From: a virus | Length of the DNA stretch: 64,000 bases | Virus record (IMG/VR): IMGVR_UViG_3300027722_000005 | Location: 23,741 to 87,740 of that record | Direction: 5' to 3' (one strand) | Shown: positions 1 through 64,000 of the stretch, one piece after another | Layout: every line of letters begins with the position of its first letter | Numbering within the stretch: position 1 is the stretch's first letter | The notes under the pieces: model-generated | Database searches by the model: none | Seen by the model: the letters and a program-made list of their open reading frames with translations, nothing else | What the model was told of the DNA's origin: nothing | Translations under genes and position numbers: made by a program

Positions 1-211
1 GATTGCACTTGGGGCAAAGTTGCCGCTCTTTCCCGATTAGCCAACCGTCCCGCCGTGCCGTCTTGACGCACTCCCGCAACGTCTGCCCGACGTAGTTGTG
101 CGGGAACTCGTTGTACAGGTGCGCCCGCGGATTCAGCGGTTCGCCGAACTTTTGCACCGGCGCGTCCTCGTTGTCGCAATACAGGTCTAGCGTGTATGCC
201 CCGACTTTCAC
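1..211 (-). CDS. Hypothetical protein, partial (CPKC motif)
   Basis: GTG start overlapping upstream stop; reads MKVGAYTLDLYCDN...GWLIGKERQLCPKC and runs off the window. Confidence 0.6.
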   Translation of the reverse strand, partial: MKVGAYTLDLYCDNEDAPVQKFGEPLNPRAHLYNEFPHNYVGQTLRECVKTARRDGWLIGKERQLCPKCN

Positions 212-390
212 AGTTCCCCCCTTTGCCGCCATTGCTCTTGCGGGCGTTCCCACGAACCAGGGCAGCGATTCGCCCTGTCACCGCCAAGCGCGGCAACGTG
301 GCGGCGAAACTTGCCATCGGATGACAGGCCAATTATTCGGCCACACCGCTTGCATTTGGCCTCGCCCCACTTTAGACTACGCTCGCTCAT
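208..390 (-). CDS. Small Cys-containing hypothetical protein
   Basis: CKRC...H...C motif; ATGA overlap with upstream gene. Confidence 0.6.
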   Translation of the reverse strand: MSERSLKWGEAKCKRCGRIIGLSSDGKFRRHVAALGGDRANRCPGSWERPQEQWRQRGEL

Positions 391-1118
391 TCGGCCCTCC
401 ATCCTGTCTCTTCTGCCCAACGCTTGACGGTTTTGTCGGTCGGTGCACCGCGGCCGCTCTCCGCCAAAATGCGCCGCACATCATCCGGCGACAAGTTGCG
501 GCCATCGCCGTTCTGACTGGCGACAATGCCGCGCCAGTCTGCAATTTTGGCGACGGGCAGCGCGGCACTCGGCACACTTTCTGGCAGCGCGGGCAGAATG
601 TCGCCGGACAGCGCCGCCAGTGCCGGTTTTGTCACGACAAGGTTCGGCGCTCCGTGCGCAACCGCCGCCACTGCCGTCTCGTTGTCCGCGGCGATGCGCT
701 GCGCGTAGCCGGTCGAGATGACAATGCCGATGGTTGACGCGGCGACCGCCACGGACCACAGCAGCAAAACGCCGTCATGCCGCAAAACGGCGCCAATCTC
801 GACGCCACGAACGCCGGCCGCGATGCTTGGCGTGAGCACTGCCACGAATAGCGCGGCAGTGACCGACGCAATGCCGAGCAATGCCTTGGCGTCTTTGCGG
901 CTTGCCCAGACAGAAAACGCAAATGCGAACGCAAACCCTTCCACCGCCGCCATTGCCACGGACACTGCGGCGCTAGCCGGCACCCACCACGGCAGCCAGG
1001 CGGCGGGCAGCGCAAAGCCCTCGGCCCACAAGAGCGCCGTCACCCAGCGCGGAATGGCGGTCAGGACTGCGCCGATCTTGATAAGGTTGGCCTGCGTTGC
1101 GGTGTCAAGTCGTTTCAC
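387..1118 (-). CDS. Multi-pass membrane protein with possible C-terminal HTH (DUF2637/SpdA-like architecture)
   Basis: Four to five hydrophobic segments, Pro/Ala linker, terminal 'PTDKTVKRW' helix. Confidence 0.6.
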   Translation of the reverse strand: MKRLDTATQANLIKIGAVLTAIPRWVTALLWAEGFALPAAWLPWWVPASAAVSVAMAAVEGFAFAFAFSVWASRKDAKALLGIASVTAALFVAVLTPSIAAGVRGVEIGAVLRHDGVLLLWSVAVAASTIGIVISTGYAQRIAADNETAVAAVAHGAPNLVVTKPALAALSGDILPALPESVPSAALPVAKIADWRGIVASQNGDGRNLSPDDVRRILAESGRGAPTDKTVKRWAEETGWRAE

Positions 1119-1154
1119 AGTTGCGCCTCTCTCTTCCGATCCTGTAGGTCATGG

Positions 1155-1343
1155 CTACTCTTCCTCTTCCTGGCAGTCAGGGCAGATATGCTCATCGCCA
1201 TTCACCAGCCAGCCCCAACCCTCTAGCTTGTCGTCTACGCCACGGGCATCCCAACCGCCACCGGCCAGGGGCGTAAGGTCGAACTCTTCATTGCTCTCCA
1301 TGCACTTGTCACACGTCACCGTAACGTAGGCATCACTCATCAT
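1155..1343 (-). CDS. Small zinc-binding hypothetical protein
   Basis: CDKC...CPDC; GGAGG-type RBS. Confidence 0.65.
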   Translation of the reverse strand: MMSDAYVTVTCDKCMESNEEFDLTPLAGGGWDARGVDDKLEGWGWLVNGDEHICPDCQEEEE

Positions 1344-1567
1344 GGCAACTTCCCTCCCTCTTCTGGAAACGGTATACTTCTTGCAGAATCGCCGGATGGC
1401 CGCCCTCTCCCCCTTCTTCCCATCACCACTACCCCCGCCAGGCACACCCCTGCCACCACGCCCAGCACCAGCGCAACGCCTGCGCCTTCCGTGTCGCGCA
1501 TCGCCAGCAGCCACAGCGGGCCGGCGACCAGGGCGAGCGAGGCGGCGACGGCGCGGGTGGGGGTCAT
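1340..1567 (-). CDS. Small two-TM membrane protein
   Basis: Two hydrophobic stretches; stop/start overlaps on both sides. Confidence 0.55.
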   Translation of the reverse strand: MTPTRAVAASLALVAGPLWLLAMRDTEGAGVALVLGVVAGVCLAGVVVMGRRGRGRPSGDSARSIPFPEEGGKLP

Positions 1568-2010
1568 CGTGCGGCCCCCAGCCCGGCCAGCAGCACGGCG
1601 CGGACGATGGCGACGGCCTCAGTATCGGCAAAGGCGCCCCAAACCCCTATTGACATTTTTCTCAAGTCGCAATGCCAGCGCCTGCCGGGGCCCCTGTCGT
1701 CGGCGCGGTCTAGAGTGAAGCCGTCAAAGCCGGTAGTCAACTTCAACGCCGCCACAATGTTGCCGGACCAGTTCTCCCAAATGCCAGGATAGGGATAGTC
1801 TGGCTGATTCTGCGTCACGGGAAACACCTTAGTCCAGCGCCTATCGGGTGCCATGGCATCAAACTCGGGCATGAGCCAAACGGCCACGACTTCGCCCCGC
1901 GCGGCCATCCTGGCTTCCCCCTCCGGGTCGCGCCGCCAGCCCATCGCTTTGGCGACCAGGACATTCAGCTCCTTCGGCGTCGCGTTTCGGATCTCTTCCT
2001 CTGTCATCAT
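1564..2010 (-). CDS. Phage ABA-sandwich domain-like protein
   Basis: ELNVLVAKAMGW...WSGNIVAALKL...ADTEAVAIVRAVL pattern. Confidence 0.6.
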   Translation of the reverse strand: MMTEEEIRNATPKELNVLVAKAMGWRRDPEGEARMAARGEVVAVWLMPEFDAMAPDRRWTKVFPVTQNQPDYPYPGIWENWSGNIVAALKLTTGFDGFTLDRADDRGPGRRWHCDLRKMSIGVWGAFADTEAVAIVRAVLLAGLGAAR

Positions 2011-2429
2011 TCCTCCTCACACGGCGCGCTGCTTGCCAGGCACACCGCCCTAACCCTGGCGGCCAGCCCCGCCGCCGTCACTTCCTCGGGCAGCTCCCAG
2101 CGCAGCCCGGCGTACACCTCTGCCAGTGCCGCCTTGCCGCCCGCCGCGTACTTCGCTGCCTCGCGGGTACAACCGGCGCAGAAGGTCGTGCCCTCGTCGC
2201 CCAGGTCGGCATCGGTGATGATGTCGCCGGGCAGATGGCCGCACGACTGGCGCATCTGGTAGCGGGCCAGGGCCAGCTTGGCGCGGAGGGCGGAGCCTTC
2301 CATCTCGCTGGCGTAGGCCCAGGCGGCGGTGTTGTCAGCGGCTAGGCGGTCGATCTTGAGCAGCAGGGTGGCGTTGTCGCCTTGCAGTTGGGCGATCTCG
2401 GCGCGTAGTGTTTCGGTTGTCGGTTCCAT
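2007..2429 (-). CDS. Hypothetical coiled-coil/zinc-finger protein
   Basis: RBS GGAGG; CGH...CAGC motif. Confidence 0.6.
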   Translation of the reverse strand: MEPTTETLRAEIAQLQGDNATLLLKIDRLAADNTAAWAYASEMEGSALRAKLALARYQMRQSCGHLPGDIITDADLGDEGTTFCAGCTREAAKYAAGGKAALAEVYAGLRWELPEEVTAAGLAARVRAVCLASSAPCEEE

Positions 2430-2461
2430 CGGTCCTCCCCCGCGCAAGCCGTTGTTAGCGG

Positions 2462-2644
2462 CTAGGCCGCAATCCTGTCAACGACAATAGCCTTCACGGC
2501 TGCGCGTTCGGCAAGCGTGATGTCGGCCCATGCCTTGGCTACAATCTGAGGGATATCCCCATCTGGTGCTATAGTCTGAATGTAGAGCCTAGTTCCCTTC
2601 TGGTGCAGCTCGCAAAAATACTCAAATCCCTCGTGACGTGTCAT
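2462..2644 (-). CDS. Hypothetical protein
   Basis: 60-aa ORF with GAGGAG RBS. Confidence 0.55.
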   Translation of the reverse strand: MTRHEGFEYFCELHQKGTRLYIQTIAPDGDIPQIVAKAWADITLAERAAVKAIVVDRIAA

Positions 2645-2710
2645 TGCCGTTACTCCTCTCGCAGCAACCCTCTCTTCTCTTCCATAAACGAAAGCCCCGT
2701 CCGGCTTATC

Positions 2711-3157
2711 TCAACCGTCCAGGTCAATCGGGAACGCTGCCCGCATCCCGTCAATCTCACGCTGCATGGCCTCGCTGTTGGCCCGCGCTCGTTCCAACTC
2801 CGCCCGCAACTGCTCTATCCTGGCGCTCTGTTGCTCAGTCCTGGCGCGTTCCTCGCGGAGCGCCAGGGTCAGGTCTGCCCGGTCCTTCTGTAGTCGAGCT
2901 ATCGTCTCGCCCTGCCGCTCGACCTCTGCCCGCAGCTCCCGCGCCTCCATGAATAAGCGGGCACACTCCTCTGTGGCAACGCAGGCAACTTCATAGCCTT
3001 TCGTCGGCGCATCGGTTGCCCGCCGCTCGGTTTGAATTTCCCAATATTCGGTTTCTGGATTCCATTCCATTACCCACGGCTCGTCTAGTGGTGCCCAGGT
3101 TGACATCCCTGTTACCTTCCTTCCCACAATCGTTGCAATGCGCTCAGTCGTCATCAT
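2711..3157 (-). CDS. Hypothetical protein with C-terminal coiled coil
   Basis: LRAEVER...LRAELER heptads. Confidence 0.6.
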   Translation of the reverse strand: MMTTERIATIVGRKVTGMSTWAPLDEPWVMEWNPETEYWEIQTERRATDAPTKGYEVACVATEECARLFMEARELRAEVERQGETIARLQKDRADLTLALREERARTEQQSARIEQLRAELERARANSEAMQREIDGMRAAFPIDLDG

Positions 3158-3350
3158 CCGGCGCGAGAATCCCGTCTTCGATGAGCGCCTTTTCCACGTC
3201 CTGAATTGCATCCAAGACGTTCAGCGCAGCGGCGGCCATGTGCAGCCCCGTTTCCTCGCCCACCAGCGTAATCTCGGAATGGTCGTCAACCCATCCCGTC
3301 AAATACTCGGTGAGTTCATTCAGCAACTTCCCCCTCTGACTTGCGTTCAT
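3144..3350 (-). CDS. Small acidic hypothetical protein
   Basis: AAGGA RBS; 68-aa ORF. Confidence 0.6.
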   Translation of the reverse strand: MNASQRGKLLNELTEYLTGWVDDHSEITLVGEETGLHMAAAALNVLDAIQDVEKALIEDGILAPDDDD

Positions 3351-3466
3351 TTTTCCTTAATCCTTCCTGCCGCCTTAATGGCAGCAACCTTCTTCTCTGC
3401 CCTAATGCCAGCGCCCCGCCCTTTGTGGACGCATCGGCCCGACGTGTCTACGGCGGCGACGTGGCG

Positions 3467-3844
3467 CTAGCGGCGTTCGGACTCGCGCCTATCCCAATAC
3501 TCAGCAGTTTCCAGACACTCTCGCCTGGATTCGCTGCTCAGTTCCTCCAGGGTATCGTAGGCGCTATTCATGGCATCATCGCGGCGCTTGTACTCGGCCA
3601 CTTCTGCCCGCAGCCGTTCGACCTCGGCGTTCAGGCGGGCGACGGTAGCCAGCAACTCGGGCAGCCTTGCGATTGCCGCCCCGCGCTCCATTGCCTCTTT
3701 CCAGCCGGGGCTGCCAATGTCAACGGCCCGATGCTCCACGTACCTTGACGGCCTCGGCTCGGACAGTTGACAGACCACGCACTGCGCCGATGGCGAGAAA
3801 ATCACATTGCCCTGCTGTTCCCACGTTTCGCTTGCAATATCCAT
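3467..3844 (-). CDS. Hypothetical protein with coiled coil
   Basis: AIARLPELLATVARLNAEVERLRAE module common in phage accessory genes. Confidence 0.6.
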   Translation of the reverse strand: MDIASETWEQQGNVIFSPSAQCVVCQLSEPRPSRYVEHRAVDIGSPGWKEAMERGAAIARLPELLATVARLNAEVERLRAEVAEYKRRDDAMNSAYDTLEELSSESRRECLETAEYWDRRESERR

Positions 3845-4018
3845 GCTCCCCTCTCAAATGCCAGCGGCCCGCCGGCTATCTCAGCCGACGGGCCGCCATT
3901 CGCGCTTGCACATCGGCAACCTTTGCGGTACAATGTGCTTACGGCTAGACGCCGGCCTGTCGGCGTTGTGGTCGAGGCCGGCGGGGAGTGCTCCAACACG
4001 CCCCGCCGGCTGTCCAAC

Positions 4019-4213
4019 TCAGTCCCCCATTTCCGCTTCTCCTTGTCCGGTTGCCTCCTCTCCCTCTGGCGGGATGGCTTCGATCTCACCAAGCACCCAA
4101 CGCCGCAAGAGCCGCCTGATTGCCTGTGAAAGTGTGATGTCTTCTCTCGCTGCCTTTTCTACTGAGGCACGATCCAGGTCGTTGGGTATCCTGAACGTTC
4201 TCGTTTTCTCCAT
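4019..4213 (-). CDS. Ribbon-helix-helix (CopG/Arc-like) regulator
   Basis: TRTFRIP beta strand followed by AAREDITLSQAIRRLL. Confidence 0.7.
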   Translation of the reverse strand: MEKTRTFRIPNDLDRASVEKAAREDITLSQAIRRLLRRWVLGEIEAIPPEGEEATGQGEAEMGD

Positions 4214-4222
4214 CCCCCACCC

Positions 4223-4275
4223 TGTAACGCATTGTAACGCACCTGTCATTATACCACAGTTCCGCCGCTTGTCAA
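4223..4275 (-). promoter_or_regulatory. Sigma70-type promoter with tandem TGTAACGCA operator repeats
   Basis: TTGACA (4270-4275), 16 nt, TATAAT (4248-4253) on minus strand; tgtaacgca at 4223 and 4233. Confidence 0.7.
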
Positions 4276-4517
4276 TACCCCCGGCGCACCAATTTGCCAC
4301 TTTTGGCAACTTCCCGCATCACTCGTGCCCCTCGTCAACCGGGGCGCGGCGGAGCTGCCAGAGGGTCCACGCCACAAGCGCGATGAGCAAGACGGCGATA
4401 ACTACCATCGCCGCCCCCTCACGCGCCACACCTGCCCCTGGACACGCACCGGCCGCGGGTTGCGCGACTCACGGCGGGCGCAGAATGGGCGGTACTTGCC
4501 GGTAGGTGTAGGCATTT

Positions 4518-5327
4518 CTAGACCTCCTTATGTGCGGCAAACATAGCCGCCGGGCGTGACCACGTTCTTGCCAGCGCCTTCCACGGCTGCGGATAGTTGA
4601 TCCAATAATCGGCGGGTTGGTAGAGTTGCGCGAATGGCAAGCCGCCCAACTGCCACACAGCTTCTAGCCGTTCCCTTGCCGCCTCAATATCCTCGTCACC
4701 GTAGGCGATCAGCACGTACACCCGGCACTTTCGCCGGGGCAGGGCCAGCCGCTCGATGGCTCGCTCCAGTGGCTTGAGCGCCCCGGCGGTATCGGCGGCC
4801 AGAAAGACCTCAGAGATCCGCAAGCCTCGCAGCCAGTCAATGCGCCAATCGTCCAGGCGGCGTGCCTCAAGCCCGCCTGAAAAAATGGCATAGCGTTGCG
4901 AGTTGAGCATGCCCCCGACTCGCTCCAGGTGCGCCGGGCTGGCTTGTAGAATGTTGTTGTCCTGGATGATATAGCCCGGCGCAAAGTTGCGGATCTCACG
5001 CAACCGCCCCTCGCGCACATGCACCAGACACCACGGGCAGTTGTTGTTGCAGCCGTGCGTCGTGAACGTCACGCCCGCCTTGATGTACTGCCCCGGTGTA
5101 AAGCCGTTCGGGCAGGCGTCGAAGGCCGGGCCGCCCAGCTTGACGACAGGATAATAGAGCGCCCACGCCTCCGCCAGTCGTTGCCCCTCTGCCTGGTCCC
5201 AGGTGAACGCCACCGAAACGTGGACCTCAGCGGCGGTCGGTCGCCACAGCGGCGGATCGCCTACGAATGCCAGCGGGTCATCTGGCGTCAGGGCCGTTCG
5301 GCGCGGGAACACCCGAAGGATGGTCAT
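4518..5327 (-). CDS. Radical SAM-like protein
   Basis: TTHGCNNNCPWC (CxxxCxxC), N-terminal LGGPA, later DNNI motif. Confidence 0.75.
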   Translation of the reverse strand: MTILRVFPRRTALTPDDPLAFVGDPPLWRPTAAEVHVSVAFTWDQAEGQRLAEAWALYYPVVKLGGPAFDACPNGFTPGQYIKAGVTFTTHGCNNNCPWCLVHVREGRLREIRNFAPGYIIQDNNILQASPAHLERVGGMLNSQRYAIFSGGLEARRLDDWRIDWLRGLRISEVFLAADTAGALKPLERAIERLALPRRKCRVYVLIAYGDEDIEAARERLEAVWQLGGLPFAQLYQPADYWINYPQPWKALARTWSRPAAMFAAHKEV

Positions 5328-5632
5328 GCAGCCTCCTTCCTATTCCTCTTCTTCGTCTCGATCACGCCAACCGGCCGCCCGTTGACCTTCCGCCCTTCCA
5401 GCAGGGCAGCGCAACCCGGAACGCGCCCGGCGATTCGCTCCCTGGCCCGTTCCAGGCGACAGGCTACGGCCTGGTGGCTTACGCCCAACGCGGCGGCGAT
5501 CTCCATGTTTGTCATCCCCTGCCAGCGCAGCGCCATGACCGAGAGCTGCGACGGCTCAACCGCTCGCAAGATGTCGGCGACGGTATCCAGGTGACACAAA
5601 TAGTCCAGCGGTGTCACGGTGTAGCCCTCCAC
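5324..5632 (-). CDS. Sigma70 region 4-like HTH protein
   Basis: LRWQGMTNMEIAAALGVSHQAVACRLERAR. Confidence 0.75.
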   Translation of the reverse strand: MEGYTVTPLDYLCHLDTVADILRAVEPSQLSVMALRWQGMTNMEIAAALGVSHQAVACRLERARERIAGRVPGCAALLEGRKVNGRPVGVIETKKRNRKEAA

Positions 5633-6084
5633 TCCTCTGCTTTGAGCAGCGCCACGGCCGCCAGTCCCACGCCAATCGCATCTGCCTCATCCTCGGCGTT
5701 CTTGGCGTCCAACGCGCGGCCGGCGATGTCCTTGGCGATGGGCAACGCCTCCTTGTGGCAGCCGCTCGCCTTGACCTGCATCGCGTTGACCGGGAGCCAG
5801 CGCACGTCCCAGTGATCGGCGACGGACCAGCAGGCCCATTCGACGCCGCCCAATTTGCGGTTGGTGGCCATGTTGCGCCGGTCGCCGCTGGCTATCTCGT
5901 AGGCCAGCACGGCGGGGCCGGTGGTGTAAACCTTGTCGGTGAGCCAGCGCACGATGGACTTGACGCGCTCGCGCCAGTCGCTGCCGTGCGGCACGTAGAC
6001 ATTGCTGGCCCGGTATTCGCCGTCTTCGAATAGGGACCAGCCGACGGCGACGGTCGAGGCGTCGATGGCAAGGACGCGGGTCAC
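5614..6084 (-). CDS. RuvC-like Holliday junction resolvase
   Basis: VLAIDAS, LAYE and DEADAIG acidic catalytic pattern. Confidence 0.75.
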   Translation of the reverse strand: MTRVLAIDASTVAVGWSLFEDGEYRASNVYVPHGSDWRERVKSIVRWLTDKVYTTGPAVLAYEIASGDRRNMATNRKLGGVEWACWSVADHWDVRWLPVNAMQVKASGCHKEALPIAKDIAGRALDAKNAEDEADAIGVGLAAVALLKAEEWRATP

Positions 6085-6299
6085 ATTCCCCGCCTTCTGC
6101 GCTCGACGCTCAAGTCAATACCGGCCTCCCGTGTGAGCTGCTGCGCTGCCGCGTGCAATGCCGGGTCAACCGGCGCGAACGGTGCATCCAGCGGCCCGCC
6201 GGGCGTGGTTAGCGCCAGTTCGACAACCGCCGCCTGTGGTGCGCCGCGCAGGCGCTTGACGTGTTCGGCTACTCGCTGTGAATACGGCTGTACGCTCAC
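6081..6299 (-). CDS. Hypothetical protein
   Basis: GTGA stop/start overlaps. Confidence 0.45.
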   Translation of the reverse strand: MSVQPYSQRVAEHVKRLRGAPQAAVVELALTTPGGPLDAPFAPVDPALHAAAQQLTREAGIDLSVERRRRGM

Positions 6300-6502
6300 T
6301 CCCCACCCTCCATCGCCGCTGCCAGTCTCAGCGCATACACCACCGCCGCGCTCGCGTCGGGTGCCAGGTGCGCCCGCAACTGGTCCCACTGTAGCCCCGG
6401 CCCCCACGTCGCAGCCTCTACCCGTGCGGCGGCGATGATGGCATTGGCGCGGGCAAGGGCGGCGGCGAAGGCGCGCAACTCGGCAGGCGTGGGGGTGGTC
6501 AC
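6296..6502 (-). CDS. Hypothetical protein
   Basis: GTGA stop/start overlaps. Confidence 0.45.
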   Translation of the reverse strand: MTTPTPAELRAFAAALARANAIIAAARVEAATWGPGLQWDQLRAHLAPDASAAVVYALRLAAAMEGGE

Positions 6503-6903
6503 AGTTGCCCCTCTCTCTCGCGGGCCTCGCGCATCTTCTCCGCCCAGAACAGCATCGCCGCCGCCACTTCTGCGTCGCGCCCCGCCCGTTCCCGTTCCTG
6601 TTGCATGGCGATCTGCTCGGCCTGCGCCTGGCTCCGCACGACCTCGCATAACAGCTTGCCGTCCGGCTCCCTGTAGAAGTTGAGGCAAGCCCAATCGTCA
6701 CGGGCCAGCAGGTCGGCAACCATGCCCGGCTTCTGTTCGTTGAGGAGCGCCAGGCCGAACAGGCGCCGGCCTAGCGTTCGCTCCTTCTTGAGCGGCGAGT
6801 CGATCAAGTCCTGTAGCGTCCTGGCCCCGTCGCCCAAGTCAGAGTTGAGCACGTCTTCCAACGCCGAACGCGGGATACTGGTGTAAAGCTGGTGCGTAGT
6901 CAC
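6499..6903 (-). CDS. Hypothetical protein
   Basis: GTGA overlap; globular-looking sequence. Confidence 0.55.
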   Translation of the reverse strand: MTTHQLYTSIPRSALEDVLNSDLGDGARTLQDLIDSPLKKERTLGRRLFGLALLNEQKPGMVADLLARDDWACLNFYREPDGKLLCEVVRSQAQAEQIAMQQERERAGRDAEVAAAMLFWAEKMREAREREGQL

Positions 6904-7190
6904 CCCTGCCCCCTGCCCCGGATGTCCTTGGCGCAAGCCCGCGCCTCGGCAATTTGAGCCGCCGCAAAGTGCGACGGCCGCATGTCCAGCTCTTGCTGCA
7001 ACGCCTCCGCCCGCCGCTGACAGAGCAGGGCGCACGCCTCCCGCTCGGCTGCCACGTCGGCGGCGAGTTCGGCTTGCGCCCGTTCCAGTTCGGCTTGCAA
7101 TGCGGCGATTGCCGTCTCGTAGTCAAAGCATTGCATTTCCAGCAGGTACACCTTTTTCTCTTCCGGCGTCATGTCTTCAGGATTCGCCAC
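6900..7190 (-). CDS. Hypothetical protein (AAEREACA module)
   Basis: GAAAAGGA RBS; EREACA...DIR phage module, also seen in 25817-26269. Confidence 0.6.
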   Translation of the reverse strand: MANPEDMTPEEKKVYLLEMQCFDYETAIAALQAELERAQAELAADVAAEREACALLCQRRAEALQQELDMRPSHFAAAQIAEARACAKDIRGRGQG

Positions 7191-7209
7191 GGTCTTTTCC
7201 TTTCTGCCG

Positions 7210-8049
7210 TTACCAGCCGCGCCGCGGCCTGTTACGCAGCCAGTTCAACGCGATACCGCCAATTTGCCTCAATTCCCAACTGACGGTATCGGTTCCATAG
7301 TGCCGATGCTTACCCGCTAATGCGAGCCCGAGTTCTCCCACTTCTTCAAGCAGACCACGGAACCAATACCAGTTAGATGCGTCCTCCCAGGTATCACGGT
7401 GAGACTCGGCGTTGTTCCAAATCATCGCGGCAGCCTCGTCAACCAATTGTTCCGCGAGACGTGCCCGCGCCCCGTCCCGTTCCTGAATGGCCCGACAGAG
7501 AGCGCAATATTGTGGCTCGCCGTGCGGCGATGCCAGGAACGCAGCAGGGTGACCGCAGGCCATCGGCTCATGGAGGGCTGACCATTCGACAATCTCTGCC
7601 CGCAACCGCTCATTCTCTGCCCGTGCTGCCGTCAACTCCGCCATCACCGTCGAAAGCGCGGCCTTCTGGCCCTCGTACTGCGCCCGGGCCGCGTCGCGCT
7701 CGCCTTGCGCTTGCTCCAGTTCGGCCCTCTGCTGGATAGCAGCAAGTTGCCATCCCCCCGATTCGTGCTCGGCCGCTTTTCGCCCTACTCGTTCGCGCCT
7801 GGCGGTATTTGCCCATGCCGCTACCCACTTATTCGACTGCCCCAACTCTGCCTCCAGCCGCGTCACCCGTTCGCGCCACTCGTCGCGCTCGGCTTGCGCC
7901 CGCGCCACCTGGGCCAGCAGGTCGGCTGCTACAGCCCGGGCGCCCTCGGCGTGCAGGGCGGCGCCGTAGGGAAAGACAGGCGACGGGCCGCACGGCTCAA
8001 CCGGCGGGGCGTGCGTCTCGAAATTGTAGGGCTCGCGTGCTTCGGTCAT
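7210..8049 (-). CDS. Coiled-coil protein with C-terminal MazG-like domain
   Basis: LLEEVGEL...ELRQIGGIALNWL. Confidence 0.6.
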   Translation of the reverse strand: MTEAREPYNFETHAPPVEPCGPSPVFPYGAALHAEGARAVAADLLAQVARAQAERDEWRERVTRLEAELGQSNKWVAAWANTARRERVGRKAAEHESGGWQLAAIQQRAELEQAQGERDAARAQYEGQKAALSTVMAELTAARAENERLRAEIVEWSALHEPMACGHPAAFLASPHGEPQYCALCRAIQERDGARARLAEQLVDEAAAMIWNNAESHRDTWEDASNWYWFRGLLEEVGELGLALAGKHRHYGTDTVSWELRQIGGIALNWLRNRPRRGW

Positions 8050-8915
8050 CTTGGGTATTCCCTTCGGCGCAAATCGGCGGGCCATTCCGCCATGTTCTTG
8101 CTCACCCGCCCGTCCAGGTCGAGCGCCTTGACGAACACGCGCACCCCGGCCGCGTCGCATTGCTGCACCAGATCGCGCACCCATTCGACGTTGCACGGCC
8201 GGCGACGCGGGCCGGTTTCAGCGCCGATGATGATCTGATCGATACCCTGCGTCCAGGTGCGAACGTGGGCACCGGGCTTGTCCCACACGGTATAGAATTG
8301 CGTCAAGTCCACCGGCTCAAGCAGGGGCTCCATGCTCACGAACCGCACGGCGGCGGGTGTTTCCAGGAGTAGCGGGATATTCTCGTCGGCGCTCTTCTGC
8401 GTGCCCGCCGTGGTCCCAAGGCAGATATGGCCGTATCTGCTCATCGATAACCTGGTGACATGCTCCCACTGGCACACTACGTCGCGCATCCTCTCGGGGC
8501 GCTTGGTCAGGATGTAGAAGGTGTGCCAGTTCGCCGCGATCATGTTGGCAAACGCATGGTCGATAAATTCAAACGGCACCGGCTCGAAGGGCGTGCGTTG
8601 AAACTCGCAGCCCCGGCGGTCGCGTTCGTCGCCGTAGAACAGGTCATCCCACACGGCCCACGTTTGCGGCCTGCGTACCTTGAGCGGCTTGACCAGGGCG
8701 TCGCGGTCCAGGTGGATGCGCCCGTTAAAATGCGTGCCCGTCGTGATACCCTCGTGCCGGGCCGCCACTGCCTCATTCGGGTTCGCCTGGCGCTGCACGG
8801 CCATCTGGGCCGACCAGCAGTTCAGGCATTCAGGGCTACGGGCCTGGCAGCCGTGGACCAGGTAGTAAGCCCGGTCCCACCACAAGCCCTTCTCCGTTCG
8901 TCTTTGGTCAGTCAT
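8046..8915 (-). CDS. DUF5131 (phage Gp37/Gp68) family protein
   Basis: GC...SPECLNCW, DLF, ILTKRPER, RFVSMEPLL, IIGAETGP, FVKAL. Confidence 0.9.
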   Translation of the reverse strand: MTDQRRTEKGLWWDRAYYLVHGCQARSPECLNCWSAQMAVQRQANPNEAVAARHEGITTGTHFNGRIHLDRDALVKPLKVRRPQTWAVWDDLFYGDERDRRGCEFQRTPFEPVPFEFIDHAFANMIAANWHTFYILTKRPERMRDVVCQWEHVTRLSMSRYGHICLGTTAGTQKSADENIPLLLETPAAVRFVSMEPLLEPVDLTQFYTVWDKPGAHVRTWTQGIDQIIIGAETGPRRRPCNVEWVRDLVQQCDAAGVRVFVKALDLDGRVSKNMAEWPADLRRREYPR

Positions 8916-8928
8916 GGTTTCTCTCCTC

Positions 8929-9216
8929 TCAGTTCAGAAACACGGCAGGCGCGACATATCCGGCCTGCCCGCGCGCGATGGCCAGCGCGACTTGCTGGCG
9001 GTGCAACTGTTGGTGGACGGCAAGCAGCGCCTGCGTCTCAGCTATCAATGCCTGAAGCCGGGCGTTCTCGGCTGCCAGCCTGGCGGCCCGCTCGGACTCG
9101 ATGCGCACGAGCCCGCGCCAGTGGTCGGCCAGGGCGTTCAGGCGTTCCTCTTGCTCGCCGCGGCTGATGAGCAGGCCGGCGACGTAGCAGATAATGGCGG
9201 TTAGCAGGTAGAGCAT
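8929..9216 (-). CDS. Membrane-anchored coiled-coil protein
   Basis: N-terminal hydrophobic helix; AGGAGG RBS. Confidence 0.6.
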   Translation of the reverse strand: MLYLLTAIICYVAGLLISRGEQEERLNALADHWRGLVRIESERAARLAAENARLQALIAETQALLAVHQQLHRQQVALAIARGQAGYVAPAVFLN

Positions 9217-9224
9217 GGTTCCTC

Positions 9225-9713
9225 CTAATACGGCAGTTCGTCGTAACCGGCGAGCCAGCCGTCGCCGTTACCGCCACTTTCGCCATGTTCAAAGCGGGCG
9301 TAGCGGGCGGCGTGCCAGCCGAGTTCAGGTTTTGCCAGCCAGCGCCAGCCCTGCTGACTGTGAAAAGCGCCGTCTTCATCCCACCAGAAGAAGGCGTTGT
9401 TAAGGGCGGTTTCGTCGCTAAAGTTCTCCCAGGTGAGCACGACGGGGTGCGCTTTGTCGTTCAGCGCCAGCGCCGTCGCCTTTTCCCATTCGTCGGTCGT
9501 GGGATAGGTGCCCTTGACCTCGACCCACAGGCCGGGCCGGGGCAGGAAGAAGTCGGGCAGATAGCGGCCACTGCCGTTCAGGTCAAAGCCCTCGCGTTCG
9601 TATTCGTAGGCCAGGCCGAGCGCCCGGAACATGACGGCAAAGCGGGCCTCCTTGCGGCTGCGAAAACGGTCGCCGTGATATTTGGTTTCGATGGCTTTAA
9701 AAGTCGCGGTCAT
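9225..9713 (-). CDS. PD-(D/E)XK nuclease
   Basis: FRSRKEAR, YEYE, YLPDF, VEVKG. Confidence 0.85.
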   Translation of the reverse strand: MTATFKAIETKYHGDRFRSRKEARFAVMFRALGLAYEYEREGFDLNGSGRYLPDFFLPRPGLWVEVKGTYPTTDEWEKATALALNDKAHPVVLTWENFSDETALNNAFFWWDEDGAFHSQQGWRWLAKPELGWHAARYARFEHGESGGNGDGWLAGYDELPY

Positions 9714-10677
9714 TGGCGTTTGTCTCCATTTCTGCCAGCCTGAGACGGGACGGGTCAAAGTACAGCGCCCAGGTGTGGCGCCCCTGGTCGCCGCGTTGCT
9801 TGAGCATCCGCACGAACATTAGCGCCTCGCTCACGGTGTACTCTTTGCCGCTCTCCGCCTTGAACCTGTGCCCGATCTCGTGGTCCCTGGCCGGTCGCCA
9901 CAGGCCGAACACCTTGTCGCACGTTTGCTCGATAGAGCTGGCCCACTGCGCGTCAAACATTTCGGGTATGTGGTCGTTGCGCTTGTCGGCCTCGCGGCTG
10001 GCCTGCACGCCACAAACGGCCGGGGCACCAAGGCGAAGCGCAACCTCCTTGATGCGGATGGGCGCCTCTGTGACCTGTTGCACTCGCTCGCTGGCATTCT
10101 TGATGGGTATGATTTGCAGGTAGTCAAAGAGCATCAGGGTTGGCCTGACGCCAAAGTCCTGTTCCATCGACTCGATGGCCGCCAGCACGATCTCGGGTGT
10201 CATGCGCGGCGGGTTCTTGCCCACGCGGCCGATACCGTGCCCCACGATCCAGATGGGATGCCCACCGCCCTTGACGGCCTGGCGCCGAATGGTATCCAGA
10301 TCCACGCGCCCCCAGGCCACGTCAGAGACGGAATAGCTAAACCCGTAGGCATCGGCAAGCAGCATTGCGGAGATTTCCTCACTTGCCTGCTCCCACGATA
10401 CGTATACCACGGCCTCGCGTTCAGCCGCGCCGCGCTTGATGATGCGGTTGGCCTCCTGGCGGGCAAGGTAGGCCAGCAGCGAGGTCTTGCCGTGCCCTGG
10501 TCGGCCCATGATAGCGATCAGCTCGCCGGGCCGCATAGGGATCACCCGCTTGTCGATAACCGGCAAGCCCCACGGTATGCCGGGGTCGTCTTTCGCCCGC
10601 TCTGCCCAGCGTACATAGTCACTCATCATTTCGGCGGGCGTGTGTACCAACTGCCGAACGTCCTGGCCGTTTGCCAT
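9697..10677 (-). CDS. DnaB-like replicative helicase (C-terminal domain only)
   Basis: GRPGHGKT Walker A, FDYLQ Walker B, SIEQTCD, LKQR. Confidence 0.9.
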   Translation of the reverse strand: MANGQDVRQLVHTPAEMMSDYVRWAERAKDDPGIPWGLPVIDKRVIPMRPGELIAIMGRPGHGKTSLLAYLARQEANRIIKRGAAEREAVVYVSWEQASEEISAMLLADAYGFSYSVSDVAWGRVDLDTIRRQAVKGGGHPIWIVGHGIGRVGKNPPRMTPEIVLAAIESMEQDFGVRPTLMLFDYLQIIPIKNASERVQQVTEAPIRIKEVALRLGAPAVCGVQASREADKRNDHIPEMFDAQWASSIEQTCDKVFGLWRPARDHEIGHRFKAESGKEYTVSEALMFVRMLKQRGDQGRHTWALYFDPSRLRLAEMETNANDRDF

Positions 10678-10678
10678 A

Positions 10679-11602
10679 CTATATCCCCCTCACGGTTGAC
10701 TGTGCCGGCGGCGGCTGCTTGCCGTTGCGGTAGCCATCGCCGGGTAACTCGTTGCGCCTGTAGTGGTCTAGCATCCCCTCAACATTCATCGGGTTCCAGC
10801 CCAGGCCAACCCACTTCTTGACCACCCTGCCCCAGAACTCCAGGCGGGCCGGGTCGGTGCCCACGGTGCTTGCTATGTCGGCATACCAGCTCTTGGGCGG
10901 GTAGCGGCTCGCATTGTCGCGGAACATGCCTATTGCCTTGTGCGGCGGGTCTTTCCTCTTTGCCCGTGTACCCCCACTGTCCTTCTTTCCACCAGCGGGC
11001 GCGCCGGGTGCAACCCGCGCTACCTGGGTTTCCTTTTGGGTTTCTAATTGGGTTTCTTTGTTGCTGTCGGACGTTACCCCTGATGCAATGTCGGACATTA
11101 GGTCTGATGTAATGTCGGACGTTACCCCTTGCGCCTGTTCCGGCTGCTGCTTTTGCGCCCTCGCAACCGTCGCCGCCTCAATGGCCGCCCTTGTCCTTTC
11201 GGCGTTCTGTTCGTCTGCTGCCTGCTTGCGGTGCGCAAGTCCTGCCCAGTCTATCTTGTCGGGGTTATCCTGAATCTCGAACATCTGTCCGAGTATGTTG
11301 GGCTTGCCAATCTTGAGAAGTACCCGGAATTCATCTAGCGTTACCAGCGCCTCGCGCACGGCCTGGGTACTAAGCCCGCAGCCCAGGCAAAGAATGTCGC
11401 CTGCCTCGTTCCGCTTCCCATCCGTGAATACTGACAGGGCGATTCTAGAACGGCGGTCGGCAATCTTGTTGTGCCAGCCGTAAATCTCGCGGATGGCCTT
11501 GTTCAATACCTTTTCCTCGGCGGGCGTCAAGTAGTAGGATAGCCGATCAATATAGACGTTCGGGTGCTGGAACGAGTTAGGGATAAGGCCGCTATCTGTC
11601 AT
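10679..11602 (-). CDS. Phage replication initiator (lambda O-like)
   Basis: N-terminal wHTH-like region (IREIYGW), repeat-rich linker, next to helicase. Confidence 0.75.
   Translation of the reverse strand: MTDSGLIPNSFQHPNVYIDRLSYYLTPAEEKVLNKAIREIYGWHNKIADRRSRIALSVFTDGKRNEAGDILCLGCGLSTQAVREALVTLDEFRVLLKIGKPNILGQMFEIQDNPDKIDWAGLAHRKQAADEQNAERTRAAIEAATVARAQKQQPEQAQGVTSDITSDLMSDIASGVTSDSNKETQLETQKETQVARVAPGAPAGGKKDSGGTRAKRKDPPHKAIGMFRDNASRYPPKSWYADIASTVGTDPARLEFWGRVVKKWVGLGWNPMNVEGMLDHYRRNELPGDGYRNGKQPPPAQSTVRGI
11025..11129. repeat. Probable origin iterons inside the initiator gene
   Basis: TGTCGGAC(G/A)TTA at 11065, 11089, 11113 (24-bp period); TGGGTTTC at 11025, 11037, 11049 (12-bp period). 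Confidence 0.75.
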
Positions 11603-12540
11603 GCCGGCCTCGCCGTGCGCAGGAACGCCTTAAAGTCGCTGGCCGTCCCGCCGTAGAGCACAAAGAAGTCATCCGGCTTGGTGGGCAACTCTACCACGCG
11701 CCCGCGCCCCTTGAACATCCCGGCGACCTCCGCCGCCTTGTCTATGGCACCCGGGTCATAGGCGACATAGACGGTCCCGAACTTGCCGAATTTGCCAGCC
11801 CATTCAGGCTTGAAACTATTGGCGCCCATCGTGCCCACGGCCGGCAGTCCGACCTCCTGGTCAAGCACGATGGTCTTGATCTCGCCCTCTAAGATGAGCG
11901 CCTGTCCACCACTGGCGGCGCAAAGGCTATCCGTGTTGTAGAGCATGGCGGGCAGGCCGGCCAGCTCGGGGCGGTACTTGCCCGTGCCATTGGGCCTGAG
12001 CAGCCGGTGACGGATGTGGTACAACTTGCCGCCGGAAAAGAATGGGATTGTAAGGCTGTCAGACTGTGACGCGGTAGGGCAGCTCGGGCAGTAGCCCAGC
12101 TTGCGGCGGGCGATGCTCTGGTAGGACACGCCGTAATGGTCGTGCCAGTAGTCAACGGCTTGCCCGTTTGTGTTCAGGTTGGCATGATAGCGTTCGACGA
12201 CATCAGCCATGCCCGCGATTTGCTCCAGGGCTGATGTGCGCCGTTGCAGGTCTTCGATTGCGCGGCGGTCGCGTTCCCGCTCGCATTGCTCCTGGCGCTG
12301 TACCCATTCAAGCTGCCTTACCCGCGCTTCCAGGTCTTCCTCGTTAAGCCAGCCCTTGGCGCCACATTTGCGGCAGCTATAGTTTCCCTCTTGCCAGATC
12401 AAAAAGCCATCCTCTGTTGCCATAGCGCAGAACGGACAGGCGGATGCCGCCTCCTTTGGCGTCTTCACCTTAAAGTGAAGCCCCGGCCACCTTGCCTGTG
12501 CTTTGTCGATTGACTGTACCAGATCCGCCGATGGTTGCAT
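11599..12540 (-). CDS. DNA primase (zinc finger plus TOPRIM)
   Basis: CPFC...CRKC; ILEGEIK; VAYD; KPDD. Confidence 0.8.
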   Translation of the reverse strand: MQPSADLVQSIDKAQARWPGLHFKVKTPKEAASACPFCAMATEDGFLIWQEGNYSCRKCGAKGWLNEEDLEARVRQLEWVQRQEQCERERDRRAIEDLQRRTSALEQIAGMADVVERYHANLNTNGQAVDYWHDHYGVSYQSIARRKLGYCPSCPTASQSDSLTIPFFSGGKLYHIRHRLLRPNGTGKYRPELAGLPAMLYNTDSLCAASGGQALILEGEIKTIVLDQEVGLPAVGTMGANSFKPEWAGKFGKFGTVYVAYDPGAIDKAAEVAGMFKGRGRVVELPTKPDDFFVLYGGTASDFKAFLRTARPA

Positions 12541-12620
12541 GATAAATCCCCCTCTTTGTGAGTATTGTTCGCTTGGGGGCGTCTCTCCCCGCGCCGCCTC
12601 CTCGGCCGGCCCGGGTGCTG

Positions 12621-12836
12621 CTACTCGCAGCTATACCACCTGTCGAAGCCGGTGATTTCCGGCGGCTCGGCGGCGCTGCTGTAGATTTCCAGTGTGCCAT
12701 CCTGCGTGACGCGAATTTCCATGCTGTGCCCCTCGCGGTCCTTGCCCGCCTCGCTCGTAGTAACGTAGACTGTCACGTACTCGCCGCGATTCAGATAAAC
12801 GGCATCGATGTCGATTCTTGCCTGTGCCTGTTTCAT
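12621..12836 (-). CDS. Hypothetical protein
   Basis: GAAAGGAG RBS. Confidence 0.6.
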   Translation of the reverse strand: MKQAQARIDIDAVYLNRGEYVTVYVTTSEAGKDREGHSMEIRVTQDGTLEIYSSAAEPPEITGFDRWYSCE

Positions 12837-12862
12837 CGCTCTCCTTTCCGGCCCGTGCGGCG

Positions 12863-13060
12863 CTACTCTCGCTGCCAGATGTCGCCGTCCGAGGCGATGG
12901 CGATAAGCTGGCCGTCATCGTCCCAGATGCCGTAGGGCTCGCCCTCGCGCTCGTTCCCCAGGGCTTCGGCGCGTGCCTCTTCGATGGTGTCAAAGAATGG
13001 GTCGTCCAGGTGATAGTGGACCAGGTCGCCCACCTGGTATGGGCCGATGTGTTCGCTCAT
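12863..13060 (-). CDS. Small acidic hypothetical protein
   Basis: ATGA overlap; MSEHIGPYQVGD... Confidence 0.6.
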   Translation of the reverse strand: MSEHIGPYQVGDLVHYHLDDPFFDTIEEARAEALGNEREGEPYGIWDDDGQLIAIASDGDIWQRE

Positions 13061-13305
13061 TTCTCCCCCTCTTCCGGCGTCTCTTCCGGCGCCAGTCGTG
13101 CCCCGCAGATGGGGCAGTAGTTCAGAAACAAGGTGCTCTGCCCCTTCTCTGCTACCTTGTGCGTCGGGGTCAGCTTGTAAAGCCTCACGCACCATTGGCC
13201 TACCTTCATCTGCATCTTGTCATCGTAGGTGATAGGCCGGTAAAACGTTCCCTTGTACTTCTCGTGCAGTTGTTCCAGGATACCGCAACAAGTCTTGCCG
13301 CTCAT
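13057..13305 (-). CDS. Hypothetical protein (NYCPICG motif)
   Basis: CC...YCPICGARL; ATGA overlap. Confidence 0.65.
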   Translation of the reverse strand: MSGKTCCGILEQLHEKYKGTFYRPITYDDKMQMKVGQWCVRLYKLTPTHKVAEKGQSTLFLNYCPICGARLAPEETPEEGEK

Positions 13306-13610
13306 CTCTCCCCCTCCCCGTGTGCAGTCTCGCTCGACTCCGCGCTCGCCAGCTCTGCCCGCGCCAGAAGCACCGGGCAGTTGGCCTCGTGCTCAAACTG
13401 GATGGCCTGGTGCGCAATATCCTGCCAGGCGTCGCAGTAGGCGCAGCTCCAGCCGTGGGCTTCATAGTCATAGTATACAGCATCGTCGTCTTCTACCAGC
13501 GCATGCAGCAGCCCTTCCAGCCGCTCGGCGCGCCGCTCCGCCGCCTGTGCCCGGCGCAATGCCAGCGCAGCGGCTTCGGCCATGGCGTTGCCTCCCCATT
13601 CGTCGCTCAT
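13302..13610 (-). CDS. Hypothetical protein
   Basis: CAYC...HEANC motif; ATGA overlap. Confidence 0.6.
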   Translation of the reverse strand: MSDEWGGNAMAEAAALALRRAQAAERRAERLEGLLHALVEDDDAVYYDYEAHGWSCAYCDAWQDIAHQAIQFEHEANCPVLLARAELASAESSETAHGEGER

Positions 13611-13813
13611 TTCTCCCCCTCTGTCCTGGCGATGGCGTGCTTGGGCACCAGGACCACGGCGCCCGCCTGAAACTGGCGCCCGCCGGGTAGCCTCGCGTCG
13701 GCCAGTAGCTTGACGCGGTATCGCTTGGGCGTCTCGCCTACGACTTCAACGGGAATTCTGGATCGTCCGGCCCAGCCGTCTAGCAGTAGGACCGCGTTCC
13801 CCTGCTCGCTCAT
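13607..13813 (-). CDS. Hypothetical protein
   Basis: RBS and start MSEQGNAVLL. Confidence 0.6.
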   Translation of the reverse strand: MSEQGNAVLLLDGWAGRSRIPVEVVGETPKRYRVKLLADARLPGGRQFQAGAVVLVPKHAIARTEGEK

Positions 13814-13833
13814 CGTTCGCTCCCTTCTCTCGC

Positions 13834-14148
13834 CTACGCCCTGCCGCCGATGCAGTAGCGGTCGAACATCAAGAAACAACTGGCCAGGCTCGGCTGCAAC
13901 TCGAACGTTGCAGCGTCGATCTCGGCGTCGGCCACGGTCAGAAGGGCGCGCATGAACGGAGCGCCCACGCCCTCCAGGTTGAACCGCTCGCCCAGGAAGC
14001 GGGCGATCACGTATCCGGTGCATGGCTGGTCCTTGAGCGCGGCGATCTTGTTGAAGTCGCGGACGGTGGCTACGATGTGGCTAAAGCCCTCGGGCCACAC
14101 GGCGGTGATAAACTCACGGGCGGCGGCGATCTCTTCTGCCCTTGTCAT
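13834..14148 (-). CDS. Hypothetical protein
   Basis: GAAGGAG RBS downstream of a consensus promoter. Confidence 0.65.
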   Translation of the reverse strand: MTRAEEIAAAREFITAVWPEGFSHIVATVRDFNKIAALKDQPCTGYVIARFLGERFNLEGVGAPFMRALLTVADAEIDAATFELQPSLASCFLMFDRYCIGGRA

Positions 14149-14184
14149 GGTCGGTGCTCCCTTCCCTTCGTTCAGACTGGCTAC

Positions 14185-14298
14185 ATTGTACCACATAGTT
14201 GCTATCCTGTCAAGTATAACTGCTATCATGTATGGACCAATTTCTGACTTCTTCTTGACAATTGCGAAAGTAGGGTGTATAATACTAGTCAGACTAGT
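14185..14298. promoter_or_regulatory. Divergent consensus sigma70 promoters with operator-like ACTAGT-cag-ACTAGT
   Basis: Plus: TTGACA 14255, 17 nt, TATAAT 14278. Minus: TTGACA 14213-14208, 17 nt, TACAAT 14190-14185. Confidence 0.8.
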
Positions 14299-14319
14299 AG
14301 ATAGTAAAGGGGAGAGAGT

Positions 14320-14550
14320 ATGGCGATAACGTTTCGGCTTGAAGATGTGCTCTGGGAAAAGAGAACGACGCAGGCGGAGCTGGCGCGAACAACCGGCCTG
14401 GCTTACCAGACGGTCAACGCTATCCACACGAACCGCGCCAAGAGGGTCACGCTCGAAACGCTCGACGCCATTTGTACTGCCCTTGGCGTTCAGCCGGGCG
14501 AATTGATGGCCTGGAAGCCAGGACCGCAGAACCCCCCGCCCGACGCCTAG
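14320..14550 (+). CDS. Cro/C1-type HTH regulator
   Basis: TQAELARTTGLAYQTVNAI...TLDAICTALGVQPGEL. Confidence 0.9.
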   Translation: MAITFRLEDVLWEKRTTQAELARTTGLAYQTVNAIHTNRAKRVTLETLDAICTALGVQPGELMAWKPGPQNPPPDA

Positions 14551-14635
14551 CCCGCGCCGCTCGCCCCTGCCGCCGTGGTGGCGGCTGCTTCGCGTTGTCA
14601 TGGTAGGGACTCCAGCAGTTGCCGGCCGATCCATT

Positions 14636-15058
14636 TCACGGCGCCCTGTACCTGCTAATGATGAGGTCTGCAAATTCAAGTAACTCCTCGGCGCTTGACC
14701 CCCGCGGGTGCAGAGATACACGCAATTCGAGATTAGTGATGTCATTATCGTTTTTGATACCGTTTTTGTGATGGACGGTTTCGCCGGGAAACAATTTCCG
14801 TCCCAAGTGTTCCTCCATGATCAACCGATGGACCAACTGCCCCTGTCTAAATCCATCTATGCGCCGCCTGACATAGCCCCTCTCGTCAATATAATCATGG
14901 CACTTCGGTTCGTACTTATCCGTTGTTCCCCTTCGCTGAAATCTTTTCCAGTGGATATGGCACATACCATGACTTGCAACCTGTCTTTGGCAATCTTCAA
15001 CGGAGCACGGCGTCTTCTTTTTCCTTGGATAACTCGCTAGGAATTTTTCGCTTTTCAC
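14636..15058 (-). CDS. HNH homing endonuclease
   Basis: VHRLIME...[16 protein letters not shown]; N-terminal CSVEDC...CHIH finger. Confidence 0.9.
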
Positions 15059-15696
15059 TCCCCCACCCCTATAGCCCGCCGTAATTGCAAACCTATGAAT
15101 TCCGTATAGGCCGGCGGGATGGCCTGGCGCATCTCATCGCGCGTCATCCAGTCGATACCAAGTGCCTGCCTGGGGTCCTGTCCCTTTATTACGCCAGAAA
15201 CCCCGCCGCTGTGGCGATACTTGTATGCCATTGTCGCCCCTCCGTGAAACATCGGCTTGTGCCCCGGACACGGCGGGAACAGCAGCAGAATATTGCTCTC
15301 AAAGCGGCGGTGTCTTACCAGGGGCAGGCCCAGCGCCGCGCCACACAGCAGCGCCCCGTTAAGTGGACTGTCAGCCACGTTCTCGATAACCCACGGCTTG
15401 CCGGTCGCCTCCAGCAGCTCACGCACCGGGTCAATCAGCAGCGGATACTCGCGCCCCCTGAGCCATGGCAGGTGCCGCATCCGGCTGTACCCCTGGCACG
15501 GCGGGCTCGCGTGGATCACGTCAAACTCGTGCCCGTGCGCCGCGACGTACTCCAGGGCGTCGGCCTGGTGAAACTCGAACGGATAGTGCGGCTGGGGCTC
15601 GATGTCCACCCCCACCACGTCAAAGCCGGCGCGGTGATAGCCCATCGCTGCCCCGCCGGCGCCACAGAAGAGATCGAGCAAGCGCGGCGTTGTCAT
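15055..15696 (-). CDS. DNA (cytosine-5)-methyltransferase, short form
   Basis: [25 protein letters not shown]. Confidence 0.9.
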
Positions 15697-16025
15697 TCGG
15701 CGTCGCCCCCGTCGCACACGGCGTAACGCACTGCCGCCCGCCAGTCGTCTACCCCCACTCGCACGCCGCCCCGGTACTGCGCCAGTCGCTCCGCCCACGC
15801 TTGCAGCTCGCCCGCTCGCGTCGCGTCCCTGTCGGCCATGGCGTCTCTTGCCGCCGCCGCGTGTGCCGTCCAGGGTAGCCGAGCCGTCGCCGCCAGGACG
15901 TGCGCCGCGGTGATGGCCGTCGCGCCTGCGTCGATAGCGAGGCGCTTGGCTGCGTTGGCAGCCGGCAGGCGGGCGTCGGCGGGGAGACGGGATAGGAGGC
16001 GACGGGCGGTGGCGGTGATGGTCAT
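15693..16025 (-). CDS. Ala-rich hypothetical protein
   Basis: ATGA overlaps on both sides. Confidence 0.5.
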   Translation of the reverse strand: MTITATARRLLSRLPADARLPAANAAKRLAIDAGATAITAAHVLAATARLPWTAHAAAARDAMADRDATRAGELQAWAERLAQYRGGVRVGVDDWRAAVRYAVCDGGDAE

Positions 16026-18328
16026 GGGGCAAGTTCTGCCTGCTGTTCCGCTGCCCAGGTGAACAGGTCGGGCATGTTGGTCTGTGCCTCGATGGCTTGC
16101 ATGTTCTTGACCAGCACGTCAAAGTATTCCGGCTTGAGTTCGCACAGGGCGGCCCGGCGGCCGAGCTTGACGGCCATGTATCCCTCGCTGCCGATCCCGC
16201 CGAACGGGGTAAGGACCGTCTCGCCCGGGTTGGAGTAGAGTTTGATGCACCGCTCGATTGTGCCGAGCTGCAAGGGGCAAATGTGCTTTTCGTCGTCTTC
16301 GCCCCGGGCCACGCTGTATTGCAGGGTGTCAGTCTCTTGGATGCCAAGCCAGATCCCGTGAGCCCACTCGATCCACGTCTCGTTGTCCATCTCGCCATGG
16401 GCAACCGGCGTAACGGGCACGGCGTTGTCGCCCGGCTTTTTGAAGATGATCACCTGATCGATGAGGGCGGGCCGGCTGTCTGCTGAGTCCTTGCGGAGTT
16501 GCACAAACAGCAGCGCCTTGCTTTTGACGCGGATGGCCTGTGCCTGAGGATTCTTCTGGACAAACGCCCGCCCGGTGAAAACCCAGCCCTCCGCCTCATA
16601 AGCGCGGATGACCTCGCCCGGGAAGTCTCGGACGCCAATATAGCCATCCCGGCTTGCCATCGCCGGAATATCCGATGTGTGAACGCAGGTCAAGCGGCCT
16701 GGCTTCGTAACGCGCAGCACGTCGCGGATGATGTAGCGGTAGTGGGCAAAGAACTGCCCCCAGTCCCGGCTGTTGCCCAGGTCGCGCTCGCTGTCGGTGT
16801 AGGTGTAGAGGTCCGCAAAGGGCGGGGAGTACACCGACAAGTCAATCGAGTTGTCGTCAAGCTCGCGCAGCCGTTCCACGGAATCGCCTAGCATGGCCGT
16901 CCAGTTCTGGCCGTATTCGGTACGCTGTCGGTAGTCAAAGGTTTGTGGGTCGGTCATGGTCAATTCTCCTTCCTCGTATTCGCGGATCTGCTCAATAAGC
17001 CCCCGGCGGAGTCGGGTTGCCATTGCATCCTTGCGCTGGATGTTGTGATAGATTTCGGCCTCCAGGTCAGATAGGATTGCATGAACGTTAACCGGCAGGG
17101 TCTGCCCGAAACGGTATTCCCGGCGGATGCCCTGATACCAGGTTTCCCATGAATCGTTGAGACCGAAAAAGGCCATGTTGCGGGCGTTCTGGAAGTTCAT
17201 CCCGAACCCGCCGATCCTGAGTTTGGTCACAAGCGCCCGGTGCCGGCCGTCCTGGAACGCCTCGAAGGTGGCCGCCTTGTACTCTGGCGAGTCCGAACCC
17301 TTGACCTCGACGGCACCAGGCAGGGCGTCGGTTACGGCCCGGCTTTCATCCTCCAGGCCAACCCACACGATCCACTGTTCGCCATCGTTGCCTACCAGGT
17401 CACGAAGAAGATCGAGGCGGGCATCTATAGTCCGCCGGCGGGTCGCGGCCCGGTCGGCTATGCCTTTCAGGTGGGTGAAAAAGAGCTGATCGTCGGATGC
17501 GTACTCCGCCTTGACGAAGTGAGGGATGATATTCAGATCGGGCAGGATAAAGCCGTTATCATCATAGCCAAGATCGCTTGGCTTGGTGATGCTCATGGCC
17601 CAAGATGCAAGCCAGCGAAAGAATGGCTTTTCGGCCGGGTGCTTGAGCCGCCATTCCTGGCCGCCCTTGTTGCTCCCCTTGCGCCTCCACGCCTTGCCGC
17701 TGTCATCGATGTAGGTATGCTCCAGGTTGGCATTGATGAAAAACATGGCCCGCATCTCGGCTTCGGTGCAAACCCCCAAGAATTCGGCATGGTTGCCAAG
17801 CTCTGTCATGTCGTTGGGCGCCGGTGTGGCGGTACAGGCCAGGCGGTAGGGTGTATCGGCGAACATGGCGGTTAGCTTCCGGCGGGTCACGCCCGATAGC
17901 GCCTTGAGGATGCTCGATTCATCCAGTACCACGGCGCCAAAGGCGGCGGGGTCAAACTCGCTCACCATCTCATAGTTGGTGATGTTGATCCCGCCCGCCA
18001 AGTCGGAACCGGAACGGGTGTAATGAATGTCCATGCCCAACTTGCGGGCCTCGCGCACGGTTTGGCGAGCCACAGACAGGGGGGCGACAATCAGGGCTCG
18101 CTCGCCAATCAGCCGTGCCCATTCGAGTTGGATGAACGTCTTGCCCAGGCCGGTATCGGCAAAGACGGCGGCCCGGCCCTTGCGGATGGCCCAACTTGCA
18201 ATGTCTCTCTGAAAGCCAAAGAGGATCGGATTGATAGCAGCCGGGTCAATATCCTTGCCCGTCGCCCCGTGAAACCGCACCTTGGAAGACAAGAATTCCT
18301 GGTAGCCCACGGCCCCCGCGCCGCTCAT
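16022..18328 (-). CDS. SNF2-like helicase fused to N4/N6 DNA methyltransferase
   Basis: DTGLGKT, LDES, TATP, GMNFQ, then SPPF and PFGGIGS. Confidence 0.9.
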   Translation of the reverse strand: MSGAGAVGYQEFLSSKVRFHGATGKDIDPAAINPILFGFQRDIASWAIRKGRAAVFADTGLGKTFIQLEWARLIGERALIVAPLSVARQTVREARKLGMDIHYTRSGSDLAGGINITNYEMVSEFDPAAFGAVVLDESSILKALSGVTRRKLTAMFADTPYRLACTATPAPNDMTELGNHAEFLGVCTEAEMRAMFFINANLEHTYIDDSGKAWRRKGSNKGGQEWRLKHPAEKPFFRWLASWAMSITKPSDLGYDDNGFILPDLNIIPHFVKAEYASDDQLFFTHLKGIADRAATRRRTIDARLDLLRDLVGNDGEQWIVWVGLEDESRAVTDALPGAVEVKGSDSPEYKAATFEAFQDGRHRALVTKLRIGGFGMNFQNARNMAFFGLNDSWETWYQGIRREYRFGQTLPVNVHAILSDLEAEIYHNIQRKDAMATRLRRGLIEQIREYEEGELTMTDPQTFDYRQRTEYGQNWTAMLGDSVERLRELDDNSIDLSVYSPPFADLYTYTDSERDLGNSRDWGQFFAHYRYIIRDVLRVTKPGRLTCVHTSDIPAMASRDGYIGVRDFPGEVIRAYEAEGWVFTGRAFVQKNPQAQAIRVKSKALLFVQLRKDSADSRPALIDQVIIFKKPGDNAVPVTPVAHGEMDNETWIEWAHGIWLGIQETDTLQYSVARGEDDEKHICPLQLGTIERCIKLYSNPGETVLTPFGGIGSEGYMAVKLGRRAALCELKPEYFDVLVKNMQAIEAQTNMPDLFTWAAEQQAELAP

Positions 18329-18522
18329 CGCACTTCCTCCAGTGCCCGCCCCTCGTAGAACCGGCGGTTGCGCTCGGCTTGCTGCGCTTCTTGCTCGTGC
18401 CGCTCCCGGGCCTGTTCCCGCCGCGCGCGTTGCCATGCCTGCCACAGAAGGACGGGTGCCAGGACCAGCGCCACGGTGCAGGCGGCGGCCACGACCAGGA
18501 CTTGCAGGGTTGACTCGATCAT
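18325..18522 (-). CDS. Small membrane-anchored protein
   Basis: N-terminal TM; GAAAGGA RBS. Confidence 0.55.
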   Translation of the reverse strand: MIESTLQVLVVAAACTVALVLAPVLLWQAWQRARREQARERHEQEAQQAERNRRFYEGRALEEVR

Positions 18523-18557
18523 GGTTCTATCCTTTCGCGCGGTGTCATCACTTGCGC

Positions 18558-18839
18558 TCAGTCAACCCGCCGAAACTTCAGCGAGCGGCGCAAATACTCA
18601 AAACCCCCTCTGGTGATTGGGAAATCTTGAATTACGTCATCATTCGTATCGAGTATGTCCAAAACAATGTGCGAGCCGTCGTCTACCAGTCCACCCGTTG
18701 CCCGAAGGCGGCGCAGCCACAGCTCACACCCGGACCACGCCCCGCCCGGAAAGGTGCAGGCTTCATAGTACCGGAACTTGTCAGCGATGATCCGAACCGG
18801 CCTAATCGCATATGCTCTCGGGTCCAAATCAATCGACAT
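18558..18839 (-). CDS. Hypothetical protein
   Basis: ORF MSIDLDPRAY... Confidence 0.55.
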   Translation of the reverse strand: MSIDLDPRAYAIRPVRIIADKFRYYEACTFPGGAWSGCELWLRRLRATGGLVDDGSHIVLDILDTNDDVIQDFPITRGGFEYLRRSLKFRRVD

Positions 18840-18886
18840 TCCTGCTACCCCTCTCTGCGCCTTCCATTGTTTGCACCCCCTGGCGA

Positions 18887-19108
18887 TCATTCTACTGCTC
18901 TCCCTTCCTTTGCCAGCAGCATCGAGACCTTGATCTCGTTTGCTGCTCTCTGCATGTCAGACAGGTAGACCAGGACAAGATCCCGGTTGCCCCTGCCCAG
19001 TGCCTCGCGGGCCTTGCTGCCCAAGTGCTCGATAGTCATGGCGGCGGCCAGTGCCTCGCACCGGCTCGCCTCGGCGTTCTTGGGCCACCGCTTAGCTGGG
19101 GTTGTCAT
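18887..19108 (-). CDS. Hypothetical protein
   Basis: 73-aa ORF in operon orientation. Confidence 0.5.
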   Translation of the reverse strand: MTTPAKRWPKNAEASRCEALAAAMTIEHLGSKAREALGRGNRDLVLVYLSDMQRAANEIKVSMLLAKEGRAVE

Positions 19109-19499
19109 CGCTCCGCCCTCTGCCTTCCAACTCCCGGCGCAATTCCCGGCGGTTAGCGGAATCGTTCAGCAGCGAGCGAAGGACGACGGGCGTACCGGCG
19201 ACGGCAAACCCGGCCGCGAACCACAATGCCCATTCAGGCCGGGCGATGCCAAGTGCGACCAGGACCAGCGAGTCGCCAATGATGACGGTTAGCCAGGTGA
19301 AGTCGCTGACAAAGTTCCATTCCCGCTCGCTCCATTCCAAGAGCAGGGCGTAGCCGATGCCCCAGGGCAGAAGCGCCAGAAGCGCGGCCCCCAGGGTGCG
19401 CACGGTGAGCAGGTAGGCCAGGGCGCCGAGCGATAGCCCGGTAAGCGCCCCATAAGCTGCCAACTGTAGACTTCGTGACAACTTCGTGATATTATCCAT
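19092..19499 (-). CDS. Four-TM membrane protein
   Basis: Four hydrophobic segments. Confidence 0.6.
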   Translation of the reverse strand: MDNITKLSRSLQLAAYGALTGLSLGALAYLLTVRTLGAALLALLPWGIGYALLLEWSEREWNFVSDFTWLTVIIGDSLVLVALGIARPEWALWFAAGFAVAGTPVVLRSLLNDSANRRELRRELEGRGRSDDNPS

Positions 19500-19638
19500 A
19501 GTGACAGTACCTTACAAACTGAATGATGTGAACGATAACAATAAGAACGAATGTGCCAGGGCCGCTTGTCGCCGGTTCCCCGCTGCCACGGGGCCGCGAT
19601 GCCCGACCTTTCCCCGGCGGGCGGCCCTGGCGTAGTGG

Positions 19639-19896
19639 CTACCGCGCGTCGTTCTGTTCCATGTTGGCGCGCAGGCGACCCAGGGCGATCTCGCGGCCCA
19701 GGCGGCGGCTCGGGTTGTCCTTGGGGCAGCAGCGGGCCAGGCCGAAATAGCCGTCGCAAAAGGCCAGGGTGAGATAGCGAGTGCCGCGCCGCTCGCAGTT
19801 TGCCAGGAGCGCCGGGTGGATGGGCGACTCGCCCGCGTACTGCCTGCCCGGCCACCAGTGATAGACGCGGATCTTGCCGTTGGTTTCCTCGCTCAT
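19639..19896 (-). CDS. Hypothetical phage protein
   Basis: GLARCCPKDNPSRRLGREIALGR motif; GAAAGGAG RBS. Confidence 0.65.
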   Translation of the reverse strand: MSEETNGKIRVYHWWPGRQYAGESPIHPALLANCERRGTRYLTLAFCDGYFGLARCCPKDNPSRRLGREIALGRLRANMEQNDAR

Positions 19897-19912
19897 GGGG
19901 TTCGCTCCTTTC

Positions 19913-20284
19913 CTACAGCGCCTTGACGCTCACGCCGGGCGCGCCGCAAGTTATCTCAACCCTGTTATCCAGCTCCATAAGGCGGAGCAATGCGCGGACC
20001 TCTTCAACTTGGATGCAGGCCAGGTCGAGATCTATGTGGGTGCGACGCTCCCCTGCCTCTGCGGCCTCTAACCTGGCGTAGTCCTCTGCCAGCACCTCGC
20101 GCGCCTTGGCCTCGCGCAGGTCGGCGTTCTTGCCGTCGATAGTGCCGCCTGCCAGGCCGGCCAGTTTGGCGATCTCCAGGGCGGCTCTTGCAGCGATGGC
20201 CTGTTCTGCCGCGATGTGATGGCTGACCAGGGTGTCGGCCTTGGCCCTGTAAGCCTCCTGAATGTGGGTAGCAGTTACGTTCAT
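19913..20284 (-). CDS. Hypothetical protein
   Basis: IDGKNADLREA motif; GAAAGGAG RBS; downstream of Sak4-like ATPase. Confidence 0.65.
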   Translation of the reverse strand: MNVTATHIQEAYRAKADTLVSHHIAAEQAIAARAALEIAKLAGLAGGTIDGKNADLREAKAREVLAEDYARLEAAEAGERRTHIDLDLACIQVEEVRALLRLMELDNRVEITCGAPGVSVKAL

Positions 20285-20343
20285 CGTGACTCCTTTCAAA
20301 TGTGCCCGCCGCGCCGCTCCCCCGAACGGCGCGGCGGTGGGTG

Positions 20344-21534
20344 CTAAAGCGGCAGCTCGCCCTGGCCCTGCTCAACCTGCCAGGTGGCGTAGACGATGGC
20401 GCATTCGCGGCCGGCGTACTCGTTCAGGCTCTTGATGTCATCGGGCACGGTGAGCCAGTCCAGAAGGGCCGACGCCTCGGCTTTCGTCAGCGAGCCGGTA
20501 GACGTGACGCCCAGTAGGTATTCGAGCACGGCATGGCGGCGGCCGGTGACTTCGTTCTCGCTCAACACGCCCTGGCTCGGCTTGACGGCCTGAGTCATCG
20601 TCGCCAGGAGCGCTGTAACCTGTGCCGGGGTGACGGCTTCGGTATCGGTGCGGCGGGTGTCGATGTCAATCCAGCCGCTATTCTTGCGGATGGCCTTGCG
20701 CACCTTCTCGGCGGGCAAGGGACGCGGCGGCGCGGGCGTAGCAGTAGCCTTGGGCTTGCTGCCGCCGCCGTTGGTGGGGGTTGTTGCGGCGGGCGGTTCT
20801 GGCGTCGCCTGCCGAACCGGGCGCGGCGTTGGCTCTGCCCCGGTGGTAAGCCAGGTGTTCAGGATGAGCGCCAGGTCTTCGCCCGGCTTGTTGATCATCT
20901 GGCCATGTAGGGCAGGGCAGCGTGATTTTGAAACGATGAAGTTGTTGTCCGGGTCCATATCGGCCGTCACGTCAAACTCGTACTCCATGCCGTCGCGCTG
21001 CACCGGGGCCAGTCCCACCTTGCGCACCGCGGTCTTGCCGGTGTGCTCGTCCTTCTCCATGACGTAATCGGTCTTGGTGCGCATCGTGGCGATGATGTGG
21101 CACCGGCTCTGAATCATGGCGTCGATCAGGGCGTTGTGCATGGGGGTCACGTCGCGCCAGGCGGTGTAGCTGTTGCGGCTCTGGCTGCGGGCCGTCGCCT
21201 TGTCCACCTGTTCCAACGCGCCCTCTTTGCCCATCCAGGCGTGGGACAGGCTGTCGATAACCAGCACGTCGTACCCGGCGCCCTCTGCCGACTTGATGGC
21301 CTCCACGTAGGTCATGGGGCTGAACGTGTCCAGCTCCAGCACGTCGAAGTCAAACAGGTCGGCGTACTTGCTGGCACTGCCGCGTTCGGTATCAATGACG
21401 GCCAGCCGGCCGCCGTTCTTGAGGACAGAACCGACACGAAGGGCCGTGTAGGTCTTGCCGCTGCCGGATGGTCCGATGAGGGCCATTCTAAGACGCGACT
21501 TCTCTTTCGTCGCCTTGGTGAATTGAACAGGCAT
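20344..21534 (-). CDS. AAA_24/Sak4-like recombination ATPase
   Basis: GPSGSGKT, IDTE, IDSLSH, QRDGMEYEFD. Confidence 0.88.
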   Translation of the reverse strand: MPVQFTKATKEKSRLRMALIGPSGSGKTYTALRVGSVLKNGGRLAVIDTERGSASKYADLFDFDVLELDTFSPMTYVEAIKSAEGAGYDVLVIDSLSHAWMGKEGALEQVDKATARSQSRNSYTAWRDVTPMHNALIDAMIQSRCHIIATMRTKTDYVMEKDEHTGKTAVRKVGLAPVQRDGMEYEFDVTADMDPDNNFIVSKSRCPALHGQMINKPGEDLALILNTWLTTGAEPTPRPVRQATPEPPAATTPTNGGGSKPKATATPAPPRPLPAEKVRKAIRKNSGWIDIDTRRTDTEAVTPAQVTALLATMTQAVKPSQGVLSENEVTGRRHAVLEYLLGVTSTGSLTKAEASALLDWLTVPDDIKSLNEYAGRECAIVYATWQVEQGQGELPL

Positions 21535-21676
21535 GATTCGATCTCCTTTCCTTGCTGAAAACGTGGCCGTAGAAACAAACAACGCAGGAGCCATGCTCCA
21601 GAACGTGATCGGCGTCTAGCTTGAACATGGGCGGGGCGTAACTCTCGCCGCATTCAGGACAGGTAACGGCGGTCAT
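21488..21676 (-). CDS. Small zinc-finger protein
   Basis: CPEC...CVVC. Confidence 0.5.
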   Translation of the reverse strand: MTAVTCPECGESYAPPMFKLDADHVLEHGSCVVCFYGHVFSKERRSNHACSIHQGDEREVAS

Positions 21677-21836
21677 AGCACGCCCCGTTGTGCGGCGCGC
21701 TTCTCTTCCTGCCAGTCGCGCCACTCCAGCCAGTCTAGCCACCATGCCGCATCGTTCAGCCGGGCCAGCTTGGCGTCTATGGCCCGCTCGATGCGGGCCA
21801 GGTTCGCGGCGGACACTTCGGCGCGCTTGGCGGCGG

Positions 21837-22097
21837 TCATGCCAGCACCGTGTACCCGTTCGCCCGCTGCTGCAAGACGGCGGAGTGCTCGTTGCCCGGC
21901 GAGCGCAGGACGGGGCGATAGATAGCGCCGCACTTGGCGCTATCCAGGTAACAGGCATTGGGGTCGCAGCCCCAGGCCGGGGCCAGCTCGGCGGCGATGT
22001 CGGCCAGCGCGCGGGCCTTGGCCTGTACACCCAGGCGGACCAGGCCGGCGAGCTCGTTAAGGACATTCTGCTTGGGGTCGATCTGTGCGGTGGTCAT
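21837..22097 (-). CDS. Hypothetical protein
   Basis: GGAGG RBS; ATGA overlap. Confidence 0.55.
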   Translation of the reverse strand: MTTAQIDPKQNVLNELAGLVRLGVQAKARALADIAAELAPAWGCDPNACYLDSAKCGAIYRPVLRSPGNEHSAVLQQRANGYTVLA

Positions 22098-22342
22098 TGT
22101 GCCTCCTGCGCGGCTTGCAGTTCGTGGAACCGTGCCCAGAACGGTTCATGGTCGCGCTGTTCCGTGGAGTACAGGCCAACGTCGCCCACCACGGGCCAAC
22201 CATTGATGTCATTCGCTGGCCCAACCGTGATGTCAAAGCCCGTTTCTTGCGCGGCCTGTAGGGCAAGGCCGGCCTGCCCGGCGTCGATATTGGAAATCAT
22301 GGCCCGGGGCTGCTGTCTTGGGATGTAAAAGGAACTGTGCAT
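22094..22342 (-). CDS. Hypothetical protein
   Basis: AGGAGGT RBS before MHSSFYIP; in frame with upstream ORF from 22657. Confidence 0.55.
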   Translation of the reverse strand: MHSSFYIPRQQPRAMISNIDAGQAGLALQAAQETGFDITVGPANDINGWPVVGDVGLYSTEQRDHEPFWARFHELQAAQEAQ

Positions 22343-22652
22343 GCTTACCTCCTGTTCTTGCGCGACGCCTGCCGCTGTGCCTTGCGGGCCTTGCGTCTTC
22401 GGGCCTCGGCGGTCGGGCTTTCGGTGTGCCCGGCGTTGTGCTTGCTGGCGCGGGTGATGCGGGTCATGTGGTCGCCTCCTGGGTGGTGTCGGATCGGGCG
22501 CAAAGATGGGGCACTCACGGAGTAGCACGACGGCCCTTGCGTCTGTGCCGTCGTGGGCGCTATTGGGAAAGCCGTACAGCTTCCCATCGCGTAGGTATAT
22601 CGGCCAATAGCCGTCTGTCTCCGCATCGAATACGTGGGTGTACGGCTCTTCT

Positions 22653-22947
22653 TCCATCGCGTCTCTCCTTTCCCGCGGGCCTAGTTCCGCCCGCCGTTGC
22701 CGTTCGCCGGGGCGTCTGACTCGCAGTGACAACACGCCAGGCATTCGCGGATCGTCGCGTTGGTAACGAGCGCAACCCTGTGCCCCTCGCGGGCGTACTT
22801 GGCAATGTCAAGCACGTCTTCGGGCAGGATGCGCGAATTGGCGTAAAACAGCGCGCCACAGTCCTTGCAGTAGATGGCTACAACGTTCTTGTCCATCGTC
22901 TCTCTCCTCTCCCGCGGGCCTAGTTCCGCCCGCCGTTGCCGTTCGCC
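22653..22947. repeat. 56-bp direct repeat pair flanking one gene
   Basis: 22653-22708 versus 22892-22947, 3 mismatches. Confidence 0.9.
22681..22896 (-). CDS. Small Cys-rich hypothetical protein
   Basis: CKDC...CCHC; ends ANGNGGRN like the upstream gene. Confidence 0.7.
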   Translation of the reverse strand: MDKNVVAIYCKDCGALFYANSRILPEDVLDIAKYAREGHRVALVTNATIRECLACCHCESDAPANGNGGRN

Positions 22948-23111
22948 TTGGCTTCCATTTCGGCGGCTCTTTCTTCCGCCAGTGGCAAAAAAAAGCTGGG
23001 GTACTTCTCGTGTACTGCCTCATCGATGGCGTCTTTCATGTCGGAGCCGGTGAGGAACTTCATCCGCCGCAGGGCTGCGTGCGTGTCTTCTGAAACCGCT
23101 ACAAGTGGCAT
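22920..23111 (-). CDS. Small RHH/Cro-like regulator (first leftward gene)
   Basis: VAVSEDTHAALRRM...MKDAIDEAV; divergent from the repressor. Confidence 0.6.
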   Translation of the reverse strand: MPLVAVSEDTHAALRRMKFLTGSDMKDAIDEAVHEKYPSFFLPLAEERAAEMEAKANGNGGRN

Positions 23112-23134
23112 AGTTGCCTCCCTCCTGAATGTTT

Positions 23135-23303
23135 TACTTCTGAAGTGTAAGACTGGGCTTATTATAACGGTTAACCGTTTCCCTGTCAAGCCAAAGTGGG
23201 CTCTTGCGCCTAGCAATTTAAGGATAAAACCAGTAGAATCGTAACGAGTTGAAGTCCTAACTTCTGGTCTGTCACTTCCAAACTTCCGCCCGATGCTGTA
23301 GAA
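23135..23303. promoter_or_regulatory. Lysis-lysogeny switch region
   Basis: Minus TTGACA-17-TATAAT (23189-23161) containing palindrome AACGGTTAACCGTT; ACTTC/GAAGT repeats; plus extended -10 TAGAAT near 23298. Confidence 0.75.
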
Positions 23304-23331
23304 TATAAGGGCGAAATGTCAGGAGTAGCTT

Positions 23332-23760
23332 ATGGACACCTTTGCGGAATGGCTAATTGAGCGATGCGAAGAGCAGAACCTCAGTTGGTCTGAGGCCAGC
23401 CGACGGGCCGGCCTGGCGCACAACGCCATTTCCGAGATCGTGAACGGCGCGCCCGCCGGGGTCAAGAGAGTGTCGGCCCTGGCGGGGCTCTTTGGCGTGC
23501 GTACCGAAGACGCCCTCCGTATGGCCGGGATCTTGCCTGCCGAGCCCACCGACCGGGCCATTGATGCCCAAGCCGCGTGGGCCATCGGCCAGATTTACGA
23601 AGCCCTGCCCACCTTGTCCCCGGCGGCGCAGCGGCTAATTGCCGACCAGGTTCTGTTTCTGGTTAATGCGCACCGGGCCGCCGCCGGCCTGGACGCGCCC
23701 GCTTCCGAATCCGTGAGCCAGAACGAGGGCGAGAGGACCACAACCAGCAGCAGCCACTAA
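23332..23760 (+). CDS. CI-like XRE/HTH repressor
   Basis: LSWSEASRRAGLAHNAISEIVNG; divergent position next to recombinase. Confidence 0.8.
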   Translation: MDTFAEWLIERCEEQNLSWSEASRRAGLAHNAISEIVNGAPAGVKRVSALAGLFGVRTEDALRMAGILPAEPTDRAIDAQAAWAIGQIYEALPTLSPAAQRLIADQVLFLVNAHRAAAGLDAPASESVSQNEGERTTTSSSH

Positions 23761-23776
23761 GCACCACCCCCGCGAT

Positions 23777-23805
23777 TTGCCATTCTCGCCACCCTTTGCT
23801 ATAAT
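23777..23805 (+). promoter_or_regulatory. Sigma70-type promoter
   Basis: TTGCCA-17-TATAAT with TG extension. Confidence 0.65.
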
Positions 23806-23856
23806 GTTTCCCGTTGGCAACGTGCCAATGAGCCTCCAGTCATAGCTCAACCGAGC

Positions 23857-24075
23857 ATGGTCGCAACGGATGCGAGGGCGATGGACCAACAGACACAAGA
23901 GGAGTTGTTTCGTGCGATTTGTTATTTGCGCGAGGTCGGGGCCGTCGGCATTCTCCAGGACATCCTCGAAGCCGTGATAGCCGCGCAACTGGCCGCCATC
24001 GGGGAGCGGCCCGCAGAGCCGCGCCGCGTGTTCGTGGAAGCCCGCCCGGCTGCCCAGTTTCGCCTCATCGGCTAG
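23857..24075 (+). CDS. Hypothetical protein
   Basis: ORF downstream of promoter; start may be 23881. Confidence 0.5.
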   Translation: MVATDARAMDQQTQEELFRAICYLREVGAVGILQDILEAVIAAQLAAIGERPAEPRRVFVEARPAAQFRLIG

Positions 24076-24221
24076 GGCCCTGTGTCGCCAGGGTGACGCC
24101 GGGCCGCACTATGGCTGCACGGAACATGAGCGCGACGTGTTCATGCCCCGCGCTTTTGTGGACAGGTGCCGCGCGATGTGTCTACGGCGGCGACAGATAG
24201 CTTAACTGGAGTATAAGGATC

Positions 24222-25730
24222 GTGAGCAGCCGCCCCTTGCGTGTCGCCATTTGGGCCGCCGTCTCTTCCAGGCGCCAGGCCGAAGAGGACAGGGTAAGCC
24301 TTGACGACCAGGAAAAGGCGGGCCTGGCCTGGGCGGAGGGCTTGGGTGCCGAGATTGTCAACGTCTACCGGGTGCCGGGCCACACCCGGGACATCTGGAA
24401 CTGGAACGAGGCCGAACGCGAGATGCCCGCCTATCGCCAGTTGCGCGAGGATGCCCAGGCCGGCAAGCTGGATCTGTTGTGGGCTTACGACATGGACAGG
24501 CTCGGGCGCGACCCGGCGCTAGGCCAGCAGGTCATCTCCCTGGTGGAAAAGTCGGACGGCCCCAACCTGCCCCGCGCCGAAGTCTATGTCGCCAGCTCCC
24601 CGCATGTTGTCGGCTCAAAGACCATAGGCCACCGCTACATCGGCGCTATCCAGTCCGTGCGTGCCGGCGAAGACCAGGAAATGCGCGTCCGGCGTTTCAA
24701 GATGGGCATGAAGGGCCGCGTACTCCGCCATGGCCTGATGGGCACCACGATCCCGGCGGGCTACACGCGCGTCAAGGACGGCGACGGGAAGACCACCGGC
24801 TACGCCCTGGACGACAACGCCCCGGCCGTGGATACGGTGACGCGCCTCTACCTGGACGGCCTGCCCTATGCCGAGGTTGCCCGCCGCATGAACGAGAGCG
24901 GCTACCGCTACCCGGGCGGGCGTCCCTGGCGCTACTATGACATCGGCCGCATCATCCGCAACGACGCCTATGCCGGGCGCCCGCGTCTCGGGCCGCTCCA
25001 GTGGGAAGGCGAGCCACAGTATCCGGCCATCTGGGACGATGCCACCTGGACGGCGGTGCAGCGTGAGCGACAACGGCGACGAGTGGCGCCACAGGTTTCG
25101 CACGGCGGCAACCCCTACAGCGGCGTCCTCTTCTGCGCTCGTTGTGGCGGCGGGATGAACCAGGTGATCAGCCGCACCGGGGGCCGCGTCTATTTGTACT
25201 ATCGCTGCCAAACCCACGCGCGACAGACGGAGCATGGCCGCTCGTGCCATTGCAACTTTATCGCCCGCTGGAAGGTGACAAGCGCCCTTGTCGCCTACTT
25301 CTACAGCCTCCAGACGCCCGAACGGGTGGATGCCCTGCTTGCCGAGTATGGCGACAGTGCCGACGCCGAACGGCTGCGCGGTGAGATCGCGGCGGCGGAG
25401 AAGGCGGCGAAGGAAACCGAAGTGGCGCGCTACCAGGCGGGGCTAACGCACTCGCGAGGCAAGATGCACACGGACATTTACCGGCAGGTTGACGACGAGC
25501 TGCTTGCCGAGCTTGCGGCGCATCAAGGCCGGGCGGCGGAGCTGGCTCGACATCTGGCCGCTTTGCCCGATCTGGACGCATGGCGCAAGCAACTTGCCGA
25601 CGTCGCCGGCACGTTTGCCGAGGTCATTGAGGATGGCCTTGTGGCGCCAGAGACGATAGCGGCGGCGTTGCAACGGGCGGGCGTTCGCTGCTGGGTCGAG
25701 GATGGCGAGGTCGTCAAGATCGAGCCGTGA
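24222..25730 (+). CDS. Large serine recombinase (probable integrase)
   Basis: WAAVSS catalytic Ser, DRLGR, recombinase domain (PAGY...RNDAYAG), zinc ribbon CARC...YYRC...C, coiled coil. Confidence 0.9.
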   Translation: MSSRPLRVAIWAAVSSRRQAEEDRVSLDDQEKAGLAWAEGLGAEIVNVYRVPGHTRDIWNWNEAEREMPAYRQLREDAQAGKLDLLWAYDMDRLGRDPALGQQVISLVEKSDGPNLPRAEVYVASSPHVVGSKTIGHRYIGAIQSVRAGEDQEMRVRRFKMGMKGRVLRHGLMGTTIPAGYTRVKDGDGKTTGYALDDNAPAVDTVTRLYLDGLPYAEVARRMNESGYRYPGGRPWRYYDIGRIIRNDAYAGRPRLGPLQWEGEPQYPAIWDDATWTAVQRERQRRRVAPQVSHGGNPYSGVLFCARCGGGMNQVISRTGGRVYLYYRCQTHARQTEHGRSCHCNFIARWKVTSALVAYFYSLQTPERVDALLAEYGDSADAERLRGEIAAAEKAAKETEVARYQAGLTHSRGKMHTDIYRQVDDELLAELAAHQGRAAELARHLAALPDLDAWRKQLADVAGTFAEVIEDGLVAPETIAAALQRAGVRCWVEDGEVVKIEP

Positions 25731-25816
25731 AAACTGGCCGAATTGGGGTATTGACAAATGGAATAAAGTATGATAATATTAGGCCATCAAGAAGGATGGG
25801 GGGGGGGCTAACGGAA

Positions 25817-26269
25817 ATGGACAAGGAAAGGGCGCAAAAAGAAATCGAGCGCATTTTTGAACAGTGCTCGGGCTTCGAACTGGCATTCGAGGACTGGACG
25901 GGCACCGGCGAGGATGATTTGTGCGTGACCATTAACCACCAGCAGGGCGACTATGTCACGCATCTGTATTTGACCGGCGAGGATGGCGACGTTTTCCTCT
26001 ACGTTGGAGAGGACGTGATCGATGTACTGACCGAGGCAAACGTGTGGCGCGTCCTGGCGTATGATGCCATGCATAGCGCGGAGGTACTGGCGGACGAAAT
26101 CGAGCGGCTGGAGGCAGAGTTGAAGCAAGCGCGGGCGGACGAGCGCGAGCGGTGCGCCAAGGTCTGCGAAATGCATGCCGCAGGGTGGCGGGGGCCAGTC
26201 GTTTTCAATGGCGCCAGGGCCGATGAGGCACGACTTTGCGCCGATGACATTCGGGCGTCGAACGGGTAG
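25817..26269 (+). CDS. Acidic hypothetical protein (ERERCAKV module)
   Basis: Follows TTGACA promoter at 25751. Confidence 0.65.
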   Translation: MDKERAQKEIERIFEQCSGFELAFEDWTGTGEDDLCVTINHQQGDYVTHLYLTGEDGDVFLYVGEDVIDVLTEANVWRVLAYDAMHSAEVLADEIERLEAELKQARADERERCAKVCEMHAAGWRGPVVFNGARADEARLCADDIRASNG

Positions 26270-26290
26270 GCGCAAGCAAGGATAGCCCCT

Positions 26291-26467
26291 ATGACTAACA
26301 CCCCCCGAGGCCGCGGCCGCCCCGTGCTCACCCCTGCCGAGCCGACCAAGCGCATCACCGTTACCCTGCCCGTCTCGCTCGTGGCCTACCTGAGGCGGCT
26401 GGGCCATGGCAACAAGAGCGAGGGGGTCCGCGCCGCTATCGAGTTCCACCGGGAGAATCGCCCCTAG
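26291..26467 (+). CDS. Small RHH protein with N-terminal RGRP (AT-hook-like) motif
   Basis: MTNTPRGRGRP...RITVTLP...NKSEGVRAAI, 58 aa, translated by hand. Confidence 0.7.
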   Translation: MTNTPRGRGRPVLTPAEPTKRITVTLPVSLVAYLRRLGHGNKSEGVRAAIEFHRENRP

Positions 26468-26557
26468 TTCGTGCTCGCCGCGTTCCTTCCGATAAGAGCG
26501 CATAGCGGGCACGAACCGGACTGTACTTATTTGGTCTGAAACTGGCCCTTTACACTC

Positions 26558-26586
26558 TTGCATTTTAGGGCGATATATGGTATGAT
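26558..26586 (+). promoter_or_regulatory. Sigma70-type promoter upstream of the RNA cluster
   Basis: TTGCAT-17-TATGAT with TG extension. Confidence 0.6.
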
Positions 26587-26640
26587 GGTGTGCGTGAGCA
26601 CACTATATCTTGTGGTGGTTATCACAACCCATAATTTGGG

Positions 26641-26814
26641 GTGAGCCCGCCGGGTCTGACACCGGCCCAACTCGCAGCGTTAGAGCAGTGCATTGCAGAA
26701 GTCTGCCAGCGCAGCGGGTGGGGCAGAGTCGAGATCATCATCGAGCGGGGCAGGGTGCGGCGGCTGTGTCCGTGCCCATCGTTGGACCTTGACAAGTTAG
26801 GCGAGAACGGATAG
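26641..26814 (+). CDS. DUF2292/YezD-like small protein
   Basis: GWGRVEIIIERGRV, 57 aa, translated by hand. Confidence 0.55.
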   Translation: MSPPGLTPAQLAALEQCIAEVCQRSGWGRVEIIIERGRVRRLCPCPSLDLDKLGENG

Positions 26815-26945
26815 GCGCGGCGGCGTGGAAAGTCGGAGACACGCACCGACCAGGAACTCGCGGCGGGGTCCGGGCATTGCAGGGCCAGGAGAGACAGGCG
26901 CAATGCCAAAACAGGGCAAGTCGGCGTACCGCCCGGCCCGCGCCA
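26814..26945 (+). ncRNA. tRNA-like structured RNA of unknown class
   Basis: 7-bp stem GGCGCGG/CCGCGCC plus A; D-arm-like GCGTG...CACGC; T-arm-like GTCGG/CCGGC; internal GGCATTGC/GCAATGCC. Confidence 0.55.
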
Positions 26946-27012
26946 TCCGTTTAGCATAGCTGACCCGCCAAGCGCGGGCACAGTATCGGGGGCCGTTCTG
27001 CGGTTCTTGCTC

Positions 27013-27085
27013 GCTCTCGTAGAGGAGCGGAGTCCTCACCGCGCTGTCAACGCGGAGATCGTGGGTTCAAATCCCACCGGGGGCG
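27013..27085 (+). tRNA. tRNA-Asp (GUC), CCA not encoded
   Basis: Acceptor GCTCTCG/CGGGGGC, D stem GAGG/CCTC, anticodon GTC at 27046-27048, T loop TTCAAAT. Confidence 0.93.
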
Positions 27086-27086
27086 C

Positions 27087-27231
27087 GTGTATCTGAAACG
27101 GGGCTCAATCTCCGCAAGTAGGATGCATCCGGCGGCGCCACCGGCTCCCACAGACTAACCGGGGGCCGGGGCGCACGCTTTACAAATCGAATAACCGTAT
27201 CTGCCAGCCCGGCAGATGTTGAAAGACACAC
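27087..27231 (+). ncRNA. Multi-branched structured RNA of unknown class
   Basis: Ends can pair (GTGT..TCT / AGA..ACAC); hairpins CCGGCTCCC/GGGGGCCGG and ATCTGCC/GGCAGAT; no ORF; ends at a terminator. Confidence 0.5.
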
Positions 27232-27263
27232 GGGGCTGACCTTAATTGGTCAGCCCCTTTTTT
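27232..27263 (+). terminator. Intrinsic terminator
   Basis: GGGGCTGACC/GGTCAGCCCC stem followed by T6. Confidence 0.9.
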
Positions 27264-27440
27264 GTTGTCTCACCCCCGGCGCTGATCCCGCCGGGCCGAC
27301 GCGGGCAACCGTCGTCTCTGCCCATCCCCGCCGGGTGAACGTCGGCTCCATGCCGTGTGGTGCCGAGGCCGCGGCCGCGAGGCACCCTAGCCCGGCAGGG
27401 GTGGGCGCTATAGGGACAATATGAGGACAGTGTAGGGACA

Positions 27441-27776
27441 ATGACTAAGCGCAAACTGCTACGCTATCTGGTACGCCGAATCGAGTATCTTGAGCGCCGC
27501 GTGGCCGACCTGGAGGCCATCGTAGCGGCCGTGCCTGCTGCCGAGCCGGTGACATTCGTTTTTACCTGGCTGCCGGGTGACGACAGGACAGACACGGCAA
27601 CCTGGGGCAGCGCCAAGGTGCAGGCAAGTAAGCCGGACGCGCGGTATCTTGATATGCTCAATTCCCTGGGCCAATGTCGCTGCACGGTGGTGCCGAGTGA
27701 AACAGGTGAGCCGTTGCAGACATTCCCGAACGCGGCAGATTTCGCCCGGTACGAGCCGGGCGAGTTGAGGATTTGA
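27441..27776 (+). CDS. Hypothetical protein
   Basis: 111-aa ORF heading the rightward operon. Confidence 0.6.
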   Translation: MTKRKLLRYLVRRIEYLERRVADLEAIVAAVPAAEPVTFVFTWLPGDDRTDTATWGSAKVQASKPDARYLDMLNSLGQCRCTVVPSETGEPLQTFPNAADFARYEPGELRI

Positions 27777-28204
27777 CCGTGGCAAAGTTCAAGAAAAAGC
27801 CAGTCGTGATCGAGGCCGTCCAGTGGCTCCCCGGCGTTCAGATCGAGGGCGTGCGAGGGGTTGACCCGTGCTCGCCAGATGACCCGGCCCACGGCTTCTA
27901 TATCGAGTATGCCGAGATCGAGACGCTGGAGGGCGTGATGCGTGTCTCGCCTGGCGATTGGGTGATCACGGGCGTCAAGGGCGAAAAATATCCCTGCAAA
28001 GATGACATTTTCAAGGCGACTTACGAGGCACTTGACCTGCTTGACGAACGCGCCGAGGGGCCATGCACTTGCACCAAGGCGCAAGAAATTGGCGATGATT
28101 CAACCCTCTGCCCTTCCTGCGAGGCGCGGCAAGAACTGGACTGGCTCGCAGACTCACGGCGGGCAACCGTCCGAATGTTTGAGCGCGAGAGGGTGCCCGC
28201 GTGA
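27773..28204 (+). CDS. PGDYG-like phage protein
   Basis: KKPVVIEAVQW...TLEG...GDWVITGVKGEKYPCK. Confidence 0.85.
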   Translation: MTVAKFKKKPVVIEAVQWLPGVQIEGVRGVDPCSPDDPAHGFYIEYAEIETLEGVMRVSPGDWVITGVKGEKYPCKDDIFKATYEALDLLDERAEGPCTCTKAQEIGDDSTLCPSCEARQELDWLADSRRATVRMFERERVPA

Positions 28205-28635
28205 CCCGCTGCCTTATCACCACCACCTACGTCCTTGACCTGGCCCTTGTCGATGAGGGCAAAGCCACGCGCTATGGCCCTGGCGTCATGGACGGCGTTG
28301 TGCAGAACCGTCTCAAGTGGCAGCAGATAACCCCCGAGCAGATTCAGCAAGCGGCGGGCTTCGTCGCCTTGCAGAAGAAGGAATACATCGGCCGCTGGGC
28401 CTGGATTGAGTGGCCCGACGGCCAACTTACCGGGCCGTACCTCGTGACCGATTGCGGCGCGGCCCAGGACCAGGACCACCTTGACGCCATCTCATTTGCC
28501 GTGGATCTGTCCTACGAGCTGGCCGTCAAATTCGGCGTGATTGACATGCCCCGCTGGGGCGTGCGTGTCTACGTTCAGGAGGGCGTGCGGCGCTACCTGG
28601 ATGAAACGTATCAAATTCGAGGGGAGGAAACATGA
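28201..28635 (+). CDS. Possible double-psi beta-barrel (RlpA-like) cell-wall enzyme, candidate endolysin
   Basis: ATRY...VTDCG...VDLSYELA; adjacent to holin. Confidence 0.55.
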   Translation: MTRCLITTTYVLDLALVDEGKATRYGPGVMDGVVQNRLKWQQITPEQIQQAAGFVALQKKEYIGRWAWIEWPDGQLTGPYLVTDCGAAQDQDHLDAISFAVDLSYELAVKFGVIDMPRWGVRVYVQEGVRRYLDETYQIRGEET

Positions 28636-29162
28636 AAAAGCTGGTTCTCTTTATCTCGTTGCTGGTGCTGCTTCTGCCGGGCGTGGCACTCGCACAGGAA
28701 ACGGGCGCGACTCCGCCGCCGGCCGAAAGCCTGAGCATTTTCTTGCAGCTCATCCTGGAGTCCGTCGTGGCCCTGGTGCTGGTGCCGCTGGCCCTGGCGG
28801 GCGTCAAGTGGCTGCTGGCCAAGGCAATGCAGGCCAAGGCGTCGCTGCCTGCCGAGCTGGTCTACACGTTGGAACAAGTCGCCAAGATTGCCGTGGCCGC
28901 CGCGGAACAGTCGGGCCTGGCCGGGCACATCAAGGACACTGCCGAAGACAAGAAGCAGTTTGCGCTCGAATATGCCGAGAACCTCCTGAGGCAGCAATTT
29001 GGCCTGGTGCTCAACCTTGACAAGCTGGGCGCGATGTGGTGGGAAGGCGTGGTGGACGCTTTGGACGGCGCGATTGAGGCCGACGTGGGCGAACGGAACG
29101 CGGCCTTTTCGCCGGAGAAGCGCGGGATGGTCAGTGCCAACGACTTTAAGGCAGCCAAGTAG
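28632..29162 (+). CDS. Holin, LL-H-like
   Basis: TM segments then AKIAVAAAEQ...KKQFAL...AIEA. Confidence 0.7.
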   Translation: MKKLVLFISLLVLLLPGVALAQETGATPPPAESLSIFLQLILESVVALVLVPLALAGVKWLLAKAMQAKASLPAELVYTLEQVAKIAVAAAEQSGLAGHIKDTAEDKKQFALEYAENLLRQQFGLVLNLDKLGAMWWEGVVDALDGAIEADVGERNAAFSPEKRGMVSANDFKAAK

Positions 29163-29189
29163 CACCGGGCCACCACAGGAGCGTCAACG

Positions 29190-29591
29190 ATGCCCGACGA
29201 ACCACAGAGCAGGACATTCAATCGGACCGACGGCGTGGCACTCAAGGAGCACCTGGAGGGGCAAATCAGTGCCCTGCGCTGCTTTTATGATGCTCGTTTC
29301 GTGGGGCTGGAAAAGGCGATTGGCACCTCCGAGCGGCGCCTGGACGAACGCCTGGCCAGCATGAACGAGTTCCGCTCAGCCATGGGCGACCTGGGCGCCA
29401 GAATGGTGACACGGACCGAGATGGCCGTGCAACTGGAAAAGATCGCCGCCGCCGTGGATGACCTGAAGCAGTTCCGGGACAGGCTGGATGGCAAGGCGAG
29501 CCAGCAGAGCGTCACGATGGCGCAACTCATGGGCATGGCCGGCCTGCTGCTGGGCCTTGTTAGCCTGGTTGTCGGCATTGTGCTGCGATGA
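29190..29591 (+). CDS. Coiled-coil protein with C-terminal TM
   Basis: RLASMNEFR motif plus terminal hydrophobic helix. Confidence 0.65.
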   Translation: MPDEPQSRTFNRTDGVALKEHLEGQISALRCFYDARFVGLEKAIGTSERRLDERLASMNEFRSAMGDLGARMVTRTEMAVQLEKIAAAVDDLKQFRDRLDGKASQQSVTMAQLMGMAGLLLGLVSLVVGIVLR

Positions 29592-29685
29592 GTGACGGGC
29601 GCCGCATCCGGTCCCTGGAAGAAGAGCGCGACCGCCTGGCGACGCAAGTCAACCGCATCGATAACCGGCGGTCAAAAGCCTAGCA

Positions 29686-30558
29686 ATGGCACTTTTCAAA
29701 CGGAATACCCGCCGCGTGGTCCTGGCCCTGTCGGACACGCACGGCGGCAGCCGGATCGGGCTCCTGAACCCGGCGACGGTGCTGGAACGGGCTGACGACC
29801 TGGGCCGCGTGGAACGCTGGACGCCCGCGCTCGGCGCAACGCAACGCTGGCTGTGGGAGTGCTACCAGGCCATCCTGAGCGATGCGGCGGATCTGGCCGG
29901 CGACGATGAGATCGTAGCCGTTCACGACGGCGACATTACGAATGGTGACAGGTTTGGCGGGAACGTGCCGGACACGACGCTTGAGGATCAGCGGGTGATA
30001 GCCGAGCACAACATGCTGCCCGTCCTGGCCCTGCCGCAAGTGAAGCGGGCGCGGCTGGTGACGGGCACGGCGGTCCACGTCCCGAACTGTGCTGAGGCCC
30101 GCGTGGCCGCCCGGTTGGTGCTGCACACGGGCAAGGAAGTCGCCGCACTGCATCACGGCCGGGCTAACGTTGACGGCGTAGTGTTTGACCTGGCCCACCA
30201 CGGGCCGCACCCCGGCAGCCGCGATTGGCTGCGCGGGAATGTTGCTCTTTACTATCTCAAGAGCGCGGTCTACGAGGATAGGCGCATCGGCAAGGAGCCC
30301 GCCCGCGTTTACGTGCGCGGCCACTTTCACGAGTACGTGCCGGCCCGCTACGAGGAATATTGGAACGACGCGCGGGGCCTGTACGACTTGACGGTCATCC
30401 CGTCCTTTTGCGGCCTGAATGACCACGGCCGCAAGGCGACAAGGAGCGCGCCGGTTCTCACCGTGGGCATGGTCGCCTACGTTATCGAGGCCGGGCGACT
30501 GGCACGCATCGAGCCGTTCACGCGGCGGCTTGACCTGCGAATCGAGGAAACGCTATGA
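29686..30558 (+). CDS. Calcineurin-like metallophosphoesterase
   Basis: SDTH, GDITNG, GTAVH, AHHG, GHFH. Confidence 0.8.
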   Translation: MALFKRNTRRVVLALSDTHGGSRIGLLNPATVLERADDLGRVERWTPALGATQRWLWECYQAILSDAADLAGDDEIVAVHDGDITNGDRFGGNVPDTTLEDQRVIAEHNMLPVLALPQVKRARLVTGTAVHVPNCAEARVAARLVLHTGKEVAALHHGRANVDGVVFDLAHHGPHPGSRDWLRGNVALYYLKSAVYEDRRIGKEPARVYVRGHFHEYVPARYEEYWNDARGLYDLTVIPSFCGLNDHGRKATRSAPVLTVGMVAYVIEAGRLARIEPFTRRLDLRIEETL

Positions 30559-30788
30559 CCGACGCCGACCGGGCCGCCATCCTGGCCGAGATCGCCGCGC
30601 TGATTGGCGACGCTGACCGCGACAGTTTGCCGCAACCGAACTTTACTGTAGCGGATATGGCGGCGGAGCTTGGCGTGTCGCCGGACGTGGCGCTGAAACG
30701 ATTGAAGCGACTGGAGCAGTCCGGCGTGCTTGGAAGCCAGATGGTCATAGACGGTGGCCATCGGCGGCTTGTCTTTTGGAAGAAGTGA
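30555..30788 (+). CDS. Small winged-helix protein
   Basis: TVADMAAELGVS...LKRLEQSG. Confidence 0.7.
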   Translation: MTDADRAAILAEIAALIGDADRDSLPQPNFTVADMAAELGVSPDVALKRLKRLEQSGVLGSQMVIDGGHRRLVFWKK

Positions 30789-30798
30789 GGCTGGGGAG

Positions 30799-31011
30799 AT
30801 GGTACTAACGGAAGGCCAGGAAGTGACCCTGGAGTTAACCGTGTTCGGCATTACTACCACGGAGCCGCGAAAGGTGCTCACCGTGGACATGGCCGGCATT
30901 TGGCTCGACAACGGACCCGGGAATCGTCCTAGTGGACCGTACAACACCACGACCGGCCAATGGCGCGACAATGGCGTCATTGTCGGTTCCCGGCAACGTG
31001 TAATTCTGTAA
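30799..31011 (+). CDS. Hypothetical protein
   Basis: GGGGAG RBS. Confidence 0.55.
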   Translation: MVLTEGQEVTLELTVFGITTTEPRKVLTVDMAGIWLDNGPGNRPSGPYNTTTGQWRDNGVIVGSRQRVIL

Positions 31012-31092
31012 CTGTGATAGGCGGCTCGCCGCGGCGACTGTAGCCGGGCGGTATGCGGGTTGGGGGTGGGGAATGAAAAGTAAGGAGGCGAC

Positions 31093-32388
31093 TTGCCAGA
31101 ATCAATAATCGTCTATGACTGGCGCGGCAACGTGCGCGACCTGGACTATCTGCGCGGGCGCTACGGCAATTTCCAGATTCTCGAAGCGGCGGCGGGCAGT
31201 GGTCCCGTCTACCGGATCAGGCGCTTGCGCGAAAAGGCAGAGAACGACTTTGACCCGGCGGTGCTGGCCTCCAGGCGCTACACCCTGGAGGGCCAGGCGT
31301 GGGAAGCGCAGCGACTGAACGTGCCCGCGCTGGCACAGATCCACAGCGCCGCGTCAACTATGCGCGCCGGTGCCGTGACGATGGCCGCCGCTGCCCTTGT
31401 CGTGCGCGTGGCCGACGAACACGGCGCGGCCATAAACGGCCAGCGGGTCGCCTTCTACTGGCCCGACGCGCCCGTTGACCCGTATGCCGGACCCGCCGGC
31501 GGCTTGCTGCCCGGCATGGTTCCGGGGCGCTGCGTGTGGGGTGTGACAGAGCGCGGCGACGTGGGCTTTGGCATGGGCCGCGATTCCTACTTCTGGCCGG
31601 GCCAGGGGCAGATCGGCCCGCACGCCGTCTGGGTGTACGGCGACGATACCAGAAGCGACGTGATCCTGGGACTGGGCATGGTCGCGCTAACGGACCACGC
31701 GCATTTTGACGTGGAATACGAACGGGTTGAGGGCGGGGATGTACCGCCAGAGGAGGAGGGAGACTTGCCAGAATACTTTGACGAAAACGGGGCGGAAATG
31801 GCCGGGGCCTTGGTACGGGAGCATTACGGCATCCAGGACGTACACCGACCCGCTGAGTTGCCAAGGTTCGGGCTGGTAGAGCTGATGGCCCGATCCGGCG
31901 ATAGCAAGGCGCTGGCCGTTTTCGTTGACGACGAAGATGGCGCCCCCCTGCCGGGCGTGACCATCGCCCTTGGTCCGCGTGACCGGGCGGGCAACGTGCA
32001 GCGCGGCGTGACAGACGAAGACGGCGCGGTCACTTTCGACATTGGCGATGAGACATACCGCTACAACGTCCCATCGGAACAGGGCCATTGGTGCGTTGCC
32101 GTTGAGGGTCCGGCATCCGACGTTTACAATAGCGCCGGCTGGGTATGGACCGGCCGCAAGAGTCCGGGCAGGTGGTTCGATCTGGTCTTTCGCCGCAAGG
32201 TGAACGAAGACGTGCCCGAACCGCCGGGGCCAGAACCGCCCATCCCGCCGGTTGACCCTGAGTTGCCCGACGAAGCACGGGGCGTGGTCAACGCTGTCAT
32301 CGAGGCCATCGACACGGCCGTTACCCGACTGGAAGCCGAAATCGACAACCTGGAAGTCATGCGCAACACACTGGCGGCGCTGTTGTGA
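31093..32388 (+). CDS. Protein with two tandem prealbumin/carboxypeptidase-regulatory-like domains
   Basis: VADEHGAAING versus VDDEDGAPLPG; GVTERG versus GVTDEDG. Confidence 0.65.
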   Translation: MPESIIVYDWRGNVRDLDYLRGRYGNFQILEAAAGSGPVYRIRRLREKAENDFDPAVLASRRYTLEGQAWEAQRLNVPALAQIHSAASTMRAGAVTMAAAALVVRVADEHGAAINGQRVAFYWPDAPVDPYAGPAGGLLPGMVPGRCVWGVTERGDVGFGMGRDSYFWPGQGQIGPHAVWVYGDDTRSDVILGLGMVALTDHAHFDVEYERVEGGDVPPEEEGDLPEYFDENGAEMAGALVREHYGIQDVHRPAELPRFGLVELMARSGDSKALAVFVDDEDGAPLPGVTIALGPRDRAGNVQRGVTDEDGAVTFDIGDETYRYNVPSEQGHWCVAVEGPASDVYNSAGWVWTGRKSPGRWFDLVFRRKVNEDVPEPPGPEPPIPPVDPELPDEARGVVNAVIEAIDTAVTRLEAEIDNLEVMRNTLAALL

Positions 32389-34256
32389 GCCGAGCAGAAA
32401 AGCTGGCCGTCATAATCCTGATTGGGCTGTTCGTACTGGGCGAGGCCGTGGTCTTTGCCCTCGCTCAGAAGGGTTGGGCCACCGAGGCGCCCGCCGCCGA
32501 GCCGTTCACTGCGCAACTTGAATTGCGCGGGGAGCTGTGGCGGCTAGAGGGACAAGCGTATCTTGTGGGCAGCGTGACGCCCATCCCCACCGACACGCCC
32601 ATCCCTACTGACACACCGACCCCCACCGACACGCCCGAGCCCATTGCCGACCTGGACGTGGGCGCGCATGGCTGGGGCTTTGCCCTGGAGACGATGGCCG
32701 CGCATCCGCAAGGCAACGCACTGATCGCCGTGCCCATCCCCTTCCAGATGTTACAGGCCGGTTACACCTGGCCCGATCTCGTAGCCGCCGCGGGCTACGC
32801 CGGACCCGCCGAAAGCAAATTCGATGGCCTGGCAAAGACGGCGGCGGGGCAGGCGGGGCGCGGCGCAAACGCCCTGGTCTACGTGCCCGAAGCGGTGGAA
32901 ACGTCGGGCAGCGTGCCGTTGCCCGAGACTACCGACCTGGAAGCCTACGTTGACCGGCTGGCGGCTGTAGCGGCAGAGTACGGTTACATCCCCGTCTATG
33001 GGCCGGGCCTGTCGCTCGTGAGTGACCCGGCGACGTGGGCCTACGGCAAAGCCTACGACCTCCAGGCGGAGCGAATAGCGGATCTGGCGTCGCGCCTGCC
33101 CGCCGGTTCGTTCTGGATCTTGAGGATGTTCACGCCCGAGCTGATGTTCGGCCCGACTGCCGAGTTCGGGCAGGCCGTCGCCGATTATGCCGGGGCCATC
33201 CACGCCGGCAACCCGGGCGTCAAGATCATCCTGCACCTGTCCTGCCCGGCGGGGAGCGAGGCCAAATTCCTCTCCTTCCTGGACGTGAGCCGCGCCTTTA
33301 TCGACATGGCCTACATGGGCATCGACCCGGTGCGCGACAACGCGGGCACGCTATTGACCATGGCCGCCATCCTGGAGGCGACGGGCGCGGGGCCGATTGT
33401 CTCACCTACCGACACGCCCGAGCCGCCTACGCCAGCGCCTGCCGTGTTCTACGATCTGGCCTACGGCCCGGACCCGGCGCACCGGCTTGACCTCTACCTG
33501 CCCGGCGGCCCTGGCCCCTACCCCGTCGTGGCCTGGTTCCACGGCGGCGGCTTTGAGATCCCGGCCGACAAGAGCATGGTACACGAACAATGCCAACTGC
33601 TGGCCGACGCCGGTTTCGCCTGTGTCGCGGCCAACTACCGGCAGCACACGGACGGCGCGGCAGAGTTCTATCTGCCGGCGCAACTCTACGACGCCAAGGC
33701 CGTCATCCGCTGGATACGGGCCAACGCCGAAAGGTACGGCCTGGACGGGGAGCGCATCGGGGCCATCGGTGGATCGGCGGGCGCGTTCCTGTCGGCGACG
33801 CTGGGCACCTCGGGTGGCGAAGCAGAGGGCGACGTGGGGCCATACCTGGGTTACCCGTCGGATGTGCAAGTTTCTGTTGGCCTGGCGGGCGTCTATGACC
33901 TGCTGGCCTACTACGCCCGGCCTATCAAGGCGTGCGCTGCCCTGCCCATTGGCGACTCTCGCTGTTTCGAGAATGAGCTTTTTTACTGCTACTTCAACGA
34001 CCCGGCCTGCCTGGAGCGGATGCGCCTGTCGTCTGCGTTCCATCACGTCTCGCCTGGTGACGCGACAAGCCTGGTTGCCATCGGCACGCTGGACGCCACG
34101 CCGAACGGCCTTGCAGATCACGAAGCCTACCACGCTGCCTTGCTGGCGGCGGGTGTGGATTCGACGCTGCTCATCATGGACGGCTACGAGCACGCCGAGT
34201 TGTGGCCGGACATCGCGCCGGTCTTGCTCGCGTTCTTTGCGGAGCGCCTGCGATGA
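32385..34256 (+). CDS. Membrane-anchored or secreted protein with C-terminal HSL-family alpha/beta hydrolase
   Basis: N-terminal TM, PTDTP linkers, HGGG, GGSAG, Asp and His of the triad near the C-terminus. Confidence 0.85.
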   Translation: MSRAEKLAVIILIGLFVLGEAVVFALAQKGWATEAPAAEPFTAQLELRGELWRLEGQAYLVGSVTPIPTDTPIPTDTPTPTDTPEPIADLDVGAHGWGFALETMAAHPQGNALIAVPIPFQMLQAGYTWPDLVAAAGYAGPAESKFDGLAKTAAGQAGRGANALVYVPEAVETSGSVPLPETTDLEAYVDRLAAVAAEYGYIPVYGPGLSLVSDPATWAYGKAYDLQAERIADLASRLPAGSFWILRMFTPELMFGPTAEFGQAVADYAGAIHAGNPGVKIILHLSCPAGSEAKFLSFLDVSRAFIDMAYMGIDPVRDNAGTLLTMAAILEATGAGPIVSPTDTPEPPTPAPAVFYDLAYGPDPAHRLDLYLPGGPGPYPVVAWFHGGGFEIPADKSMVHEQCQLLADAGFACVAANYRQHTDGAAEFYLPAQLYDAKAVIRWIRANAERYGLDGERIGAIGGSAGAFLSATLGTSGGEAEGDVGPYLGYPSDVQVSVGLAGVYDLLAYYARPIKACAALPIGDSRCFENELFYCYFNDPACLERMRLSSAFHHVSPGDATSLVAIGTLDATPNGLADHEAYHAALLAAGVDSTLLIMDGYEHAELWPDIAPVLLAFFAERLR

Positions 34257-34359
34257 CGGCGCACTCTAACGGGGATACCCGCTGCGCTGGGGGCGGCGGT
34301 TATTCTACTCTCCTCCTCATGGGCCGGGGCAGCCCTCTCTGTCCCGGCCCCAGGGGTGG

Positions 34360-34581
34360 GTGATGAGCCGCACGCATAAGGACAGGCTGCCGGCCGGGAT
34401 TTGCGCCATTCTCGTTGGTGGACAGGATGGTGCCTATATCCCGCGTTGGAGTTGTCCGGGCGAAGGGCGTTATTGGAAGCGCCGCTACCACAAGGCCATG
34501 CGCCAGTGGCAGCGGGGGCATGGCGGGAGAGAGCACGCCGTCCTGCATTATGGACGGGAGTGCAATTGGAAGTTGACGTAA
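34360..34581 (+). CDS. Small basic hypothetical protein
   Basis: MSRTHKD...WKRRYHKAMR. Confidence 0.5.
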   Translation: MMSRTHKDRLPAGICAILVGGQDGAYIPRWSCPGEGRYWKRRYHKAMRQWQRGHGGREHAVLHYGRECNWKLT

Positions 34582-34595
34582 TGAAAGGGGAAAAC

Positions 34596-34814
34596 GTGGA
34601 CAAATTCGATTGGGATCAGGCCAACGAGATAGTTGACCTGGACTTGGACGGGAAAATCAAGATGCTGGGCGCGGTTGCGCGCGAGCTTTTGGGCATGAAG
34701 GTTGAGCTTGCCGCCGTCAGTGGACGGCACGCCGAGTTGAAGGCCAACCTTGCCGTTCTGTCGGCGGTTAAATCGGCGCTGCAATCGTCTATCCGCGCCG
34801 AGCAAGCCCATTAG
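34596..34814 (+). CDS. Small coiled-coil protein
   Basis: GAAAGGGG RBS, GTG start. Confidence 0.55.
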   Translation: MDKFDWDQANEIVDLDLDGKIKMLGAVARELLGMKVELAAVSGRHAELKANLAVLSAVKSALQSSIRAEQAH

Positions 34815-34844
34815 CCTACCGGGGTAGGGTATCCGGCGGGAAAC

Positions 34845-34886
34845 AAAAAAAGGCCCGGCGCCGGCGGGATGCCGGACACCGGGCCT
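34845..34886 (-). terminator. Intrinsic terminator ending the leftward cluster
   Basis: AGGCCCGG/CCGGGCCT stem with A7 on the plus strand. Confidence 0.75.
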
Positions 34887-34921
34887 ACACCTTAACAAGA
34901 TCCTCAACGGAGATCGGATCG

Positions 34922-35590
34922 TCATAACTGAGCGTACCGCTGTTGATCGCGGTATCGCTCAAGTTCCACATGCGGAATCACCAGGTCGCGGCCTGGTCCG
35001 AACACGGCCTTAACAGCCGTGGGGGAAAGACCCAGCCAAGCCGCGGCCTGTTCTGCCGTGTACTGCGGCAGGCGAACGTGAATCTGCGCGTGGATTGTCA
35101 GACGCACGAGCGCGCGCCGGTCCAATGACGCTTCTGGCACCTGCTTGCCCGCGTCCTGAAACAGCCTTGCCAGCCGCTCTTGCTGCCGTGGTTGGTCCCG
35201 TTCCCGCATCCAGGCCAGCAGATGGCGCTCGCGGTTGTAGCGGACAAGCTCGGCGTGGGCGAAGATCAGGTCGTGCCCCGGCTTGGTGGCCGCGATTAGC
35301 CCGCCATCGTAGGCGTAGCGCAGCCCACTGACTGACAAGCCGAGCCATGCCGCCGCCTGCCGCCGGTTGTACGACGGGAGATGCACGCACTGCTGCACCA
35401 GTTCTGTCAGGCGCACGATCTCGCGCTTGTCCAGCAGCAGCTTGGCGGCCCCGTCGGCGAGATCCGCCATCTCAATTTGTTCGTCGGCGGTCAACGCAAT
35501 GTAGTGGATGCCATTGGCGCCCGCCGCATACTTGATGAGCAGCGCCAGCTCGCGCTGCTGATTCTGCAAGTCCCTTACGAGCATATGCAC
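34922..35590 (-). CDS. Tandem HTH_17 (excisionase-like) domain protein
   Basis: Two repeats: YNRRQAAAWLGLS...PGHDLIF and YTAEQAAAWLGLS...PGRDLVI. Confidence 0.75.
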   Translation of the reverse strand: MHMLVRDLQNQQRELALLIKYAAGANGIHYIALTADEQIEMADLADGAAKLLLDKREIVRLTELVQQCVHLPSYNRRQAAAWLGLSVSGLRYAYDGGLIAATKPGHDLIFAHAELVRYNRERHLLAWMRERDQPRQQERLARLFQDAGKQVPEASLDRRALVRLTIHAQIHVRLPQYTAEQAAAWLGLSPTAVKAVFGPGRDLVIPHVELERYRDQQRYAQL

Positions 35591-35593
35591 CCC

Positions 35594-35761
35594 CTACCAG
35601 GAACGACGGCGACGGCGACCACTGCGCCGACGCAGCCGATAACTTGCGCAGCCGGTTGAGAAGTCGCCGGCCTTGAAGCCGGTGAACGTGCTTGACTTGA
35701 AGCCGGTCCTGGGCATGATGCTGCCTATGCCCAAGAGTTTGCCGAGTTTGAACTTTGCCAT
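35594..35761 (-). CDS. Small very basic protein with Arg-rich tail
   Basis: MAKFKLGK...RLRRRSGRRRRRSW, 55 aa, translated by hand. Confidence 0.55.
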   Translation of the reverse strand: MAKFKLGKLLGIGSIMPRTGFKSSTFTGFKAGDFSTGCASYRLRRRSGRRRRRSW

Positions 35762-35765
35762 TATG

Positions 35766-36068
35766 TTATCTTCCTTTCGTTTTGTCGGGTGCCCGCTGAT
35801 TGATAAATGCCCTTACGCCGATACTGCTCGCAAGCATCCCCCTAACCGTTGGGGAGTGCCTGTCGTAATGCGGACTTTCCTCGATCTCGATTGCCCCTTG
35901 CGCTTCAAGGGCTCGGTGGTGTCCATCAAGGATAAAATACCTATTCCTACCGAGTGGGGCTACAAGAATGGGGGCGTGCGCGCGCGACGTTCTGCCCGCG
36001 TCAATATCGTTCTGTGTCTCTTCCAGCTTGCAGATTTGTGCAACCAACTGGTTCTTATAGGCCCACAT
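35766..36068 (-). CDS. ParB/Srx-like N-terminal domain protein
   Basis: PILV...YFILDGHHRA; GAAAGGAG RBS. Confidence 0.7.
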   Translation of the reverse strand: MWAYKNQLVAQICKLEETQNDIDAGRTSRAHAPILVAPLGRNRYFILDGHHRALEAQGAIEIEESPHYDRHSPTVRGMLASSIGVRAFINQRAPDKTKGR

Positions 36069-36096
36069 AGTTCTCCTTTCCGCCGGTCTTACCCGG

Positions 36097-37071
36097 CTAC
36101 AGCTCCACGCCGGCCAGGGCTTGGCGCAGATCGTCGTCGTCCAAGTGGACATAGAACGCGGCGGTTGTCGCCGCCGACTCGTGGCGCAAGATGCGCTGCG
36201 TCGTGGCCAGGTCGTGCGTTTCCTTCTGGATCAGCGTCGCGCCGCGGTGGCGCATCGAGTGCGGGTTAAAGCGGTCAACGCCGGCCGCATCGCAGACACG
36301 GTACAGCCCCAGGCGCAGGCCGTTCGCGGACACCGGCAGCAAGCGGTTGCCCGTTGGCTTGTCGTGCCGCGCAAAAAGCGGCTCGTCGCCGTCCGCGCGC
36401 AGCAATGCCGCATCCCTGGCGGACAGATAGGCGACAATGGCGGCGATTGCGCGGTCGTCGAAAAAGATTGTGCCAACCTTGCGGCCCTTGCCGGTCACCT
36501 GCGCGCACCTTGCGCCAATGTCCAGGTCATTGCGCTTGAGCGCCGCAACTTCGCCGATTCTTGCGCAAGTTGCGCGCAGGGTTTGCAGCAGCGCCGCATT
36601 CCTCAGCGCAACCAGGCGCAAGCGTTGCGACTCTTGCGCGTCACCTTGCGCAGCTTGCGCGCAAGTGAGCGCAGCTTGCACGTCCGCTTCGTCAGGTAGG
36701 CGCAACTTTTGCGATTGGCTTGCGGAGCGCCAGTCCTCTTGCAGCCCTGCCTCCAACTCTGTCAGGTCGGTTGGCGCAAAGCCCGCAGCTTTTGCGCGCA
36801 AGAGCCAGCGGTAGAACTTGACAGTGGCGGTCAGGTAGACATTGACCGTGGCGCTTGCGTGCCTGTCCGCAATGTTGCGCGCAAAGTCAATAACGTGCGC
36901 GCAAGTGAGCGCAGTTGCGTCAGTCGTTGCGGGGTCTTGCGCAAGTTGCGCCGCAAAGCCCGCCAGTGCCGACGCATACGTGCGCGCAGTCTTGGGACTC
37001 TTGCGGCCATTGCGCCCGCGTTGGCGGGGCAGGTCCGCAACAAACGCATTGATTGCGTCAGTGATGGTCAT
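36097..37071 (-). CDS. Tyrosine recombinase (XerC/D-like)
   Basis: SPKTARTY, TCARIGE (R), GKGRK (K), HSMRH, LRH, FYVH (Y). Confidence 0.92.
   Translation of the reverse strand: MTITDAINAFVADLPRQRGRNGRKSPKTARTYASALAGFAAQLAQDPATTDATALTCAHVIDFARNIADRHASATVNVYLTATVKFYRWLLRAKAAGFAPTDLTELEAGLQEDWRSASQSQKLRLPDEADVQAALTCAQAAQGDAQESQRLRLVALRNAALLQTLRATCARIGEVAALKRNDLDIGARCAQVTGKGRKVGTIFFDDRAIAAIVAYLSARDAALLRADGDEPLFARHDKPTGNRLLPVSANGLRLGLYRVCDAAGVDRFNPHSMRHRGATLIQKETHDLATTQRILRHESAATTAAFYVHLDDDDLRQALAGVEL
36440..37060. repeat. Dense array of TTGCG/CGCAA motifs inside the recombinase gene
   Basis: About 36 copies by hand count, including TTGCGCAA and TTGCGCGCAA palindromes. Confidence 0.9.
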
Positions 37072-37259
37072 GCGGCAGTCTCCTTCCGCATTCCCGGTGG
37101 CATGGCGACAAACAGCCGCTTCGGCCGCGGGAACGCATAGCTCCACGTCTTGAACAGCACGCCCCGTTTGGCGGCGCCTTCGAGCTGCCGCCGTTCTTGC
37201 GGCGTTATCTGTCCGATGTCCGTCACGCCACAGTCAAGGGCGCGCTGTACGATGGTCAT
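37068..37259 (-). CDS. Hypothetical protein
   Basis: AAGGAG RBS; ATGA overlap with recombinase. Confidence 0.65.
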   Translation of the reverse strand: MTIVQRALDCGVTDIGQITPQERRQLEGAAKRGVLFKTWSYAFPRPKRLFVAMPPGMRKETAA

Positions 37260-37307
37260 GGCTTCTCCTTGCCCGCCGGTGCGGTCCCGGCGGGCGTGGG
37301 TGCTAGG

Positions 37308-37631
37308 TCAGTTGATGGGGACGCCCCGCTCTGCCGCCAGGGTGCGGACCAGCTCCTCGGCCTCCTTGAACGTAAGGCCCAGCACTTCCGGTTCGCCCTC
37401 GGGCTGCCAGAAGTCGCAAGAGCAGAATTCCTGCATCAAGGCCCCCCCAGACGCATCGGGCCAAAGCTCCTGCCAGAAGTTGTATTCTCCGCCATTGCGG
37501 GCGCGGCTGGGGTCACGGGAAATTCGGGTTTCGATCACGATCTTCTTGTCGCTTAACTCCACGCGGGCATCGAATCCATCTGCCCGCTCGTCCTTGGCCA
37601 CCAGGATAGCATTCTCAATCCGTCTGTACAT
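37308..37631 (-). CDS. Hypothetical protein
   Basis: GAAGGAG RBS; MYRRIENAILV... Confidence 0.65.
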   Translation of the reverse strand: MYRRIENAILVAKDERADGFDARVELSDKKIVIETRISRDPSRARNGGEYNFWQELWPDASGGALMQEFCSCDFWQPEGEPEVLGLTFKEAEELVRTLAAERGVPIN

Positions 37632-37644
37632 CTTCCTTCTCCTT

Positions 37645-37785
37645 CTGCCCGTCCTACCGGGCCGTGTGCCGACTCTCGCCGGCTCGTTTCCGTTCCCAGC
37701 CCTGGCCGCTGGCCGCCGGCTTTGGCCGATATAGCCACCGGTGATCTCGGTCAACGGCCAGGGGTGGGGGCGGAAAGCCCCCTAT
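37645..37785 (-). ncRNA. Intergenic multi-stem structured RNA
   Basis: Long stem CCCTGGCCGTTG/CAGCGGCCAGGG with nested and flanking hairpins. Confidence 0.45.
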
Positions 37786-37792
37786 TCGGTTG

Positions 37793-37990
37793 TTACGCGC
37801 GGATTGCCTCGCGCCCGCCTTCGGCCTTGCGGATCGCGTATCCCGTGATATGGTCGGGGCAGCGGATGACCATGATGCCGTTGAACTGGTCCTCGCCGCT
37901 CTTTGACTTGGCAATCAGCCAGCCGTGCAGGTGCTGTTCGTCGGCCGTCCTGCCACACTTGCCGCACACGTACAGTTGCTTGCTAAACAT
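37793..37990 (-). CDS. Small zinc-finger protein
   Basis: CGKC...CPDH; GAAAGGGG RBS. Confidence 0.65.
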   Translation of the reverse strand: MFSKQLYVCGKCGRTADEQHLHGWLIAKSKSGEDQFNGIMVIRCPDHITGYAIRKAEGGREAIRA

Positions 37991-38055
37991 CGTTCGGTCC
38001 CCTTTCCTGTGTGTACTTGGCCTGGGTAGGCCAGTATCCTCAGCGGATCGTCACA

Positions 38056-38292
38056 CTAGGGGGTCAGTTCTTCGGGCCAGCCGTCCACGTTCTCGGTGTT
38101 CCAGCGGATGTCGGCGGCGCTTTCGCCCTCGTTGAACCAGCCGCGGAATTCGACGCCGGAGTCCTCCTTGGCCTCAATCAGCCGGTCGGGATAGCCGTGG
38201 CTGTCCCGGCGGATGCGGATCACCTTGGCGTATTTCAGCCCGGACTCCTTCTTAATCATCTTGCGGTCCATCTTGCTCAACATGTCGTTCAT
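38056..38292 (-). CDS. Hypothetical protein
   Basis: 78-aa ORF with RBS. Confidence 0.6.
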   Translation of the reverse strand: MNDMLSKMDRKMIKKESGLKYAKVIRIRRDSHGYPDRLIEAKEDSGVEFRGWFNEGESAADIRWNTENVDGWPEELTP

Positions 38293-38304
38293 TTCTCTAA
38301 CCTT

Positions 38305-38380
38305 CCCTGAATTTCGGCTTGCGCCGATTCCTCATTCGGAATTCGTCAGGGCACCCCCACCAAGGTGGGGAGTATTCAGT
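38305..38380 (-). ncRNA. Hammerhead-like structured RNA (non-canonical)
   Basis: CUGAAU/AUUCAG stem III, CUGACGA, GAAA; extra bases and an extra hairpin. Confidence 0.35.
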
Positions 38381-38381
38381 T

Positions 38382-38966
38382 TTAGGCGGGCAGCCAGTCC
38401 CAATCGGCCAGTTCGGCGCACACAGCCTGGTAGTCATCCTCCAGGCTGGACAGCAGGCGCTCGTACTCCTCGCCGTTCACGCCGTCCACGTCGATCTTGT
38501 GGTCGTGCACGTCGCCCATCTCCACTTCGACGGTTGCGCCGGGGTTGGCCTTGACCATGCCGTCCGCGAGGGCCTGGGCGTAGCGGGCCGTCAGGTCAGC
38601 GTTGTCGTGCTCGATGCATTCGTCAACGTCGTACTCGCCCGTTTCGGGGTCCAGGCCGTGGCCCATGTAGCGCGAGCTGGTGCCGTTGCCGGCGATTTCC
38701 TCGTGGATCTCGCGGGCGCGGTCCTTGTAGTCTCCGAACCAGTCGATGATGTCCTGCTTGTTGATCTTGACCGTGATTTCCATTTTCTGATCTCCTTTCG
38801 TGACAGCCTGTCCGCTTTCGTCCGTTGCCGCTTCGGGCCGCACTTCGGCCCCGCACCAGCAGTACACGTGCCAGCGCCCCAGGGAGCGCCGCGCTTCTGC
38901 CGTGTCCCGCACCATGTTGGGTGCCCCGCACTTGGGGCATTGGAATGTGAGGACCGTGATGGTCAT
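38382..38966 (-). CDS. Zinc-ribbon N-terminus plus highly acidic domain (likely second start at 38783)
   Basis: CPKC...CWC; internal GAAAGGAG RBS and ATG at 38783. Confidence 0.65.
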   Translation of the reverse strand: MTITVLTFQCPKCGAPNMVRDTAEARRSLGRWHVYCWCGAEVRPEAATDESGQAVTKGDQKMEITVKINKQDIIDWFGDYKDRAREIHEEIAGNGTSSRYMGHGLDPETGEYDVDECIEHDNADLTARYAQALADGMVKANPGATVEVEMGDVHDHKIDVDGVNGEEYERLLSSLEDDYQAVCAELADWDWLPA

Positions 38967-39010
38967 CGTTCTTGCTCCTTTCGCTCTTGGGCATCCCGCC
39001 CAATGTCTAG

Positions 39011-39039
39011 ATTATATCATACAGTTGGCGGCCCGTCAA
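39011..39039 (-). promoter_or_regulatory. Strong sigma70 promoter
   Basis: TTGACG-17-TATAAT with TG extension. Confidence 0.85.
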
Positions 39040-39085
39040 GTTAAACTTTCGCAACCTAACGGGCCGCCGTGATAGCAGGGCTGGA

Positions 39086-39472
39086 TCAGGCCGTCGCCAT
39101 GACCAGCTCGGTCAGTGCGCTTTCGATGCGCTGGAAGTCGCCCACCTTGCCCCAGTCGATAGGGCCATGCAGCGCCAGGTGTAGCGCCCGGTCATTTACC
39201 CGTTCGTCGAGCACCCGTAGCAAGTGCTGGCTGTTGGTCACGGTGCTGTAGAACGCTGCCCGGGGCTCATAGTTGCAGTTCTGGTAAGCCTCAACGGTCG
39301 GGGCCGATTTCGCCTTGGCGAGTGCATCCCGCGTTTCCGCGATGGCTCCCGTCAAGTCCTCGATGACCACAGCGCCGTCTTTTTCGCTGACGTGCCGCAA
39401 GATGGTCGTCATGGCCGCGTGCATGGCAAAGAGTGCGACTTCTGCCGCGCCAATGAGTTCGGTTTGTTCCAT
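39086..39472 (-). CDS. Hypothetical protein
   Basis: 128-aa ORF; C-terminal IDWGKVGD motif. Confidence 0.65.
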   Translation of the reverse strand: MEQTELIGAAEVALFAMHAAMTTILRHVSEKDGAVVIEDLTGAIAETRDALAKAKSAPTVEAYQNCNYEPRAAFYSTVTNSQHLLRVLDERVNDRALHLALHGPIDWGKVGDFQRIESALTELVMATA

Positions 39473-39643
39473 CGTCCTTGTCCTTTCTGTTTTTTTTTCT
39501 GAAAAAGCTCAGCCCGCCCGTGCCCGTCCTGTTATGGAGACTCAATCTGCTCCACCGCCGCGCCCGCGATGCGCCCAAGAGCTGCCGGGCCTTTCGCCTG
39601 CTTGGTGGCCGTCCGGTGCCGGAGTTGAACCGGCAGGGGGGGG

Positions 39644-39871
39644 TTACGTCGGGTCCGAGATGTACGTCACGTCGCAGCGATAGCAGCGGTACGTGCTCAG
39701 GCGCTGCTCAACGCCGGCCTCGTTGCGGTACGGCTTGGTGAGGGCCGCCGCGAATTGCCCGCAACCGTGGCGGGTCGTGACCGGAGTACCGACAGAAAAG
39801 CCCGCATCTTGGGGGTGCGAGCACTCGGTCACGGTTCGCTGGCCGTTCGGATAGCTGATCATCTTGCCCAT
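39644..39871 (-). CDS. Small Cys-containing protein
   Basis: GAAAGGAG RBS; HGC...CYRC. Confidence 0.6.
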   Translation of the reverse strand: MGKMISYPNGQRTVTECSHPQDAGFSVGTPVTTRHGCGQFAAALTKPYRNEAGVEQRLSTYRCYRCDVTYISDPT

Positions 39872-39975
39872 CGTTCGTTTCTCCTTTCAGTCTCACGGGT
39901 TCCCCCTTGCCCGCGTTCTCAGTGGCCAAGGGGCAGCCCGCGAGGGCTGCGTGAGGTGCGTGCGCACCGTTGCGC

Positions 39976-40398
39976 TTAGTCCCAGCCGGCCGCTTGGTAG
40001 GCCGGGGAGTCGTCAACGATCTGCATGGCGAGCAGTTTGGAAGCCTCGTCCATCAGCTTGTAAAGGTCGGTCTTCGGCACGTTCCCTTCGCTGCACTGAT
40101 ACAGCCAGCAGCGCAGGGACTTGTAGGCCGACACGGGCAGCGGGGCCGGCGTGGGGCAGTAGGTGAAGTTCAGCGGTCGGAACTGTTCGGCAGAGTCGGG
40201 GTAACGGGCGTTAACCGCCTCGACATTCAGGGCAAACATGGCGGATGCCAGCCGTTCGCGGTCCTCGCGCTTGTCCAGGTCATAGCCCGCTTCTGTGATA
40301 CCGCGTGCGGGCCAGTAGAAACGGTCGCCCAGCAGCTTTGTGTAGAAAAAATCCACGATCCGATTGATGGTCTTGTCTTCGACTACATAGGCGCTCAT
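39976..40398 (-). CDS. Hypothetical mobile-element protein
   Basis: MSAYVV...LNVEAVNARY...CWLYQCSEG. Confidence 0.75.
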   Translation of the reverse strand: MSAYVVEDKTINRIVDFFYTKLLGDRFYWPARGITEAGYDLDKREDRERLASAMFALNVEAVNARYPDSAEQFRPLNFTYCPTPAPLPVSAYKSLRCWLYQCSEGNVPKTDLYKLMDEASKLLAMQIVDDSPAYQAAGWD

Positions 40399-40446
40399 CG
40401 TACAATCCTTTCTGCCCGGTACAAAGCCCCGGGCTGGGCGTTTCGT

Positions 40447-40505
40447 CTCTCATTCAGGCCGGCCCGATTTGCCGGCGACTAGGCGACGGTGCGCCTAGTT
40501 TCGAG
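40447..40505 (-). ncRNA. Type II hammerhead ribozyme, core variant CUGAAUGA
   Basis: CUC-GAAA-CUAGGCG/CGCCUAG-UC-GCCGGC/GCCGGC-CUGAAUGA-GAG; GUC triplet. Confidence 0.75.
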
Positions 40506-40508
40506 TGC

Positions 40509-40733
40509 TTAGTAGTCGTATCCGCAATCGGTGCCGAAACGGTCCATGGACTGCTCGGCGCGCAAGTCGTTTGCTCCCTGTCGGCCGCACGTCTCGCAAA
40601 CGGCGGCTTTGGTCTTGGGATAGTAGAAGATACGGTCGCCCTTGCGGATTTGCTTGCCACAAGTGCAAGTGCTGGCAAACCGGGCGGCCAGCCAATACGG
40701 ATCAGCGTTCCCATAGCGGCGGTTGCGATACAT
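40509..40733 (-). CDS. Small zinc-finger protein
   Basis: CTCGKQIRKGD...CETC; GAAAGGAG RBS. Confidence 0.7.
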   Translation of the reverse strand: MYRNRRYGNADPYWLAARFASTCTCGKQIRKGDRIFYYPKTKAAVCETCGRQGANDLRAEQSMDRFGTDCGYDY

Positions 40734-40749
40734 GGTCAAGGCTCCTTTC

Positions 40750-40956
40750 CTAGTACGCCACAACGGCGAGTCGCACGTCAGCGAACGGGCCAACGTGGAA
40801 GAACGCGCCGGCGTGGGTTTCGTTATAGTGCCGATAGTGGTACAGCTTCCCGCCCAGTGGCCAGCGGCCGCTCTTGGTGAGAGAGTACCGTTCCCTGAAC
40901 ACAGTAAATCGCACGGTTACATACCTGCCGCGGATGCGGAAATTCCAATTTTTCAT
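40750..40956 (-). CDS. Small basic hypothetical protein
   Basis: GAAAGGA RBS. Confidence 0.55.
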   Translation of the reverse strand: MKNWNFRIRGRYVTVRFTVFRERYSLTKSGRWPLGGKLYHYRHYNETHAGAFFHVGPFADVRLAVVAY

Positions 40957-40970
40957 CGTTCTTTCCTTTC

Positions 40971-41108
40971 CTAATACTTGGGCGCCGCCAGAAGCAGCGC
41001 CAGCCACAAAACGAGAATCCCCAGCAGCGCCAGCGCAATCACTGGCGCGCCAGTCGAGATAGACGCGAGCGAGGAGACAAAGGCGGGCAGGTCGAGCAAG
41101 AGATCCAT
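40971..41108 (-). CDS. Small membrane peptide (45 aa)
   Basis: GAAGGAG RBS; hydrophobic C-terminal half. Confidence 0.5.
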   Translation of the reverse strand: MDLLLDLPAFVSSLASISTGAPVIALALLGILVLWLALLLAAPKY

Positions 41109-41109
41109 G

Positions 41110-41322
41110 TTAACTCCTTCCCAGCATCCGTTCGGCCTCTTTCGGCCCGAACGTGGTCATATACTCTGTATGGCCGTTAAACGTCTTGCTCTTGGCGGTC
41201 AACGGCACGCCAGAGAAGAGGGTTAGCGTCGCGCTATCCGTGCAATGCGTGTCAATCCCCTTGGCGCGGTAGTGCTCCTGCAACAATCCTTTCAGCTTGC
41301 GCGCGTAGTTGGCTTTTGTCAT
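41110..41322 (-). CDS. Hypothetical protein
   Basis: GGAGGAG RBS. Confidence 0.6.
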   Translation of the reverse strand: MTKANYARKLKGLLQEHYRAKGIDTHCTDSATLTLFSGVPLTAKSKTFNGHTEYMTTFGPKEAERMLGRS

Positions 41323-41325
41323 CGG

Positions 41326-41565
41326 TTAGGCTCCTCCCCACCTGTGATTGCGGGGCAGCGTATCGGGCGCATCGCACGCATCGCGCGAGTTGGGGAAAGT
41401 CGCTGTACGCTGCTCGTACTGCTCCCATCCGGCCGTTTGCGTCGCGCGTTGGTGCCAGATGCGCGCGCACTGCTCGGCGTGTTGCTGTGCAGCGGTGCGT
41501 ACCATGCACTGCCAGTTGTGGCGGGGCGACTTGCGGTCATACACTACAAAGGCCAGTTCTGACAT
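41326..41565 (-). CDS. Hypothetical protein
   Basis: GAGGAG RBS just downstream of the twister. Confidence 0.6.
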   Translation of the reverse strand: MSELAFVVYDRKSPRHNWQCMVRTAAQQHAEQCARIWHQRATQTAGWEQYEQRTATFPNSRDACDAPDTLPRNHRWGGA

Positions 41566-41588
41566 TGTACTCTCCTCTTTCGGCTGAT

Positions 41589-41640
41589 TGTACCCTCTGC
41601 GTCTTCCGCCGGGCTTGGGACCGGCTTGCCGCATTATGCC
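41589..41640 (-). ncRNA. Twister ribozyme (P1 type)
   Basis: UAA-UGCG-GC-AA-GCCGGUCCCAAGCCCGG-...-CGCA-GAGGG; P2, P4 and both pseudoknots present; P1 weak. Confidence 0.85.
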
Positions 41641-41733
41641 CGCGGGCCAGGCGGGCTATTCTGTTTTCGTGAGAATTGGCTTTAACGGTGCTTCATGGTA
41701 TTAATCCTTTCGTTAGCAAGAGTTTGTGGGGTG

Positions 41734-42084
41734 CTACTTAATGAGTGAGTGCGTTACCTCGCTTCCGTTCCAGCGATGCACCGTGATCGGGGTGCCGCTA
41801 TCCAGAAAACCGCGCAGAAGGTCTTTCGTGCAAGCGTGGTATCCAATGCCCTCGCAAGAGGACAAGCAACCGCCGGTCTTGGTTTCGGTGCTCCAGGTGC
41901 CGTTGACTGCGATGTGAATCATCGTTGCATCTTGCCCGTAGCGCAAGCCCTTTGTGTACTGCTCGCTGGCCAGATCACGGACAACGTTCGGGGTGTACCC
42001 GTCAAACGGGGTGTCAAACTGCTCCCATGCCAGGTAGGTTTCGGGGGACAATGCGCGCAATTCAGCATAACCGCTGTATCCCAT
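41734..42084 (-). CDS. Hypothetical protein
   Basis: AAGGAG RBS; 116 aa. Confidence 0.65.
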   Translation of the reverse strand: MGYSGYAELRALSPETYLAWEQFDTPFDGYTPNVVRDLASEQYTKGLRYGQDATMIHIAVNGTWSTETKTGGCLSSCEGIGYHACTKDLLRGFLDSGTPITVHRWNGSEVTHSLIK

Positions 42085-42108
42085 CGTTCGCTCCTTTTTT
42101 TCAGAATT

Positions 42109-42210
42109 TTTGCTTGTGTACTCCTGCCCGCCGATAATGGAGTCGAACCATTAATCGACGCCCAACCCGGGCAGCGGGCAGCAGCGCACAAGCAAGTGTG
42201 AGCTGCTGTA
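42109..42210 (-). ncRNA. T-loop three-way-junction RNA
   Basis: UUGCUUGUG/CACAAGCAA, CUGCCCGC/GCGGGCAG, T-arm AAUGG-UUCGACU-CCAUU. Confidence 0.5.
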
Positions 42211-42213
42211 GTT

Positions 42214-42489
42214 CTAGCGCACCGCAACGCGCGCATAATCGTGATACTCAGCGTGGTGATTGTCCAACCGGCTCGGCTGCTCGCCCGTGCCCCGTGCCCA
42301 CTGTGCCCAGCGGTTTGCATCCTCTTGGATCTTGTAAGCATACTCGCACGCATCGGTAAGACTCGTGAATCGGGCGATTGTCTTACCCTCAGTGCTTGTC
42401 TTGGGCGTCTCGTGCGGCTCGGCGTAGAAAACCACAACGTCAAACCACTTCTTTTTGCTGCTCAGTCCGATATAGTTGCTGAATTCCAT
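42214..42489 (-). CDS. Hypothetical protein (first gene of the leftward cluster)
   Basis: GAAAGGA RBS; 91 aa. Confidence 0.65.
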   Translation of the reverse strand: MEFSNYIGLSSKKKWFDVVVFYAEPHETPKTSTEGKTIARFTSLTDACEYAYKIQEDANRWAQWARGTGEQPSRLDNHHAEYHDYARVAVR

Positions 42490-42521
42490 TGTCGGTATCC
42501 TTTCGTTTCAGTTTTTTTCAG

Positions 42522-42577
42522 AAAAAAAACCGCCGTGCCGGGCTTGCACCGGGCAGCAGGCTTAATCCTCGGCGGTT
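42522..42577 (-). ncRNA. Three-way junction with UGCAAGC loop followed by a U tract (attenuator-like)
   Basis: AACCGCCG/CGGCGGUU closing stem; CGG-UGCAAGC-CCG hairpin. Confidence 0.45.
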
Positions 42578-42856
42578 ACAGTATTCTATTGTACCCATGC
42601 CATGGGCTTTTTTGAATGAAGTTGTCCTGGTTAACCCAGTCGCCTTAATTCGCTTGAATCCCATTAACCTGGCGCTCAAACCAAACTGGCAAACGTTCGG
42701 CGGCCAATGCGGCGCTTTGCGGATTCGCTTTTCGGGCTGTATTGAACCGCTTTCTCGCTTGCACTTGCTCTATGGCCTGGACTGTTGCCGTGGCTTACCT
42801 TTGGCCTTGCTACTCTTGGCGGTTCTGTTGTTAGGGTTCCTTTGTTCTATGGCTGG

Positions 42857-42922
42857 ATTGTATCACATAGCCCAACAGACATCCTGACATCTAGCTGACA
42901 GCAATCTGACAGTAACCTGACA
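42857..42922 (-). promoter_or_regulatory. Extended -10 promoter with four TGTCAG repeats at 11-bp period
   Basis: CTGACA at 42884, 42895, 42906, 42917 on plus; minus TGnTACAAT at 42865-42857. Confidence 0.7.
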
Positions 42923-43700
42923 CGCTATGATAATCATCATAACAATACATGACTAGGGATGAGTGACCTACCCCATCATAGATAGATACTCAGCCTACAG
43001 ACGCAGGTGCTACTACTACTATTGCGTTCTAGGAACCGGCCAGGATGGGCATTATTCAGGTGCGTGAGTAGTAGTAGTAGCGGAGTCGAGCCACCGTCGA
43101 TACGGGAACCGGGGAGCCGATAGATCAGGGGAGCTGGCACCGTCGATACCTCGATAACCTGGGGCTGTTGCAGCCATTGCCAGTCTGGCCAGCGCAAGCA
43201 CACAAGCATAACAGTCTAAGGTATCGAGCATGGCGACAAGCTGACATAACTACAGTACATGGGTGAGTAGGGTGGGGGGGGATGTATGTAGTATGATTAT
43301 GTGTAGTGGGGAGATGGGGAGTAGGGACAATGGGGAGTAGGGGAGTAGGGTATCATCTGTCGCCCCTCAACACGCGGCCCATCATGCCCGAACAGGTGTG
43401 CTACATACTACCATGCTCGTGCTCACTCTGCTGCTACGTGTCATAGATGGGTCTAATCATAATTAAACACACCTATCATGTAGTATATATGTGTAGAATC
43501 ATAGCGAACTACAATGAATAATATCATGCTATCATGCTACTCTGCTCTATCGATGCGAGCCCATGGATCGTGCCACTGGCCAGCGCATCGCGCAGCGTCG
43601 AGCCGGCAGAACCGGAGAAATTTCTAGGCCGGGCCTGGGGAGTGGGCGGCACTCCCCCAGGTTTTCCATACGCGGTGAAAGTGTATTCTTATGTCAAACG
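42923..43700. other. Low-complexity non-coding tract, possible genome terminus or packaging region
   Basis: Lower GC, TAC/GTA runs, G-tracts, inverted repeat near 43634-43661; transcription diverges from it. Confidence 0.5.
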
Positions 43701-43715
43701 AAAGGAGAATGACAG

Positions 43716-43934
43716 ATGGAGAAGTTACTTACCGTAGGGGTGATAGTTTTCGTGTCGCTCCTATTGGCCCTTATCTTCGCGGGCGTCTACAGCATCGTGG
43801 GCGCCCTCCTGGATACTGGAGATTCCCTGCCCGCTGCCCACTGGACGCCCGTCGAACCGCCGCATCCCGGGCTGTCGTGTTGGGCATTGGGAACAACGGG
43901 CGTGTACTGTGAGCCTGCTACACCTTCCCCGTGA
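43716..43934 (+). CDS. Small membrane protein
   Basis: GAAAGGAG RBS; N-terminal TM. Confidence 0.6.
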   Translation: MEKLLTVGVIVFVSLLLALIFAGVYSIVGALLDTGDSLPAAHWTPVEPPHPGLSCWALGTTGVYCEPATPSP

Positions 43935-44211
43935 GCGTAGCGCCCTGGATCTCGATGCTGATCTCTTCGCCGTCGAGCCTGAAACTGCCGCCATGTGGCC
44001 TGAGTAGTGCATGGGCGGCATGAATAGCGCGGTCGATGCCGTCTTGCAGGCCGTCATCATACCCCCGGGTGTAGAGATCCCTGCGTTTCGACGGCTTGGG
44101 GCGCTTGTACTGGCGGTAGTAGCAGGGAACGCAAAGACCGCTGCCCTTGTGGGGATGCTCTGGGCTGTGGCAATTCTGGCATTCATCGTAGTCTATGGCC
44201 CAGCGTTTCAT
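43918..44211 (-). CDS. Zinc-finger protein in a counter-oriented moron
   Basis: CQNC...GLCVPCY; own TTGACA-17-TATCAT promoter at 44295-44267. Confidence 0.65.
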   Translation of the reverse strand: MKRWAIDYDECQNCHSPEHPHKGSGLCVPCYYRQYKRPKPSKRRDLYTRGYDDGLQDGIDRAIHAAHALLRPHGGSFRLDGEEISIEIQGATLTGKV

Positions 44212-44310
44212 AGTAGCACTCCTGAAAGTAGGTTGTAGCACAACTCCCGAAGGTTGTGCAGCAACCATGATACCATAGACCGTTAGGCATGTCAAGAATG
44301 AAAGGGGAGA

Positions 44311-44511
44311 GTGATGGGCTGGGCAAGAACAATTTACGACGACGATGGCATTGCGGTGCAGGTGGGCTCCTCCGACTGGCGCTACTGCCTGATCCGCATC
44401 ATGGACGGCGAATACACGATTCGACTGACCGCGGGGCAAGCGCGGCGGCTGATTCCCGTCCTGGAGAAAGCGGCGGCGGAGTGCGAAGAGGAAAATAAAA
44501 AGCACGGATGA
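44311..44511 (+). CDS. Hypothetical protein
   Basis: GAAAGGGG RBS. Confidence 0.6.
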   Translation: MMGWARTIYDDDGIAVQVGSSDWRYCLIRIMDGEYTIRLTAGQARRLIPVLEKAAAECEEENKKHG

Positions 44512-44523
44512 AAGGGGAGGAAA

Positions 44524-44751
44524 ATGTCAGTAAAGGAGATTGTCGAAAAAAGGCTGTACTGCGATGTGTGCGGCACATGGATTCCGGGCAAGGTTGCCAG
44601 GGTCGTGCAAATCAACGGGCGCGACTATGATCTTGACGACGACTGCGAGGCGAACGTTCTCGAAATCTTGCGCTTCCTGAAACTCGAAGTCGGACTGGAC
44701 GTGGAATACTCCGTTCGCGGCCTGGTGGTGCGCATCGGGGATGAGCCATGA
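44524..44751 (+). CDS. Small zinc-binding protein (Lsr2 N-terminus-like pattern)
   Basis: YCDVCG...INGRDYDLDDDC. Confidence 0.6.
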   Translation: MSVKEIVEKRLYCDVCGTWIPGKVARVVQINGRDYDLDDDCEANVLEILRFLKLEVGLDVEYSVRGLVVRIGDEP

Positions 44752-45158
44752 CACGCCATACAGTCGAAATGAGATCGTGCGATGTCTGTCTTGGCCCGTC
44801 TGTGCCCAGTACGCCCGAATGGCGCACGTTCAGCGTCGGCGGTGCAACTCTTGACATTTGCCCGTCTTGCGTCTTTATCTTTGACCGCATCTTCAAGAAT
44901 GGCTTCATGTGCTCTATTTTCGATGCGCTGGAGCCGCGCAAGGATGCGTGGGGCGAGATGATCCAATCCGCCATCGACGGGCTGAAGGGCGGCTCGTTGG
45001 TATCAGAATACATCCCGCGCTTCGCCTTTCCCGAGGAAATCACCCGCCGGCTACAGGCCATGGGCTTTCAGCGCGGCGACAAGATCCCACAATGGGCCAC
45101 GCAACTCGCCATGGAGGGGGCGGCGTGTGAAGTGGTGCGCATCGGGGGTGAGCCATGA
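44748..45158 (+). CDS. Hypothetical protein
   Basis: SCDVC...DICPSC; ATGA overlap. Confidence 0.6.
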   Translation: MTRHTVEMRSCDVCLGPSVPSTPEWRTFSVGGATLDICPSCVFIFDRIFKNGFMCSIFDALEPRKDAWGEMIQSAIDGLKGGSLVSEYIPRFAFPEEITRRLQAMGFQRGDKIPQWATQLAMEGAACEVVRIGGEP

Positions 45159-45562
45159 AAGACAGCATCGTTCGCCGCGGCAATCACTTCATCCGCACAA
45201 CTGCCATGCCGGGCTGGGTGCTCATCGACGGCCCGTGGTTCGAGTACCTGAACCGCTTTGGGCTGGACAGGGTGCGCCTGCCTTATCCCAACGAAGCCGG
45301 GCCAGCCTGGAACCTGACCGCCTGGACACCGCCCTGGGGCTACGGCGAAACCGAATGGGAGCGAATCGGATGGCTGCCCAGTCATCCGCTCGGCCCCCAC
45401 ACGAGGCGCTGGTGGGAGGCAAGGGCGTGGCGCGCTCCCAAGTTGCGCGTACAAACCGGCTGGACCGTGCGGCCCAACGGTGCCCTGCCCGCCCTTCTCT
45501 GCCGCCAGTCTCTACCCAGGGACGCCGATTACTTGGACTCCATGCTGCGGGGTGAGCCATGA
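45155..45562 (+). CDS. Trp-rich hypothetical protein
   Basis: ATGA overlap. Confidence 0.55.
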   Translation: MKDSIVRRGNHFIRTTAMPGWVLIDGPWFEYLNRFGLDRVRLPYPNEAGPAWNLTAWTPPWGYGETEWERIGWLPSHPLGPHTRRWWEARAWRAPKLRVQTGWTVRPNGALPALLCRQSLPRDADYLDSMLRGEP

Positions 45563-45741
45563 TTGGCGCGTTGGCAGTCCTGATTATGGTGCTCTACCCC
45601 GACCTGTGGCAGCAAATCATGGCGTCCGATGCCCGGTGGCTGTTCGTTGCCTGCATCATCGTGGACATTATCGTGCGCTTTGCCACCAGGCGGGCGGACC
45701 CATACGGCAATGTCTACATGCCGATGAGGAGAAGGCCATGA
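45559..45741 (+). CDS. Small membrane protein
   Basis: Two hydrophobic stretches; ATGA overlap. Confidence 0.55.
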   Translation: MIGALAVLIMVLYPDLWQQIMASDARWLFVACIIVDIIVRFATRRADPYGNVYMPMRRRP

Positions 45742-45974
45742 GCGACGAACAGTTCGCTTCGCTTCTGGACGGTTGCCAATCCCGAACCATCCTTGACCAC
45801 CTGGGGATCACCGTCAATATCGAGTGGGACGCCGACTACGTGCGCGTGCGCAACAAACTTTTTGCCATGTCGCCCCCCCCGCCGCTGGCTGTCCTGGCGG
45901 CTGCGGCGAGAGCGTGAACGCTTGCGGCTCAAGCAGCAGCAGATGGTTCTGGACCAGGTGTTGCGGGAGGGAAG

Positions 45975-46181
45975 ATGTCAATCCCCCACATCGGCATGAA
46001 GGCCGACGAAGTGCTGAAGATGGCCGGGCGCTCGGCGGAAGACGCCACGGAAGATCCGACCTGGATTGGCCGCGACGAACACGGCTGGATCGTCGTCTGG
46101 CATTACGCCGATTGCGTCGTGATCTTGCATCGGCGGATGGGGTGCTACCGGGTGAGGGAAGTCCATGAAGTGGCGCGATGA
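45975..46181 (+). CDS. Hypothetical protein
   Basis: GGAGG RBS. Confidence 0.55.
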   Translation: MSIPHIGMKADEVLKMAGRSAEDATEDPTWIGRDEHGWIVVWHYADCVVILHRRMGCYRVREVHEVAR

Positions 46182-46377
46182 CACCACCCTGTCCGACAAG
46201 GCCAAGGAAGTAGCAGGGGCCATAGAGGGCGACTGGCGGGCCGTGGCCCACGCCGTCGAGTTGTGCGTCCTGGGCACGCCCATCAAAATCCGTGGCGTTG
46301 AGATTACCTGCGGCGAGGGGGATGATTTGGAGAGGCGAATGAACGTTCTGAATGCCATGTTGGAGGCGACCTGGTGA
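46165..46377 (+). CDS. Hypothetical protein
   Basis: 70-aa ORF, operon-coupled. Confidence 0.5.
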   Translation: MKWRDDTTLSDKAKEVAGAIEGDWRAVAHAVELCVLGTPIKIRGVEITCGEGDDLERRMNVLNAMLEATW

Positions 46378-46709
46378 ACCGCGACGACTTCATGCGCCAG
46401 TGGGTGGGCGTTCGCTGTCCCGGCTGTGGCAAGCCGGTGACGGACGTTCACCACGTCTTCAAGCGCAGGATCAAGCGGTTCGAGAAGGAGCTGTACCACG
46501 AGTGCAACGTGGCGCCTGCCTGCAATTCTTGTAATTGCAACGAGACGCAGGACTTCCAGCTTGAGTGCGCGCTGTTCATCTTCCGGGAGCTGGAGCGCGC
46601 GGGGTATGATCCGCCGCGCCGGGTCCGCCAGTGGGACGCGCAGGGGCCGTGGCGGGTGAAGGGGCTGCCGAAACACTTTTACGAAGCGGAGAGGGTATGG
46701 GACAGTTAA
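46374..46709 (+). CDS. HNH/NinG-like nuclease
   Basis: CPGC...VHHVF...NVAPACNSCN; upstream of small terminase. Confidence 0.7.
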   Translation: MNRDDFMRQWVGVRCPGCGKPVTDVHHVFKRRIKRFEKELYHECNVAPACNSCNCNETQDFQLECALFIFRELERAGYDPPRRVRQWDAQGPWRVKGLPKHFYEAERVWDS

Positions 46710-47038
46710 GGTCAAGTGGAGGCCAATGGCTTCCTGGGCAGACGGGGAATAAGCGCGGAAGGCTCCCGAGGGAGCGCGAGCACGAGTTCCTGGACGTGAC
46801 GATTGCGGCCGTCTCGAAGGAGCAGTGGAAGGAGATTATTACGAAGGCCGCGGAGCAGGCTCTTGCCGGCGACTCGGTTGCTCGCAAGTTCCTGGCCGAG
46901 TACATCTTGGGCCAGCCGGCACAGGTTCACGAGTACATGCTGAACGAGCAGCGCGACTTTACCATTCGCGTCGTCTTCGAGGACCGGCTTGCCTTGCCGC
47001 CCGGGGATGATGTGATCGAGGGAGAGAAGGTCGAATGA
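46697..47038 (+). CDS. terS: Terminase small subunit (DUF5681-like)
   Basis: WLPGQTGNKRGR motif; ALAGD helix; position. Confidence 0.7.
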   Translation: MGQLRSSGGQWLPGQTGNKRGRLPREREHEFLDVTIAAVSKEQWKEIITKAAEQALAGDSVARKFLAEYILGQPAQVHEYMLNEQRDFTIRVVFEDRLALPPGDDVIEGEKVE

Positions 47039-47150
47039 CGCCCGAGGGAGCCATCCTGGCCTTCGTGGTCGCCATTGTCGCGTTCCTGGTGGGGTTTGCC
47101 TGTGGGGCGATTTACATGGCGCTCAAGGCGTTCCAGAAGAAGTAGCATGA

Positions 47151-47780
47151 TTACACCGACTCTCCGTGATGCGGGTGTCCATTGCTTATGTGCTCGGCTT
47201 GGTTCTTGCACAGACGCAGATTCTCGATGGCATTGTTCGAGGGGTTGCCATCAATGTGGTGGACTACTTCATCTGGCTCAAGGTAGCGGCCAAGATGCTG
47301 TTCCATGACAAGACGATGTTCAAGAATGTAGGGGTAGGGATTTGAGCGGACTGGATGGCCATCGGGCGCAAGAATCATTATGTAACCGTCGCGGCGAACC
47401 TTGCGGCCGTGCTTATAGGCGGGGTTCTCGGTGCCGTACTTGCCGTACATGGGGTTCTTCTCGCCGCGCAGCCCCTCCGTGCCGTACATGGGATTGTTGG
47501 GGCCGCTGAGGTCACGATGATAAGAGGGGTTCCAGTCAGTCAGGTTTCTGGCCGTGATGGCGCAGCTCATGGAGCAATACCTTTTCCCGCTGCTGGTGTA
47601 AGTTTCAAATTCCCTGCCGCAGTGGGCACAGGCTACCGTGATATGCGCCGGGGCATCGTTGGCCTTCATGCACGCCCAAGTGCAAAAGCGCCTGCCCTTC
47701 TTGGCAGTAGACGCCTTGACGGTAAACGGCTTTCCGCATTGTTCGCAAATCAATTCAACATGGGTATTCTTTCTTGGCAT
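47151..47780 (-). CDS. HNH homing endonuclease with zinc fingers and NUMOD3-like repeats
   Basis: EHRLVME...VHHIDGNPSNN; GPNNPMYG, GEKNPMYG, GTENPAY. Confidence 0.9.
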   Translation of the reverse strand: MPRKNTHVELICEQCGKPFTVKASTAKKGRRFCTWACMKANDAPAHITVACAHCGREFETYTSSGKRYCSMSCAITARNLTDWNPSYHRDLSGPNNPMYGTEGLRGEKNPMYGKYGTENPAYKHGRKVRRDGYIMILAPDGHPVRSNPYPYILEHRLVMEQHLGRYLEPDEVVHHIDGNPSNNAIENLRLCKNQAEHISNGHPHHGESV

Positions 47781-47832
47781 CGCCTTTCTCCTCTACCTGG
47801 AATGAGTACATTATACTTCCTGGTGCTGAATA

Positions 47833-49092
47833 ATGCAAATTGAAGTAAGCCTGAAAACACCGCATCCTCAGCAGCGGCGATTCATCGAATCGAAGGCAAA
47901 AAGGCTCGTGTGTAGGGCGGCCCGGAGGGGTGGAAAAACCGTTGCCGTCTCTATCCTGGCCGTCATCAAGTTGCTAGAAGCGCGCCGAATTCTATATGCC
48001 ACGCCGACCCAGGAGCAAGTTGGCAAGTTCTGGTGGGAAATAACAACCGCCATGAAGCCAGCTATAGATGCCGGTCTATATTACAAAAACGAAACCGAGC
48101 ATGTCATTCGCCCGGCCCACGGCATCAGCGAGGCCAGGATCAAGGCCAAGACCGCCTGGAACGCCAACACCCTGCGCGGCGACTATGCCGACTTGCTCAT
48201 CCTGGACGAGTACCAGTTGATGGACCCCGACGTGTGGGCCAGGGTTGGCGCGCCAATGCTCCTAGATAACGATGGCGATTGCATCTTTATTTACACGCCA
48301 GAGCAGACCGCCCTTCACGCCTCGCAGCTCTTTAAGAAGGCGCGGATATTGCAGGAAGCGGCGGAAAGGAGAGGCGAGCAGCCAAGGTGGGAGGTCTTTC
48401 ACTGGACATCCCTGGACAACCCGCACCTGTCCAAGACGGCGCTAGACGAAATTACGAGTGATATGTCCTCCCTCAACTACCGCCTGGAGATCATGGCCGA
48501 GGACATCGACGACGACCCGCGGGCGCTGTGGAACCGGGAATTGCTGTCCAAGACTCGCGTTCTGGGCCACCCCGAGTTGGAGCGCATCGTCGTCGCCGTG
48601 GACCCGCCGGGCTCGACTACCGGGGAGTGCGGGATCGTCGTCGCCGGCTCCGCCACCAAGGGCGACGTATTGCACGGTTACGTCCTGGAGGACGGGAGCA
48701 TCAGCGGTAGCCCGGCGACGTGGGCAGGCCAGGCCGTGGCCCTGTACAACAAGTACCAGGCGGACAGGCTGATTGCAGAGCGGAACTTTGGCGGCGACAT
48801 GGTGGAGCAGACGTTCAAGTCCATCGACCCGACCCTGCCGGTAAAGCTATTGACGGCCTCGCGGGGGAAGATTGCCCGGGCGGAGCCGATTGAAGCCCTG
48901 TATGAGAAGGGGCGCTGCCACCACGTCGGGGAGTTTCAACGGCTGGAGGACGAATTATGTTCGTTTCACTTCACCCTGAACAAAGGGATGCCGTCGCCCA
49001 ACCGCCTGGACGCGATGGTCTGGGCGCTGACCGAATTGATGCTTGACTACTGCGCGACCGAGTTGGGCAGCGTCGAGATACCGATGCTGTAG
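47833..49092 (+). CDS. terL: Terminase large subunit
   Basis: AARRGGKT, LILDE, DNPHL, VAVDP, ERNFGG, RLDA. Confidence 0.95.
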   Translation: MQIEVSLKTPHPQQRRFIESKAKRLVCRAARRGGKTVAVSILAVIKLLEARRILYATPTQEQVGKFWWEITTAMKPAIDAGLYYKNETEHVIRPAHGISEARIKAKTAWNANTLRGDYADLLILDEYQLMDPDVWARVGAPMLLDNDGDCIFIYTPEQTALHASQLFKKARILQEAAERRGEQPRWEVFHWTSLDNPHLSKTALDEITSDMSSLNYRLEIMAEDIDDDPRALWNRELLSKTRVLGHPELERIVVAVDPPGSTTGECGIVVAGSATKGDVLHGYVLEDGSISGSPATWAGQAVALYNKYQADRLIAERNFGGDMVEQTFKSIDPTLPVKLLTASRGKIARAEPIEALYEKGRCHHVGEFQRLEDELCSFHFTLNKGMPSPNRLDAMVWALTELMLDYCATELGSVEIPML

Positions 49093-49100
49093 GAGGGGAG

Positions 49101-49529
49101 ATGAGGGTTATCAGCGTTTCGTCAAGGATAGAAGAGTTAGTGGAAACCGATGCCGAAGAGTGGCCGTCCTTTTCGCGCTCCTCCAGCGAGTCGTGGTTGC
49201 AACTGATGGGCGAGTCGTGGGAGTCGGTGTACGATGAGGGCGACATTGAGGCGGCTTACCAAGAGTATATGGCGGAGAACCCGGTCAAGCCGTGGACCAA
49301 GCAGTTCGACTCAAGCGACCTTGACCTGACTCCGAGTAAGACGAACCTGGCCGACTGGTTTAACACGAACTACGAACACTGCAAAGACCTATTGCGATGG
49401 GCCGCCAAAAAAGAGGGCGCCGACCCCGACCGGCTTGAGTTTGACATCAAGATGAAGTCTACGCGGTGGGACGTGAGCTTTACCGTGACGGCGACTGAAA
49501 GGGGAGAGAGATGTGCCAAGCCTGTGTAG
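49101..49529 (+). CDS. Acidic hypothetical protein
   Basis: GGAGG RBS. Confidence 0.6.
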   Translation: MRVISVSSRIEELVETDAEEWPSFSRSSSESWLQLMGESWESVYDEGDIEAAYQEYMAENPVKPWTKQFDSSDLDLTPSKTNLADWFNTNYEHCKDLLRWAAKKEGADPDRLEFDIKMKSTRWDVSFTVTATERGERCAKPV

Positions 49530-49834
49530 ATGAGGGCCGGCTGTCGCAGGCAACATTTGACAAAATAGGGGCGTTCTTGGAAAAGTGGCCGCACGCTGCC
49601 TATGGCCCGGCGCACATCGTTCTAGATGACGACAACCTGCTTGATGGGCACATTACCTGGTGCCTGGGCCTGGCGCGGGCGGCGCTGTCCAAGAATCCGG
49701 CCGATTTGCGCGATGCAGACGACGTGGAAATGATGGACGATTTGAAGTGGTACGCCGATTGCGACAGGGATGAATTGACGGCAACCGTCGCGTTTCTGGA
49801 GGAGCTGCTGCTGATTCCAGAAGATGAACGGTGA
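49511..49834 (+). CDS. Hypothetical protein
   Basis: GPAHIVLDDDN motif. Confidence 0.65.
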   Translation: MCQACVDEGRLSQATFDKIGAFLEKWPHAAYGPAHIVLDDDNLLDGHITWCLGLARAALSKNPADLRDADDVEMMDDLKWYADCDRDELTATVAFLEELLLIPEDER

Positions 49835-49846
49835 AAGGGGGAACCG

Positions 49847-50089
49847 ATGACACCAACTGCTATTTTGGAACAGGCCAAGGGGGAATTGCGTGGAACGCAA
49901 TGGGAATATTTGGCAGATATGAAGGGGCACCCAGGAGAAATAGATGGCTATTTGGCGGTAGCGGAATATGTGAGGCGCACCGACCAACTAGAACCCAAGG
50001 CGTTCGAGGATGGAAGGCCCTTTCGCATATCTGCCTATGCCAATGCCTGCGAATTCTTGGGCGAAGACCCGAAATATCATAGGCAGTAG
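49847..50089 (+). CDS. Hypothetical protein
   Basis: GAAAGGGG RBS. Confidence 0.55.
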   Translation: MTPTAILEQAKGELRGTQWEYLADMKGHPGEIDGYLAVAEYVRRTDQLEPKAFEDGRPFRISAYANACEFLGEDPKYHRQ

Positions 50090-50123
50090 TGGCAAGGATG
50101 AATTGACGGTAACGGGAGGCAAT

Positions 50124-52421
50124 ATGCCAGATAACTACGAGGGCCTGGAACCGCTGGAGAAGGACAGGGCGCAAGACGTGAGCATCCAGACCCGGGCGAC
50201 AGAAGAAGTGCCGGTCGGCATGAGCTTTGTCATGCTGGCCGATACCGGGGCGCTTGTCCCTCCCTGGTGGTCCGAACGGCGAGACGCCTTCCTGGCCCGG
50301 GAGTGGCTGCGCTGCCCGCTGTTCGCCGGGGCGCTGTACAACGTCGGGGCCAAGCTGGCGACCATCCCGCCCATCATCGAGCCCAGAGATCCCACGGTCA
50401 AGAGCCAGCGGAACCTGGCGGACGCGGCCAACGTGCGGCTGTACGAAGGAAGCGAGTTCGGCCGCGGTTGGATCGAGTTCGCCATTCGTTGGCACACAGA
50501 CAGATGGACACAGGATAACGGATCTTTCGCCGAAGTCCTGGGAGAAGGCCAGAAGGACGGGCCGATCACCGGGCCGGCCCTGGGCCTTGCCAACCTCGAC
50601 GCCTCGCTCTGCACCAGGACGGGGCATCCCGAATGGCCCGTCGTCTACACCCGCGAGAAGGACGGCAAGCGGTTCAAGCTGCACCGCTCCCGCGTCGTCT
50701 ACGGCAGCCAGTTGCCGAGTACCAAGGACGAGATGCGAGGCATTGGCTACAGTTGGTTCTCCAGGTGCGTCGGCATCGCCCAATCCGTCGTGGACGATCT
50801 GACCTTCAAGCAAGAGAAACTTGGAAAGCGGCCGCAGCGGGGCATCCTCGTCGGCAAGAAGATCGGCGTCGATATGGTCAAGGCCGCCTTCCAGATGGCC
50901 GACGAAGCCGCCGACAACCGGGGGCTGACGAGGGTATCCATGATGCCCATCGTCGCCAACCCCAACGCCGCCGACGTGGGCATCGACCTGGTGAGCCTGT
51001 CTTCCCTTCCGGACGGCTTTGACTGGGAGACAGACGTAAACCTGGCCATGTACATCATCGCCCTGACCGGCGGCTTCCCGGTGCGGTGGATGTGGCCCGC
51101 GACGGTCGTGGGCGCCACGAAGGCCGACGCCCTCTTGCAGCACATGGCGACGGCCATGTCCGGCACGGCCCACGAATTGGGGACGCTCGCCATGCTCCTG
51201 GGGGGCTCGGAGCGGGGCATGTACCACCAGGCGGGCAAGTTCCTGCCGCCCAGTCTCAAGATGCGGTTTGACGTGCAAGACGACTGGATCGACCAGGTGC
51301 AAGCCGAGATCCGCAACACCCGGTCGCAGCAGTACGAACGGAACATTGCCGACGGCGCAATCAGCATCCGCGTTACCAGGGAGCAGATGCTGGGCACGGG
51401 CGAGATCAACGAGGCGCAGTTCAGGGACATGGAGCTTGAATCGGGCCGGACGTTGGACGGCCTGCCCGTCGATGCCCTGTTCTACGGCGACAACCCCTTC
51501 CTGAAGGGCATCGACCCCGACGAGTTCGCCGAAGAGGACGTGAAAGCCAAGCTCAAGAGGGCGAAGGAGGCCAGTGTCAGAGAATCGGGGAAGAAGGAGT
51601 TGGCTAGAGAGGCTGTTGCGGCCCTGGAGTGGCTGCTGGACAGGGAAAAGCGCGAGGAATTGGGCATTGACCCCGACGCCCCACCCGGACGAAACATGGC
51701 GGCGCCGGAGGTTGATGCGCCGATGCGTAAGCTGCCGGCGATGACCACCACGAAACCGGCGGAGTCGGCCAACGTGAACTCACAGAAGGAAAGAGGAGAA
51801 ATCGAGGTCGCCATGCAGGCGGCGGTCCTGGCCGTCTTTGCCGACTTTGACGCAAAGAAGGCCGTCCTGAAAGGCCAAGAGCCGGACTACGACAAGTTGG
51901 AGAAGGCGCTGATCGCCGTGCTGATCCCCTTCCTGGTGAGGGCCTACCTCGATCATGCGGCCGAGCTTGAGGCCGAGTACGCCGTGAGCTTCGACCCGGC
52001 CGAGACGGCGGCAGCGGCCAACGCCTGGGCGACGGCCTATGCAGCGGCGGAGGCGGCCCGGCTCATCGCCTCGACGGCCAAGACGGTGCGGAGCGTTATC
52101 ATCTCCATTGACGCGGGCGACATCACAGAGGACGACGTGGACGCCCTGCTCTTACCGGCGTTCGGCCCAAGCCGTGCGGCGCTCATCGCCATCACGCTGA
52201 TTACCGTGGCAAGGAGCATGGCCTTCGACAAGTACCGGGACAACGTGAAGGGGTTGGGCATCGAGGTCCGGGAGTTCTGGGAAACGCGAGAGGATGAGAA
52301 GGTTTGCGGGATTTGCGCGCCGCTGCACGACCAGCCCCGCGAGGTGTGGGAGCATCGCTTCCCGGACGGCCCGCCTGCCCACGGAAGATGCCGCTGCCTA
52401 CGGCGTCTGGAGTTCGTGTGA
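50124..52421 (+). CDS. Portal protein fused to Mu gpF-like minor head domain
   Basis: Position after TerL, portal-size N-terminal part; WETREDEKVCGIC...PPAHGRCRC. Confidence 0.8.
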   Translation: MPDNYEGLEPLEKDRAQDVSIQTRATEEVPVGMSFVMLADTGALVPPWWSERRDAFLAREWLRCPLFAGALYNVGAKLATIPPIIEPRDPTVKSQRNLADAANVRLYEGSEFGRGWIEFAIRWHTDRWTQDNGSFAEVLGEGQKDGPITGPALGLANLDASLCTRTGHPEWPVVYTREKDGKRFKLHRSRVVYGSQLPSTKDEMRGIGYSWFSRCVGIAQSVVDDLTFKQEKLGKRPQRGILVGKKIGVDMVKAAFQMADEAADNRGLTRVSMMPIVANPNAADVGIDLVSLSSLPDGFDWETDVNLAMYIIALTGGFPVRWMWPATVVGATKADALLQHMATAMSGTAHELGTLAMLLGGSERGMYHQAGKFLPPSLKMRFDVQDDWIDQVQAEIRNTRSQQYERNIADGAISIRVTREQMLGTGEINEAQFRDMELESGRTLDGLPVDALFYGDNPFLKGIDPDEFAEEDVKAKLKRAKEASVRESGKKELAREAVAALEWLLDREKREELGIDPDAPPGRNMAAPEVDAPMRKLPAMTTTKPAESANVNSQKERGEIEVAMQAAVLAVFADFDAKKAVLKGQEPDYDKLEKALIAVLIPFLVRAYLDHAAELEAEYAVSFDPAETAAAANAWATAYAAAEAARLIASTAKTVRSVIISIDAGDITEDDVDALLLPAFGPSRAALIAITLITVARSMAFDKYRDNVKGLGIEVREFWETREDEKVCGICAPLHDQPREVWEHRFPDGPPAHGRCRCLRRLEFV

Positions 52422-52933
52422 TGGGCTTCACCATTCGCGTTCAAGCCATCAAGGCCAAGGCGCTGAACGTCAAGGCCGTGCAGCGGGAAGTGCAGAAGGC
52501 GCTCGAAGAGACGGGCAAGATTCTGCAAAAGGAGTTCGGCAAGACGACCGAATCCTGGCAGGGGGCCAAGCCCACGTTCCAGGTGACGACGGGCGGCATG
52601 GCGAGCAGGGCCTTCGTCCACTGCTTCCCGGGCGGTGACGAAGAGGGCGTGGAGAAGTGGGTGCGGCTGGACGAGGGCACGGAGCACAACTACCCCATCG
52701 CGGCCCGCAAGGCGCCCATGTTGGTTTACCAGTCAGAGTTCTCGCCCAAGACGACGCCCGGCTCTCTAAGTTCCAAGGGGGGCGGCAAGTCGGGGCCATA
52801 CGACCGGCGCAGGAAACAGGTGATACACCCCGGCGTGGACCCGCGCAACTGGTCGCAGACGCTGGGAGAGCAAGAAGAGGACGCATTTGCCGACCGGATT
52901 CAGGCGGCAGTAGAGAAAGGTTTGGAGGAATAA
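52421..52933 (+). CDS. HK97 gp10-like neck/tail-completion protein
   Basis: LDEGT...HPG motifs. Confidence 0.65.
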   Translation: MGFTIRVQAIKAKALNVKAVQREVQKALEETGKILQKEFGKTTESWQGAKPTFQVTTGGMASRAFVHCFPGGDEEGVEKWVRLDEGTEHNYPIAARKAPMLVYQSEFSPKTTPGSLSSKGGGKSGPYDRRRKQVIHPGVDPRNWSQTLGEQEEDAFADRIQAAVEKGLEE

Positions 52934-52934
52934 C

Positions 52935-53471
52935 ATGGCAAAGCGACTTGTCCAGGGACCGGCAAGCCCGGTGTGGCTCGTGGATGCGGACGGCAACCCC
53001 ATCGGGGATGCCCATCCCCTGGTGATTCAGGGCGTGGGCGGCGAGTTGTCCATCACCGACGAGTGGGAAGTGACCACGCTCTCGGACGTGACGGCGGACG
53101 ACTCGGACAAGACATTCACCGTGCCGAATGGCTACCAGTACCAGGTGCTGTGGGTGTACGTGTCCATCACGTCCACGGCCACCGCTGGCAACCGCAACAT
53201 GGCCGTCGCCGTGAACAACGCGCTCGGGACGCAAATCTTCGAAGTCCGGGCCGGGGTGACGCAGGCGGCCTCGCTGACGTACAACTACACCTTCGCGCCG
53301 TCGCTGGCGGACCTGACGGCGGTGCGCGACACGACGTTCGTGATGTGCCCCTTGCCGCCGACGCTCATCCTGACGGCGTTCCAGCAGCTCCGCGTGTGGG
53401 ACCAGAACGCCGTGGCGGCGGGCGCTGACGACATGAACGTTTTCGTGCAAATTGCCAGGAGGGCGGCATGA
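52935..53471 (+). CDS. Probable virion beta-sandwich protein
   Basis: Thr/Val-rich beta pattern; structural operon. Confidence 0.55.
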   Translation: MAKRLVQGPASPVWLVDADGNPIGDAHPLVIQGVGGELSITDEWEVTTLSDVTADDSDKTFTVPNGYQYQVLWVYVSITSTATAGNRNMAVAVNNALGTQIFEVRAGVTQAASLTYNYTFAPSLADLTAVRDTTFVMCPLPPTLILTAFQQLRVWDQNAVAAGADDMNVFVQIARRAA

Positions 53472-54265
53472 TCCGACGTTATGGTGGCCCCGGCATGTGC
53501 GGGGTTGGGGGAATCCCGCTGGCGAACATGGGTGTCAGCATTGGTGCCGGTAACGGCCTGCTCACAAATCTCATCGCCTACTGGCCGGGCAACGAGGCCA
53601 ACGGCAACGCCCAGGACGCGCACACCAACGCGCTACACCTGACCGACACGAACACGGTCACGAGCGCGGCGGGCATTGTGTATGCCGGGGCCAGGCAGTA
53701 CACGCGGGCGAATCTGGAATCGCACGTCCGGGCCGGGGATGATGCGCTCTTGAGCACCGGCGACGTGGATTTCACCCTCGCGGCGTGGGTCAACGCCGAT
53801 GGCCTGGCGGATTATCCGACGATTGCCAGTCGGTGGGGCGTCGCTCCCAACTTGGAATATCGGCTAATCTACTACAACGTGCCCAACCGCTTCCAGTTCT
53901 ACGTGTCAAACAATGGCACGGCCACGAACGTTGTGAGTGCTGACAACCTCGGCATTCCCGCCATAGCTACGTGGTATCTGCTGGTAGCCTGGCATGACAG
54001 TGTAGCGAACACGATCAACATCCAGGTCAACAATGGGGTCGCTAACTCGGTTGCTCACGCGACCGGCGTTTATGATTCCGCCTCTCCGTTTAGGATTGCT
54101 ACCTACGTTCCGGGCGTAACGATTGCCCTGCACTGGAACGGGCGCATCGGGCCAACGGCTTTTTGGAAGAGCGCGGCGGGCGGAGGCGGCGTGCTCACAG
54201 CAACACAGCGCACCGCGCTTTACAACGGCGGCTTGGGCCTGGCCTACACCGCGCTTACGACATAG
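53468..54265 (+). CDS. LamG/concanavalin A-like domain protein
   Basis: LIAYW, FTLAAWV, TWYLLV, WNGRI, LYNGG. Confidence 0.8.
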   Translation: MIRRYGGPGMCGVGGIPLANMGVSIGAGNGLLTNLIAYWPGNEANGNAQDAHTNALHLTDTNTVTSAAGIVYAGARQYTRANLESHVRAGDDALLSTGDVDFTLAAWVNADGLADYPTIASRWGVAPNLEYRLIYYNVPNRFQFYVSNNGTATNVVSADNLGIPAIATWYLLVAWHDSVANTINIQVNNGVANSVAHATGVYDSASPFRIATYVPGVTIALHWNGRIGPTAFWKSAAGGGGVLTATQRTALYNGGLGLAYTALTT

Positions 54266-54272
54266 GAGACTA

Positions 54273-55511
54273 ATGAGAACAATCGCGGCAGCAAACGCAT
54301 ACCCGGACACGAAGGCAGCGGCTTACGCCGTGTGCGATGGCGTCAACGACGCACAGATCATCAACGACGTGCTGGCGGGGCTATCCCTCGGCGGCGAGAT
54401 CGCGTTGAGCGAAGGCGACTTTCACCTGCAAGCCTCTATCCAGATGCAGGAGAAAACGGCGCTCCGGGCGGGGCAGGCCACGCGGTTGTTCGTCAAGCAG
54501 AACGTGCACGGCGTCCAACTGGCACGGTATTCGATGGTTAGCGGGGGGCAACTGAGGTATCTGGTGGCAACCGACAAGGCGGCCATCTACCTGCCATGTA
54601 ACCCGACCGTCTACGCACACACCGGCTATCTGACCATGGTAGAGAAAATGTGGATCACGGCAGCGGGGAACGATTACACGCAGGGCCATGGCGTTTTCAT
54701 CGACGCGACCATGCCCGAGTATTGTTTCGCAACGGGTGTGCGTTTCCGCGATCTCTATATCTACGGCTTTCGGGACTCGATCCGCATCGAGTCGGCGGTC
54801 GGCACCGAGAACTGGATCAACTCCAATTATTTCGACAACATCTATGCCCGCGCCTCGCAGTACGGCGTGTGGTGCCGGGGCGGGCACAACGTCTATACCG
54901 GGTTTGTGTACCAGTCGCACCCGTGCTCGGTGCGGGCGATTTACACGGACGGCATGGATCAATTCGTCGGGGGTCGCATCTGGGACTGGAACCAGACGGG
55001 CCAGGCCGTGGCGGTCGAGTGCCTGCACCCGAACGGGCCAACGCGCCTCGATATAGCGTGGGCCTACGGCGCGGCCGGGCCGCGCTCTGACCGGGTAGTT
55101 ACCTCAAGCGGCATGACCAAGGTTGCGGGGGTGACGCAAAACGTGGTGACGACAGCGCAAGTCGGCCCGAACGTGCTGCCCGATCCTCGCCTGGAGATCG
55201 GCACGTTCAGCGGGCAGGCGGTGTTGCTCACGGCGTCGGTGCGGCTCAAGTCGCAGAACGGCGGGGCACCGGCAATGCAGCTATTCCGCAGGTTACAGGG
55301 CGGGGCCGCCTGGACACCGGCCTGCGCCGTGATATTCGGCGTCCCGACTGTTCCCGGCGGGCATCAAACGCTCGTGGCGGCGTCCATCGACAAGCCGTAT
55401 TCGGCAACGTGGGAGTACGGGATCTCGTGGGGCAACATCTATCAGGGCACGGACACGATCACGGCGGAGGGTGCCGACCGCGAGTTAACAGCGGTCGTGT
55501 TGGCCGCGTGA
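54273..55511 (+). CDS. Pectin-lyase-like beta-helix protein (spike/depolymerase-like)
   Basis: CDGVNDAQIIN...GGEIALSEGDF start; Asn-ladder-like repeats. Confidence 0.7.
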   Translation: MRTIAAANAYPDTKAAAYAVCDGVNDAQIINDVLAGLSLGGEIALSEGDFHLQASIQMQEKTALRAGQATRLFVKQNVHGVQLARYSMVSGGQLRYLVATDKAAIYLPCNPTVYAHTGYLTMVEKMWITAAGNDYTQGHGVFIDATMPEYCFATGVRFRDLYIYGFRDSIRIESAVGTENWINSNYFDNIYARASQYGVWCRGGHNVYTGFVYQSHPCSVRAIYTDGMDQFVGGRIWDWNQTGQAVAVECLHPNGPTRLDIAWAYGAAGPRSDRVVTSSGMTKVAGVTQNVVTTAQVGPNVLPDPRLEIGTFSGQAVLLTASVRLKSQNGGAPAMQLFRRLQGGAAWTPACAVIFGVPTVPGGHQTLVAASIDKPYSATWEYGISWGNIYQGTDTITAEGADRELTAVVLAA

Positions 55512-55545
55512 CAATGCCGCGAGTCACAGGGCGGCAATCGGCTAG

Positions 55546-56343
55546 ATGATGAGATACCTGGCAATCCTCGCAATCCTGATACTGTCTGCTTCTGGCACAA
55601 CGCAGCCGCCAACGTCGTTCGTCTACGTCCCGGCGGTTACGGTCAACGTCGTGACCTATTCACCGCTAAAGGGCGTCGGCCTGGACGCCAGAAGCGGGGT
55701 CAACCTGAATTGTGGCGACTCGGCAAGCGTGGGCGCGGGCTGGTGGCACAACTGGAGCCCGTCTGCCAGGGGCTGCGCGTCGCCGGGCTTTGTCGCTACC
55801 GTCTACAGCGCGGCTTTCCTGGGGCAACCGGCGGGGGGCAGCGGGCCGATGTTCGGCTACAACGAACCGGACAGGCCGGACCAAGCCAACGTGACGGCGG
55901 CACAGGCGGCACAGGCCACGGCGCAAATGCTCACGCTGTACCCCGGACGGCCCATCATCGGCGCGACTATCTCACACCTGGGGCGGGCCATGTACTACCC
56001 GGCCTATCTGGCAGAGTTGGACCGGCTTGGGGTAAGCGGGCGGCTGCACGGCCTGAGTCTCAACTGCTACCTGTCGGTGCCGGATTGCCAGGCATACGTC
56101 AACCAGGTGCGCGGTTGGGCCAGTCAGCGGGGCATCCCTACCGTGTGGCTTAAAGAGTTCCGCCTTGACGACGTGAGCCAGGGGCAGACCATGATCGAGT
56201 GGCTGGAAGCAAACGGGATCTACTATGCCTGGTTCATCTCGCGCCTGCCAGCCGACCAGACGCGGGCGGGGCTATGGAGTGCGCCACTGTTTGACGGCGC
56301 GGGGCAGCTCACGCCACACGGCACGATGTACCGGGCGCAATAG
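55546..56343 (+). CDS. Secreted glycoside hydrolase (GH128/Glyco_hydro_cc-like)
   Basis: Signal peptide; WWHNW, GYNEPD, WLKEF, YAWF. Confidence 0.8.
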   Translation: MMRYLAILAILILSASGTTQPPTSFVYVPAVTVNVVTYSPLKGVGLDARSGVNLNCGDSASVGAGWWHNWSPSARGCASPGFVATVYSAAFLGQPAGGSGPMFGYNEPDRPDQANVTAAQAAQATAQMLTLYPGRPIIGATISHLGRAMYYPAYLAELDRLGVSGRLHGLSLNCYLSVPDCQAYVNQVRGWASQRGIPTVWLKEFRLDDVSQGQTMIEWLEANGIYYAWFISRLPADQTRAGLWSAPLFDGAGQLTPHGTMYRAQ

Positions 56344-56385
56344 GGATAGCAGCAACCAGCTACTTTCGACAAACAGGGAGGGCTT

Positions 56386-56625
56386 TTGGCGCAAACTGAC
56401 GATCTCAAAAACGTTGCCAGCGTTCCAGAAGCGGGCCGTTGCGGCGATTCCGTATGCAGTTGCAACCGGGCCGCAACCGACGAAACGGCGTTCTGGGAAA
56501 AGGTCAATCGCCTGCTAATCTCGCTCGTCTGCGAAATCGAGCGCGACAAGCTGCACTGTACCTACACCACATCGGAGCTTCGCAAGGTAGGCAGGGAGGT
56601 ATTATGCAAAGCGGGCAAAACTTGA
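56386..56625 (+). CDS. Hypothetical protein
   Basis: GGAGG RBS, TTG start. Confidence 0.5.
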   Translation: MAQTDDLKNVASVPEAGRCGDSVCSCNRAATDETAFWEKVNRLLISLVCEIERDKLHCTYTTSELRKVGREVLCKAGKT

Positions 56626-56750
56626 CATGGTTTTGAACTTGTGATAGCCTAAGACTGTAATGCAATAGAATATTAGGCCAAGCGCAAGCTACGCCGACCT
56701 TTCCGACGGTACGCGAAAGCCAACCGCCGAGAAGGTCGGCGTTTTTGTTT
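56622..56750 (+). promoter_or_regulatory. Promoter plus terminator-like leader upstream of head genes
   Basis: TTGACA at 56622; ACGCCGACCTT/AAGGTCGGCGT stem then TTTTT. Confidence 0.55.
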
Positions 56751-56759
56751 GGAGTGGTG

Positions 56760-57950
56760 ATGCCTGACCCTGGCAAGTACGAAACCGAAGACGACTGGAT
56801 GGCGGCCTGCGTTCCCAAGCGCATCGCGGAAGGGAATGGGCAAGAGCAAGCCGTGGCCGCCTGCCTGGATATGTGGAAGGAAGCAGAGATGAAGGAAAGC
56901 CTGTGGCAGCACGTCAAGGGACTCTTCACCAAGAAGGTCGAAATGCCACACCCCTTCATGGTCTGGAAAGAGGGCGATACCTACCGTTGGCTCGCCGTCT
57001 ACTCCAGCAAATACCGAGACGACGACAACCCGCCCGAGATCCTGAGCGAGTCCGCGCACAAAGACTTCGTGGACGCCGTGGACAAGGGCGAGTGGCCGAT
57101 GCCCGAGCTGTGGCTTTGGCATGTGAAGGGCACAAGGTCGGGGGCGGCCGACTACGTGGCCTACGACGATTCAGGATTTGCCATCGCATCCGGGGCGTTC
57201 GACAAGGACAAAGAGCACATCGCCTCCAGGTTGGCGGAGTGCGACGACCTGTCCACGTCCCACGGGATGCCCATGGCCGAAATCCGGCGCGAGGAAGCAG
57301 ACTCGACGATCATTTCGCGCTACAGGTCCAAGGAGATCAGCCCCCTTCCCCGTTGGGCGGCTGCCAACAAACACGGTACGGGATTTAGCATTCTGTCGAA
57401 GGAGGCAGACATGGCAATACCGGAGAAAAAGCGGCCCTTCCTTGAGGGAATCATGGGGAAGGATGCCGTCGAGGGCCTGGAGCGCCAGCTTGAGGGCAAG
57501 GCCAAAGAACTGGAAGCCGAGGGCGTCGAGTACAAGGAAGAGGAAGTGACCGAGGAAGTGACCGAAGCCAAGGAAGAGGAAGTCGCAGAAGAGGCACCGC
57601 AGGTCGTCACCCATGACGAGCTGACCCAGGTGTTCGAGGGCTACATCAAGCCCATGGTCGAGGCGATGGTCGGCTTGCGGGCGACCGTCGAGGCGCTGGG
57701 CAAGGAACTCAAGGAGCAGGCCGAGGTCATCAAGGAACTCAGGGCCAGCGACGAAGAGAAGATCGAGAAGACCATGGCCCAGACCCCGGCGGCCTCACTC
57801 TTTGGCCGCATCGGCTCGGTCATCGGCGCCGACGAAACCCTGATTGACGGGCGCTCGGGACTGGCCAAGTCCAAGCCCAAAGAGGCCGTAGACGACAGCG
57901 GCCCAACGCCGGTTCCCTACCTGAACCAGCTCATGGCTCGCGGAGGTTAA
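56760..57950 (+). CDS. Capsid maturation protease/scaffold protein
   Basis: LWLWH, TSHG, EISPL...AAN protease-like motifs; Glu-rich coiled coil; upstream of capsid. Confidence 0.7.
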   Translation: MPDPGKYETEDDWMAACVPKRIAEGNGQEQAVAACLDMWKEAEMKESLWQHVKGLFTKKVEMPHPFMVWKEGDTYRWLAVYSSKYRDDDNPPEILSESAHKDFVDAVDKGEWPMPELWLWHVKGTRSGAADYVAYDDSGFAIASGAFDKDKEHIASRLAECDDLSTSHGMPMAEIRREEADSTIISRYRSKEISPLPRWAAANKHGTGFSILSKEADMAIPEKKRPFLEGIMGKDAVEGLERQLEGKAKELEAEGVEYKEEEVTEEVTEAKEEEVAEEAPQVVTHDELTQVFEGYIKPMVEAMVGLRATVEALGKELKEQAEVIKELRASDEEKIEKTMAQTPAASLFGRIGSVIGADETLIDGRSGLAKSKPKEAVDDSGPTPVPYLNQLMARGG

Positions 57951-57952
57951 AC

Positions 57953-59383
57953 GTGGAAGACAAAGACATTGCCCTCGTGGAGAGGGTTCTGAAGGCAATC
58001 CAAGAAGAGGACCACCAGAAGCACACGGCGACGGGCATCATGACCGCGCAGCAGCTTCACGGCCTCGGCGGCGTCTTTACCCAGCTCGGCGCGGAACCGG
58101 AGGTCTTTTCGACCCACGTGCGCCCGCAGTCGATCTCCAACATCCTGCCCATGTTCCCATCGGTGGACGAAGACCCGCGCTACTGGACGCTGACCGGCTT
58201 CACGGCACCTGACGGCAGCCAGCCGACCAACGCCTGCGACGATGCCCCCACGGGCTTTACCAAGGCGTGCCAGCTCACCGCCTATTTCGGCCTCAAGCGG
58301 TTCGACACGCAAGAGATCGAGATGGACAAGGTGATGCTCAGGGTCAACCGCGGCGACTTCAAGGACTTGCGGCTGATGGGCAACGCCATCATCGGCGGCA
58401 CGAACCTGATGCCCGGCGGGATCACCCGCGACAACGCCTTGAACGTCATCACCAAGATGGAGATGCTGCGCACCGCCGGCTACATGGAGATGGCGCTGCA
58501 CAACGACATCTGGCAGGGCACCGTCGCCGCCGGCACGTTCCCCGGCCTGGCCGTCCAGATCGCCACCGGGCAGTTGGACGCCGCGAGTGGCGTGGCCTGC
58601 CCGTCGCTCGACTCGGACATCAAGGACTTTGCCTACAACAGCGTGTGCGGCACGGGCCTGGACATCGTGGAGTACCTGAGCGCCATGATGTACTACCTGG
58701 AGAGCCTGGCGAACTCGACCGGCATGGGGCCGGTGAAGTACGTCCTGGCGATGCGCCCGCAGCTCTGGTTCGAGTTGTCGGCCTGCTGGCCCTGCTCCTA
58801 CCTCACCAACCGCTGCCTGAACGCCGGCAGAATCGGCCAGGACGTTGTGACCGTCCAGGGTGCCGAGCAGGTGTCCATGCGCGACCAGATGCGCAACTCC
58901 AAGACCATCCCCATCAACGGCATCTACTATGACGTGGTGCTGGATACCGGCATCTTCGAGCACAACAACGTCACCAACGCCAATGTGCCCGCCGGTTCCT
59001 TCGCCTCGACCATCTACGCCGTGCCGCTGACCGCGACCGGCGGCTTCCCCGTCACCTACCGGGAGTACGTGGACTACCGCGGGGCGGCCCCCGACGAGGC
59101 GCTGCTGCGCAACAAGCAGTCGTGGTTCAACACCGACGCCGGCTCCTACTCGTGGACCTACCTGGAGAAGAGATGGTGCTACTCGCTGAGTCTGAAGACC
59201 GAGCAGCGCATCGTGCTGAGAACGCCGCAACTGGCGGGTGCCCTACAAAACATTCTCTACTCGCCACTCCAGCACCTGCGGGAACCTGACTTCAGCAACG
59301 CCTACCATGTCGATGGCGGCGTTTCGCTCCGCACCGCCGGCACTCGCTATGCCGTCTGGGCGGCCCAGGGCGTGGGCCGCTAA
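57953..59383 (+). CDS. Major capsid protein
   Basis: 476 aa after scaffold; strongly biased codons; FPGL and RIVLRTPQLAG pattern. Confidence 0.8.
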   Translation: MEDKDIALVERVLKAIQEEDHQKHTATGIMTAQQLHGLGGVFTQLGAEPEVFSTHVRPQSISNILPMFPSVDEDPRYWTLTGFTAPDGSQPTNACDDAPTGFTKACQLTAYFGLKRFDTQEIEMDKVMLRVNRGDFKDLRLMGNAIIGGTNLMPGGITRDNALNVITKMEMLRTAGYMEMALHNDIWQGTVAAGTFPGLAVQIATGQLDAASGVACPSLDSDIKDFAYNSVCGTGLDIVEYLSAMMYYLESLANSTGMGPVKYVLAMRPQLWFELSACWPCSYLTNRCLNAGRIGQDVVTVQGAEQVSMRDQMRNSKTIPINGIYYDVVLDTGIFEHNNVTNANVPAGSFASTIYAVPLTATGGFPVTYREYVDYRGAAPDEALLRNKQSWFNTDAGSYSWTYLEKRWCYSLSLKTEQRIVLRTPQLAGALQNILYSPLQHLREPDFSNAYHVDGGVSLRTAGTRYAVWAAQGVGR

Positions 59384-59496
59384 CCGAAAGGAGTTCGTAG
59401 GGCGGTTCGGCCTTCGGGCCTGATCGTGGCGGGAGGGTTTGGCTGGCTTTCCTCCTTTCACAGCCAGCCCTCCCGCCGAATAGAAAGGGGGATCGG

Positions 59497-59748
59497 ATGT
59501 ACGAATATAAGGTCGTGCCTATCGGGCGGGACTTGGACAAGGACTATCCCGCCGAGAGCATCGAGTTCGTGGAGAACGCCACGCTGGCGGAGGCTCTGCA
59601 AGTGGCCTGTGGCAGCTATGCGGCCCTGGGCTGGAAGCTGCTCAACAGCCACGTCGAGGGCAACAGCGCCATCCTCATCTTCGAGCGCGTCACGCCCGAG
59701 TCGGCCAAGAGGATGATGGATGCCCTTGCCGCGACGGTGCCACAATGA
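59497..59748 (+). CDS. DUF4177-like small protein
   Basis: MYEYKVV...GWKL...LIFER. Confidence 0.65.
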   Translation: MYEYKVVPIGRDLDKDYPAESIEFVENATLAEALQVACGSYAALGWKLLNSHVEGNSAILIFERVTPESAKRMMDALAATVPQ

Positions 59749-60758
59749 GACACGTCATCACCGGCGGGGCGGGCATGATCGGCTCGCACCTGGCAGACGC
59801 CCTCACGGCGAGGGGTGAGCGGGTGCTGGTCGTTGACAACTTCAGCCGGGGCAAGCTGGCGAACCTGACCGGGGCCATCCAGACCGGACTGGTCAAGGTG
59901 TGCCACCTGGACCTGGAGCACAAGCCGCTGGAGTTGGAGCCCGACGACGTGGTGTGGCACCTGGCGGCCAAGGTGGCAGGCATCGAGTACAACCGGCACA
60001 ACCAGTACGAGATGCTGCGGGCCAACCTGGCAATCAACACCAACGTCATCGAGGCAGTGCGCAAGGCAAAGCCGGCGCTGTTCTGCTTTGTCTCAACCGT
60101 CTGTGTCTACCCGGCCGATGCGCCCGTTCCGACGCCGGAAAGCGCGGGCGACGTGGGCAACCCGGAGCCGACGAATCACGGTTACGGCGTGGCAAAGTGG
60201 CTCGGGGAGCAGATGGTCAAGCACCTTCACAAAGAGCACAACCAGGCGTGCTTCATAGTTCGCCTGAACAACGCCGCCGGGCCGCGGGATTACTACGACC
60301 CCGAATCGTCGCACGTCATCCCGGCGCTCATCCGCCGGACACTTGCGGGCGAGAACCCCGTCGTCGTGTGGGGCTCGGGCAAGCAGACGCGGGTGTTCGT
60401 GGACACCCGGGACATCGCCAAGGCGCTGGTGCTGTTGGGTGACCTTGTGCCGACCCTGTATGAATCTACGGCCTTTGCCTGTCGATGGAAAACGATTGGC
60501 AATATGCTCAGGAACACGGGGCCACTGGTTATCAACATCGGCCACGAGCGCGAAACGTCCATCGCGGAAGTGATCGATACCGTAGTCAGACAGTCTGGAT
60601 TGGACGTGGGCTACGAGTTCGACACGTCGAAACCCGATGGGCACGCCCGGCGGATGCCCGACGTGTCGCAACTCAAGGGGTTCATCGGCTGGCTGCCGGA
60701 TCGCAAGCTGTCCGACACGGTTGCCGACATGATCGCCGACTACAGGGGGCGCGGATGA
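59745..60758 (+). CDS. NAD-dependent epimerase/reductase, GDP-fucose synthase/ColC-like
   Basis: GGAGMIG, HLAAKV, CVYP, EPTNHGYGVAK, SHVIPALIRR, VWGSG. Confidence 0.88.
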   Translation: MRHVITGGAGMIGSHLADALTARGERVLVVDNFSRGKLANLTGAIQTGLVKVCHLDLEHKPLELEPDDVVWHLAAKVAGIEYNRHNQYEMLRANLAINTNVIEAVRKAKPALFCFVSTVCVYPADAPVPTPESAGDVGNPEPTNHGYGVAKWLGEQMVKHLHKEHNQACFIVRLNNAAGPRDYYDPESSHVIPALIRRTLAGENPVVVWGSGKQTRVFVDTRDIAKALVLLGDLVPTLYESTAFACRWKTIGNMLRNTGPLVINIGHERETSIAEVIDTVVRQSGLDVGYEFDTSKPDGHARRMPDVSQLKGFIGWLPDRKLSDTVADMIADYRGRG

Positions 60759-61474
60759 AACCCAAGTACCGCGTCCTGCTCACGACTTGCGACCGCTACC
60801 TGCCGGCCCTGAAGCCCATGGCCTGGCTGATGGACAAATACTGGCAGCCCGCGCCCGACGTGCTGGTGGCGGGCTTCACGCCGCCCGACTTTGACCTGCC
60901 GGCCAACTGGACCTTCCAGAGCATCGGGCCGCAAGGGGACTATCCCTTTGGCCGCTGGAGCGACGCCCTGATTCGCCTACTGCACCTGGTTCCCGACGAC
61001 GTGTTCCTGCTGATGCTGGAGGATATGTGGCCCGTGCGCCAGGTGGACGCCGATGCGCTGAACATCCTGTACGACTACATGCTCCAGTTCCAGTACGTCG
61101 CCAAGATGGACGTGTGCGCCGACCGGCTCTATGCCATGGGCATGACCGACTACGGCCGTGTCGGGCGTCTCGACCTGATCCAGTCCATGCCGGGGAGTCC
61201 CTATCACCTGTCCCTCATGCCCGGCTTCTGGCGCAAGAAGCACCTGCTGGACGTGCTGATCCCCAACGAGTCGCCGCACCAGGTCGAGATCATCGGCACG
61301 CCGCGCCTGTCTTTCAAGCAGGACGTGATCGTGCTCGGGACCAGAAGCTGGCCACTGAGGGTCACCCTGGCCCTTCGGGGCGGGGATGTCTCGAAGCTCC
61401 TGCTGGGCGAAGTGGACGCGGAGGACCAGCGGGCCATGCGAGAGCTTGGCTACTTCAAGCCGTGGGAGGGGTGA
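60755..61474 (+). CDS. Putative glycosyltransferase-like protein
   Basis: TCDRY...WS...LLMLED pattern; sugar cluster context. Confidence 0.55.
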   Translation: MKPKYRVLLTTCDRYLPALKPMAWLMDKYWQPAPDVLVAGFTPPDFDLPANWTFQSIGPQGDYPFGRWSDALIRLLHLVPDDVFLLMLEDMWPVRQVDADALNILYDYMLQFQYVAKMDVCADRLYAMGMTDYGRVGRLDLIQSMPGSPYHLSLMPGFWRKKHLLDVLIPNESPHQVEIIGTPRLSFKQDVIVLGTRSWPLRVTLALRGGDVSKLLLGEVDAEDQRAMRELGYFKPWEG

Positions 61475-62634
61475 TGATCGGCGTCGGCACCTTCACCGTC
61501 AACGACGAAATGCGGCGGCTGGTCAACGTCGTCCTGGACTCCGGCAGAATCAGCTACGGTCCCCTGTCCCGCGAGTTTGAAGCGGAGTTCGCCGCCATCC
61601 ACGAGTGCAAGTTCGGCGTCCTGTCCAATTCGGGCACGTCATCCTTGCAGGTCGCCCTGCAAGCCATGAAGGATCTGTACGGCTGGCGGGACGGCGACGA
61701 GATCATCACCCAGTCCGTGACGTTCGTGGCCACGGTCAACGTCGTCCTGCACAACCGCCTGAAGCCCGTCCTGGTGGACATCGACGAGTGCTACGGGCTG
61801 AACCCTGAACTGCTGGAAGCGGCCATCACCGAAAAGACAAGGGCCGTGATCCCCGTCCACCTGTTCGGGCAGCCGTGCAATATGCAGGCCATCGCGCCCA
61901 TCGCCCGCAAGTACGGCCTGTACATCCTTGAGGATAGTTGCGAAACCATGTTCGCCTCGCATCGCGGGCGAATCAGTTGGGGCGACGTGGCCTGTTACTC
62001 GCTTTATGTCGCGCACCTTCTCACGGCGGGCGTGGGGGGAATTGCGACGACCAACGACCCTGACTTGGTTATCAAGATGCGCTCGCTGGTCAACCACGGG
62101 CGCGACGGCATCTACCTGTCCATCGACGACGACGACGGCCTGAGCGGCGAGCGGCTGAAAGAGGTCGTGCAGCGGCGCTTCAACTTCGAGAGCGTGGGCC
62201 ATTCCTACCGCGTCACCGAGTTGGAAGCGGCGCTGGCCCTGGGGCAGTTGGACGGCTGGCGGGAGATGATCCGCCAGAGACAGGAGAACGCCGACTACCT
62301 GACGGCCGAGCTGTCGGACCTGGAGGGGCACGGTTGGCTGACGCTGCCGCACACCAGGCGGGGCACGGAAAGCGCGAGGATGATGTACCCCGTCGTGGCG
62401 GATACGGACAAGTGGGCGCTGTGCGGGCACCTGGAGGGGCACGGCGTCGAGACGCGGGAGATGCTGCGGCTGACCGACCAACCGGCATACCGGGGGCTGT
62501 GGCGACCGGAGGACTACCCCATGGCGGAGTGGGTGAACAAGCACGGGATTTACTGTGGGTGCCATCAAGGGCTTACCCGGGCCGACCTGGACCAGATCGT
62601 GGACGCTTTTTACAGCTATGGGTGGGGAACGTGA
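61474..62634 (+). CDS. DegT/DnrJ family enzyme, ColD-like (His at the Schiff-base Lys position)
   Basis: NSGTSSL, VHLFG, EDSCE, SLYVAHLLTAGVGG. Confidence 0.85.
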   Translation: MIGVGTFTVNDEMRRLVNVVLDSGRISYGPLSREFEAEFAAIHECKFGVLSNSGTSSLQVALQAMKDLYGWRDGDEIITQSVTFVATVNVVLHNRLKPVLVDIDECYGLNPELLEAAITEKTRAVIPVHLFGQPCNMQAIAPIARKYGLYILEDSCETMFASHRGRISWGDVACYSLYVAHLLTAGVGGIATTNDPDLVIKMRSLVNHGRDGIYLSIDDDDGLSGERLKEVVQRRFNFESVGHSYRVTELEAALALGQLDGWREMIRQRQENADYLTAELSDLEGHGWLTLPHTRRGTESARMMYPVVADTDKWALCGHLEGHGVETREMLRLTDQPAYRGLWRPEDYPMAEWVNKHGIYCGCHQGLTRADLDQIVDAFYSYGWGT

Positions 62635-63350
62635 CCCTATCCATCGTCGAGGCCATCTGGAACCTGCCGGGGTCACTCCTGAACTACAACCTGGCGACGC
62701 TGACGCGGCAGACGGCGCCGCCGCTGGAGATCGTCGTCGTCAACGCCAGCTCCAACCAGGCGCTATTTGCCGAGGCCGAGGCCGTGTGTGCCAAGTATCC
62801 CCTGGTGCGCCTGGTGGCCGCGCCGTACATGACCTTCAACCTGTCGCGCAACCTGAACGTCGGCATCCGCGAGAGCCGGGGCGAGTACGTCCTGCTGACC
62901 GCCGCCGACCAACTGTTCTCACCAAACCTTCTGGAAGAGGTCTACCGTACCATGGGGCCGGGGCGGGTAGTGGGCAGCACGCGGGGCGACCTGCCCATCG
63001 GCTTCGACCTGGGGGACGCGGCGACGCTGGTGGAACGCTGGGGCGACCTGCTGGCGAAATCCATCCCGCCGCAAAAGTTCTCGCCGGGGACCATCATCTG
63101 CACGACAAGCGAGTGGCTGCACCGGGTCCGGGGATTGGACGAGGTTCGCTGCCCGTACAACTACTGCGACTCGGACCTGCTGACCCGCACGCAGATGGAC
63201 GGCTTGCAACCCGTCAGCCTTGGCTGGGGGCCGGCGCAGATCCTGCACATCGCCCATCCGCGCAACAACGCCCTGTACTACATCACCAGCGGGATGCCCG
63301 ATAGAAACCTGCCCGTGGTGCGCAACCCTGACGGCTGGGGGCGGATATGA
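62631..63350 (+). CDS. GT2 family glycosyltransferase
   Basis: EIVVV, NVGIRESRGEYV, AADQ, GLDE, DSDL, HIAH. Confidence 0.8.
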   Translation: MTLSIVEAIWNLPGSLLNYNLATLTRQTAPPLEIVVVNASSNQALFAEAEAVCAKYPLVRLVAAPYMTFNLSRNLNVGIRESRGEYVLLTAADQLFSPNLLEEVYRTMGPGRVVGSTRGDLPIGFDLGDAATLVERWGDLLAKSIPPQKFSPGTIICTTSEWLHRVRGLDEVRCPYNYCDSDLLTRTQMDGLQPVSLGWGPAQILHIAHPRNNALYYITSGMPDRNLPVVRNPDGWGRI

Positions 63351-64000
63351 TGACCCGCAGGGAATTCGAGGACTGCCGCAAGCAGAAGGCCGGGGAGATG
63401 GCCGCCGATGGGGAGCTTCACACCGGGGTTATTGACGTGCTGTCCCACTCGGATCGCTACGACTGGTATCAGCAAATGACCTGGATGGGGGAGCCGGTCC
63501 TGAGCTTCCCGCAAGACCTGTTTGCGGTCCAGGAACTCGTGTACCGGCTGCGCCCGACGTTCATCATCGAGCTGGGCGTGGCGTGGGGTGGGTCGCTCCT
63601 CTTCTACGCCAGCCTGATGGACCTGTTCGGCGGCGCGGGCGTGGTGGGCATCGACGTGAACATTCCTGACGACTTGGCCGAGCGGCTGAACGGCAAGGGG
63701 AAGGTGCTTCTCTACCAGGGCTCGTCCACGGCACCGTCCACGGTGCGCCAGATGGCGCGGCTGCTGAACGGCGGGACGCGGAACCTGGTCATCCTCGATT
63801 CGGCCCACAACCACGACCACGTTCTGGCGGAGCTGGAAGCCTACGCGCCCTTCGTGGGGCCGGGCTACTACCTGGTTTGCGGCGATACGGTCATCGAAGA
63901 GATGCCGCCGCAGCACAGGCCCAGGTCCTGGGGTCCGGGGAACAGCCCGAAGACGGCGGTTGACGCCTTCCTGGCCGCTCATCCCGAGTTCGTCGCGGAC
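63347..64000 (+). CDS. CmcI family (cephalosporin hydroxylase-like) O-methyltransferase, partial
   Basis: Hand translation: TWMG...PQDL...IIELGVAWGGS...ILDSAH...GPGNSP; runs off the window. Confidence 0.88.
   Translation, partial: MMTRREFEDCRKQKAGEMAADGELHTGVIDVLSHSDRYDWYQQMTWMGEPVLSFPQDLFAVQELVYRLRPTFIIELGVAWGGSLLFYASLMDLFGGAGVVGIDVNIPDDLAERLNGKGKVLLYQGSSTAPSTVRQMARLLNGGTRNLVILDSAHNHDHVLAELEAYAPFVGPGYYLVCGDTVIEEMPPQHRPRSWGPGNSPKTAVDAFLAAHPEFVAD

Follow-up and report, generated by a model that had tools for sequence, protein, structure and literature searches.

The DNA analysed here, referred to as the window, is a stretch of 64,000 nucleotides from the complete, circularly assembled genome (about 87.6–87.7 kb) of a tailed, temperate phage whose host is probably a member of the Chloroflexota (Anaerolineae). 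The locus of interest centres on a tyrosine recombinase gene in a leftward operon, and the following features are distinguished.

34844–34886, minus strand: intrinsic-terminator-like hairpin followed by a U-run, ending the leftward operon (from folding)
34922–35590, minus strand: probable tandem winged-helix protein with two excisionase/MerR-type HTH_17 domains (Pfam, Atlas, AF2, Foldseek)
35594–35761, minus strand: 55-aa open reading frame with an arginine-rich C-terminus (open-reading-frame list)
35766–36071, minus strand: 101-aa protein directly downstream of the recombinase gene (no Pfam or PHROGs family)
36097–37071, minus strand: intact Xer-like tyrosine recombinase gene, 324 aa (Pfam, PHROG, alignment)
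36440–37071, no strand assigned: lattice of TTGCGC / GCGCAA half-palindromes in phase with the helix over ~61 turns (codons 1 to ~211 of the recombinase gene)
37068–37259, minus strand: 63-aa open reading frame with a stop codon that overlaps the start codon of the recombinase gene (open-reading-frame list; no Pfam or PHROGs family)

The recombinase contains both the catalytic domain (PF00589, 72.3 bits against a cut-off of 27.1) and the N-terminal SAM-like core-binding domain (PF02899, 35.7 bits against a cut-off of 22.3), each above its curated threshold, and it matches PHROG 1, "integrase", at 3e-31. The catalytic R, K, HxxR, H and Y that the original prediction had read as preserved are all invariant in a 10-sequence alignment (R171, K195, H271, R274, H297 and Y307). 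The protein consists of 19% alanine, with many arginine, glutamine and leucine residues, and its glutamines are written as CAA in 13 of 16 cases, as compared with 31% genome-wide. The same prediction held that a short motif, TTGCG or CGCAA, overwrites conserved residues of the enzyme, and this is borne out at residue 169, where TCAR (ACT TGC GCA AGA) stands in place of TGxR and a cysteine replaces the glycine found in all nine aligned homologues. The second example given, LRH in place of LGH, is a genuine substitution, but the motif copy concerned is an isolated one outside the array, and the homologue P0003 has arginine there too. As a general rule, overwriting is anecdotal: well-conserved alignment columns are changed in 3 of 7 cases under motif codons and in 8 of 41 cases elsewhere, a difference that is not significant, although the alignment is suggestive of motif codons altering such columns more often than other codons do.

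The motif itself occurs 36 times between 36440 and 37060 (22 TTGCG and 14 CGCAA by direct count), whereas its frequency in the rest of the ~87.7-kb genome predicts 1.94 copies, in exact agreement with the earlier estimate of about 36 copies against one or two expected. The 500-bp bin at 36501–37000 holds 30 copies, the adjacent bin at 37001–37500 holds 7, and all other bins of the window hold at most 6. For the whole recombinase coding sequence, which contains 38 copies, resampling of synonymous codons from genome usage yields 6.4 ± 2.3 copies (maximum 17), and permutation of the gene's own synonymous codons yields 16.4 ± 2.8 (maximum 27); none of the 10,000 sequences in either control reaches the observed count, so that the enrichment persists through the amino-acid-preserving shuffles that had been proposed as its check. 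The copies occupy all three reading frames, 23 of the 36 read on as TTGCGC, and TGCGCGCA occurs 7 times as compared with 0.01 expected. The palindromes, which had been described as many, are real but number only two copies of TTGCGCAA and three of TTGCGCGCAA, and they contribute 10 of the 36 occurrences of the motif; these five are all the genomic copies of both the 8- and the 10-bp palindrome. Similarly, the sharp drop in density reported at the gene's edges holds at the 5′ end (start codon at 37071) but not at the 3′ end, since the other limit of the array falls within the gene, near 36440 (codon ~211), and the last ~113 codons hold 2 copies.

The motif copies are arranged on a lattice with a period of 10.45 bp and an ideal unit of TTGCGCAAnn, the register of which is kept for ~61 helical turns from the start codon. 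The power of the motif centres reaches 14.4 at 10.4–10.5 bp, as compared with a 95th percentile of 7.4 for the null maximum, and none of 2000 random placements scores as high; moreover, each orientation is periodic separately (power 13.0 for n = 22 and 9.9 for n = 14). At 10.45 bp the power amounts to 34.3 for G/C triplets, 24.5 for T and 15.7 for A, with phases of 0.2 bp for S, 3.4 bp for A, 5.4 bp for W and 6.5 bp for T, by which S and W stand in counter-phase. The lattice phase agrees within ~1 bp in all five 150-bp sub-windows, and the 5-mer is present at the lattice point in 28 of 61 turns. Because there is one lattice point per 10.45 bp, the GCGC cores share one face of the helix, and the TT/AA of the lattice units lie half a turn away from them, on the opposite face. 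Orientation along the lattice is mixed, with 22 copies against 14, in addition to the 5 palindromes, which have two different half-site spacings.

After codon resampling, the G/C-triplet power falls to 13.8 ± 3.1 (maximum 24.9 in 1000 sequences), as compared with 35.0 observed. At the corresponding period of 3.48 residues in the protein, hydrophobic residues have a power of 2.0 and alanine (GCN) one of 6.6; amphipathic helices or a coiled coil were therefore ruled out as the origin of a ~3.5-residue period, since hydrophobic residues lack it. TRF detects no tandem repeats in the array. Within its own genome the array ranks first of 872 windows (power 33.1, against a 99th percentile of 15.5), and it exceeds the 99.9th percentile of 16.2 among other loci (15,611 windows over 2.57 Mb), where an equally high score is reached by one coding tandem repeat only. 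The lattice is far above the expectation from chance, codon usage or protein sequence, and it is encoded through synonymous sites together with amino-acid choice; little besides the double helix itself readily explains a period that is coherent and yet no multiple of 3. The proposal of a second, DNA-level code inside the coding sequence is thus supported, and it is sharpened by the phasing over ~61 turns and by the shuffle controls.

The lattice is common to the window and the sole close relative found, an independently assembled metagenome contig (L001), whose similarity to the window starts ~5 nt upstream of the recombinase ATG and which terminates within the recombinase gene. Over the first 249 bp the two are 95.6% identical, with 14 motif copies in the contig and 15 in the window, and the presence of the same array in an independent assembly counts against an assembly artefact. 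Between them, 6 synonymous and 3 non-synonymous codon changes occur in 81 codons (crude dN/dS ~0.3), and the recombinase, as judged by sequence comparison, is intact and under purifying selection despite the lattice. The 63-aa open reading frame is not conserved in this contig. At greater distance the lattice is found in none of 159 homologous genes (0 of 79 from metagenomes and 0 of 80 from genomes), and it is lineage-specific. The collection viral_contigs yields no close relative encoding the recombinase, the tandem winged-helix protein or the 101-aa protein and no match to an exact 19-mer from the array, and the phages collection yields no DNA match and protein matches of at most 31%. Protein relatives are 40% identical for the recombinase (P0002) and 84% identical for the tandem winged-helix protein (P0018). 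In 401 Anaerolineae-class genomes, a search for the prophage or its attB with the 2.9-kb module as query gives short matches only, of at most 104 bp.

Besides the recombinase itself, two operon neighbours had been named as possible binders of the motif. The tandem helix-turn-helix protein is probably a winged helix of the excisionase/MerR type, as suggested by a sub-threshold Pfam match to HTH_17 (E = 3.5e-5, 24.4 bits, under the cut-off of 27), by a precomputed PF12728 assignment that it shares with its 84%-identical relative, by its nearest Atlas clusters (HTH_17, scores 0.87–0.89), and by an AF2 model (pLDDT 87.3) in which each of two units combines a helix-turn-helix with a beta-wing. Foldseek matches this model locally to MerR N-domains, Pukovnik Xis, the RdfS excisionase, RacA and a terminase DNA-binding domain (prob 0.94–0.99, rmsd 1.5–2.7 over 49–58 columns, with no whole-model match at E ≤ 0.001); for Xis and RdfS, the local probability is 0.95–0.98 and the whole-model E is above 0.1. 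Four relatives, each ~125 aa long, contain only one helix-turn-helix. A complex prediction for the recombinase with this protein gives 0.01 against a mark of 0.32, a value that counts neither way on binding. The 101-aa protein, by comparison, may possibly be a ParB N-terminal-domain-only protein, which is a lead only, taken from language-model features in the Atlas (feature scores 0.94–0.95, 5 of 30 in ParB_N-labelled clusters, Atlas model pLDDT 0.40); the label "ParB-like" fails Pfam both on the protein itself and in a six-frame search of the whole genome with PF02195 (0 matches at E ≤ 1). A promoter scan finds no promoters inside the array, and Rfam at its gathering threshold finds no families in 34000–44000. 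On the minus strand, the terminator-like hairpin has a GC-rich stem of 15 pairs, with UUUUUUU after it (−40.7 kcal/mol, z −3.8), and it is absent from the list produced by a simple consensus scan.

The best explanation offered here, in line with the protein-coating array of the original prediction, is that the lattice serves as a cis-acting track for cooperative binding with one protomer per turn, a reading considered to have about an even chance of being right. A small DNA-binding protein would bind cooperatively on one face of the helix, through one protomer or domain per turn, and a long nucleoprotein filament would form along the lattice. The tandem winged-helix protein, encoded ~850 bp downstream and presumably co-transcribed in the same operon, appears to be the best candidate for this binder; relatives of its fold (Xis, Apl, BldC and RdfS) occupy phased repeats in the form of cooperative filaments. 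Such a filament would serve the recombinase module, for instance by bringing two copies into alignment or pairing for recombination, in the manner of an accessory or architectural arm; alternatively, it might silence transcription through the recombinase operon. The signal reads as sequence-specific more than as a loose shape code, in view of the prevalence of TTGCGC among the motif copies and the confinement of the palindromes to the array.

Known systems resemble such a track in part. According to PMC7498355, RDFs recognize direct repeats one helix turn apart, at which single sites are weak and binding is highly cooperative, with bending and spreading, and the arrays of lambda Xis and phage 186 Apl consist of 3–7 direct repeats, arranged head to tail and located between genes, in att or promoter DNA. 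The lattice shares with the arrays described there a one-turn site spacing, the association with a tyrosine recombinase and a candidate excisionase-type winged-helix gene in the operon, and this spacing implies cooperative binding on one face with one protomer per turn. Unlike those arrays, it has ~30 occupied points over 61 turns, in both orientations and with palindromes of two spacings, and it lies within the recombinase coding sequence; at the same time, the att core that RDF arrays flank was not found in 34200–38200, where inverted repeats with at most 12 nt between their arms amount to 7 short pairs, none of which is convincing as a recombination core site, in which two inverted arms enclose a spacer of 6–8 bp. 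These differences weigh against the filament track, as do the sub-threshold Pfam and local Foldseek matches behind the winged-helix call, and a host protein or a pure DNA-shape role fits the phasing equally well. BldC and RdfS form filaments on DNA, in which cooperative multimers cover sites of variable length (PMC5859096 and PMC11963761), and the candidate binder is of the same fold class (Foldseek match to RdfS 8dgl, prob 0.98, rmsd 2.4, 53 columns). Both are single-domain proteins on short sites of up to a few repeats, whereas the candidate binder has two domains in tandem, and RdfS has no consensus motif, whereas the lattice has a clear hexamer. It seems rather unlikely that the lattice is a novel, very long nucleoprotein track encoded in sequence, on which the tandem winged-helix protein polymerises over ~60 turns into a straight filament along one face and thereby zips two copies of the phage genome together. 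Such a filament could promote synapsis or filter topology for the Xer-like recombinase, or it could pair or segregate genomes with no need for an NTPase; if true, the locus would hold the longest known superimposed protein and helical-face codes in a prokaryotic virus.

A protein-binding signal at the DNA level that overlaps a coding frame has several precedents. The lambdoid origin lies inside the initiator gene, the origin and pac sites of SPP1 lie inside genes, and a Fis-bound enhancer lies inside the hin and gin invertase genes. Similarly, parS sits inside parT of plasmid SCP2, as stated in PMC12260392. The hin and gin sites are alike in a further respect, namely that the gene carrying the cis-site is the recombinase gene itself. 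These embedded sites differ from the present one in extent, which ranges from a single 18-bp palindrome through four ~19-bp iterons to a ~60-bp enhancer, as compared with a 630-bp, 61-turn lattice, and in that here codon and amino-acid usage are reshaped across two-thirds of the gene. To our knowledge, no such lattice has been described in print; a full-text literature search found nothing on helically phased binding sites in bacteriophage coding sequence, and among the matches listed, the 8-bp palindrome appeared in eukaryotic C/EBP and primer contexts only.

The counter-phase of S and W can also be read as a shape code, in which the array is a curved or anisotropically bendable segment that acts through its own geometry or for a non-specific wrapping or bending factor, such as a host nucleoid protein, gyrase or a histone-like protein, and a dedicated sequence-specific binder is not required. 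Nucleosome-positioning or anisotropically bendable DNA carries A/T and G/C dinucleotides in counter-phase, and the array resembles it in the alternation of A/T-rich and G/C-rich positions each half turn, which is coherent over hundreds of base pairs and set exactly at the helical repeat in solution. The ratio of end-to-end distance to contour length is 0.515, rank 7 of 1742 equal-length genome windows, in a dinucleotide wedge model, an estimate that is exploratory because of the wedge parameters used; moreover, PMC11963761 proposes that indirect readout lets RdfS recognise longer stretches of DNA. This reading is nonetheless unlikely: a shape code should be degenerate, whereas one hexamer prevails here, and no HU/IHF-type gene was found in the phage (PF00216, 0 matches). 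From nucleosome-positioning DNA the array differs in that it is built from one specific hexamer in a bacteriophage and that its period of 10.45 bp is the value of relaxed B-DNA and longer than the nucleosomal one. That the lattice is a functionless by-product of composition, codon bias, slippage or assembly is scarcely credible and is disfavoured. Protein composition does lift the expected count to 6.4 from a genomic background of ~3 per 975 bp, but no shuffled sequence in either control matches the observed count, the period is coherent across 630 bp, the array contains no tandem repeat and is present in an independent assembly, and the reading frame is intact with its catalytic residues kept.

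In a methylation island, an idea already raised in the original prediction, the GCGC words would be targets of the cytosine methyltransferase of the phage or the host and would act as a methylation-state sensor, timing device or restriction decoy. In its favour, a C5 cytosine methyltransferase of 213 aa (PF00145, 33.2 bits, cut-off 22) is encoded by the phage, besides a helicase fused to an N6/N4 methylase; a search for relatives of the C5 enzyme gave none that is informative on its specificity. GCGC is found 33 times in the 621 bp of the array, whereas the rest of the genome predicts 6.6; however, it is common elsewhere and not avoided (925 of the 958 genomic copies are located outside the array), TTGCGC as the conserved word is longer and lacks symmetry, and the 10.45-bp phasing over 61 turns would be left unexplained, which makes this role quite improbable. 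Plasmid centromeres of the ParR/parC kind are typically short phased repeats bound on one face, and by this likeness the array could be the centromere of a plasmid-like prophage, bound by the ParB-N-like protein, the winged-helix protein or both. A parS within a coding sequence has the precedent mentioned above (PMC12260392), the tandem protein's local fold matches include RacA, a MerR-type winged-helix protein that binds centromeres, and the 101-aa neighbour provides the ParB_N lead. The "centromere-like" suggestion of the original prediction is nevertheless deprived of its defining partners: no ParA-type ATPase was found in a six-frame search of the whole genome (PF13614, 0 matches at E ≤ 1, a family that leaves ParM and TubZ aside) or among 45 Pfam-scanned proteins, and Pfam gives no ParB_N. 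In addition, a large serine recombinase adjoins a cI-type HTH gene in this phage, which suggests an integrating prophage, and a centromere is considered decidedly doubtful. Very improbable, finally, is a replication origin or pac site embedded in the gene. Embedded phased repeat arrays of this general type are known, some phages carry an origin or pac site within the gene for the initiator or the small terminase, and the local fold matches of the tandem protein include a terminase DNA-binding domain; the array gene, however, is a recombinase, neither initiator nor terminase. Against a pac site, TerL lies 10.8 kb off on the opposite strand (47833–49092, plus), next to an HNH gene; against an origin, the DnaB-type helicase module is ~26 kb distant, an AT-rich unwinding element is absent (GC 0.60–0.64 in the flanking 1-kb bins), GC skew has no turning point at the array, and TRF finds no 17–22-bp iterons.

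The lattice shows how far a coding sequence can bend to carry a second, structural DNA code, in that codon and amino-acid choice track 10.45-bp spacing over 211 codons and the enzyme's fold and catalytic residues survive. If it is a track for a filament, the binding of one protomer per turn known from excisionase- and BldC-type proteins would be extended from a handful of sites to ~60 turns, and the array would provide a defined 630-bp substrate for the study of filament nucleation, spreading and the organisation of recombination. For annotation the case is a caution: a phage gene with odd codon usage and missing "conserved" residues may contain an overlapping cis-element and is not necessarily decaying.

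The same motif was also sought elsewhere with the pattern TTGCGC-N3-6-TTGCGC-N3-6-TTGCGC. In viral_contigs at least 120 loci carry this triple, 120 of which were scanned; the dense ones were rejected as coding tandem repeats in one orientation, with a period of 9 or 12, or as a peptide repeat from a giant virus. Among Anaerolineae-class genomes, 34 of 301 have matches, and the 20 loci examined among the matches listed have at most 10 copies per 600 bp and no phasing. The match that recurs in these genomes falls at the 3′ end of a sigma-factor-like gene, which there encodes ...ALRKLRHPLR....

The recombinase gene of this virus, encoded on the minus strand, contains 22 copies of TTGCG and 14 of CGCAA between 36440 and 37060, where 1.94 are expected at the frequency observed across the remaining genome; the 36 copies agree with the hand count of about 36 in the original prediction. 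Longer words are more strongly enriched than the 5-mer, with GCGCAA/TTGCGC observed 23 times in the same interval against 0.77 expected and TGCGCGCA observed 7 times in the array against 0.01 expected; both genomic copies of TTGCGCAA and all three of TTGCGCGCAA lie inside the array. The copies fall in all three reading frames of the CDS, which holds 38, and the ceiling compatible with the protein sequence is 60. Resampling of synonymous codons from genome usage yields 6.4 ± 2.3 copies (maximum 17 in 10,000), and permutation of the gene's own codons yields 16.4 ± 2.8 (maximum 27 in 10,000). Codon usage is drawn towards the motif, for example in Gln CAA (13/16 codons vs 31% in the genome), Arg CGC (25/32 vs 35%), Phe TTT (7/10 vs 33%), and Thr ACT (8/25 vs 9%). 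Because the observed number exceeds both control maxima and codon usage is displaced in this way, the enrichment survives the amino-acid-preserving shuffles whose opposite outcome had been named as a refutation. The gene had also been described as motif-saturated, which holds for its 5' two-thirds, from the start codon to approximately codon 211, but not for the whole, since the last ~113 codons carry two copies.

The array is phased on the DNA helix. Motif centers (n = 36) give a spectral power of 14.4 at 10.4–10.5 bp, a value reached in 0 of 2000 random placements (95th percentile of maximum power, 7.4), and each orientation is periodic alone, with powers of 13.0 (n = 22) and 9.9 (n = 14). 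At 10.45 bp, the best period, the power is 34.3 for G/C triplets, 24.5 for T, and 15.7 for A; the phases within the turn are 0.2 bp for S (G/C), 3.4 bp for A, 5.4 bp for W (A/T), and 6.5 bp for T, and therefore each turn reads roughly TTGCGCAAnn. The phase is constant to ~1 bp through five successive 150-bp sub-windows, and between 36440 and 37071 the 5-mer occupies the lattice point in 28 of 61 turns, with a degenerate TTGC or GCGC in most of the remainder. Tandem Repeats Finder detected nothing on the array, which is a dispersed lattice over unique coding sequence with no duplicated unit. The repeat of relaxed B-DNA is likewise 10.45 bp. This value, which corresponds to no multiple of three, and the coherence of the period across 630 bp point to the double helix as what does the reading, with one DNA face being seen by something.

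A period of ~3.5 residues can in principle arise from amphipathic helices or coiled coils, and this source was ruled out by the absence of power in the hydrophobic residues of the recombinase at 3.48 residues (2.0), together with the loss of G/C-triplet power when codons are resampled for the same protein (13.8 ± 3.1, maximum 24.9 in 1000, vs 35.0 observed). Alanine, in contrast to the hydrophobic residues, is periodic at 3.48 residues (6.6). The lattice thus occupies synonymous positions in part and, for the rest, an amino-acid sequence that it has itself shaped. This shaping is tolerated: the array part is no less similar to the closest homologues than the tail is (42% and 45% identity to homologue P0002; 31% and 34% to homologue P0003). 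The catalytic R171, K195, H271, R274, H297, and Y307 are invariant in the alignment of the recombinase with nine homologues. The conserved glycine of TGxR, present in 9/9 homologues, is replaced by cysteine beneath a TTGCGCAA palindrome, as originally proposed; the companion change of LGH to LRH is present, but its motif copy stands alone beyond the array, and arginine occupies this position in P0003 as well.

Array windows rank first among 872 windows of the virus's own genome (33.1; window median 5.3, 99th percentile 15.5), and the sole equal scorer among 15,611 windows from 2.57 Mb of other loci (99.9th percentile, 16.2) is a giant-virus peptide tandem repeat. No comparable lattice was found in distant homologous recombinase genes of 29–36% identity (0/79 metagenome, 0/80 genome), in which the highest G/C-triplet power is 13.0 and 12.2, respectively, vs 28.9 in this CDS, and the commonest 6-mer has no more than 10–11 copies vs 25. 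A scan for the same motif pattern in at least 120 loci from viruses and in 301 genomes of the Anaerolineae class gave no analogue among the matches listed. Among these, the one TTGCGC triple that recurs in the host-class genomes (L282, L283, L284) closes a sigma-factor-like gene at its 3' end and stems from TTGCGC codon pairs for the peptide ...ALRKLRHPLR..., a coding coincidence and no array. Second to the array in the own-genome scan is 51361–51960, within an 803-aa ORF (50010–52421), where G/C triplets are strongly periodic at 10.5 bp (power 25.6), with no enriched k-mer, no A/T periodicity, and hydrophobic residues not periodic at 3.5 residues.

The sole close relative is L001, an independently assembled 2.5-kb metagenome contig that ends inside the recombinase gene and matches the window over 249 bp at 95.6% identity. 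The similarity begins at a sharp junction ~5 nt before the recombinase ATG, beyond which the genes show no relationship; L001 is mosaic there, retaining only short islands of 85–97% identity (37687–37782, 38961–39080, 39470–39535) between mostly different genes. The 81 shared codons differ by 6 synonymous and 3 non-synonymous changes (crude dN/dS ~0.3), and two motifs are lost and one gained (14 in L001 vs 15 in the window). The coding sequence is functional and the lattice inherited, with confirmation from the independent assembly.

The recombinase belongs to the closing part of an operon that runs leftward.

Features of the leftward operon and of other phage genes
37068–37259, leftward operon: 63-aa ORF, stop overlapping the recombinase start
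36097–37071, minus strand: tyrosine recombinase, 324 aa; PF00589 (72.3 bits) and PF02899, SAM-like N-terminal domain (35.7 bits)
35766–36071, leftward operon: 101-aa protein, after the recombinase
35594–35761, leftward operon: 55-aa ORF, arginine-tailed
34922–35590, leftward operon: 222-aa tandem winged-helix protein (predicted)
34844–34886, end of the leftward operon: strong terminator-like hairpin and U-run
15055–15696, minus strand: short C5 cytosine methyltransferase, 213 aa; PF00145 (33 bits, six-frame family search)
47–49 kb: TerL, beside an HNH gene

The 222-aa protein is probably a tandem excisionase/MerR-type winged helix: HTH_17 matches at E = 3.5e-5, with a score short of the Pfam cut-off, PF12728 is a precomputed assignment of both this protein and a relative 84% identical to it, its nearest Atlas neighbors are HTH_17 clusters, and the AF2 model (pLDDT 87) has two helix-turn-helix plus wing units. 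Foldseek returned local matches to MerR N-domains, Pukovnik Xis, the RdfS excisionase, RacA, and a terminase DNA-binding domain, and no whole-model match at E ≤ 0.001. There are four single-HTH relatives of ~125 aa (P0019–P0022), aligned at 56–58% identity with the N-terminal 54% of the query; only the 84%-identical P0018 shares its duplicated HTH unit. The ParB-like label once given to the 101-aa protein stays a language-model lead, with no Pfam match on the protein or in six genome frames. Family searches of the genome found neither a ParA-type ATPase nor an HU/IHF gene, and Rfam at gathering threshold found 0 families in 34000–44000.

A shape-only DNA element is possible: S and W run in counter-phase, and curvature in an exploratory wedge model ranks 7/1742. 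One hexamer dominates instead of a degenerate alternation of A/T and G/C, and a protein that reads sequence is therefore favored over a code of shape alone. A methylation island is also possible, as the phage encodes a C5 methyltransferase, yet it leaves the phasing unexplained, and the remainder of the genome is also rich in GCGC. Interpreted as a centromere, an origin, or a pac site, the array in each case lacks defining partners or positions, and a by-product or artefact is very unlikely.

The best-documented one-protomer-per-turn cooperative binders are winged-helix recombination directionality factors (RDFs) and their relatives, whose affinity for single sites is low, whose cooperativity is high, and whose binding bends DNA and spreads along it (PMC7498355, PMC5859096, PMC11963761). 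Because a putative tandem member of this fold class is encoded in the same operon as the lattice and the tyrosine recombinase, a long cooperative filament on the lattice is proposed. Its role would be in the service of the recombinase module, whether as an arm for architecture or pairing or as a lid on transcription of the operon. Several features argue against a straightforward assignment to the RDF arrays: the orientation is mixed (22 vs 14, including 5 palindromes with two spacings), the array is some ten times longer, it lies within coding sequence, and an inverted-repeat search of 34200–38200 gave no identifiable core site. Both cis-elements within genes' coding sequence and arrays of phased binding sites are already known kinds; a limited literature search gave no published account of a lattice of 61 turns reshaping two-thirds of a gene, and there is a real chance that the lattice is more than a variant of them.

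The virus record is a single sequence of 87,740 bp with a 127-bp terminal direct repeat, classified as direct terminal repeats and 100% complete. The recombinase matches PHROG 1 'integrase' at 3e-31, and two homologues carry the source-given names XerC/XerD; because 79 of 80 genome loci with distant homologues are titled Anaerolineae or other Chloroflexota, a Chloroflexota host and a Xer-type ancestry are suggested. A large serine recombinase adjoining a cI-type HTH gene (23332–25730) is probably the real integrase of the phage, so that the tyrosine recombinase would be a second, accessory one; the serine recombinase comprises Resolvase, Recombinase, and Zn_ribbon_recom domains in 502 aa, and it meets its HTH_3 neighbor at a divergent gene junction. 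Other genes encode a DnaB-type helicase, an AAA_24 protein, and a fusion of a helicase with an N6/N4 methylase; this 807-aa protein (16022–18445, minus strand) lies just upstream of the C5 methyltransferase. At 32385–34256, following the holin region, a 623-aa protein combines linkers rich in Pro/Thr with an alpha/beta-hydrolase domain (BD-FAE / Abhydrolase_3) at its C-terminus; it may have an accessory role as a lysis or depolymerase enzyme.

What the first reader, a model, noticed from the sequence alone, without database searches (positions are those of the whole stretch)
40447..40505. Type II hammerhead with a one-nucleotide insertion in the catalytic core
Seen: CUC-GAAA-[CUAGGCG/CGCCUAG]-UC-[GCCGGC/GCCGGC]-CUGAAUGA-GAG. 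It has a GUC triplet, perfect stems I and III and the G10.1-C11.1 pair, but CUGAAUGA replaces CUGANGA. Loop I (AAAUCGG) could pair with the downstream CGA. A second GAAAC immediately downstream allows an alternative fold. Inference: a natural core variant that strict motif searches would miss, predicted to cut between 40477 and 40476.
Basis: partly seen in the sequence, partly recalled or inferred. Interest (0 to 1): 0.75.

Follow-up and report, generated by a model that had tools for sequence, protein, structure and literature searches.

The report
Phage type II hammerhead, extra core A
A real type II hammerhead (self-cutting RNA) motif sits between two small genes of an uncultivated phage; its one extra core base is a rare variant already reported in 2011, so the find is genuine but fairly ordinary.

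Summary
It has an 8-bp stem III, a 6-bp stem I, a 3-bp open stem II, GAA and GUC. The second core strand is CUGAAUGA instead of CUGANGA.

It is the only such motif in the 87.7-kb phage genome; 0 of 502 shuffled genomes gave this form. Rfam misses it. A covariance model built from 21 other phage type II hammerheads finds it alone in the window (32.8 bits, E 2.6e-7). It starts 3 nt after a stop codon, like canonical hammerheads in related loci; one of these sits before a homologue of the same downstream gene.

The extra A is not new. Perreault et al. 2011 report a natural insertion after A6 ("A6a") with low activity. Earlier reports of this scan found the same variant on other DNA.

In IMG/VR contigs, 16 of 120 CUGAAUGA pattern hits are intact type II hammerheads. 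Two control insertions gave 0 of 236. The variant therefore looks tolerated rather than random decay.

This copy lacks the usual loop I/tail pseudoknot (3 bp, chance level), and no close relative was found. Whether it cuts is open: about 0.55 that it does, probably slowly, and about 0.3 that it is an inactive relic.

The parts
40447..40505 (-). Whole type II hammerhead motif (59 nt)
   Evidence: Descriptor hit, unique in the genome. Model R2: 32.8 bits, E 2.6e-7, exactly these ends.
40503..40505 (-). Stem II, 3' strand CUC (11.3-11.1)
   Evidence: Pairs with GAG at 40449-40447. A 3-bp stem II is the commonest length in canonical phage type II hammerheads, 54 of 106.
40500..40502 (-). Core G12 A13 A14
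   Evidence: Read directly; aligned to GAA of model R2.
40478..40499 (-). Stem III hairpin: 8 bp (ACUAGGCG/CGCCUAGU, including A15.1-U16.1), loop CACCGU
   Evidence: minimum-free-energy fold of the 59-mer forms it.
40477..40477 (-). C17; predicted cleavage 3' of this base, between 40477 and 40476
   Evidence: Position in the GUC triplet by hammerhead numbering. Cleavage itself was not tested.
40458..40476 (-). Stem I hairpin: 6 bp GCCGGC/GCCGGC, loop AAAUCGG
40450..40457 (-). Core strand CUGAAUGA; the extra A is one of 40454/40453 (A6a)
   Evidence: Model R1, built from canonical hammerheads, treats one A as an insertion.
40447..40449 (-). Stem II, 5' strand GAG (10.1-10.3)
40440..40446 (-). 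3' tail ACGAAAC: the place of the usual pseudoknot partner; holds the second GAAAC
   Evidence: Best pairing with loop I is 3 bp (UCG/CGA), at chance level.
40414..40434 (-). Third hairpin GCCCGG-9 nt-CCGGGC, between the hammerhead and the ribosome-binding site
   Evidence: Fold of the intergenic stretch. L073 has a comparable small hairpin between its hammerhead and its ribosome-binding site, seen by eye.
40406..40411 (-). Likely ribosome-binding site AAAGGA of the downstream gene
   Evidence: By eye, 7 nt before the ATG at 40398.
40509..40793 (-). Upstream small gene (94 aa from TTG, or 74 aa from the ATG at 40733); stop TAA at 40511-40509, 3 nt before the hammerhead
   Evidence: ORF list; weak PHROG matches at E 4e-4 and 7e-4.
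39976..40398 (-). Downstream gene, 140 aa, unknown function
   Evidence: ORF list. 158 homologues at E<=0.001. No Pfam family.

Best explanation
This is a genuine type II hammerhead ribozyme of the kind common in phage intergenic regions. It carries the rare A6a variant: one extra A in the CUGANGA strand. It lies in a run of same-strand genes, 3 nt after the stop codon of a small gene and 48 nt before the start of a 140-aa gene.

Inferred mechanism. When the polycistronic RNA is made, the three-way junction folds and the 2'-OH of C17 (40477) attacks the adjacent phosphate. This cuts the message between the two cistrons. The upstream piece would end in the stem III hairpin with a 2',3'-cyclic phosphate. 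The downstream piece would begin with a 5'-OH and the stem I hairpin. The two halves could then have different stabilities.

Shown here: the motif, its statistical support, its membership of a recurrent phage hammerhead group, and its typical placement. Inferred: that it cleaves at all. If it does, it is probably slow, because of the insertion and the missing pseudoknot.
For: The motif is unique in the genome and absent from shuffles: 0 of 502 for this form.

Model R2 was built from 21 other phage type II hammerheads, 14 with CUGAAUGA and 7 canonical; the window was not included. It hits only 40447-40505 in the window (32.8 bits, E 2.6e-7; next best 10.3 bits) and only this place in the whole genome.

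Placement matches canonical relatives. The L073 hammerhead starts at the stop codon of its upstream ORF and ends 33 nt before a homologue of the same 140-aa gene. The two L129 hammerheads start 1 and 3 nt after stop codons. A stop codon lies within 9 nt upstream in 101 of 125 canonical and 13 of 16 variant elements.

The 3-bp stem II is the modal length, 54 of 106.

The variant is specifically tolerated in nature. 16 of 120 CUGAAUGA pattern hits are intact type II hammerheads. The control insertions CUGAUUGA and CUGGAUGA gave 0 of 119 and 0 of 117 (Fisher p 1.4e-8).

The variant is conserved where it can be checked. L197 and L213 are 80% identical over 2 kb of flank but differ at 1 of 58 hammerhead bases, a C-to-U change that keeps a G-U pair. 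L216 shares only the hammerhead with them, with compensatory changes in stems and pseudoknot.

Perreault et al. 2011 report low activity for a natural A6a variant and file it among core variants, several of which were assayed (section 8).

No promoter-like or terminator-like site on the minus strand lies between 39,100 and 42,600.
Against: Rfam's Hammerhead_II model does not report it, neither at gathering score nor at E<=10.

The published A6a example had low activity, and the insertion is expected to disturb the A6-N7 phosphate contact with U4.

This copy has no convincing loop I/tail pseudoknot: 3 bp, against a shuffled-tail mean of 2.94. In contrast, 12 of 16 other CUGAAUGA hammerheads have 5 bp or more, which suggests the variant usually relies on that contact.

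No close relative of this phage region was found. Whether the extra A is conserved at this locus, or is a recent A-run slip, is therefore unknown.

The variant is rare: roughly 2% of this hammerhead form by a rough estimate, and 0 of 125 in an unselected census.
Confidence: 0.55

Rival explanations
1. It is a decayed hammerhead. A once-canonical type II ribozyme suffered a one-base slip in the A of CUGAUGA and no longer cleaves at a useful rate. The stems are still intact because the lesion is recent, or because the hairpins serve another role.
For: Published low activity of A6a, with a structural rationale. No pseudoknot above chance in this copy, against 12 of 16 in other CUGAAUGA hammerheads. 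No orthologue shows conservation of the insertion at this locus. The neighbour-family hammerheads in L073 and L129 are canonical.
Against: All other core positions and all 17 stem pairs are perfect. The same insertion recurs and is conserved elsewhere, while two equally accessible control insertions are absent: 16 of 120 against 0 of 236. L073 and L129 also lack a pseudoknot, so its absence is not in itself a sign of decay in this group.
Confidence: 0.3
2. It is a structured intergenic element with a non-catalytic role: two stable hairpins acting as mRNA stabilisers, a processing site or a protein-binding site. The hammerhead-like flanks would then be vestigial or irrelevant.
For: Two perfect G+C-rich hairpins dominate the fold. 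The isolated 59-mer folds at -24.9 kcal/mol, z -2.8. A third hairpin follows.
Against: The core letters and their exact spacing around the hairpins are what the model R2 and the descriptor reward. The larger 121-nt stretch is not unusually stable, z -0.95. No U-tract terminator is present.
Confidence: 0.1
3. It is a chance resemblance: two unrelated adjacent hairpins whose flanks happen to spell a near-hammerhead core.
For: Allowing any of 18 one-defect cores, 23 of 502 shuffled genomes gave at least one minimal-stem hit. Real genomes hold more hairpins than shuffles do.
Against: 0 of 502 shuffles for this form. R2 gives E 2.6e-7. Placement directly after a stop codon is typical.
Confidence: 0.05

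Closest known systems
Type II hammerhead ribozymes of bacteria and phages (Rfam RF02276; Perreault et al. 2011, PMC3088659)
   Same: Permutation (stems I and III capped, stem II open and short), GAA, A15.1-U16.1, GUC, G10.1-C11.1, and a phage intergenic position inside a same-strand gene run.
   Different: The core strand has 8 nt instead of 7. It scores below Rfam's threshold. It lacks the loop I/3'-tail pseudoknot that most type II examples have.
Natural 'A6a' insertion variant described by Perreault et al. 2011 (section 8, Figure 5)
   Same: One nucleotide inserted after A6 in an otherwise consensus core. Section 8 files it among natural core variants and reports low activity for it.
   Different: I could not see which organism or sequence that example is, nor its rate; the figures and supplements were not available. 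The window's copy is a different sequence in an uncultivated phage.
CUGAAUGA type II hammerheads in 16 IMG/VR phage contigs found here (for example L204 3954-4019, L240 4590-4653, L197 4132-4189)
   Same: Same 8-nt core strand, same permutation, 2-4 bp stem II, and a stop codon just upstream in 13 of 16. One of them (L240) passes Rfam's gathering score, 38.6 against 37 bits.
   Different: 12 of 16 have a loop I/tail pseudoknot of 5 bp or more; the window's copy has 3 bp.
Other tolerated core insertions: saltern HHmeta/HHphage (2a, 2b near C3) and U13a (Perreault 2011), and the extra A between A9 and G10.1 of the CChMVd hammerhead (recalled, paper not read)
   Same: They show that natural hammerheads can carry core insertions and still function, sometimes only under special conditions (passages).
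   Different: The insertions are at different core positions. HHmeta was almost inactive under standard conditions until the insertion was removed.

Membership tests
Hammerhead ribozyme, type II (RF02276) | Three-way junction with stems I and III closed by loops and stem II open | tested here: met
   Descriptor. The minimum-free-energy fold of the 59-mer gives both hairpins and an outer 3-bp helix. That helix pairs CUC with the GAG two bases 5' of the one used by the hammerhead model, 40451-40449. R2 alignment is end to end.
Hammerhead ribozyme, type II (RF02276) | Core G12 A13 A14, A15.1-U16.1, cleavage triplet NUH | tested here: met
   GAA at 40502-40500, A 40499 paired with U 40478, GUC with C17 at 40477.
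Hammerhead ribozyme, type II (RF02276) | Seven-nucleotide core strand C3 U4 G5 A6 N7 G8 A9 | tested here: not met
   The strand is CUGAAUGA, 8 nt. R1 aligns one A as an insertion.
Hammerhead ribozyme, type II (RF02276) | G10.1-C11.1 pair opening stem II | tested here: met
   G 40449 with C 40503.
Hammerhead ribozyme, type II (RF02276) | Score at or above Rfam's gathering threshold (37 bits) | tested here: not met
   No hammerhead hit at gathering score, none at E<=10 on 251 nt, and not among RF02276 matches at E<=10 in the genome. Canonical hammerheads in L073 and L129 also fall short, at 29.6-33.5 bits.
Hammerhead ribozyme, type II (RF02276) | Pseudoknot of 4 bp or more between loop I and the 3' tail (majority feature, not obligatory; Perreault 2011) | tested here: not met
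   Best is 3 bp, against a shuffled-tail mean of 2.94.
Hammerhead ribozyme, type II (RF02276) | Site-specific self-cleavage giving 2',3'-cyclic phosphate and 5'-OH | not testable with these tools
   No RNA run was listed for this DNA.
A6a (CUGAAUGA) subgroup of phage type II hammerheads | Match to a model built from independent members of the subgroup and their canonical neighbours | tested here: met
   R2 gives 32.8 bits, E 2.6e-7, the only hit above 10.3 bits in 64 kb. The core of the model and the window share the motif used to collect the members, so the core part of the score is not independent.

The most novel reading that the evidence does not exclude
The extra A after A6 may define a selected, functional subclass of phage hammerheads rather than damage. 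It would be a deliberately slowed or conditional ribozyme that usually leans on a strong loop I/tail pseudoknot. That would let a phage keep both uncut and cut forms of a polycistronic message. The window's copy has no pseudoknot, so it would be the slowest or most condition-dependent kind. Alternatively it may use an unrecognised contact: loop I AAUC can pair with GAUU in the ribosome-binding region about 40 nt downstream (by eye), which would couple cleavage to translation initiation of the 140-aa gene.
Probability: 0.2. Interest if true: 0.55.

Novelty: new member of a known kind. Interest (0 to 1): 0.3.

Why it matters
For this genome it marks a probable RNA processing site between two early-type small genes of an uncultivated phage.

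More generally, it adds one more natural example of a core-insertion hammerhead that family databases miss. The control scans here show that the CUGAAUGA form is specifically retained in phages (16 of 120 against 0 of 236 for two other insertions). It is also usually paired with a strong pseudoknot.

That makes one question testable: is the weak in vitro activity reported in 2011 a tuned property rather than a defect? The variant itself is already in print, and this scan has found it before on other DNA, so the surprise to a specialist is small.

Tried and rejected
Rfam at gathering score on the whole window gave only a tRNA. Rfam at E<=10 on 40350-40600 gave only a chance-level M23 hit at E 3.8.

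blastn 'distant' of 39900-40900 against the phage records gave no match.

An exact 24-nt stretch of the motif gave no match in viral contigs.

The closest protein relatives of the 140-aa gene in viral contigs (L001, L002) have no hammerhead upstream, by eye and by Rfam.

Model R1, from 3 near-identical canonical hammerheads, was too specific. It missed the window under default filters and gave only 9.8 bits with filters off. The alignment A4 made with it was mixed with junk and was not used.

MAFFT of the window with the three canonical elements misaligned it (A2) and was not used. Three rows (L194, L203, L214c) were dropped from A5 because MAFFT shifted their GUC. One further row (L184) stayed misaligned in A6.

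The pair counts on A6 show 97.1% of cells paired. They are circular, because the rows were chosen by a descriptor that demands pairing. I do not count them as independent covariation.

An alternative hammerhead using the second GAAAC was rejected: no type I, II or III descriptor hit other than the reported fold.

Literature: 'CUGAAUGA' together with 'hammerhead' gave 0 papers in the searched library. 'CUGAAUGA' alone gave unrelated hits. The deep-sea virome paper PMC13481778 says nothing on insertions (passages only).

No sequencing run was listed for this DNA, and no RNA holder was listed.

Complex prediction, structure prediction and fold searches were not relevant and were not used.

The supplementary figures of PMC3088659 (S6, S7, Dataset S1) may name the A6a example and give its rate.

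Full report
**What is there.**
The window is bases 23,741-87,740 of an 87,740-bp IMG/VR virus record with direct terminal repeats. On the minus strand, 40505-40447 reads CUC GAA ACUAGGCG-CACCGU-CGCCUAGU C GCCGGC-AAAUCGG-GCCGGC CUGAAUGA GAG. In hammerhead numbering the parts are:
- stem II 3' strand: CUC;
- G12-A14: GAA;
- an 8-bp stem III that includes A15.1-U16.1;
- C17 at 40477;
- a 6-bp stem I;
- the second core strand, with one base too many;
- stem II 5' strand: GAG.

The motif fills most of a 110-nt gap between two minus-strand genes. The upstream gene (40509-40793) stops at TAA 40511-40509, 3 nt before the motif. The downstream 140-aa gene starts at ATG 40398, preceded by a third hairpin (40434-40414) and AAAGGA. 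Between 39,100 and 42,600 the minus strand has no promoter-like or terminator-like site. The two genes are therefore probably co-transcribed; this is an inference.

**Is it more than chance?**
A type II descriptor (stems I>=4, III>=4, II>=3) finds this site and no other on both strands of the genome. In 502 dinucleotide shuffles of the genome:
- the CUGANNGA form occurred 0 times;
- the canonical form occurred once;
- any of 18 one-defect forms occurred 24 times, in 23 shuffles.

Rfam does not see the motif: nothing at gathering score, nothing at E<=10 on 251 nt, and not among RF02276 matches at E<=10 in the genome. That is a weak negative. Plainly canonical type II hammerheads in related loci also fall below Rfam's 37-bit threshold, at 29.6-33.5 bits.

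**Relatives of the locus.**
The 140-aa protein has 158 homologues at E<=0.001 and no Pfam family. The closest, at 68% identity, sits on a 1-kb contig.

Using an alignment of 39 homologues (A1) I collected 80 metagenome and 69 viral loci. Descriptors for all three permutations on the 153 loci then held gave three canonical type II hammerheads: L073 359-414, and L129 446-497 and 666-717. The window's own region (L004) was the only CUGANNGA hit.

- In L073 the hammerhead begins at the stop codon of the upstream ORF and ends 33 nt before the homologue of the 140-aa gene. This is the same layout as in the window, although the upstream genes are unrelated.
- In L129 both hammerheads begin 1 and 3 nt after stop codons.
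- A broader model (R2) later added only L010 1771-1855, with a CCGAUGA core, among the 152 loci.

Hammerheads are thus sporadic near this gene family. No orthologue of the window's copy exists in what I could reach.

**The insertion is already in print.**
Perreault et al. 2011 (PMC3088659; section 8 read whole; passages) report the following:
- The low activity of a natural insertion after A6 ('A6a') fits loss of the contact between the A6-N7 phosphate and U4.
- Stem II often has only two base pairs.
- Most type II hammerheads have a pseudoknot of four or more pairs between loop I and the tail just after stem II.
- Weak core variants may still work in vivo.

I could not see the figures or supplements that name the A6a example. 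A look-up of this scan's earlier notes, made after I had reached this reading, shows the same variant reported on other DNA.

**Is CUGAAUGA tolerated or just damage?**
I scanned IMG/VR contigs for CGAAAC-N8-30-GUC-N10-30-CUGAAUGAG.

| Core strand scanned | Loci returned | Loci with a full type II hammerhead |
|---|---|---|
| CUGAAUGA (extra A) | 120 | 16 |
| CUGAUUGA (control, U7 doubled) | 119 | 0 |
| CUGGAUGA (control, G5 doubled) | 117 | 0 |
| CUGAUGA (canonical) | 119 | 78 |

- The 16 have stem I of 4-9 bp, stem III of 6-13 bp and stem II of 2-4 bp.
- Fisher's test of 16/120 against 0/236 gives p 1.4e-8.
- If the shorter canonical pattern has four times more chance matches, the variant is roughly 2% of this hammerhead form.
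- An unselected census in the canonical loci gave 125 seven-base cores and no eight-base core.

One variant (L240 4589-4661) passes Rfam's threshold at 38.6 bits. It was the only one of the seven variants in the loci given to that call to do so.

There is also direct evidence of conservation. L197 and L213 are 80% identical over 2,008 nt around the hammerhead but differ at 1 of its 58 bases. L216 shares only the hammerhead with them, with compensatory changes. L204 carries one variant and three canonical hammerheads within 1.5 kb, all with the same UGACC/GGUCA pseudoknot.

**Does the window's copy belong?**
Model R2 was built from 21 of these elements, 14 variant and 7 canonical, without the window (A6). 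It finds 40447-40505 with 32.8 bits and E 2.6e-7. The next hit in 64 kb scores 10.3 bits, and this is the only hit in the whole genome. The core part of that score is not independent of the pattern used to collect the members. The 3-bp stem II is the commonest length, 54 of 106.

**What speaks against activity.**
The best loop I/tail pairing is 3 bp (UCG/CGA), equal to shuffled tails. In contrast, 12 of 16 other variants and 40 of 125 canonical elements have 5 bp or more (12/16 against 40/125, p 0.0016). The variant therefore seems to go with a strong pseudoknot, which this copy lacks.

The canonical L073 and L129 elements also lack one, so its absence is not decisive. The published A6a example was only weakly active.

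**Verdict.**
The element is a hammerhead-derived type II motif; I put that at about 0.9. It is a new member of a known kind. I put about 0.55 on biologically meaningful, probably slow, self-cleavage that separates the two cistrons, and about 0.3 on an inactive relic. The remainder goes to a non-catalytic structured element or to chance. Only a cleavage assay of the wild type against the single-A deletion, or RNA end mapping, can settle it.

Noticed in passing
L204 3954-5472: Four type II hammerheads lie within 1.5 kb of one phage contig: one with CUGAAUGA (3954-4019) and three canonical (4618-4682, 5062-5126, 5408-5472). All share the same loop I/tail pseudoknot UGACC/GGUCA but have different stem sequences. 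This is a natural internal control for the cost of the extra A.
   Followed up: partly
L156-L275 variant set against L511+ canonical set: CUGAAUGA hammerheads more often have a loop I/tail pseudoknot of 5 bp or more than canonical ones: 12 of 16 against 40 of 125, Fisher p 0.0016.
   Followed up: partly
L010 1771-1855; L182 5411-5479: Type II hammerheads with C at core position 4. L010 has CCGAUGA (32.7 bits with R2). L182 has CCGACGA (47.2 bits with Rfam RF02276, above threshold).
   Followed up: no
L275 4934-4993: A Twister-P5 ribozyme (Rfam 48 bits, threshold 37.6) lies about 650 nt downstream of a CUGAAUGA hammerhead on the same phage contig.
   Followed up: no
L203 7929-7992: A type II hammerhead whose core strand reads CUGACGAA before G10.1, that is, an extra A after A9. 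It lies on a contig that also has a CUGAAUGA hammerhead at 6213-6274.
   Followed up: no
L073 845-1798: In L073 the homologue of the 140-aa gene is followed, with a short overlap, by a 317-aa ORF holding a CxxxCxxC motif typical of radical SAM enzymes. This was seen by eye only; no family search was run.
   Followed up: no
window 27013-27085 (+): A tRNA gene (Rfam 58.2 bits) in the phage genome.
   Followed up: no
window 39011-39039 (-): A strong sigma-70-like promoter match (TTGACG, 17 nt, TATAAT; 11 of 12, with TG) on the gene strand, about 1.4 kb downstream of the hammerhead.
   Followed up: no

What the first reader, a model, noticed from the sequence alone, without database searches (positions are those of the whole stretch)
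41589..41640. Twister ribozyme with almost no P1 stem directly ahead of an RBS
Seen: the minus strand reads GGCA-UAA-UGCG-GC-AA-GCCGGUCCCAAGCCCGG-CGGAAGA-CGCA-GAGGG-UAC. P2 (UGCG/CGCA), P4 (CCGG/CCGG), the CCC/GGG and GC/GC pseudoknots and the U-A cleavage step (41636/41635) fit the twister consensus. The GCCGGUCCCAAGCCCGG block matches the rice twister as I recall it. P1 has only about 2 possible pairs and its 5' side is tied up in an upstream GCCCGC/GCGGGC hairpin. Established: engineered twisters tolerate P1 truncation. Inference: a natural mini-twister that sets the 5' end about 70 nt before the 41565 start codon.
Basis: partly seen in the sequence, partly recalled or inferred. Interest (0 to 1): 0.78.

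Follow-up and report, generated by a model that had tools for sequence, protein, structure and literature searches.

The report
Phage twister ribozyme with vestigial P1
This is a genuine-looking twister self-cleaving RNA sitting between two small genes of a phage; its unusual features (a hairpin just before the cut site and an almost missing outer stem) turn out to be common among phage twisters, so it is a new member of a known family, not a new kind of ribozyme.

Summary
Rfam's type-P1 twister model matches 41589-41640 (-) exactly: 38.6 bits, E=7e-5 for the whole window. This is below the gathering score of 67.2. However, 0 of 19 type-P1 hits in related phage or metagenome loci reach that score either. 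UAA, P2, P4/L4 and both pseudoknot partners are intact. P1 is 1-2 pairs.

The upstream GCCCGC/GCGGGC hairpin is the published optional P0 stem (PMC6154101, PMC11662667). A metagenome contig, L053, carries the same ~150-nt cassette at 94% identity between different genes. Its three differences inside P0 plus twister are all at unpaired positions, and its P1 is weaker still.

Among 32 dereplicated type-P1-topology phage/metagenome twisters lacking P3, 26 have a P0-like hairpin and 11 have a P1 of 2 pairs or fewer. P1 is known to be dispensable (PMC5408937).

Most likely the element cuts the operon mRNA at 41636/41635. That would leave a hairpin-ended upstream fragment and a 5'-OH, twister-capped 70-nt leader for the 41565 gene. 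Cleavage was not tested.

Verdict: new member of a known kind, modest interest.

The parts
41577..41725 (-). Conserved intergenic cassette. It runs from just after the stop codon of the upstream gene to the Shine-Dalgarno region, and contains the mini-ORF, P0 and the twister.
   Evidence: 94% identity over 150 nt with metagenome contig L053 (1739-1887), while the flanking genes differ.
41682..41696 (-). Four-codon mini-ORF (ATG AAG CAC CGT TAA) behind an AAAGGA RBS-like motif, ending 25 nt before P0.
   Evidence: Read. L053 has the same ATG and stop, but codons 2-3 differ at 4 of 6 bases. Function unknown; it may be what remains of a deleted gene.
41638..41656 (-). P0 hairpin: GCCCGC / GCGGGC, 6 pairs with a 7-nt loop. 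It ends 1 nt before the U of the cleavage step.
   Evidence: present in both the MFE and the centroid fold of 141 nt. The stem is conserved in L053 and the only change is in the loop. It matches the published description of P0/L0 (PMC11662667 section 33).
41637..41640 (-). 5' side of P1 as aligned by the Rfam model (GGCA). Only A41637 is free of P0.
   Evidence: alignment: 2 of 4 pairs are non-standard.
41635..41636 (-). Predicted cleavage step U41636 | A41635 (the UAA of loop L1).
   Evidence: Position in the Rfam alignment. The cleavage chemistry is inferred from the family, not tested.
41628..41633 (-). P2 5' strand UGCG (41633-41630) and the T2 partner GC (41629-41628).
   Evidence: alignment. 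Complementary to 41601-41598 and to 41614-41613.
41609..41624 (-). P4 hairpin with loop L4 (CCGG UCCCAAGC CCGG). CCC 41619-41617 is the T1 partner and GC 41614-41613 is the T2 partner.
   Evidence: 16 of 16 positions equal the Rfam consensus line. Identical in L053.
41602..41608 (-). Purine-rich linker CGGAAGA between P4 and the P2 3' strand. No P5 stem.
   Evidence: One substitution in L053. The same linker occurs in L027 and L035.
41593..41601 (-). P2 3' strand CGCA followed by GAGGG (T1 partner GGG 41595-41593).
   Evidence: It is the only exact occurrence of this 9-mer in the 87.7-kb genome.
41589..41592 (-). 3' side of the vestigial P1 (UACA). U41592 pairs with A41637.
   Evidence: C41590 is deleted in L053, so this strand is not constrained.
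41563..41577 (-). Shine-Dalgarno region (GAGGAGAG) and the ATG (41565-41563) of the downstream gene.
   Evidence: The longer ORF from the ATG at 41634 is closed by a stop codon in L053 (read), so 41565 is the likely start.
41326..41565 (-). Downstream gene, 79 aa, function unknown.
   Evidence: No PHROG hit; one Pfam hit below cut-off. No homologue other than itself in the search.
41734..42084 (-). Upstream gene, 116 aa, function unknown.
   Evidence: No PHROG or Pfam family. 8 homologues at 46-56% identity by BLASTP.

Best explanation
The element is a type-P1 twister self-cleaving ribozyme without P3 or P5. It is preceded by the known optional P0 hairpin and has a P1 reduced to one or two pairs. 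It lies in a 168-nt gap between two small genes of a leftward operon in an 87.7-kb phage.

Inferred mechanism: as the operon is transcribed, P0 forms first, then P4, and then P2 with the two pseudoknots. The RNA then cuts itself between U41636 and A41635. The upstream mRNA would end in the P0 hairpin plus two nucleotides carrying a 2',3'-cyclic phosphate. The downstream mRNA would begin with a 5'-hydroxyl buried in the still-folded twister body, followed 16 nt later by the Shine-Dalgarno region (41577) of the 79-aa gene. Cleavage would therefore uncouple the two messages and give each a structured, protected end, working like a built-in insulator.

Shown here: the sequence and structure match, the conservation, and the layout. 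Inferred only: cleavage in vivo and any effect on RNA stability or translation.
For: Family match:
- The RF03160 alignment covers the full model at E=7e-5 for the window.
- All upper-case consensus positions of L1, P2, T2, P4/L4 and GAGGG are present; the exception is listed in the Against line.
- The core descriptor matches in 0 of 100 shuffles.

Conservation:
- L053 has the same cassette at 94% identity between unrelated genes.
- Its 3 differences within P0 plus twister lie in the P0 loop, the P4-P2 linker and the P1 3' tail. None falls in a stem or pseudoknot.

Fold: the MFE and centroid folds of 141 nt contain P0, P2 and P4.

Score: a score below the gathering threshold is the rule for this sub-type. 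0 of 19 RF03160 hits in 20 related loci reach 67.2 bits; they range from 35.7 to 58.5.

Layout is typical:
- 26 of 32 dereplicated type-P1-topology clusters have a hairpin of 4 or more pairs ending 6 nt or less before UAA.
- 11 of 32 have a P1 of 2 contiguous pairs or fewer.
- 23 of 25 type-P1 cores in the first sample are followed by an SD-like motif and a start codon (crude regular expression).

Literature (passages read):
- P1 is dispensable (PMC5408937 section 12).
- Natural twisters are 'essentially impervious' to P1 imperfections (PMC11662667 section 32).
- The pseudoknots persist in the 3' fragment and its 5' end is buried (PMC8782182 section 5).
- Processing of polycistronic transcripts has been suggested for bacterial twisters (PMC6765202 section 13).
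Against: - There is no experimental or read-level evidence of cleavage.
- The window (38.6 bits) and L053 (35.7 bits) are the two lowest-scoring type-P1 hits seen.
- In the high-throughput assay, twisters with P0/L0 cleaved less on average: 0.40 against 0.85 (PMC11662667 section 33).
- A 72-nt fold places GCCC of P0 against GGGU. That pairing would block pseudoknot T1.
- Fold energies are no better than those of shuffles: z=0.52 and 0.16.
- The consensus UAAA of the P4-P2 linker is only partly matched here (CGGAAGA).
- Conservation rests on a single relative at 94% identity, which has little power.
Confidence: 0.7

Rival explanations
1. P0 stands in for P1. The hairpin stacks under the active site where P1 normally sits. 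The RNA would then be topologically a twister opened between the GAGGG strand and P1, and the hairpin would be an orphaned closed P1 inherited from a type-P5 ancestor after the 9-nt CGCAGAGGG strand was duplicated downstream.
For: - The 28-nt stretch from UAA to the end of P4 is identical in the type-P5 twisters L010 and L052, where a closed P1 hairpin abuts UAA.
- In the window, P0 ends 1 nt before UAA.
- Of 11 clusters with a P1 of 2 pairs or fewer, 7 have the hairpin 1 nt or less from UAA.
- 15 of 31 cores with type-P5 topology carry a second copy of the P2 3' strand within 17 nt after L4. The next five 17-nt bins hold 1, 3, 2, 5 and 7. One of the 15, L034, is misclassified.
- L047 is a mirror image of the window: its upstream strand is intact and its downstream copy is decayed.
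Against: - There is no relic of an upstream strand 5' of P0. The best match in the window is 5 of 9, and 36% of shuffles match as well. None of the 35 regions tested is significant.
- P0 also occurs with an ordinary P1 of 3-7 pairs in 21 of 32 clusters, so it need not be a displaced P1.
- These sequences are too short for a phylogeny.
- Stacking cannot be tested with these tools.
Confidence: 0.25
2. The element is a decayed, inactive twister relic. It is kept only as a structured spacer, or for its P0 hairpin (for example as a 3'-end or antisense-terminator hairpin).
For: - It has the lowest model scores of the set.
- P1 is lost.
- P0-bearing twisters cleave poorly on average (PMC11662667 section 33).
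- A competing fold exists.
- On the + strand the P0 hairpin followed by a T-rich tail scores as terminator-like. The number of such sites, 3, is not above the shuffle mean of 2.3.
Against: - Every catalytic-core and pseudoknot position is intact, and all are identical in L053, while the mini-ORF, the tail and the flanking genes have diverged.
- P1 loss alone does not inactivate twisters (PMC5408937, PMC11662667).
Confidence: 0.15
3. The element is a conditional ribozyme. Cleavage would be gated by whether P0 or a competing pairing forms, for example through ribosomes on the 4-codon mini-ORF or through an unknown factor.
For: - A mini-ORF with an RBS-like motif is kept in both relatives.
- An alternative fold involves the 5' arm of P0 and the T1 strand.
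Against: - The stop codon of the mini-ORF lies 25 nt before P0, probably too far for a terminating ribosome to open the hairpin.
- No covariation or other comparative support exists, because only two sequences are available.
- The other P0 twisters in the sample have an ordinary gene end upstream, not a mini-ORF.
Confidence: 0.07
4. The match to the twister consensus is due to chance in GC-rich DNA.
For: The score is below the Rfam gathering threshold. The same model also gave sub-threshold matches in 2 of 14 control genomes.
Against: - E=7e-5 for the whole window.
- 0 of 100 shuffles match the core descriptor.
- The same cassette is conserved in L053.
Confidence: 0.01

Closest known systems
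Type-P1 twister ribozymes (Rfam RF03160) with the optional P0/L0 stem-loop
   Same: Same order of elements: P0, P1, UAA, P2, GC, P4/L4, linker, P2', GAGGG, P1'. Same conserved nucleotides and pseudoknot partners. P0 sits immediately upstream of the 5' end, as published (PMC11662667 section 33; PMC6154101 section 2.1).
   Different: There is no P3, although P3 is reported in 78% of annotated twisters (PMC6154101). P1 is reduced to 1-2 pairs. The score is below the family's gathering threshold.
Engineered 'mini-twister' lacking P1 (Kosutic et al. 2015, as described in PMC5408937 section 12)
   Same: A twister core that works without a P1 helix and releases a very short 5' product.
   Different: The mini-twister is a truncated two-strand laboratory construct. 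Here the 5' side continues into a stable hairpin and a long mRNA, and activity is untested.
Type-P5 twisters (Rfam RF02684) of GC-rich phages and metagenome-assembled genomes, such as L010, L052, L047 and L048
   Same: The core is identical or nearly identical from UAA to P4. A hairpin abuts the cleavage site and an RBS follows within about 10-40 nt.
   Different: In those RNAs the CGCAGAGGG strand lies upstream of the hairpin, so the hairpin is a closed P1. In the window that strand lies downstream.
RiboJ-type synthetic ribozyme insulators (PMC6206723, title and listing only; details are recalled)
   Same: A self-cleaving ribozyme placed just before an RBS, so that the translated mRNA has a defined, structured 5' end independent of what lies upstream.
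   Different: RiboJ is an engineered hammerhead plus a hairpin. Here the arrangement is natural and based on a twister, and its effect on expression is untested.
PeSL mobile regulatory cassettes of T4-type phages (PMC2839356 and PMC4122927, titles and abstract openings only)
   Same: A conserved short intergenic stem-loop cassette shared between phages, flanked by unrelated small genes.
   Different: PeSLs are promoter-terminator motifs, not ribozymes. The evidence that twister cassettes sit at mosaic junctions is only a handful of pairs.

Membership tests
Twister ribozyme (Rfam clan CL00120) | Internal loop L1 with the cleavage step N-A (UAA) next to P2 | tested here: met
   U41636-A41635-A41634 aligns to the consensus UAA.
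Twister ribozyme (Rfam clan CL00120) | P2 helix | tested here: met
   UGCG/CGCA, 4 Watson-Crick pairs. Present in the MFE fold.
Twister ribozyme (Rfam clan CL00120) | P4 hairpin with the conserved L4 loop | tested here: met
   16 of 16 positions equal the consensus line.
Twister ribozyme (Rfam clan CL00120) | Pseudoknot T1 (L4 CCC with GGG of GAGGG) and pseudoknot T2 (GC after P2 with GC of L4) | tested here: met
   The complementary partners are present at 41619-41617/41595-41593 and 41629-41628/41614-41613. Only complementarity was checked. Covariation could not be tested, because my search patterns fixed these bases.
Twister ribozyme (Rfam clan CL00120) | P1 helix closing the motif (phylogenetically conserved but dispensable for catalysis) | tested here: not met
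   2 of 4 model pairs are non-standard, and only 1 contiguous pair remains once P0 forms. L053 deletes C41590. The literature says P1 is not required (PMC5408937, PMC11662667).
Twister ribozyme (Rfam clan CL00120) | Score at or above the Rfam gathering threshold for RF03160 (67.2 bits) | tested here: not met
   38.6 bits. However, 0 of 19 RF03160 hits in related loci reach it, so the threshold is not informative for this sub-type.
Twister ribozyme (Rfam clan CL00120) | Site-specific self-cleavage giving 2',3'-cyclic phosphate and 5'-OH ends | not testable with these tools
   No sequencing run could be listed. This needs a bench assay.
Twister P0/L0 auxiliary stem-loop | [quoted passage not shown] | tested here: met
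   A 6-pair hairpin ends 1 nt before U41636. The definition comes from PMC11662667 section 33.
Twister-sister ribozyme (RF02681), considered for the hairpin at 42538-42552 | P1-L1-P2 catalytic loop plus a junction with P4/SL4 and P5 | tested here: not met
   Only the 15-nt SL4 hairpin matches (14.2 bits, E=8). There is no room for P5 or for the L1 3' strand (architecture from PMC5660989).

The most novel reading that the evidence does not exclude
In phage twisters the helix under the active site need not be made by pairing the two ends. A cis hairpin (P0) can supply it, giving in effect a further permutation, opened between the GAGGG strand and P1. This form and the type-P5 form would interconvert by duplicating the 9-nt P2'/T1 strand on either side of the core. 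Both forms would converge on one function: after cleavage, the upstream mRNA ends in a hairpin and the downstream mRNA starts with a P2-P4 stem-loop just before its RBS. These would be natural ribozyme insulator cassettes that also travel between phages as mosaic-junction modules.
Probability: 0.25. Interest if true: 0.55.

Novelty: new member of a known kind. Interest (0 to 1): 0.3.

Why it matters
There are three modest points.

1. Annotation. The Rfam gathering score for twister-P1 misses this element and all 19 type-P1 hits that I scored in related loci. Phage genomes are therefore probably under-annotated for this ribozyme.

2. P1 in nature. If the element is active, it is a natural case, conserved in two mosaic relatives, of a twister working with essentially no P1. 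That would extend to living systems what was shown with truncated constructs and library assays.

3. A testable model. Phage twisters in this sample recur in the layout stop codon, P0 hairpin, short P1, twister, RBS. Type-P5 relatives often carry a second downstream copy of the P2 strand. Together these give a concrete model for what bacterial and phage twisters are for. That question is still described as open in the 2019 review PMC6765202.

Tried and rejected
- Default Rfam scan of the window: only a tRNA. The twister appears only with E-value thresholds.
- blastn of 40500-42600 against GenBank phages: no match.
- Exact-peptide search for the 116-aa upstream protein in viral contigs: none.
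- Two cassette-specific DNA patterns in viral contigs: none.
- Homologue search for the 79-aa downstream protein: only itself.
- Six viral contigs encoding homologues of the upstream gene: 0 of 6 have any twister hit within 2.5 kb at E<=1. The twister is therefore not linked to that gene.
- Sequencing runs: none was listed and no RNA holder was listed.
- Other ribozymes in the same operon: permissive Rfam scans of 37600-41100 and 42050-42960 gave no hammerhead, pistol, hatchet or HDV-like hit at E<=10. They gave only a 15-nt local twister-sister hit.
- A decayed upstream copy of CGCAGAGGG 5' of P0: not found. The window matches 5 of 9, and 36% of shuffles do as well.
- A P1 formed across P0 with bases further upstream: I looked by eye and found nothing convincing.
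- Thermodynamic z-scores are uninformative.
- The original twister papers (PMC3867598, PMC4509812) are not held. What I say about them comes from reviews that cite them. Supplements of PMC11662667, which may list P0-bearing twisters with a weak P1 and their cleavage fractions, were not opened.
- A recount gives 19, and the report uses 19.

Bias of the samples. All comparative sets were pulled with patterns that fix the L4 loop, so covariation there cannot be assessed. Searches also fix P4, and searches also fix the 5' strand of P2. 52 of 139 cores could not be assigned a topology and were left out of the counts. One P1-topology core with less than 55 nt of upstream sequence was dropped (51 of 52 used). 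Some rows (L090, L097, L067) may not be true twisters. One family of 16 near-identical sequences was collapsed.

Full report
WHAT IS THERE

The window is part of an 87,740-bp virus record with direct terminal repeats. On the minus strand, a run of small genes of unknown function is read leftward. No PHROG or Pfam family was found for the two flanking genes; one Pfam hit below cut-off was seen for the downstream gene, and weak PHROG hits for three other genes of the run.

A 168-nt gap separates a 116-aa gene (42084-41734) from a 79-aa gene (41565-41326). Read 5' to 3' on the minus strand, the gap contains:
- an RBS-like AAAGGA and a 4-codon mini-ORF (41696-41682);
- a 6-pair hairpin GCCCGC/GCGGGC (41656-41638);
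- one A (41637);
- UAA (41636-41634), then UGCG, GC and AAG;
- the hairpin CCGG-UCCCAAGC-CCGG;
- CGGAAGA, then CGCA, GAGGG and UACA (ending at 41589);
- 11 further nt, a GAGGAGAG Shine-Dalgarno region, and the ATG at 41565.

IS IT A TWISTER?

Rfam's default scan reports only a tRNA. With E-value thresholds, the type-P1 twister model RF03160 aligns over its whole length to exactly 41589-41640 (-). The score is 38.6 bits, with E=3.8e-7 on 351 nt and 7e-5 on the whole window. It is the only non-tRNA hit at E<=1.

All strongly conserved consensus positions of L1, P2, T2, P4/L4 and GAGGG are present; the UAAA of the P4-P2 linker is only partly matched (CGGAAGA). The optional P3 is replaced by 3 nt, and there is no P5. 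A 44-position descriptor of the core with up to 3 mismatches occurs once in the window and in 0 of 100 shuffles. It is the only twister in the phage genome.

The score is below the gathering value of 67.2, but this is not informative for the sub-type. In 20 related loci the same model gave 19 hits of 35.7-58.5 bits, none reaching 67.2. Over the same loci, 6 of 7 type-P5 hits passed their own threshold of 37.6.

P1 AND THE UPSTREAM HAIRPIN

The model marks 2 of the 4 P1 pairs as non-standard. G41639, the partner in one of the two remaining pairs, belongs to the hairpin. So P1 is really the single pair A41637-U41592, stacked on the hairpin.

The hairpin is not new. Reviews list P0 among the optional twister stems, present in 21% of annotated twisters (PMC6154101 section 2.1, citing Roth et al. 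2014, which I could not open). [quoted passage not shown] That study also reports that imperfections, length and stability of P1 do not affect cleavage (section 32, passages). It further reports that P0-bearing twisters cleave less on average, 0.40 against 0.85. P1 deletion leaves near wild-type rates in the engineered mini-twister (PMC5408937 section 12, passages).

RELATIVES

No close relative was found in GenBank phages or IMG/VR. A pattern scan of metagenomes found contig L053, 2,003 nt. It shares four pieces with the window:
- the leader upstream of the first gene (91.5% over 248 nt);
- two short pieces of the next intergenic region;
- 150 nt covering the twister cassette at 94% identity.

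The genes between these pieces are different. The cassette homology starts right after the upstream stop codon and ends at the Shine-Dalgarno region. Inside P0 plus twister there are three differences: the P0 loop, the P4-P2 linker, and deletion of C41590 in the P1 3' tail. No stem or pseudoknot position is touched, and P1 in L053 is weaker still. In L053 the ORF that starts at the ATG inside the twister is closed by a stop codon, so the region is non-coding.

This fits selection on the ribozyme and none on P1. It is only one comparison at high identity.

HOW UNUSUAL IS THE LAYOUT?

I collected twister cores lacking P3 from viral, genome and metagenome contigs. This gave 139 distinct cores: 52 with the P2'/GAGGG strand downstream (type-P1 topology), 32 with it upstream (type-P5 topology), 3 with both, and 52 unassigned.

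For the 51 type-P1-topology cores with enough upstream sequence, the longest contiguous P1 is distributed as follows:

| P1 pairs | 0 | 1 | 2 | 3 | 4 | 5 | 6 | 7 |
|---|---|---|---|---|---|---|---|---|
| cores | 3 | 9 | 14 | 9 | 8 | 6 | 1 | 1 |

After collapsing near-identical sequences into 32 clusters:
- 11 clusters have a median P1 of 2 pairs or fewer;
- 26 have a hairpin of 4 or more pairs ending 6 nt or less before UAA;
- in 16 of the 21 clusters with a P1 of 3 or more, by my reading of the table, the hairpin-to-UAA distance is within 2 nt of the P1 length, so P0 abuts P1.

In the first, smaller sample, 23 of 25 type-P1 cores are followed by an SD-like motif and a start codon 11-79 nt after GAGGG; the window's distance is 27.

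So the layout 'P0, very short P1, twister, RBS' is the norm for these phage twisters, and the window sits at the short-P1 end of a continuum. The samples are biased by the search patterns, and a few rows may be false.

MECHANISM

The nested helices P0, P2 and P4 appear in the MFE and centroid folds of 141 nt. A 72-nt fold shows a competing GCCC:GGGU pairing that would block T1. Neither fold is more stable than shuffles.

The most likely working is co-transcriptional folding followed by cleavage at 41636/41635. The upstream product would end in P0 plus AU with a cyclic phosphate. The downstream product would start with a 5'-OH inside the folded twister body. The pseudoknots persist in the 3' fragment and its 5' end is buried (PMC8782182 section 5, passages).

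Processing of polycistronic transcripts into RNAs of different stability or translation has been suggested for bacterial twisters and hammerheads, but not established (PMC6765202 section 13, passages). All functional steps here are inferred. No sequencing run could be listed.

A BOLDER READING

The stretch from UAA to P4 is identical in type-P5 twisters such as L010 and L052, where a closed P1 hairpin abuts UAA. Of 31 cores with type-P5 topology, 15 (one misclassified) carry the reverse complement of P2 again within 17 nt after L4. The next five bins hold 1, 3, 2, 5 and 7. The second copy often runs into the RBS. L047 is a mirror image of the window.

This suggests that the two topologies interconvert by duplication of the 9-nt strand, that P0 may be an orphaned P1, and that both designs leave a 5' stem-loop on the downstream mRNA.

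Against this reading, no relic of an upstream strand is detectable 5' of P0 in the window or elsewhere. P0 also coexists with a normal P1 in most clusters. I give it about 0.25.

VERDICT

The element is a new, sub-threshold member of the twister family with a known auxiliary hairpin and a vestigial P1. It is typical of phage twisters, not exceptional. Interest is modest (0.3).

Noticed in passing
window 42523-42580 (-), hairpin loop at 42538-42552: A terminator-like long hairpin (AACCGCCG...CGGCGGUU followed by 8 U) lies just after a promoter-like TTCAAA-N17-TACAAT (42616-42588). Its top is a 15 of 15 match to positions 32-46 (the SL4 hairpin) of the Rfam twister-sister model, but only at 14.2 bits, E=8. 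Its order of elements (UAA, 4 nt, GC, 2 nt, CCGG-loop-CCGG, CA, then a partial complement) parallels a twister that has lost T1. It is conserved in L053 and was seen nowhere else in 165 loci. It may be a decayed twister turned into a terminator.
   Followed up: partly
window 42085-42213 (-): Structured intergenic element. L053 keeps its two ends (42207-42174 at 100%, 42131-42092 at 92.5%), including the stem CUGCCCGC/GCGGGCAG, but holds a different insert between them. Rfam gives only weak microRNA-like long-hairpin hits.
   Followed up: partly
loci L010, L016, L020, L023, L029, L039, L043, L045, L047, L048, L096, L103, L109, L136: Type-P5 twisters often carry a second copy of the P2 3' strand right after P4, frequently running into the Shine-Dalgarno sequence. 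The count is 15 of 31 within 17 nt, against 1-7 of 31 in the control bins; one of the 15 (L034) is misclassified and is not listed in the locus field. This could mean refolding after cleavage, competition before it, or a trace of permutation by duplication.
   Followed up: partly
pairs window/L053, L038/L044, L020/L048, L128/L130; also L149 against its family: Homology between related contigs breaks within 10-67 nt after the twister loop, or 14-15 nt before UAA, although more sequence is available. So twister cassettes sometimes sit at mosaic junctions. There are 4 plus 24 such pairs against 172 collinear pairs, and most of the 24 involve one contig. No null model was made.
   Followed up: partly
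window 41682-41696 (-): Four-codon mini-ORF with an RBS-like motif, AACGAAAGGA. The same motif precedes three real gene starts in the genome (42507, 35781 and 43697). The ATG and stop are kept in L053, but codons 2-3 differ at 4 of 6 bases.
   Followed up: partly
window 41587-41597 and 41564-41574 (-): An 11-nt direct repeat with one mismatch (GAGgGUACAAU / GAGaGUACAAU) links the 3' end of the twister and the RBS/start of the next gene. It is absent from L053. It may be chance.
   Followed up: no
loci L008, L014, L023, L026, L037, L024, L050: Related contigs carry several ribozyme hits within 1-3 kb: L014 has three twisters; L008, L023 and L026 have two each; L037 has a type-P1 and a type-P5. 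L024 also has a sub-threshold hammerhead III hit (33 bits), and L050 an HDV-like hit (32 bits).
   Followed up: no
window 37600-41100: Earlier notes of this scan describe a type II hammerhead at 40447-40505 and a hammerhead-like element near 38305-38380. A permissive Rfam scan (E<=10) of this stretch returned no ribozyme family at all.
   Followed up: partly
window 41638-41656 (+): Read on the plus strand, the P0 hairpin followed by TATTCTGTTT scores as terminator-like. The number of such sites in the region (3) is not above the shuffle mean (2.3).
   Followed up: no
loci L016-L020: Twisters with the same core occur on contigs of metagenome-assembled genomes labelled Chthonomonadales, Gemmatimonadaceae, Longimicrobiales and Eubacteriales. 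This hints at the host range of this GC-rich twister group.
   Followed up: no
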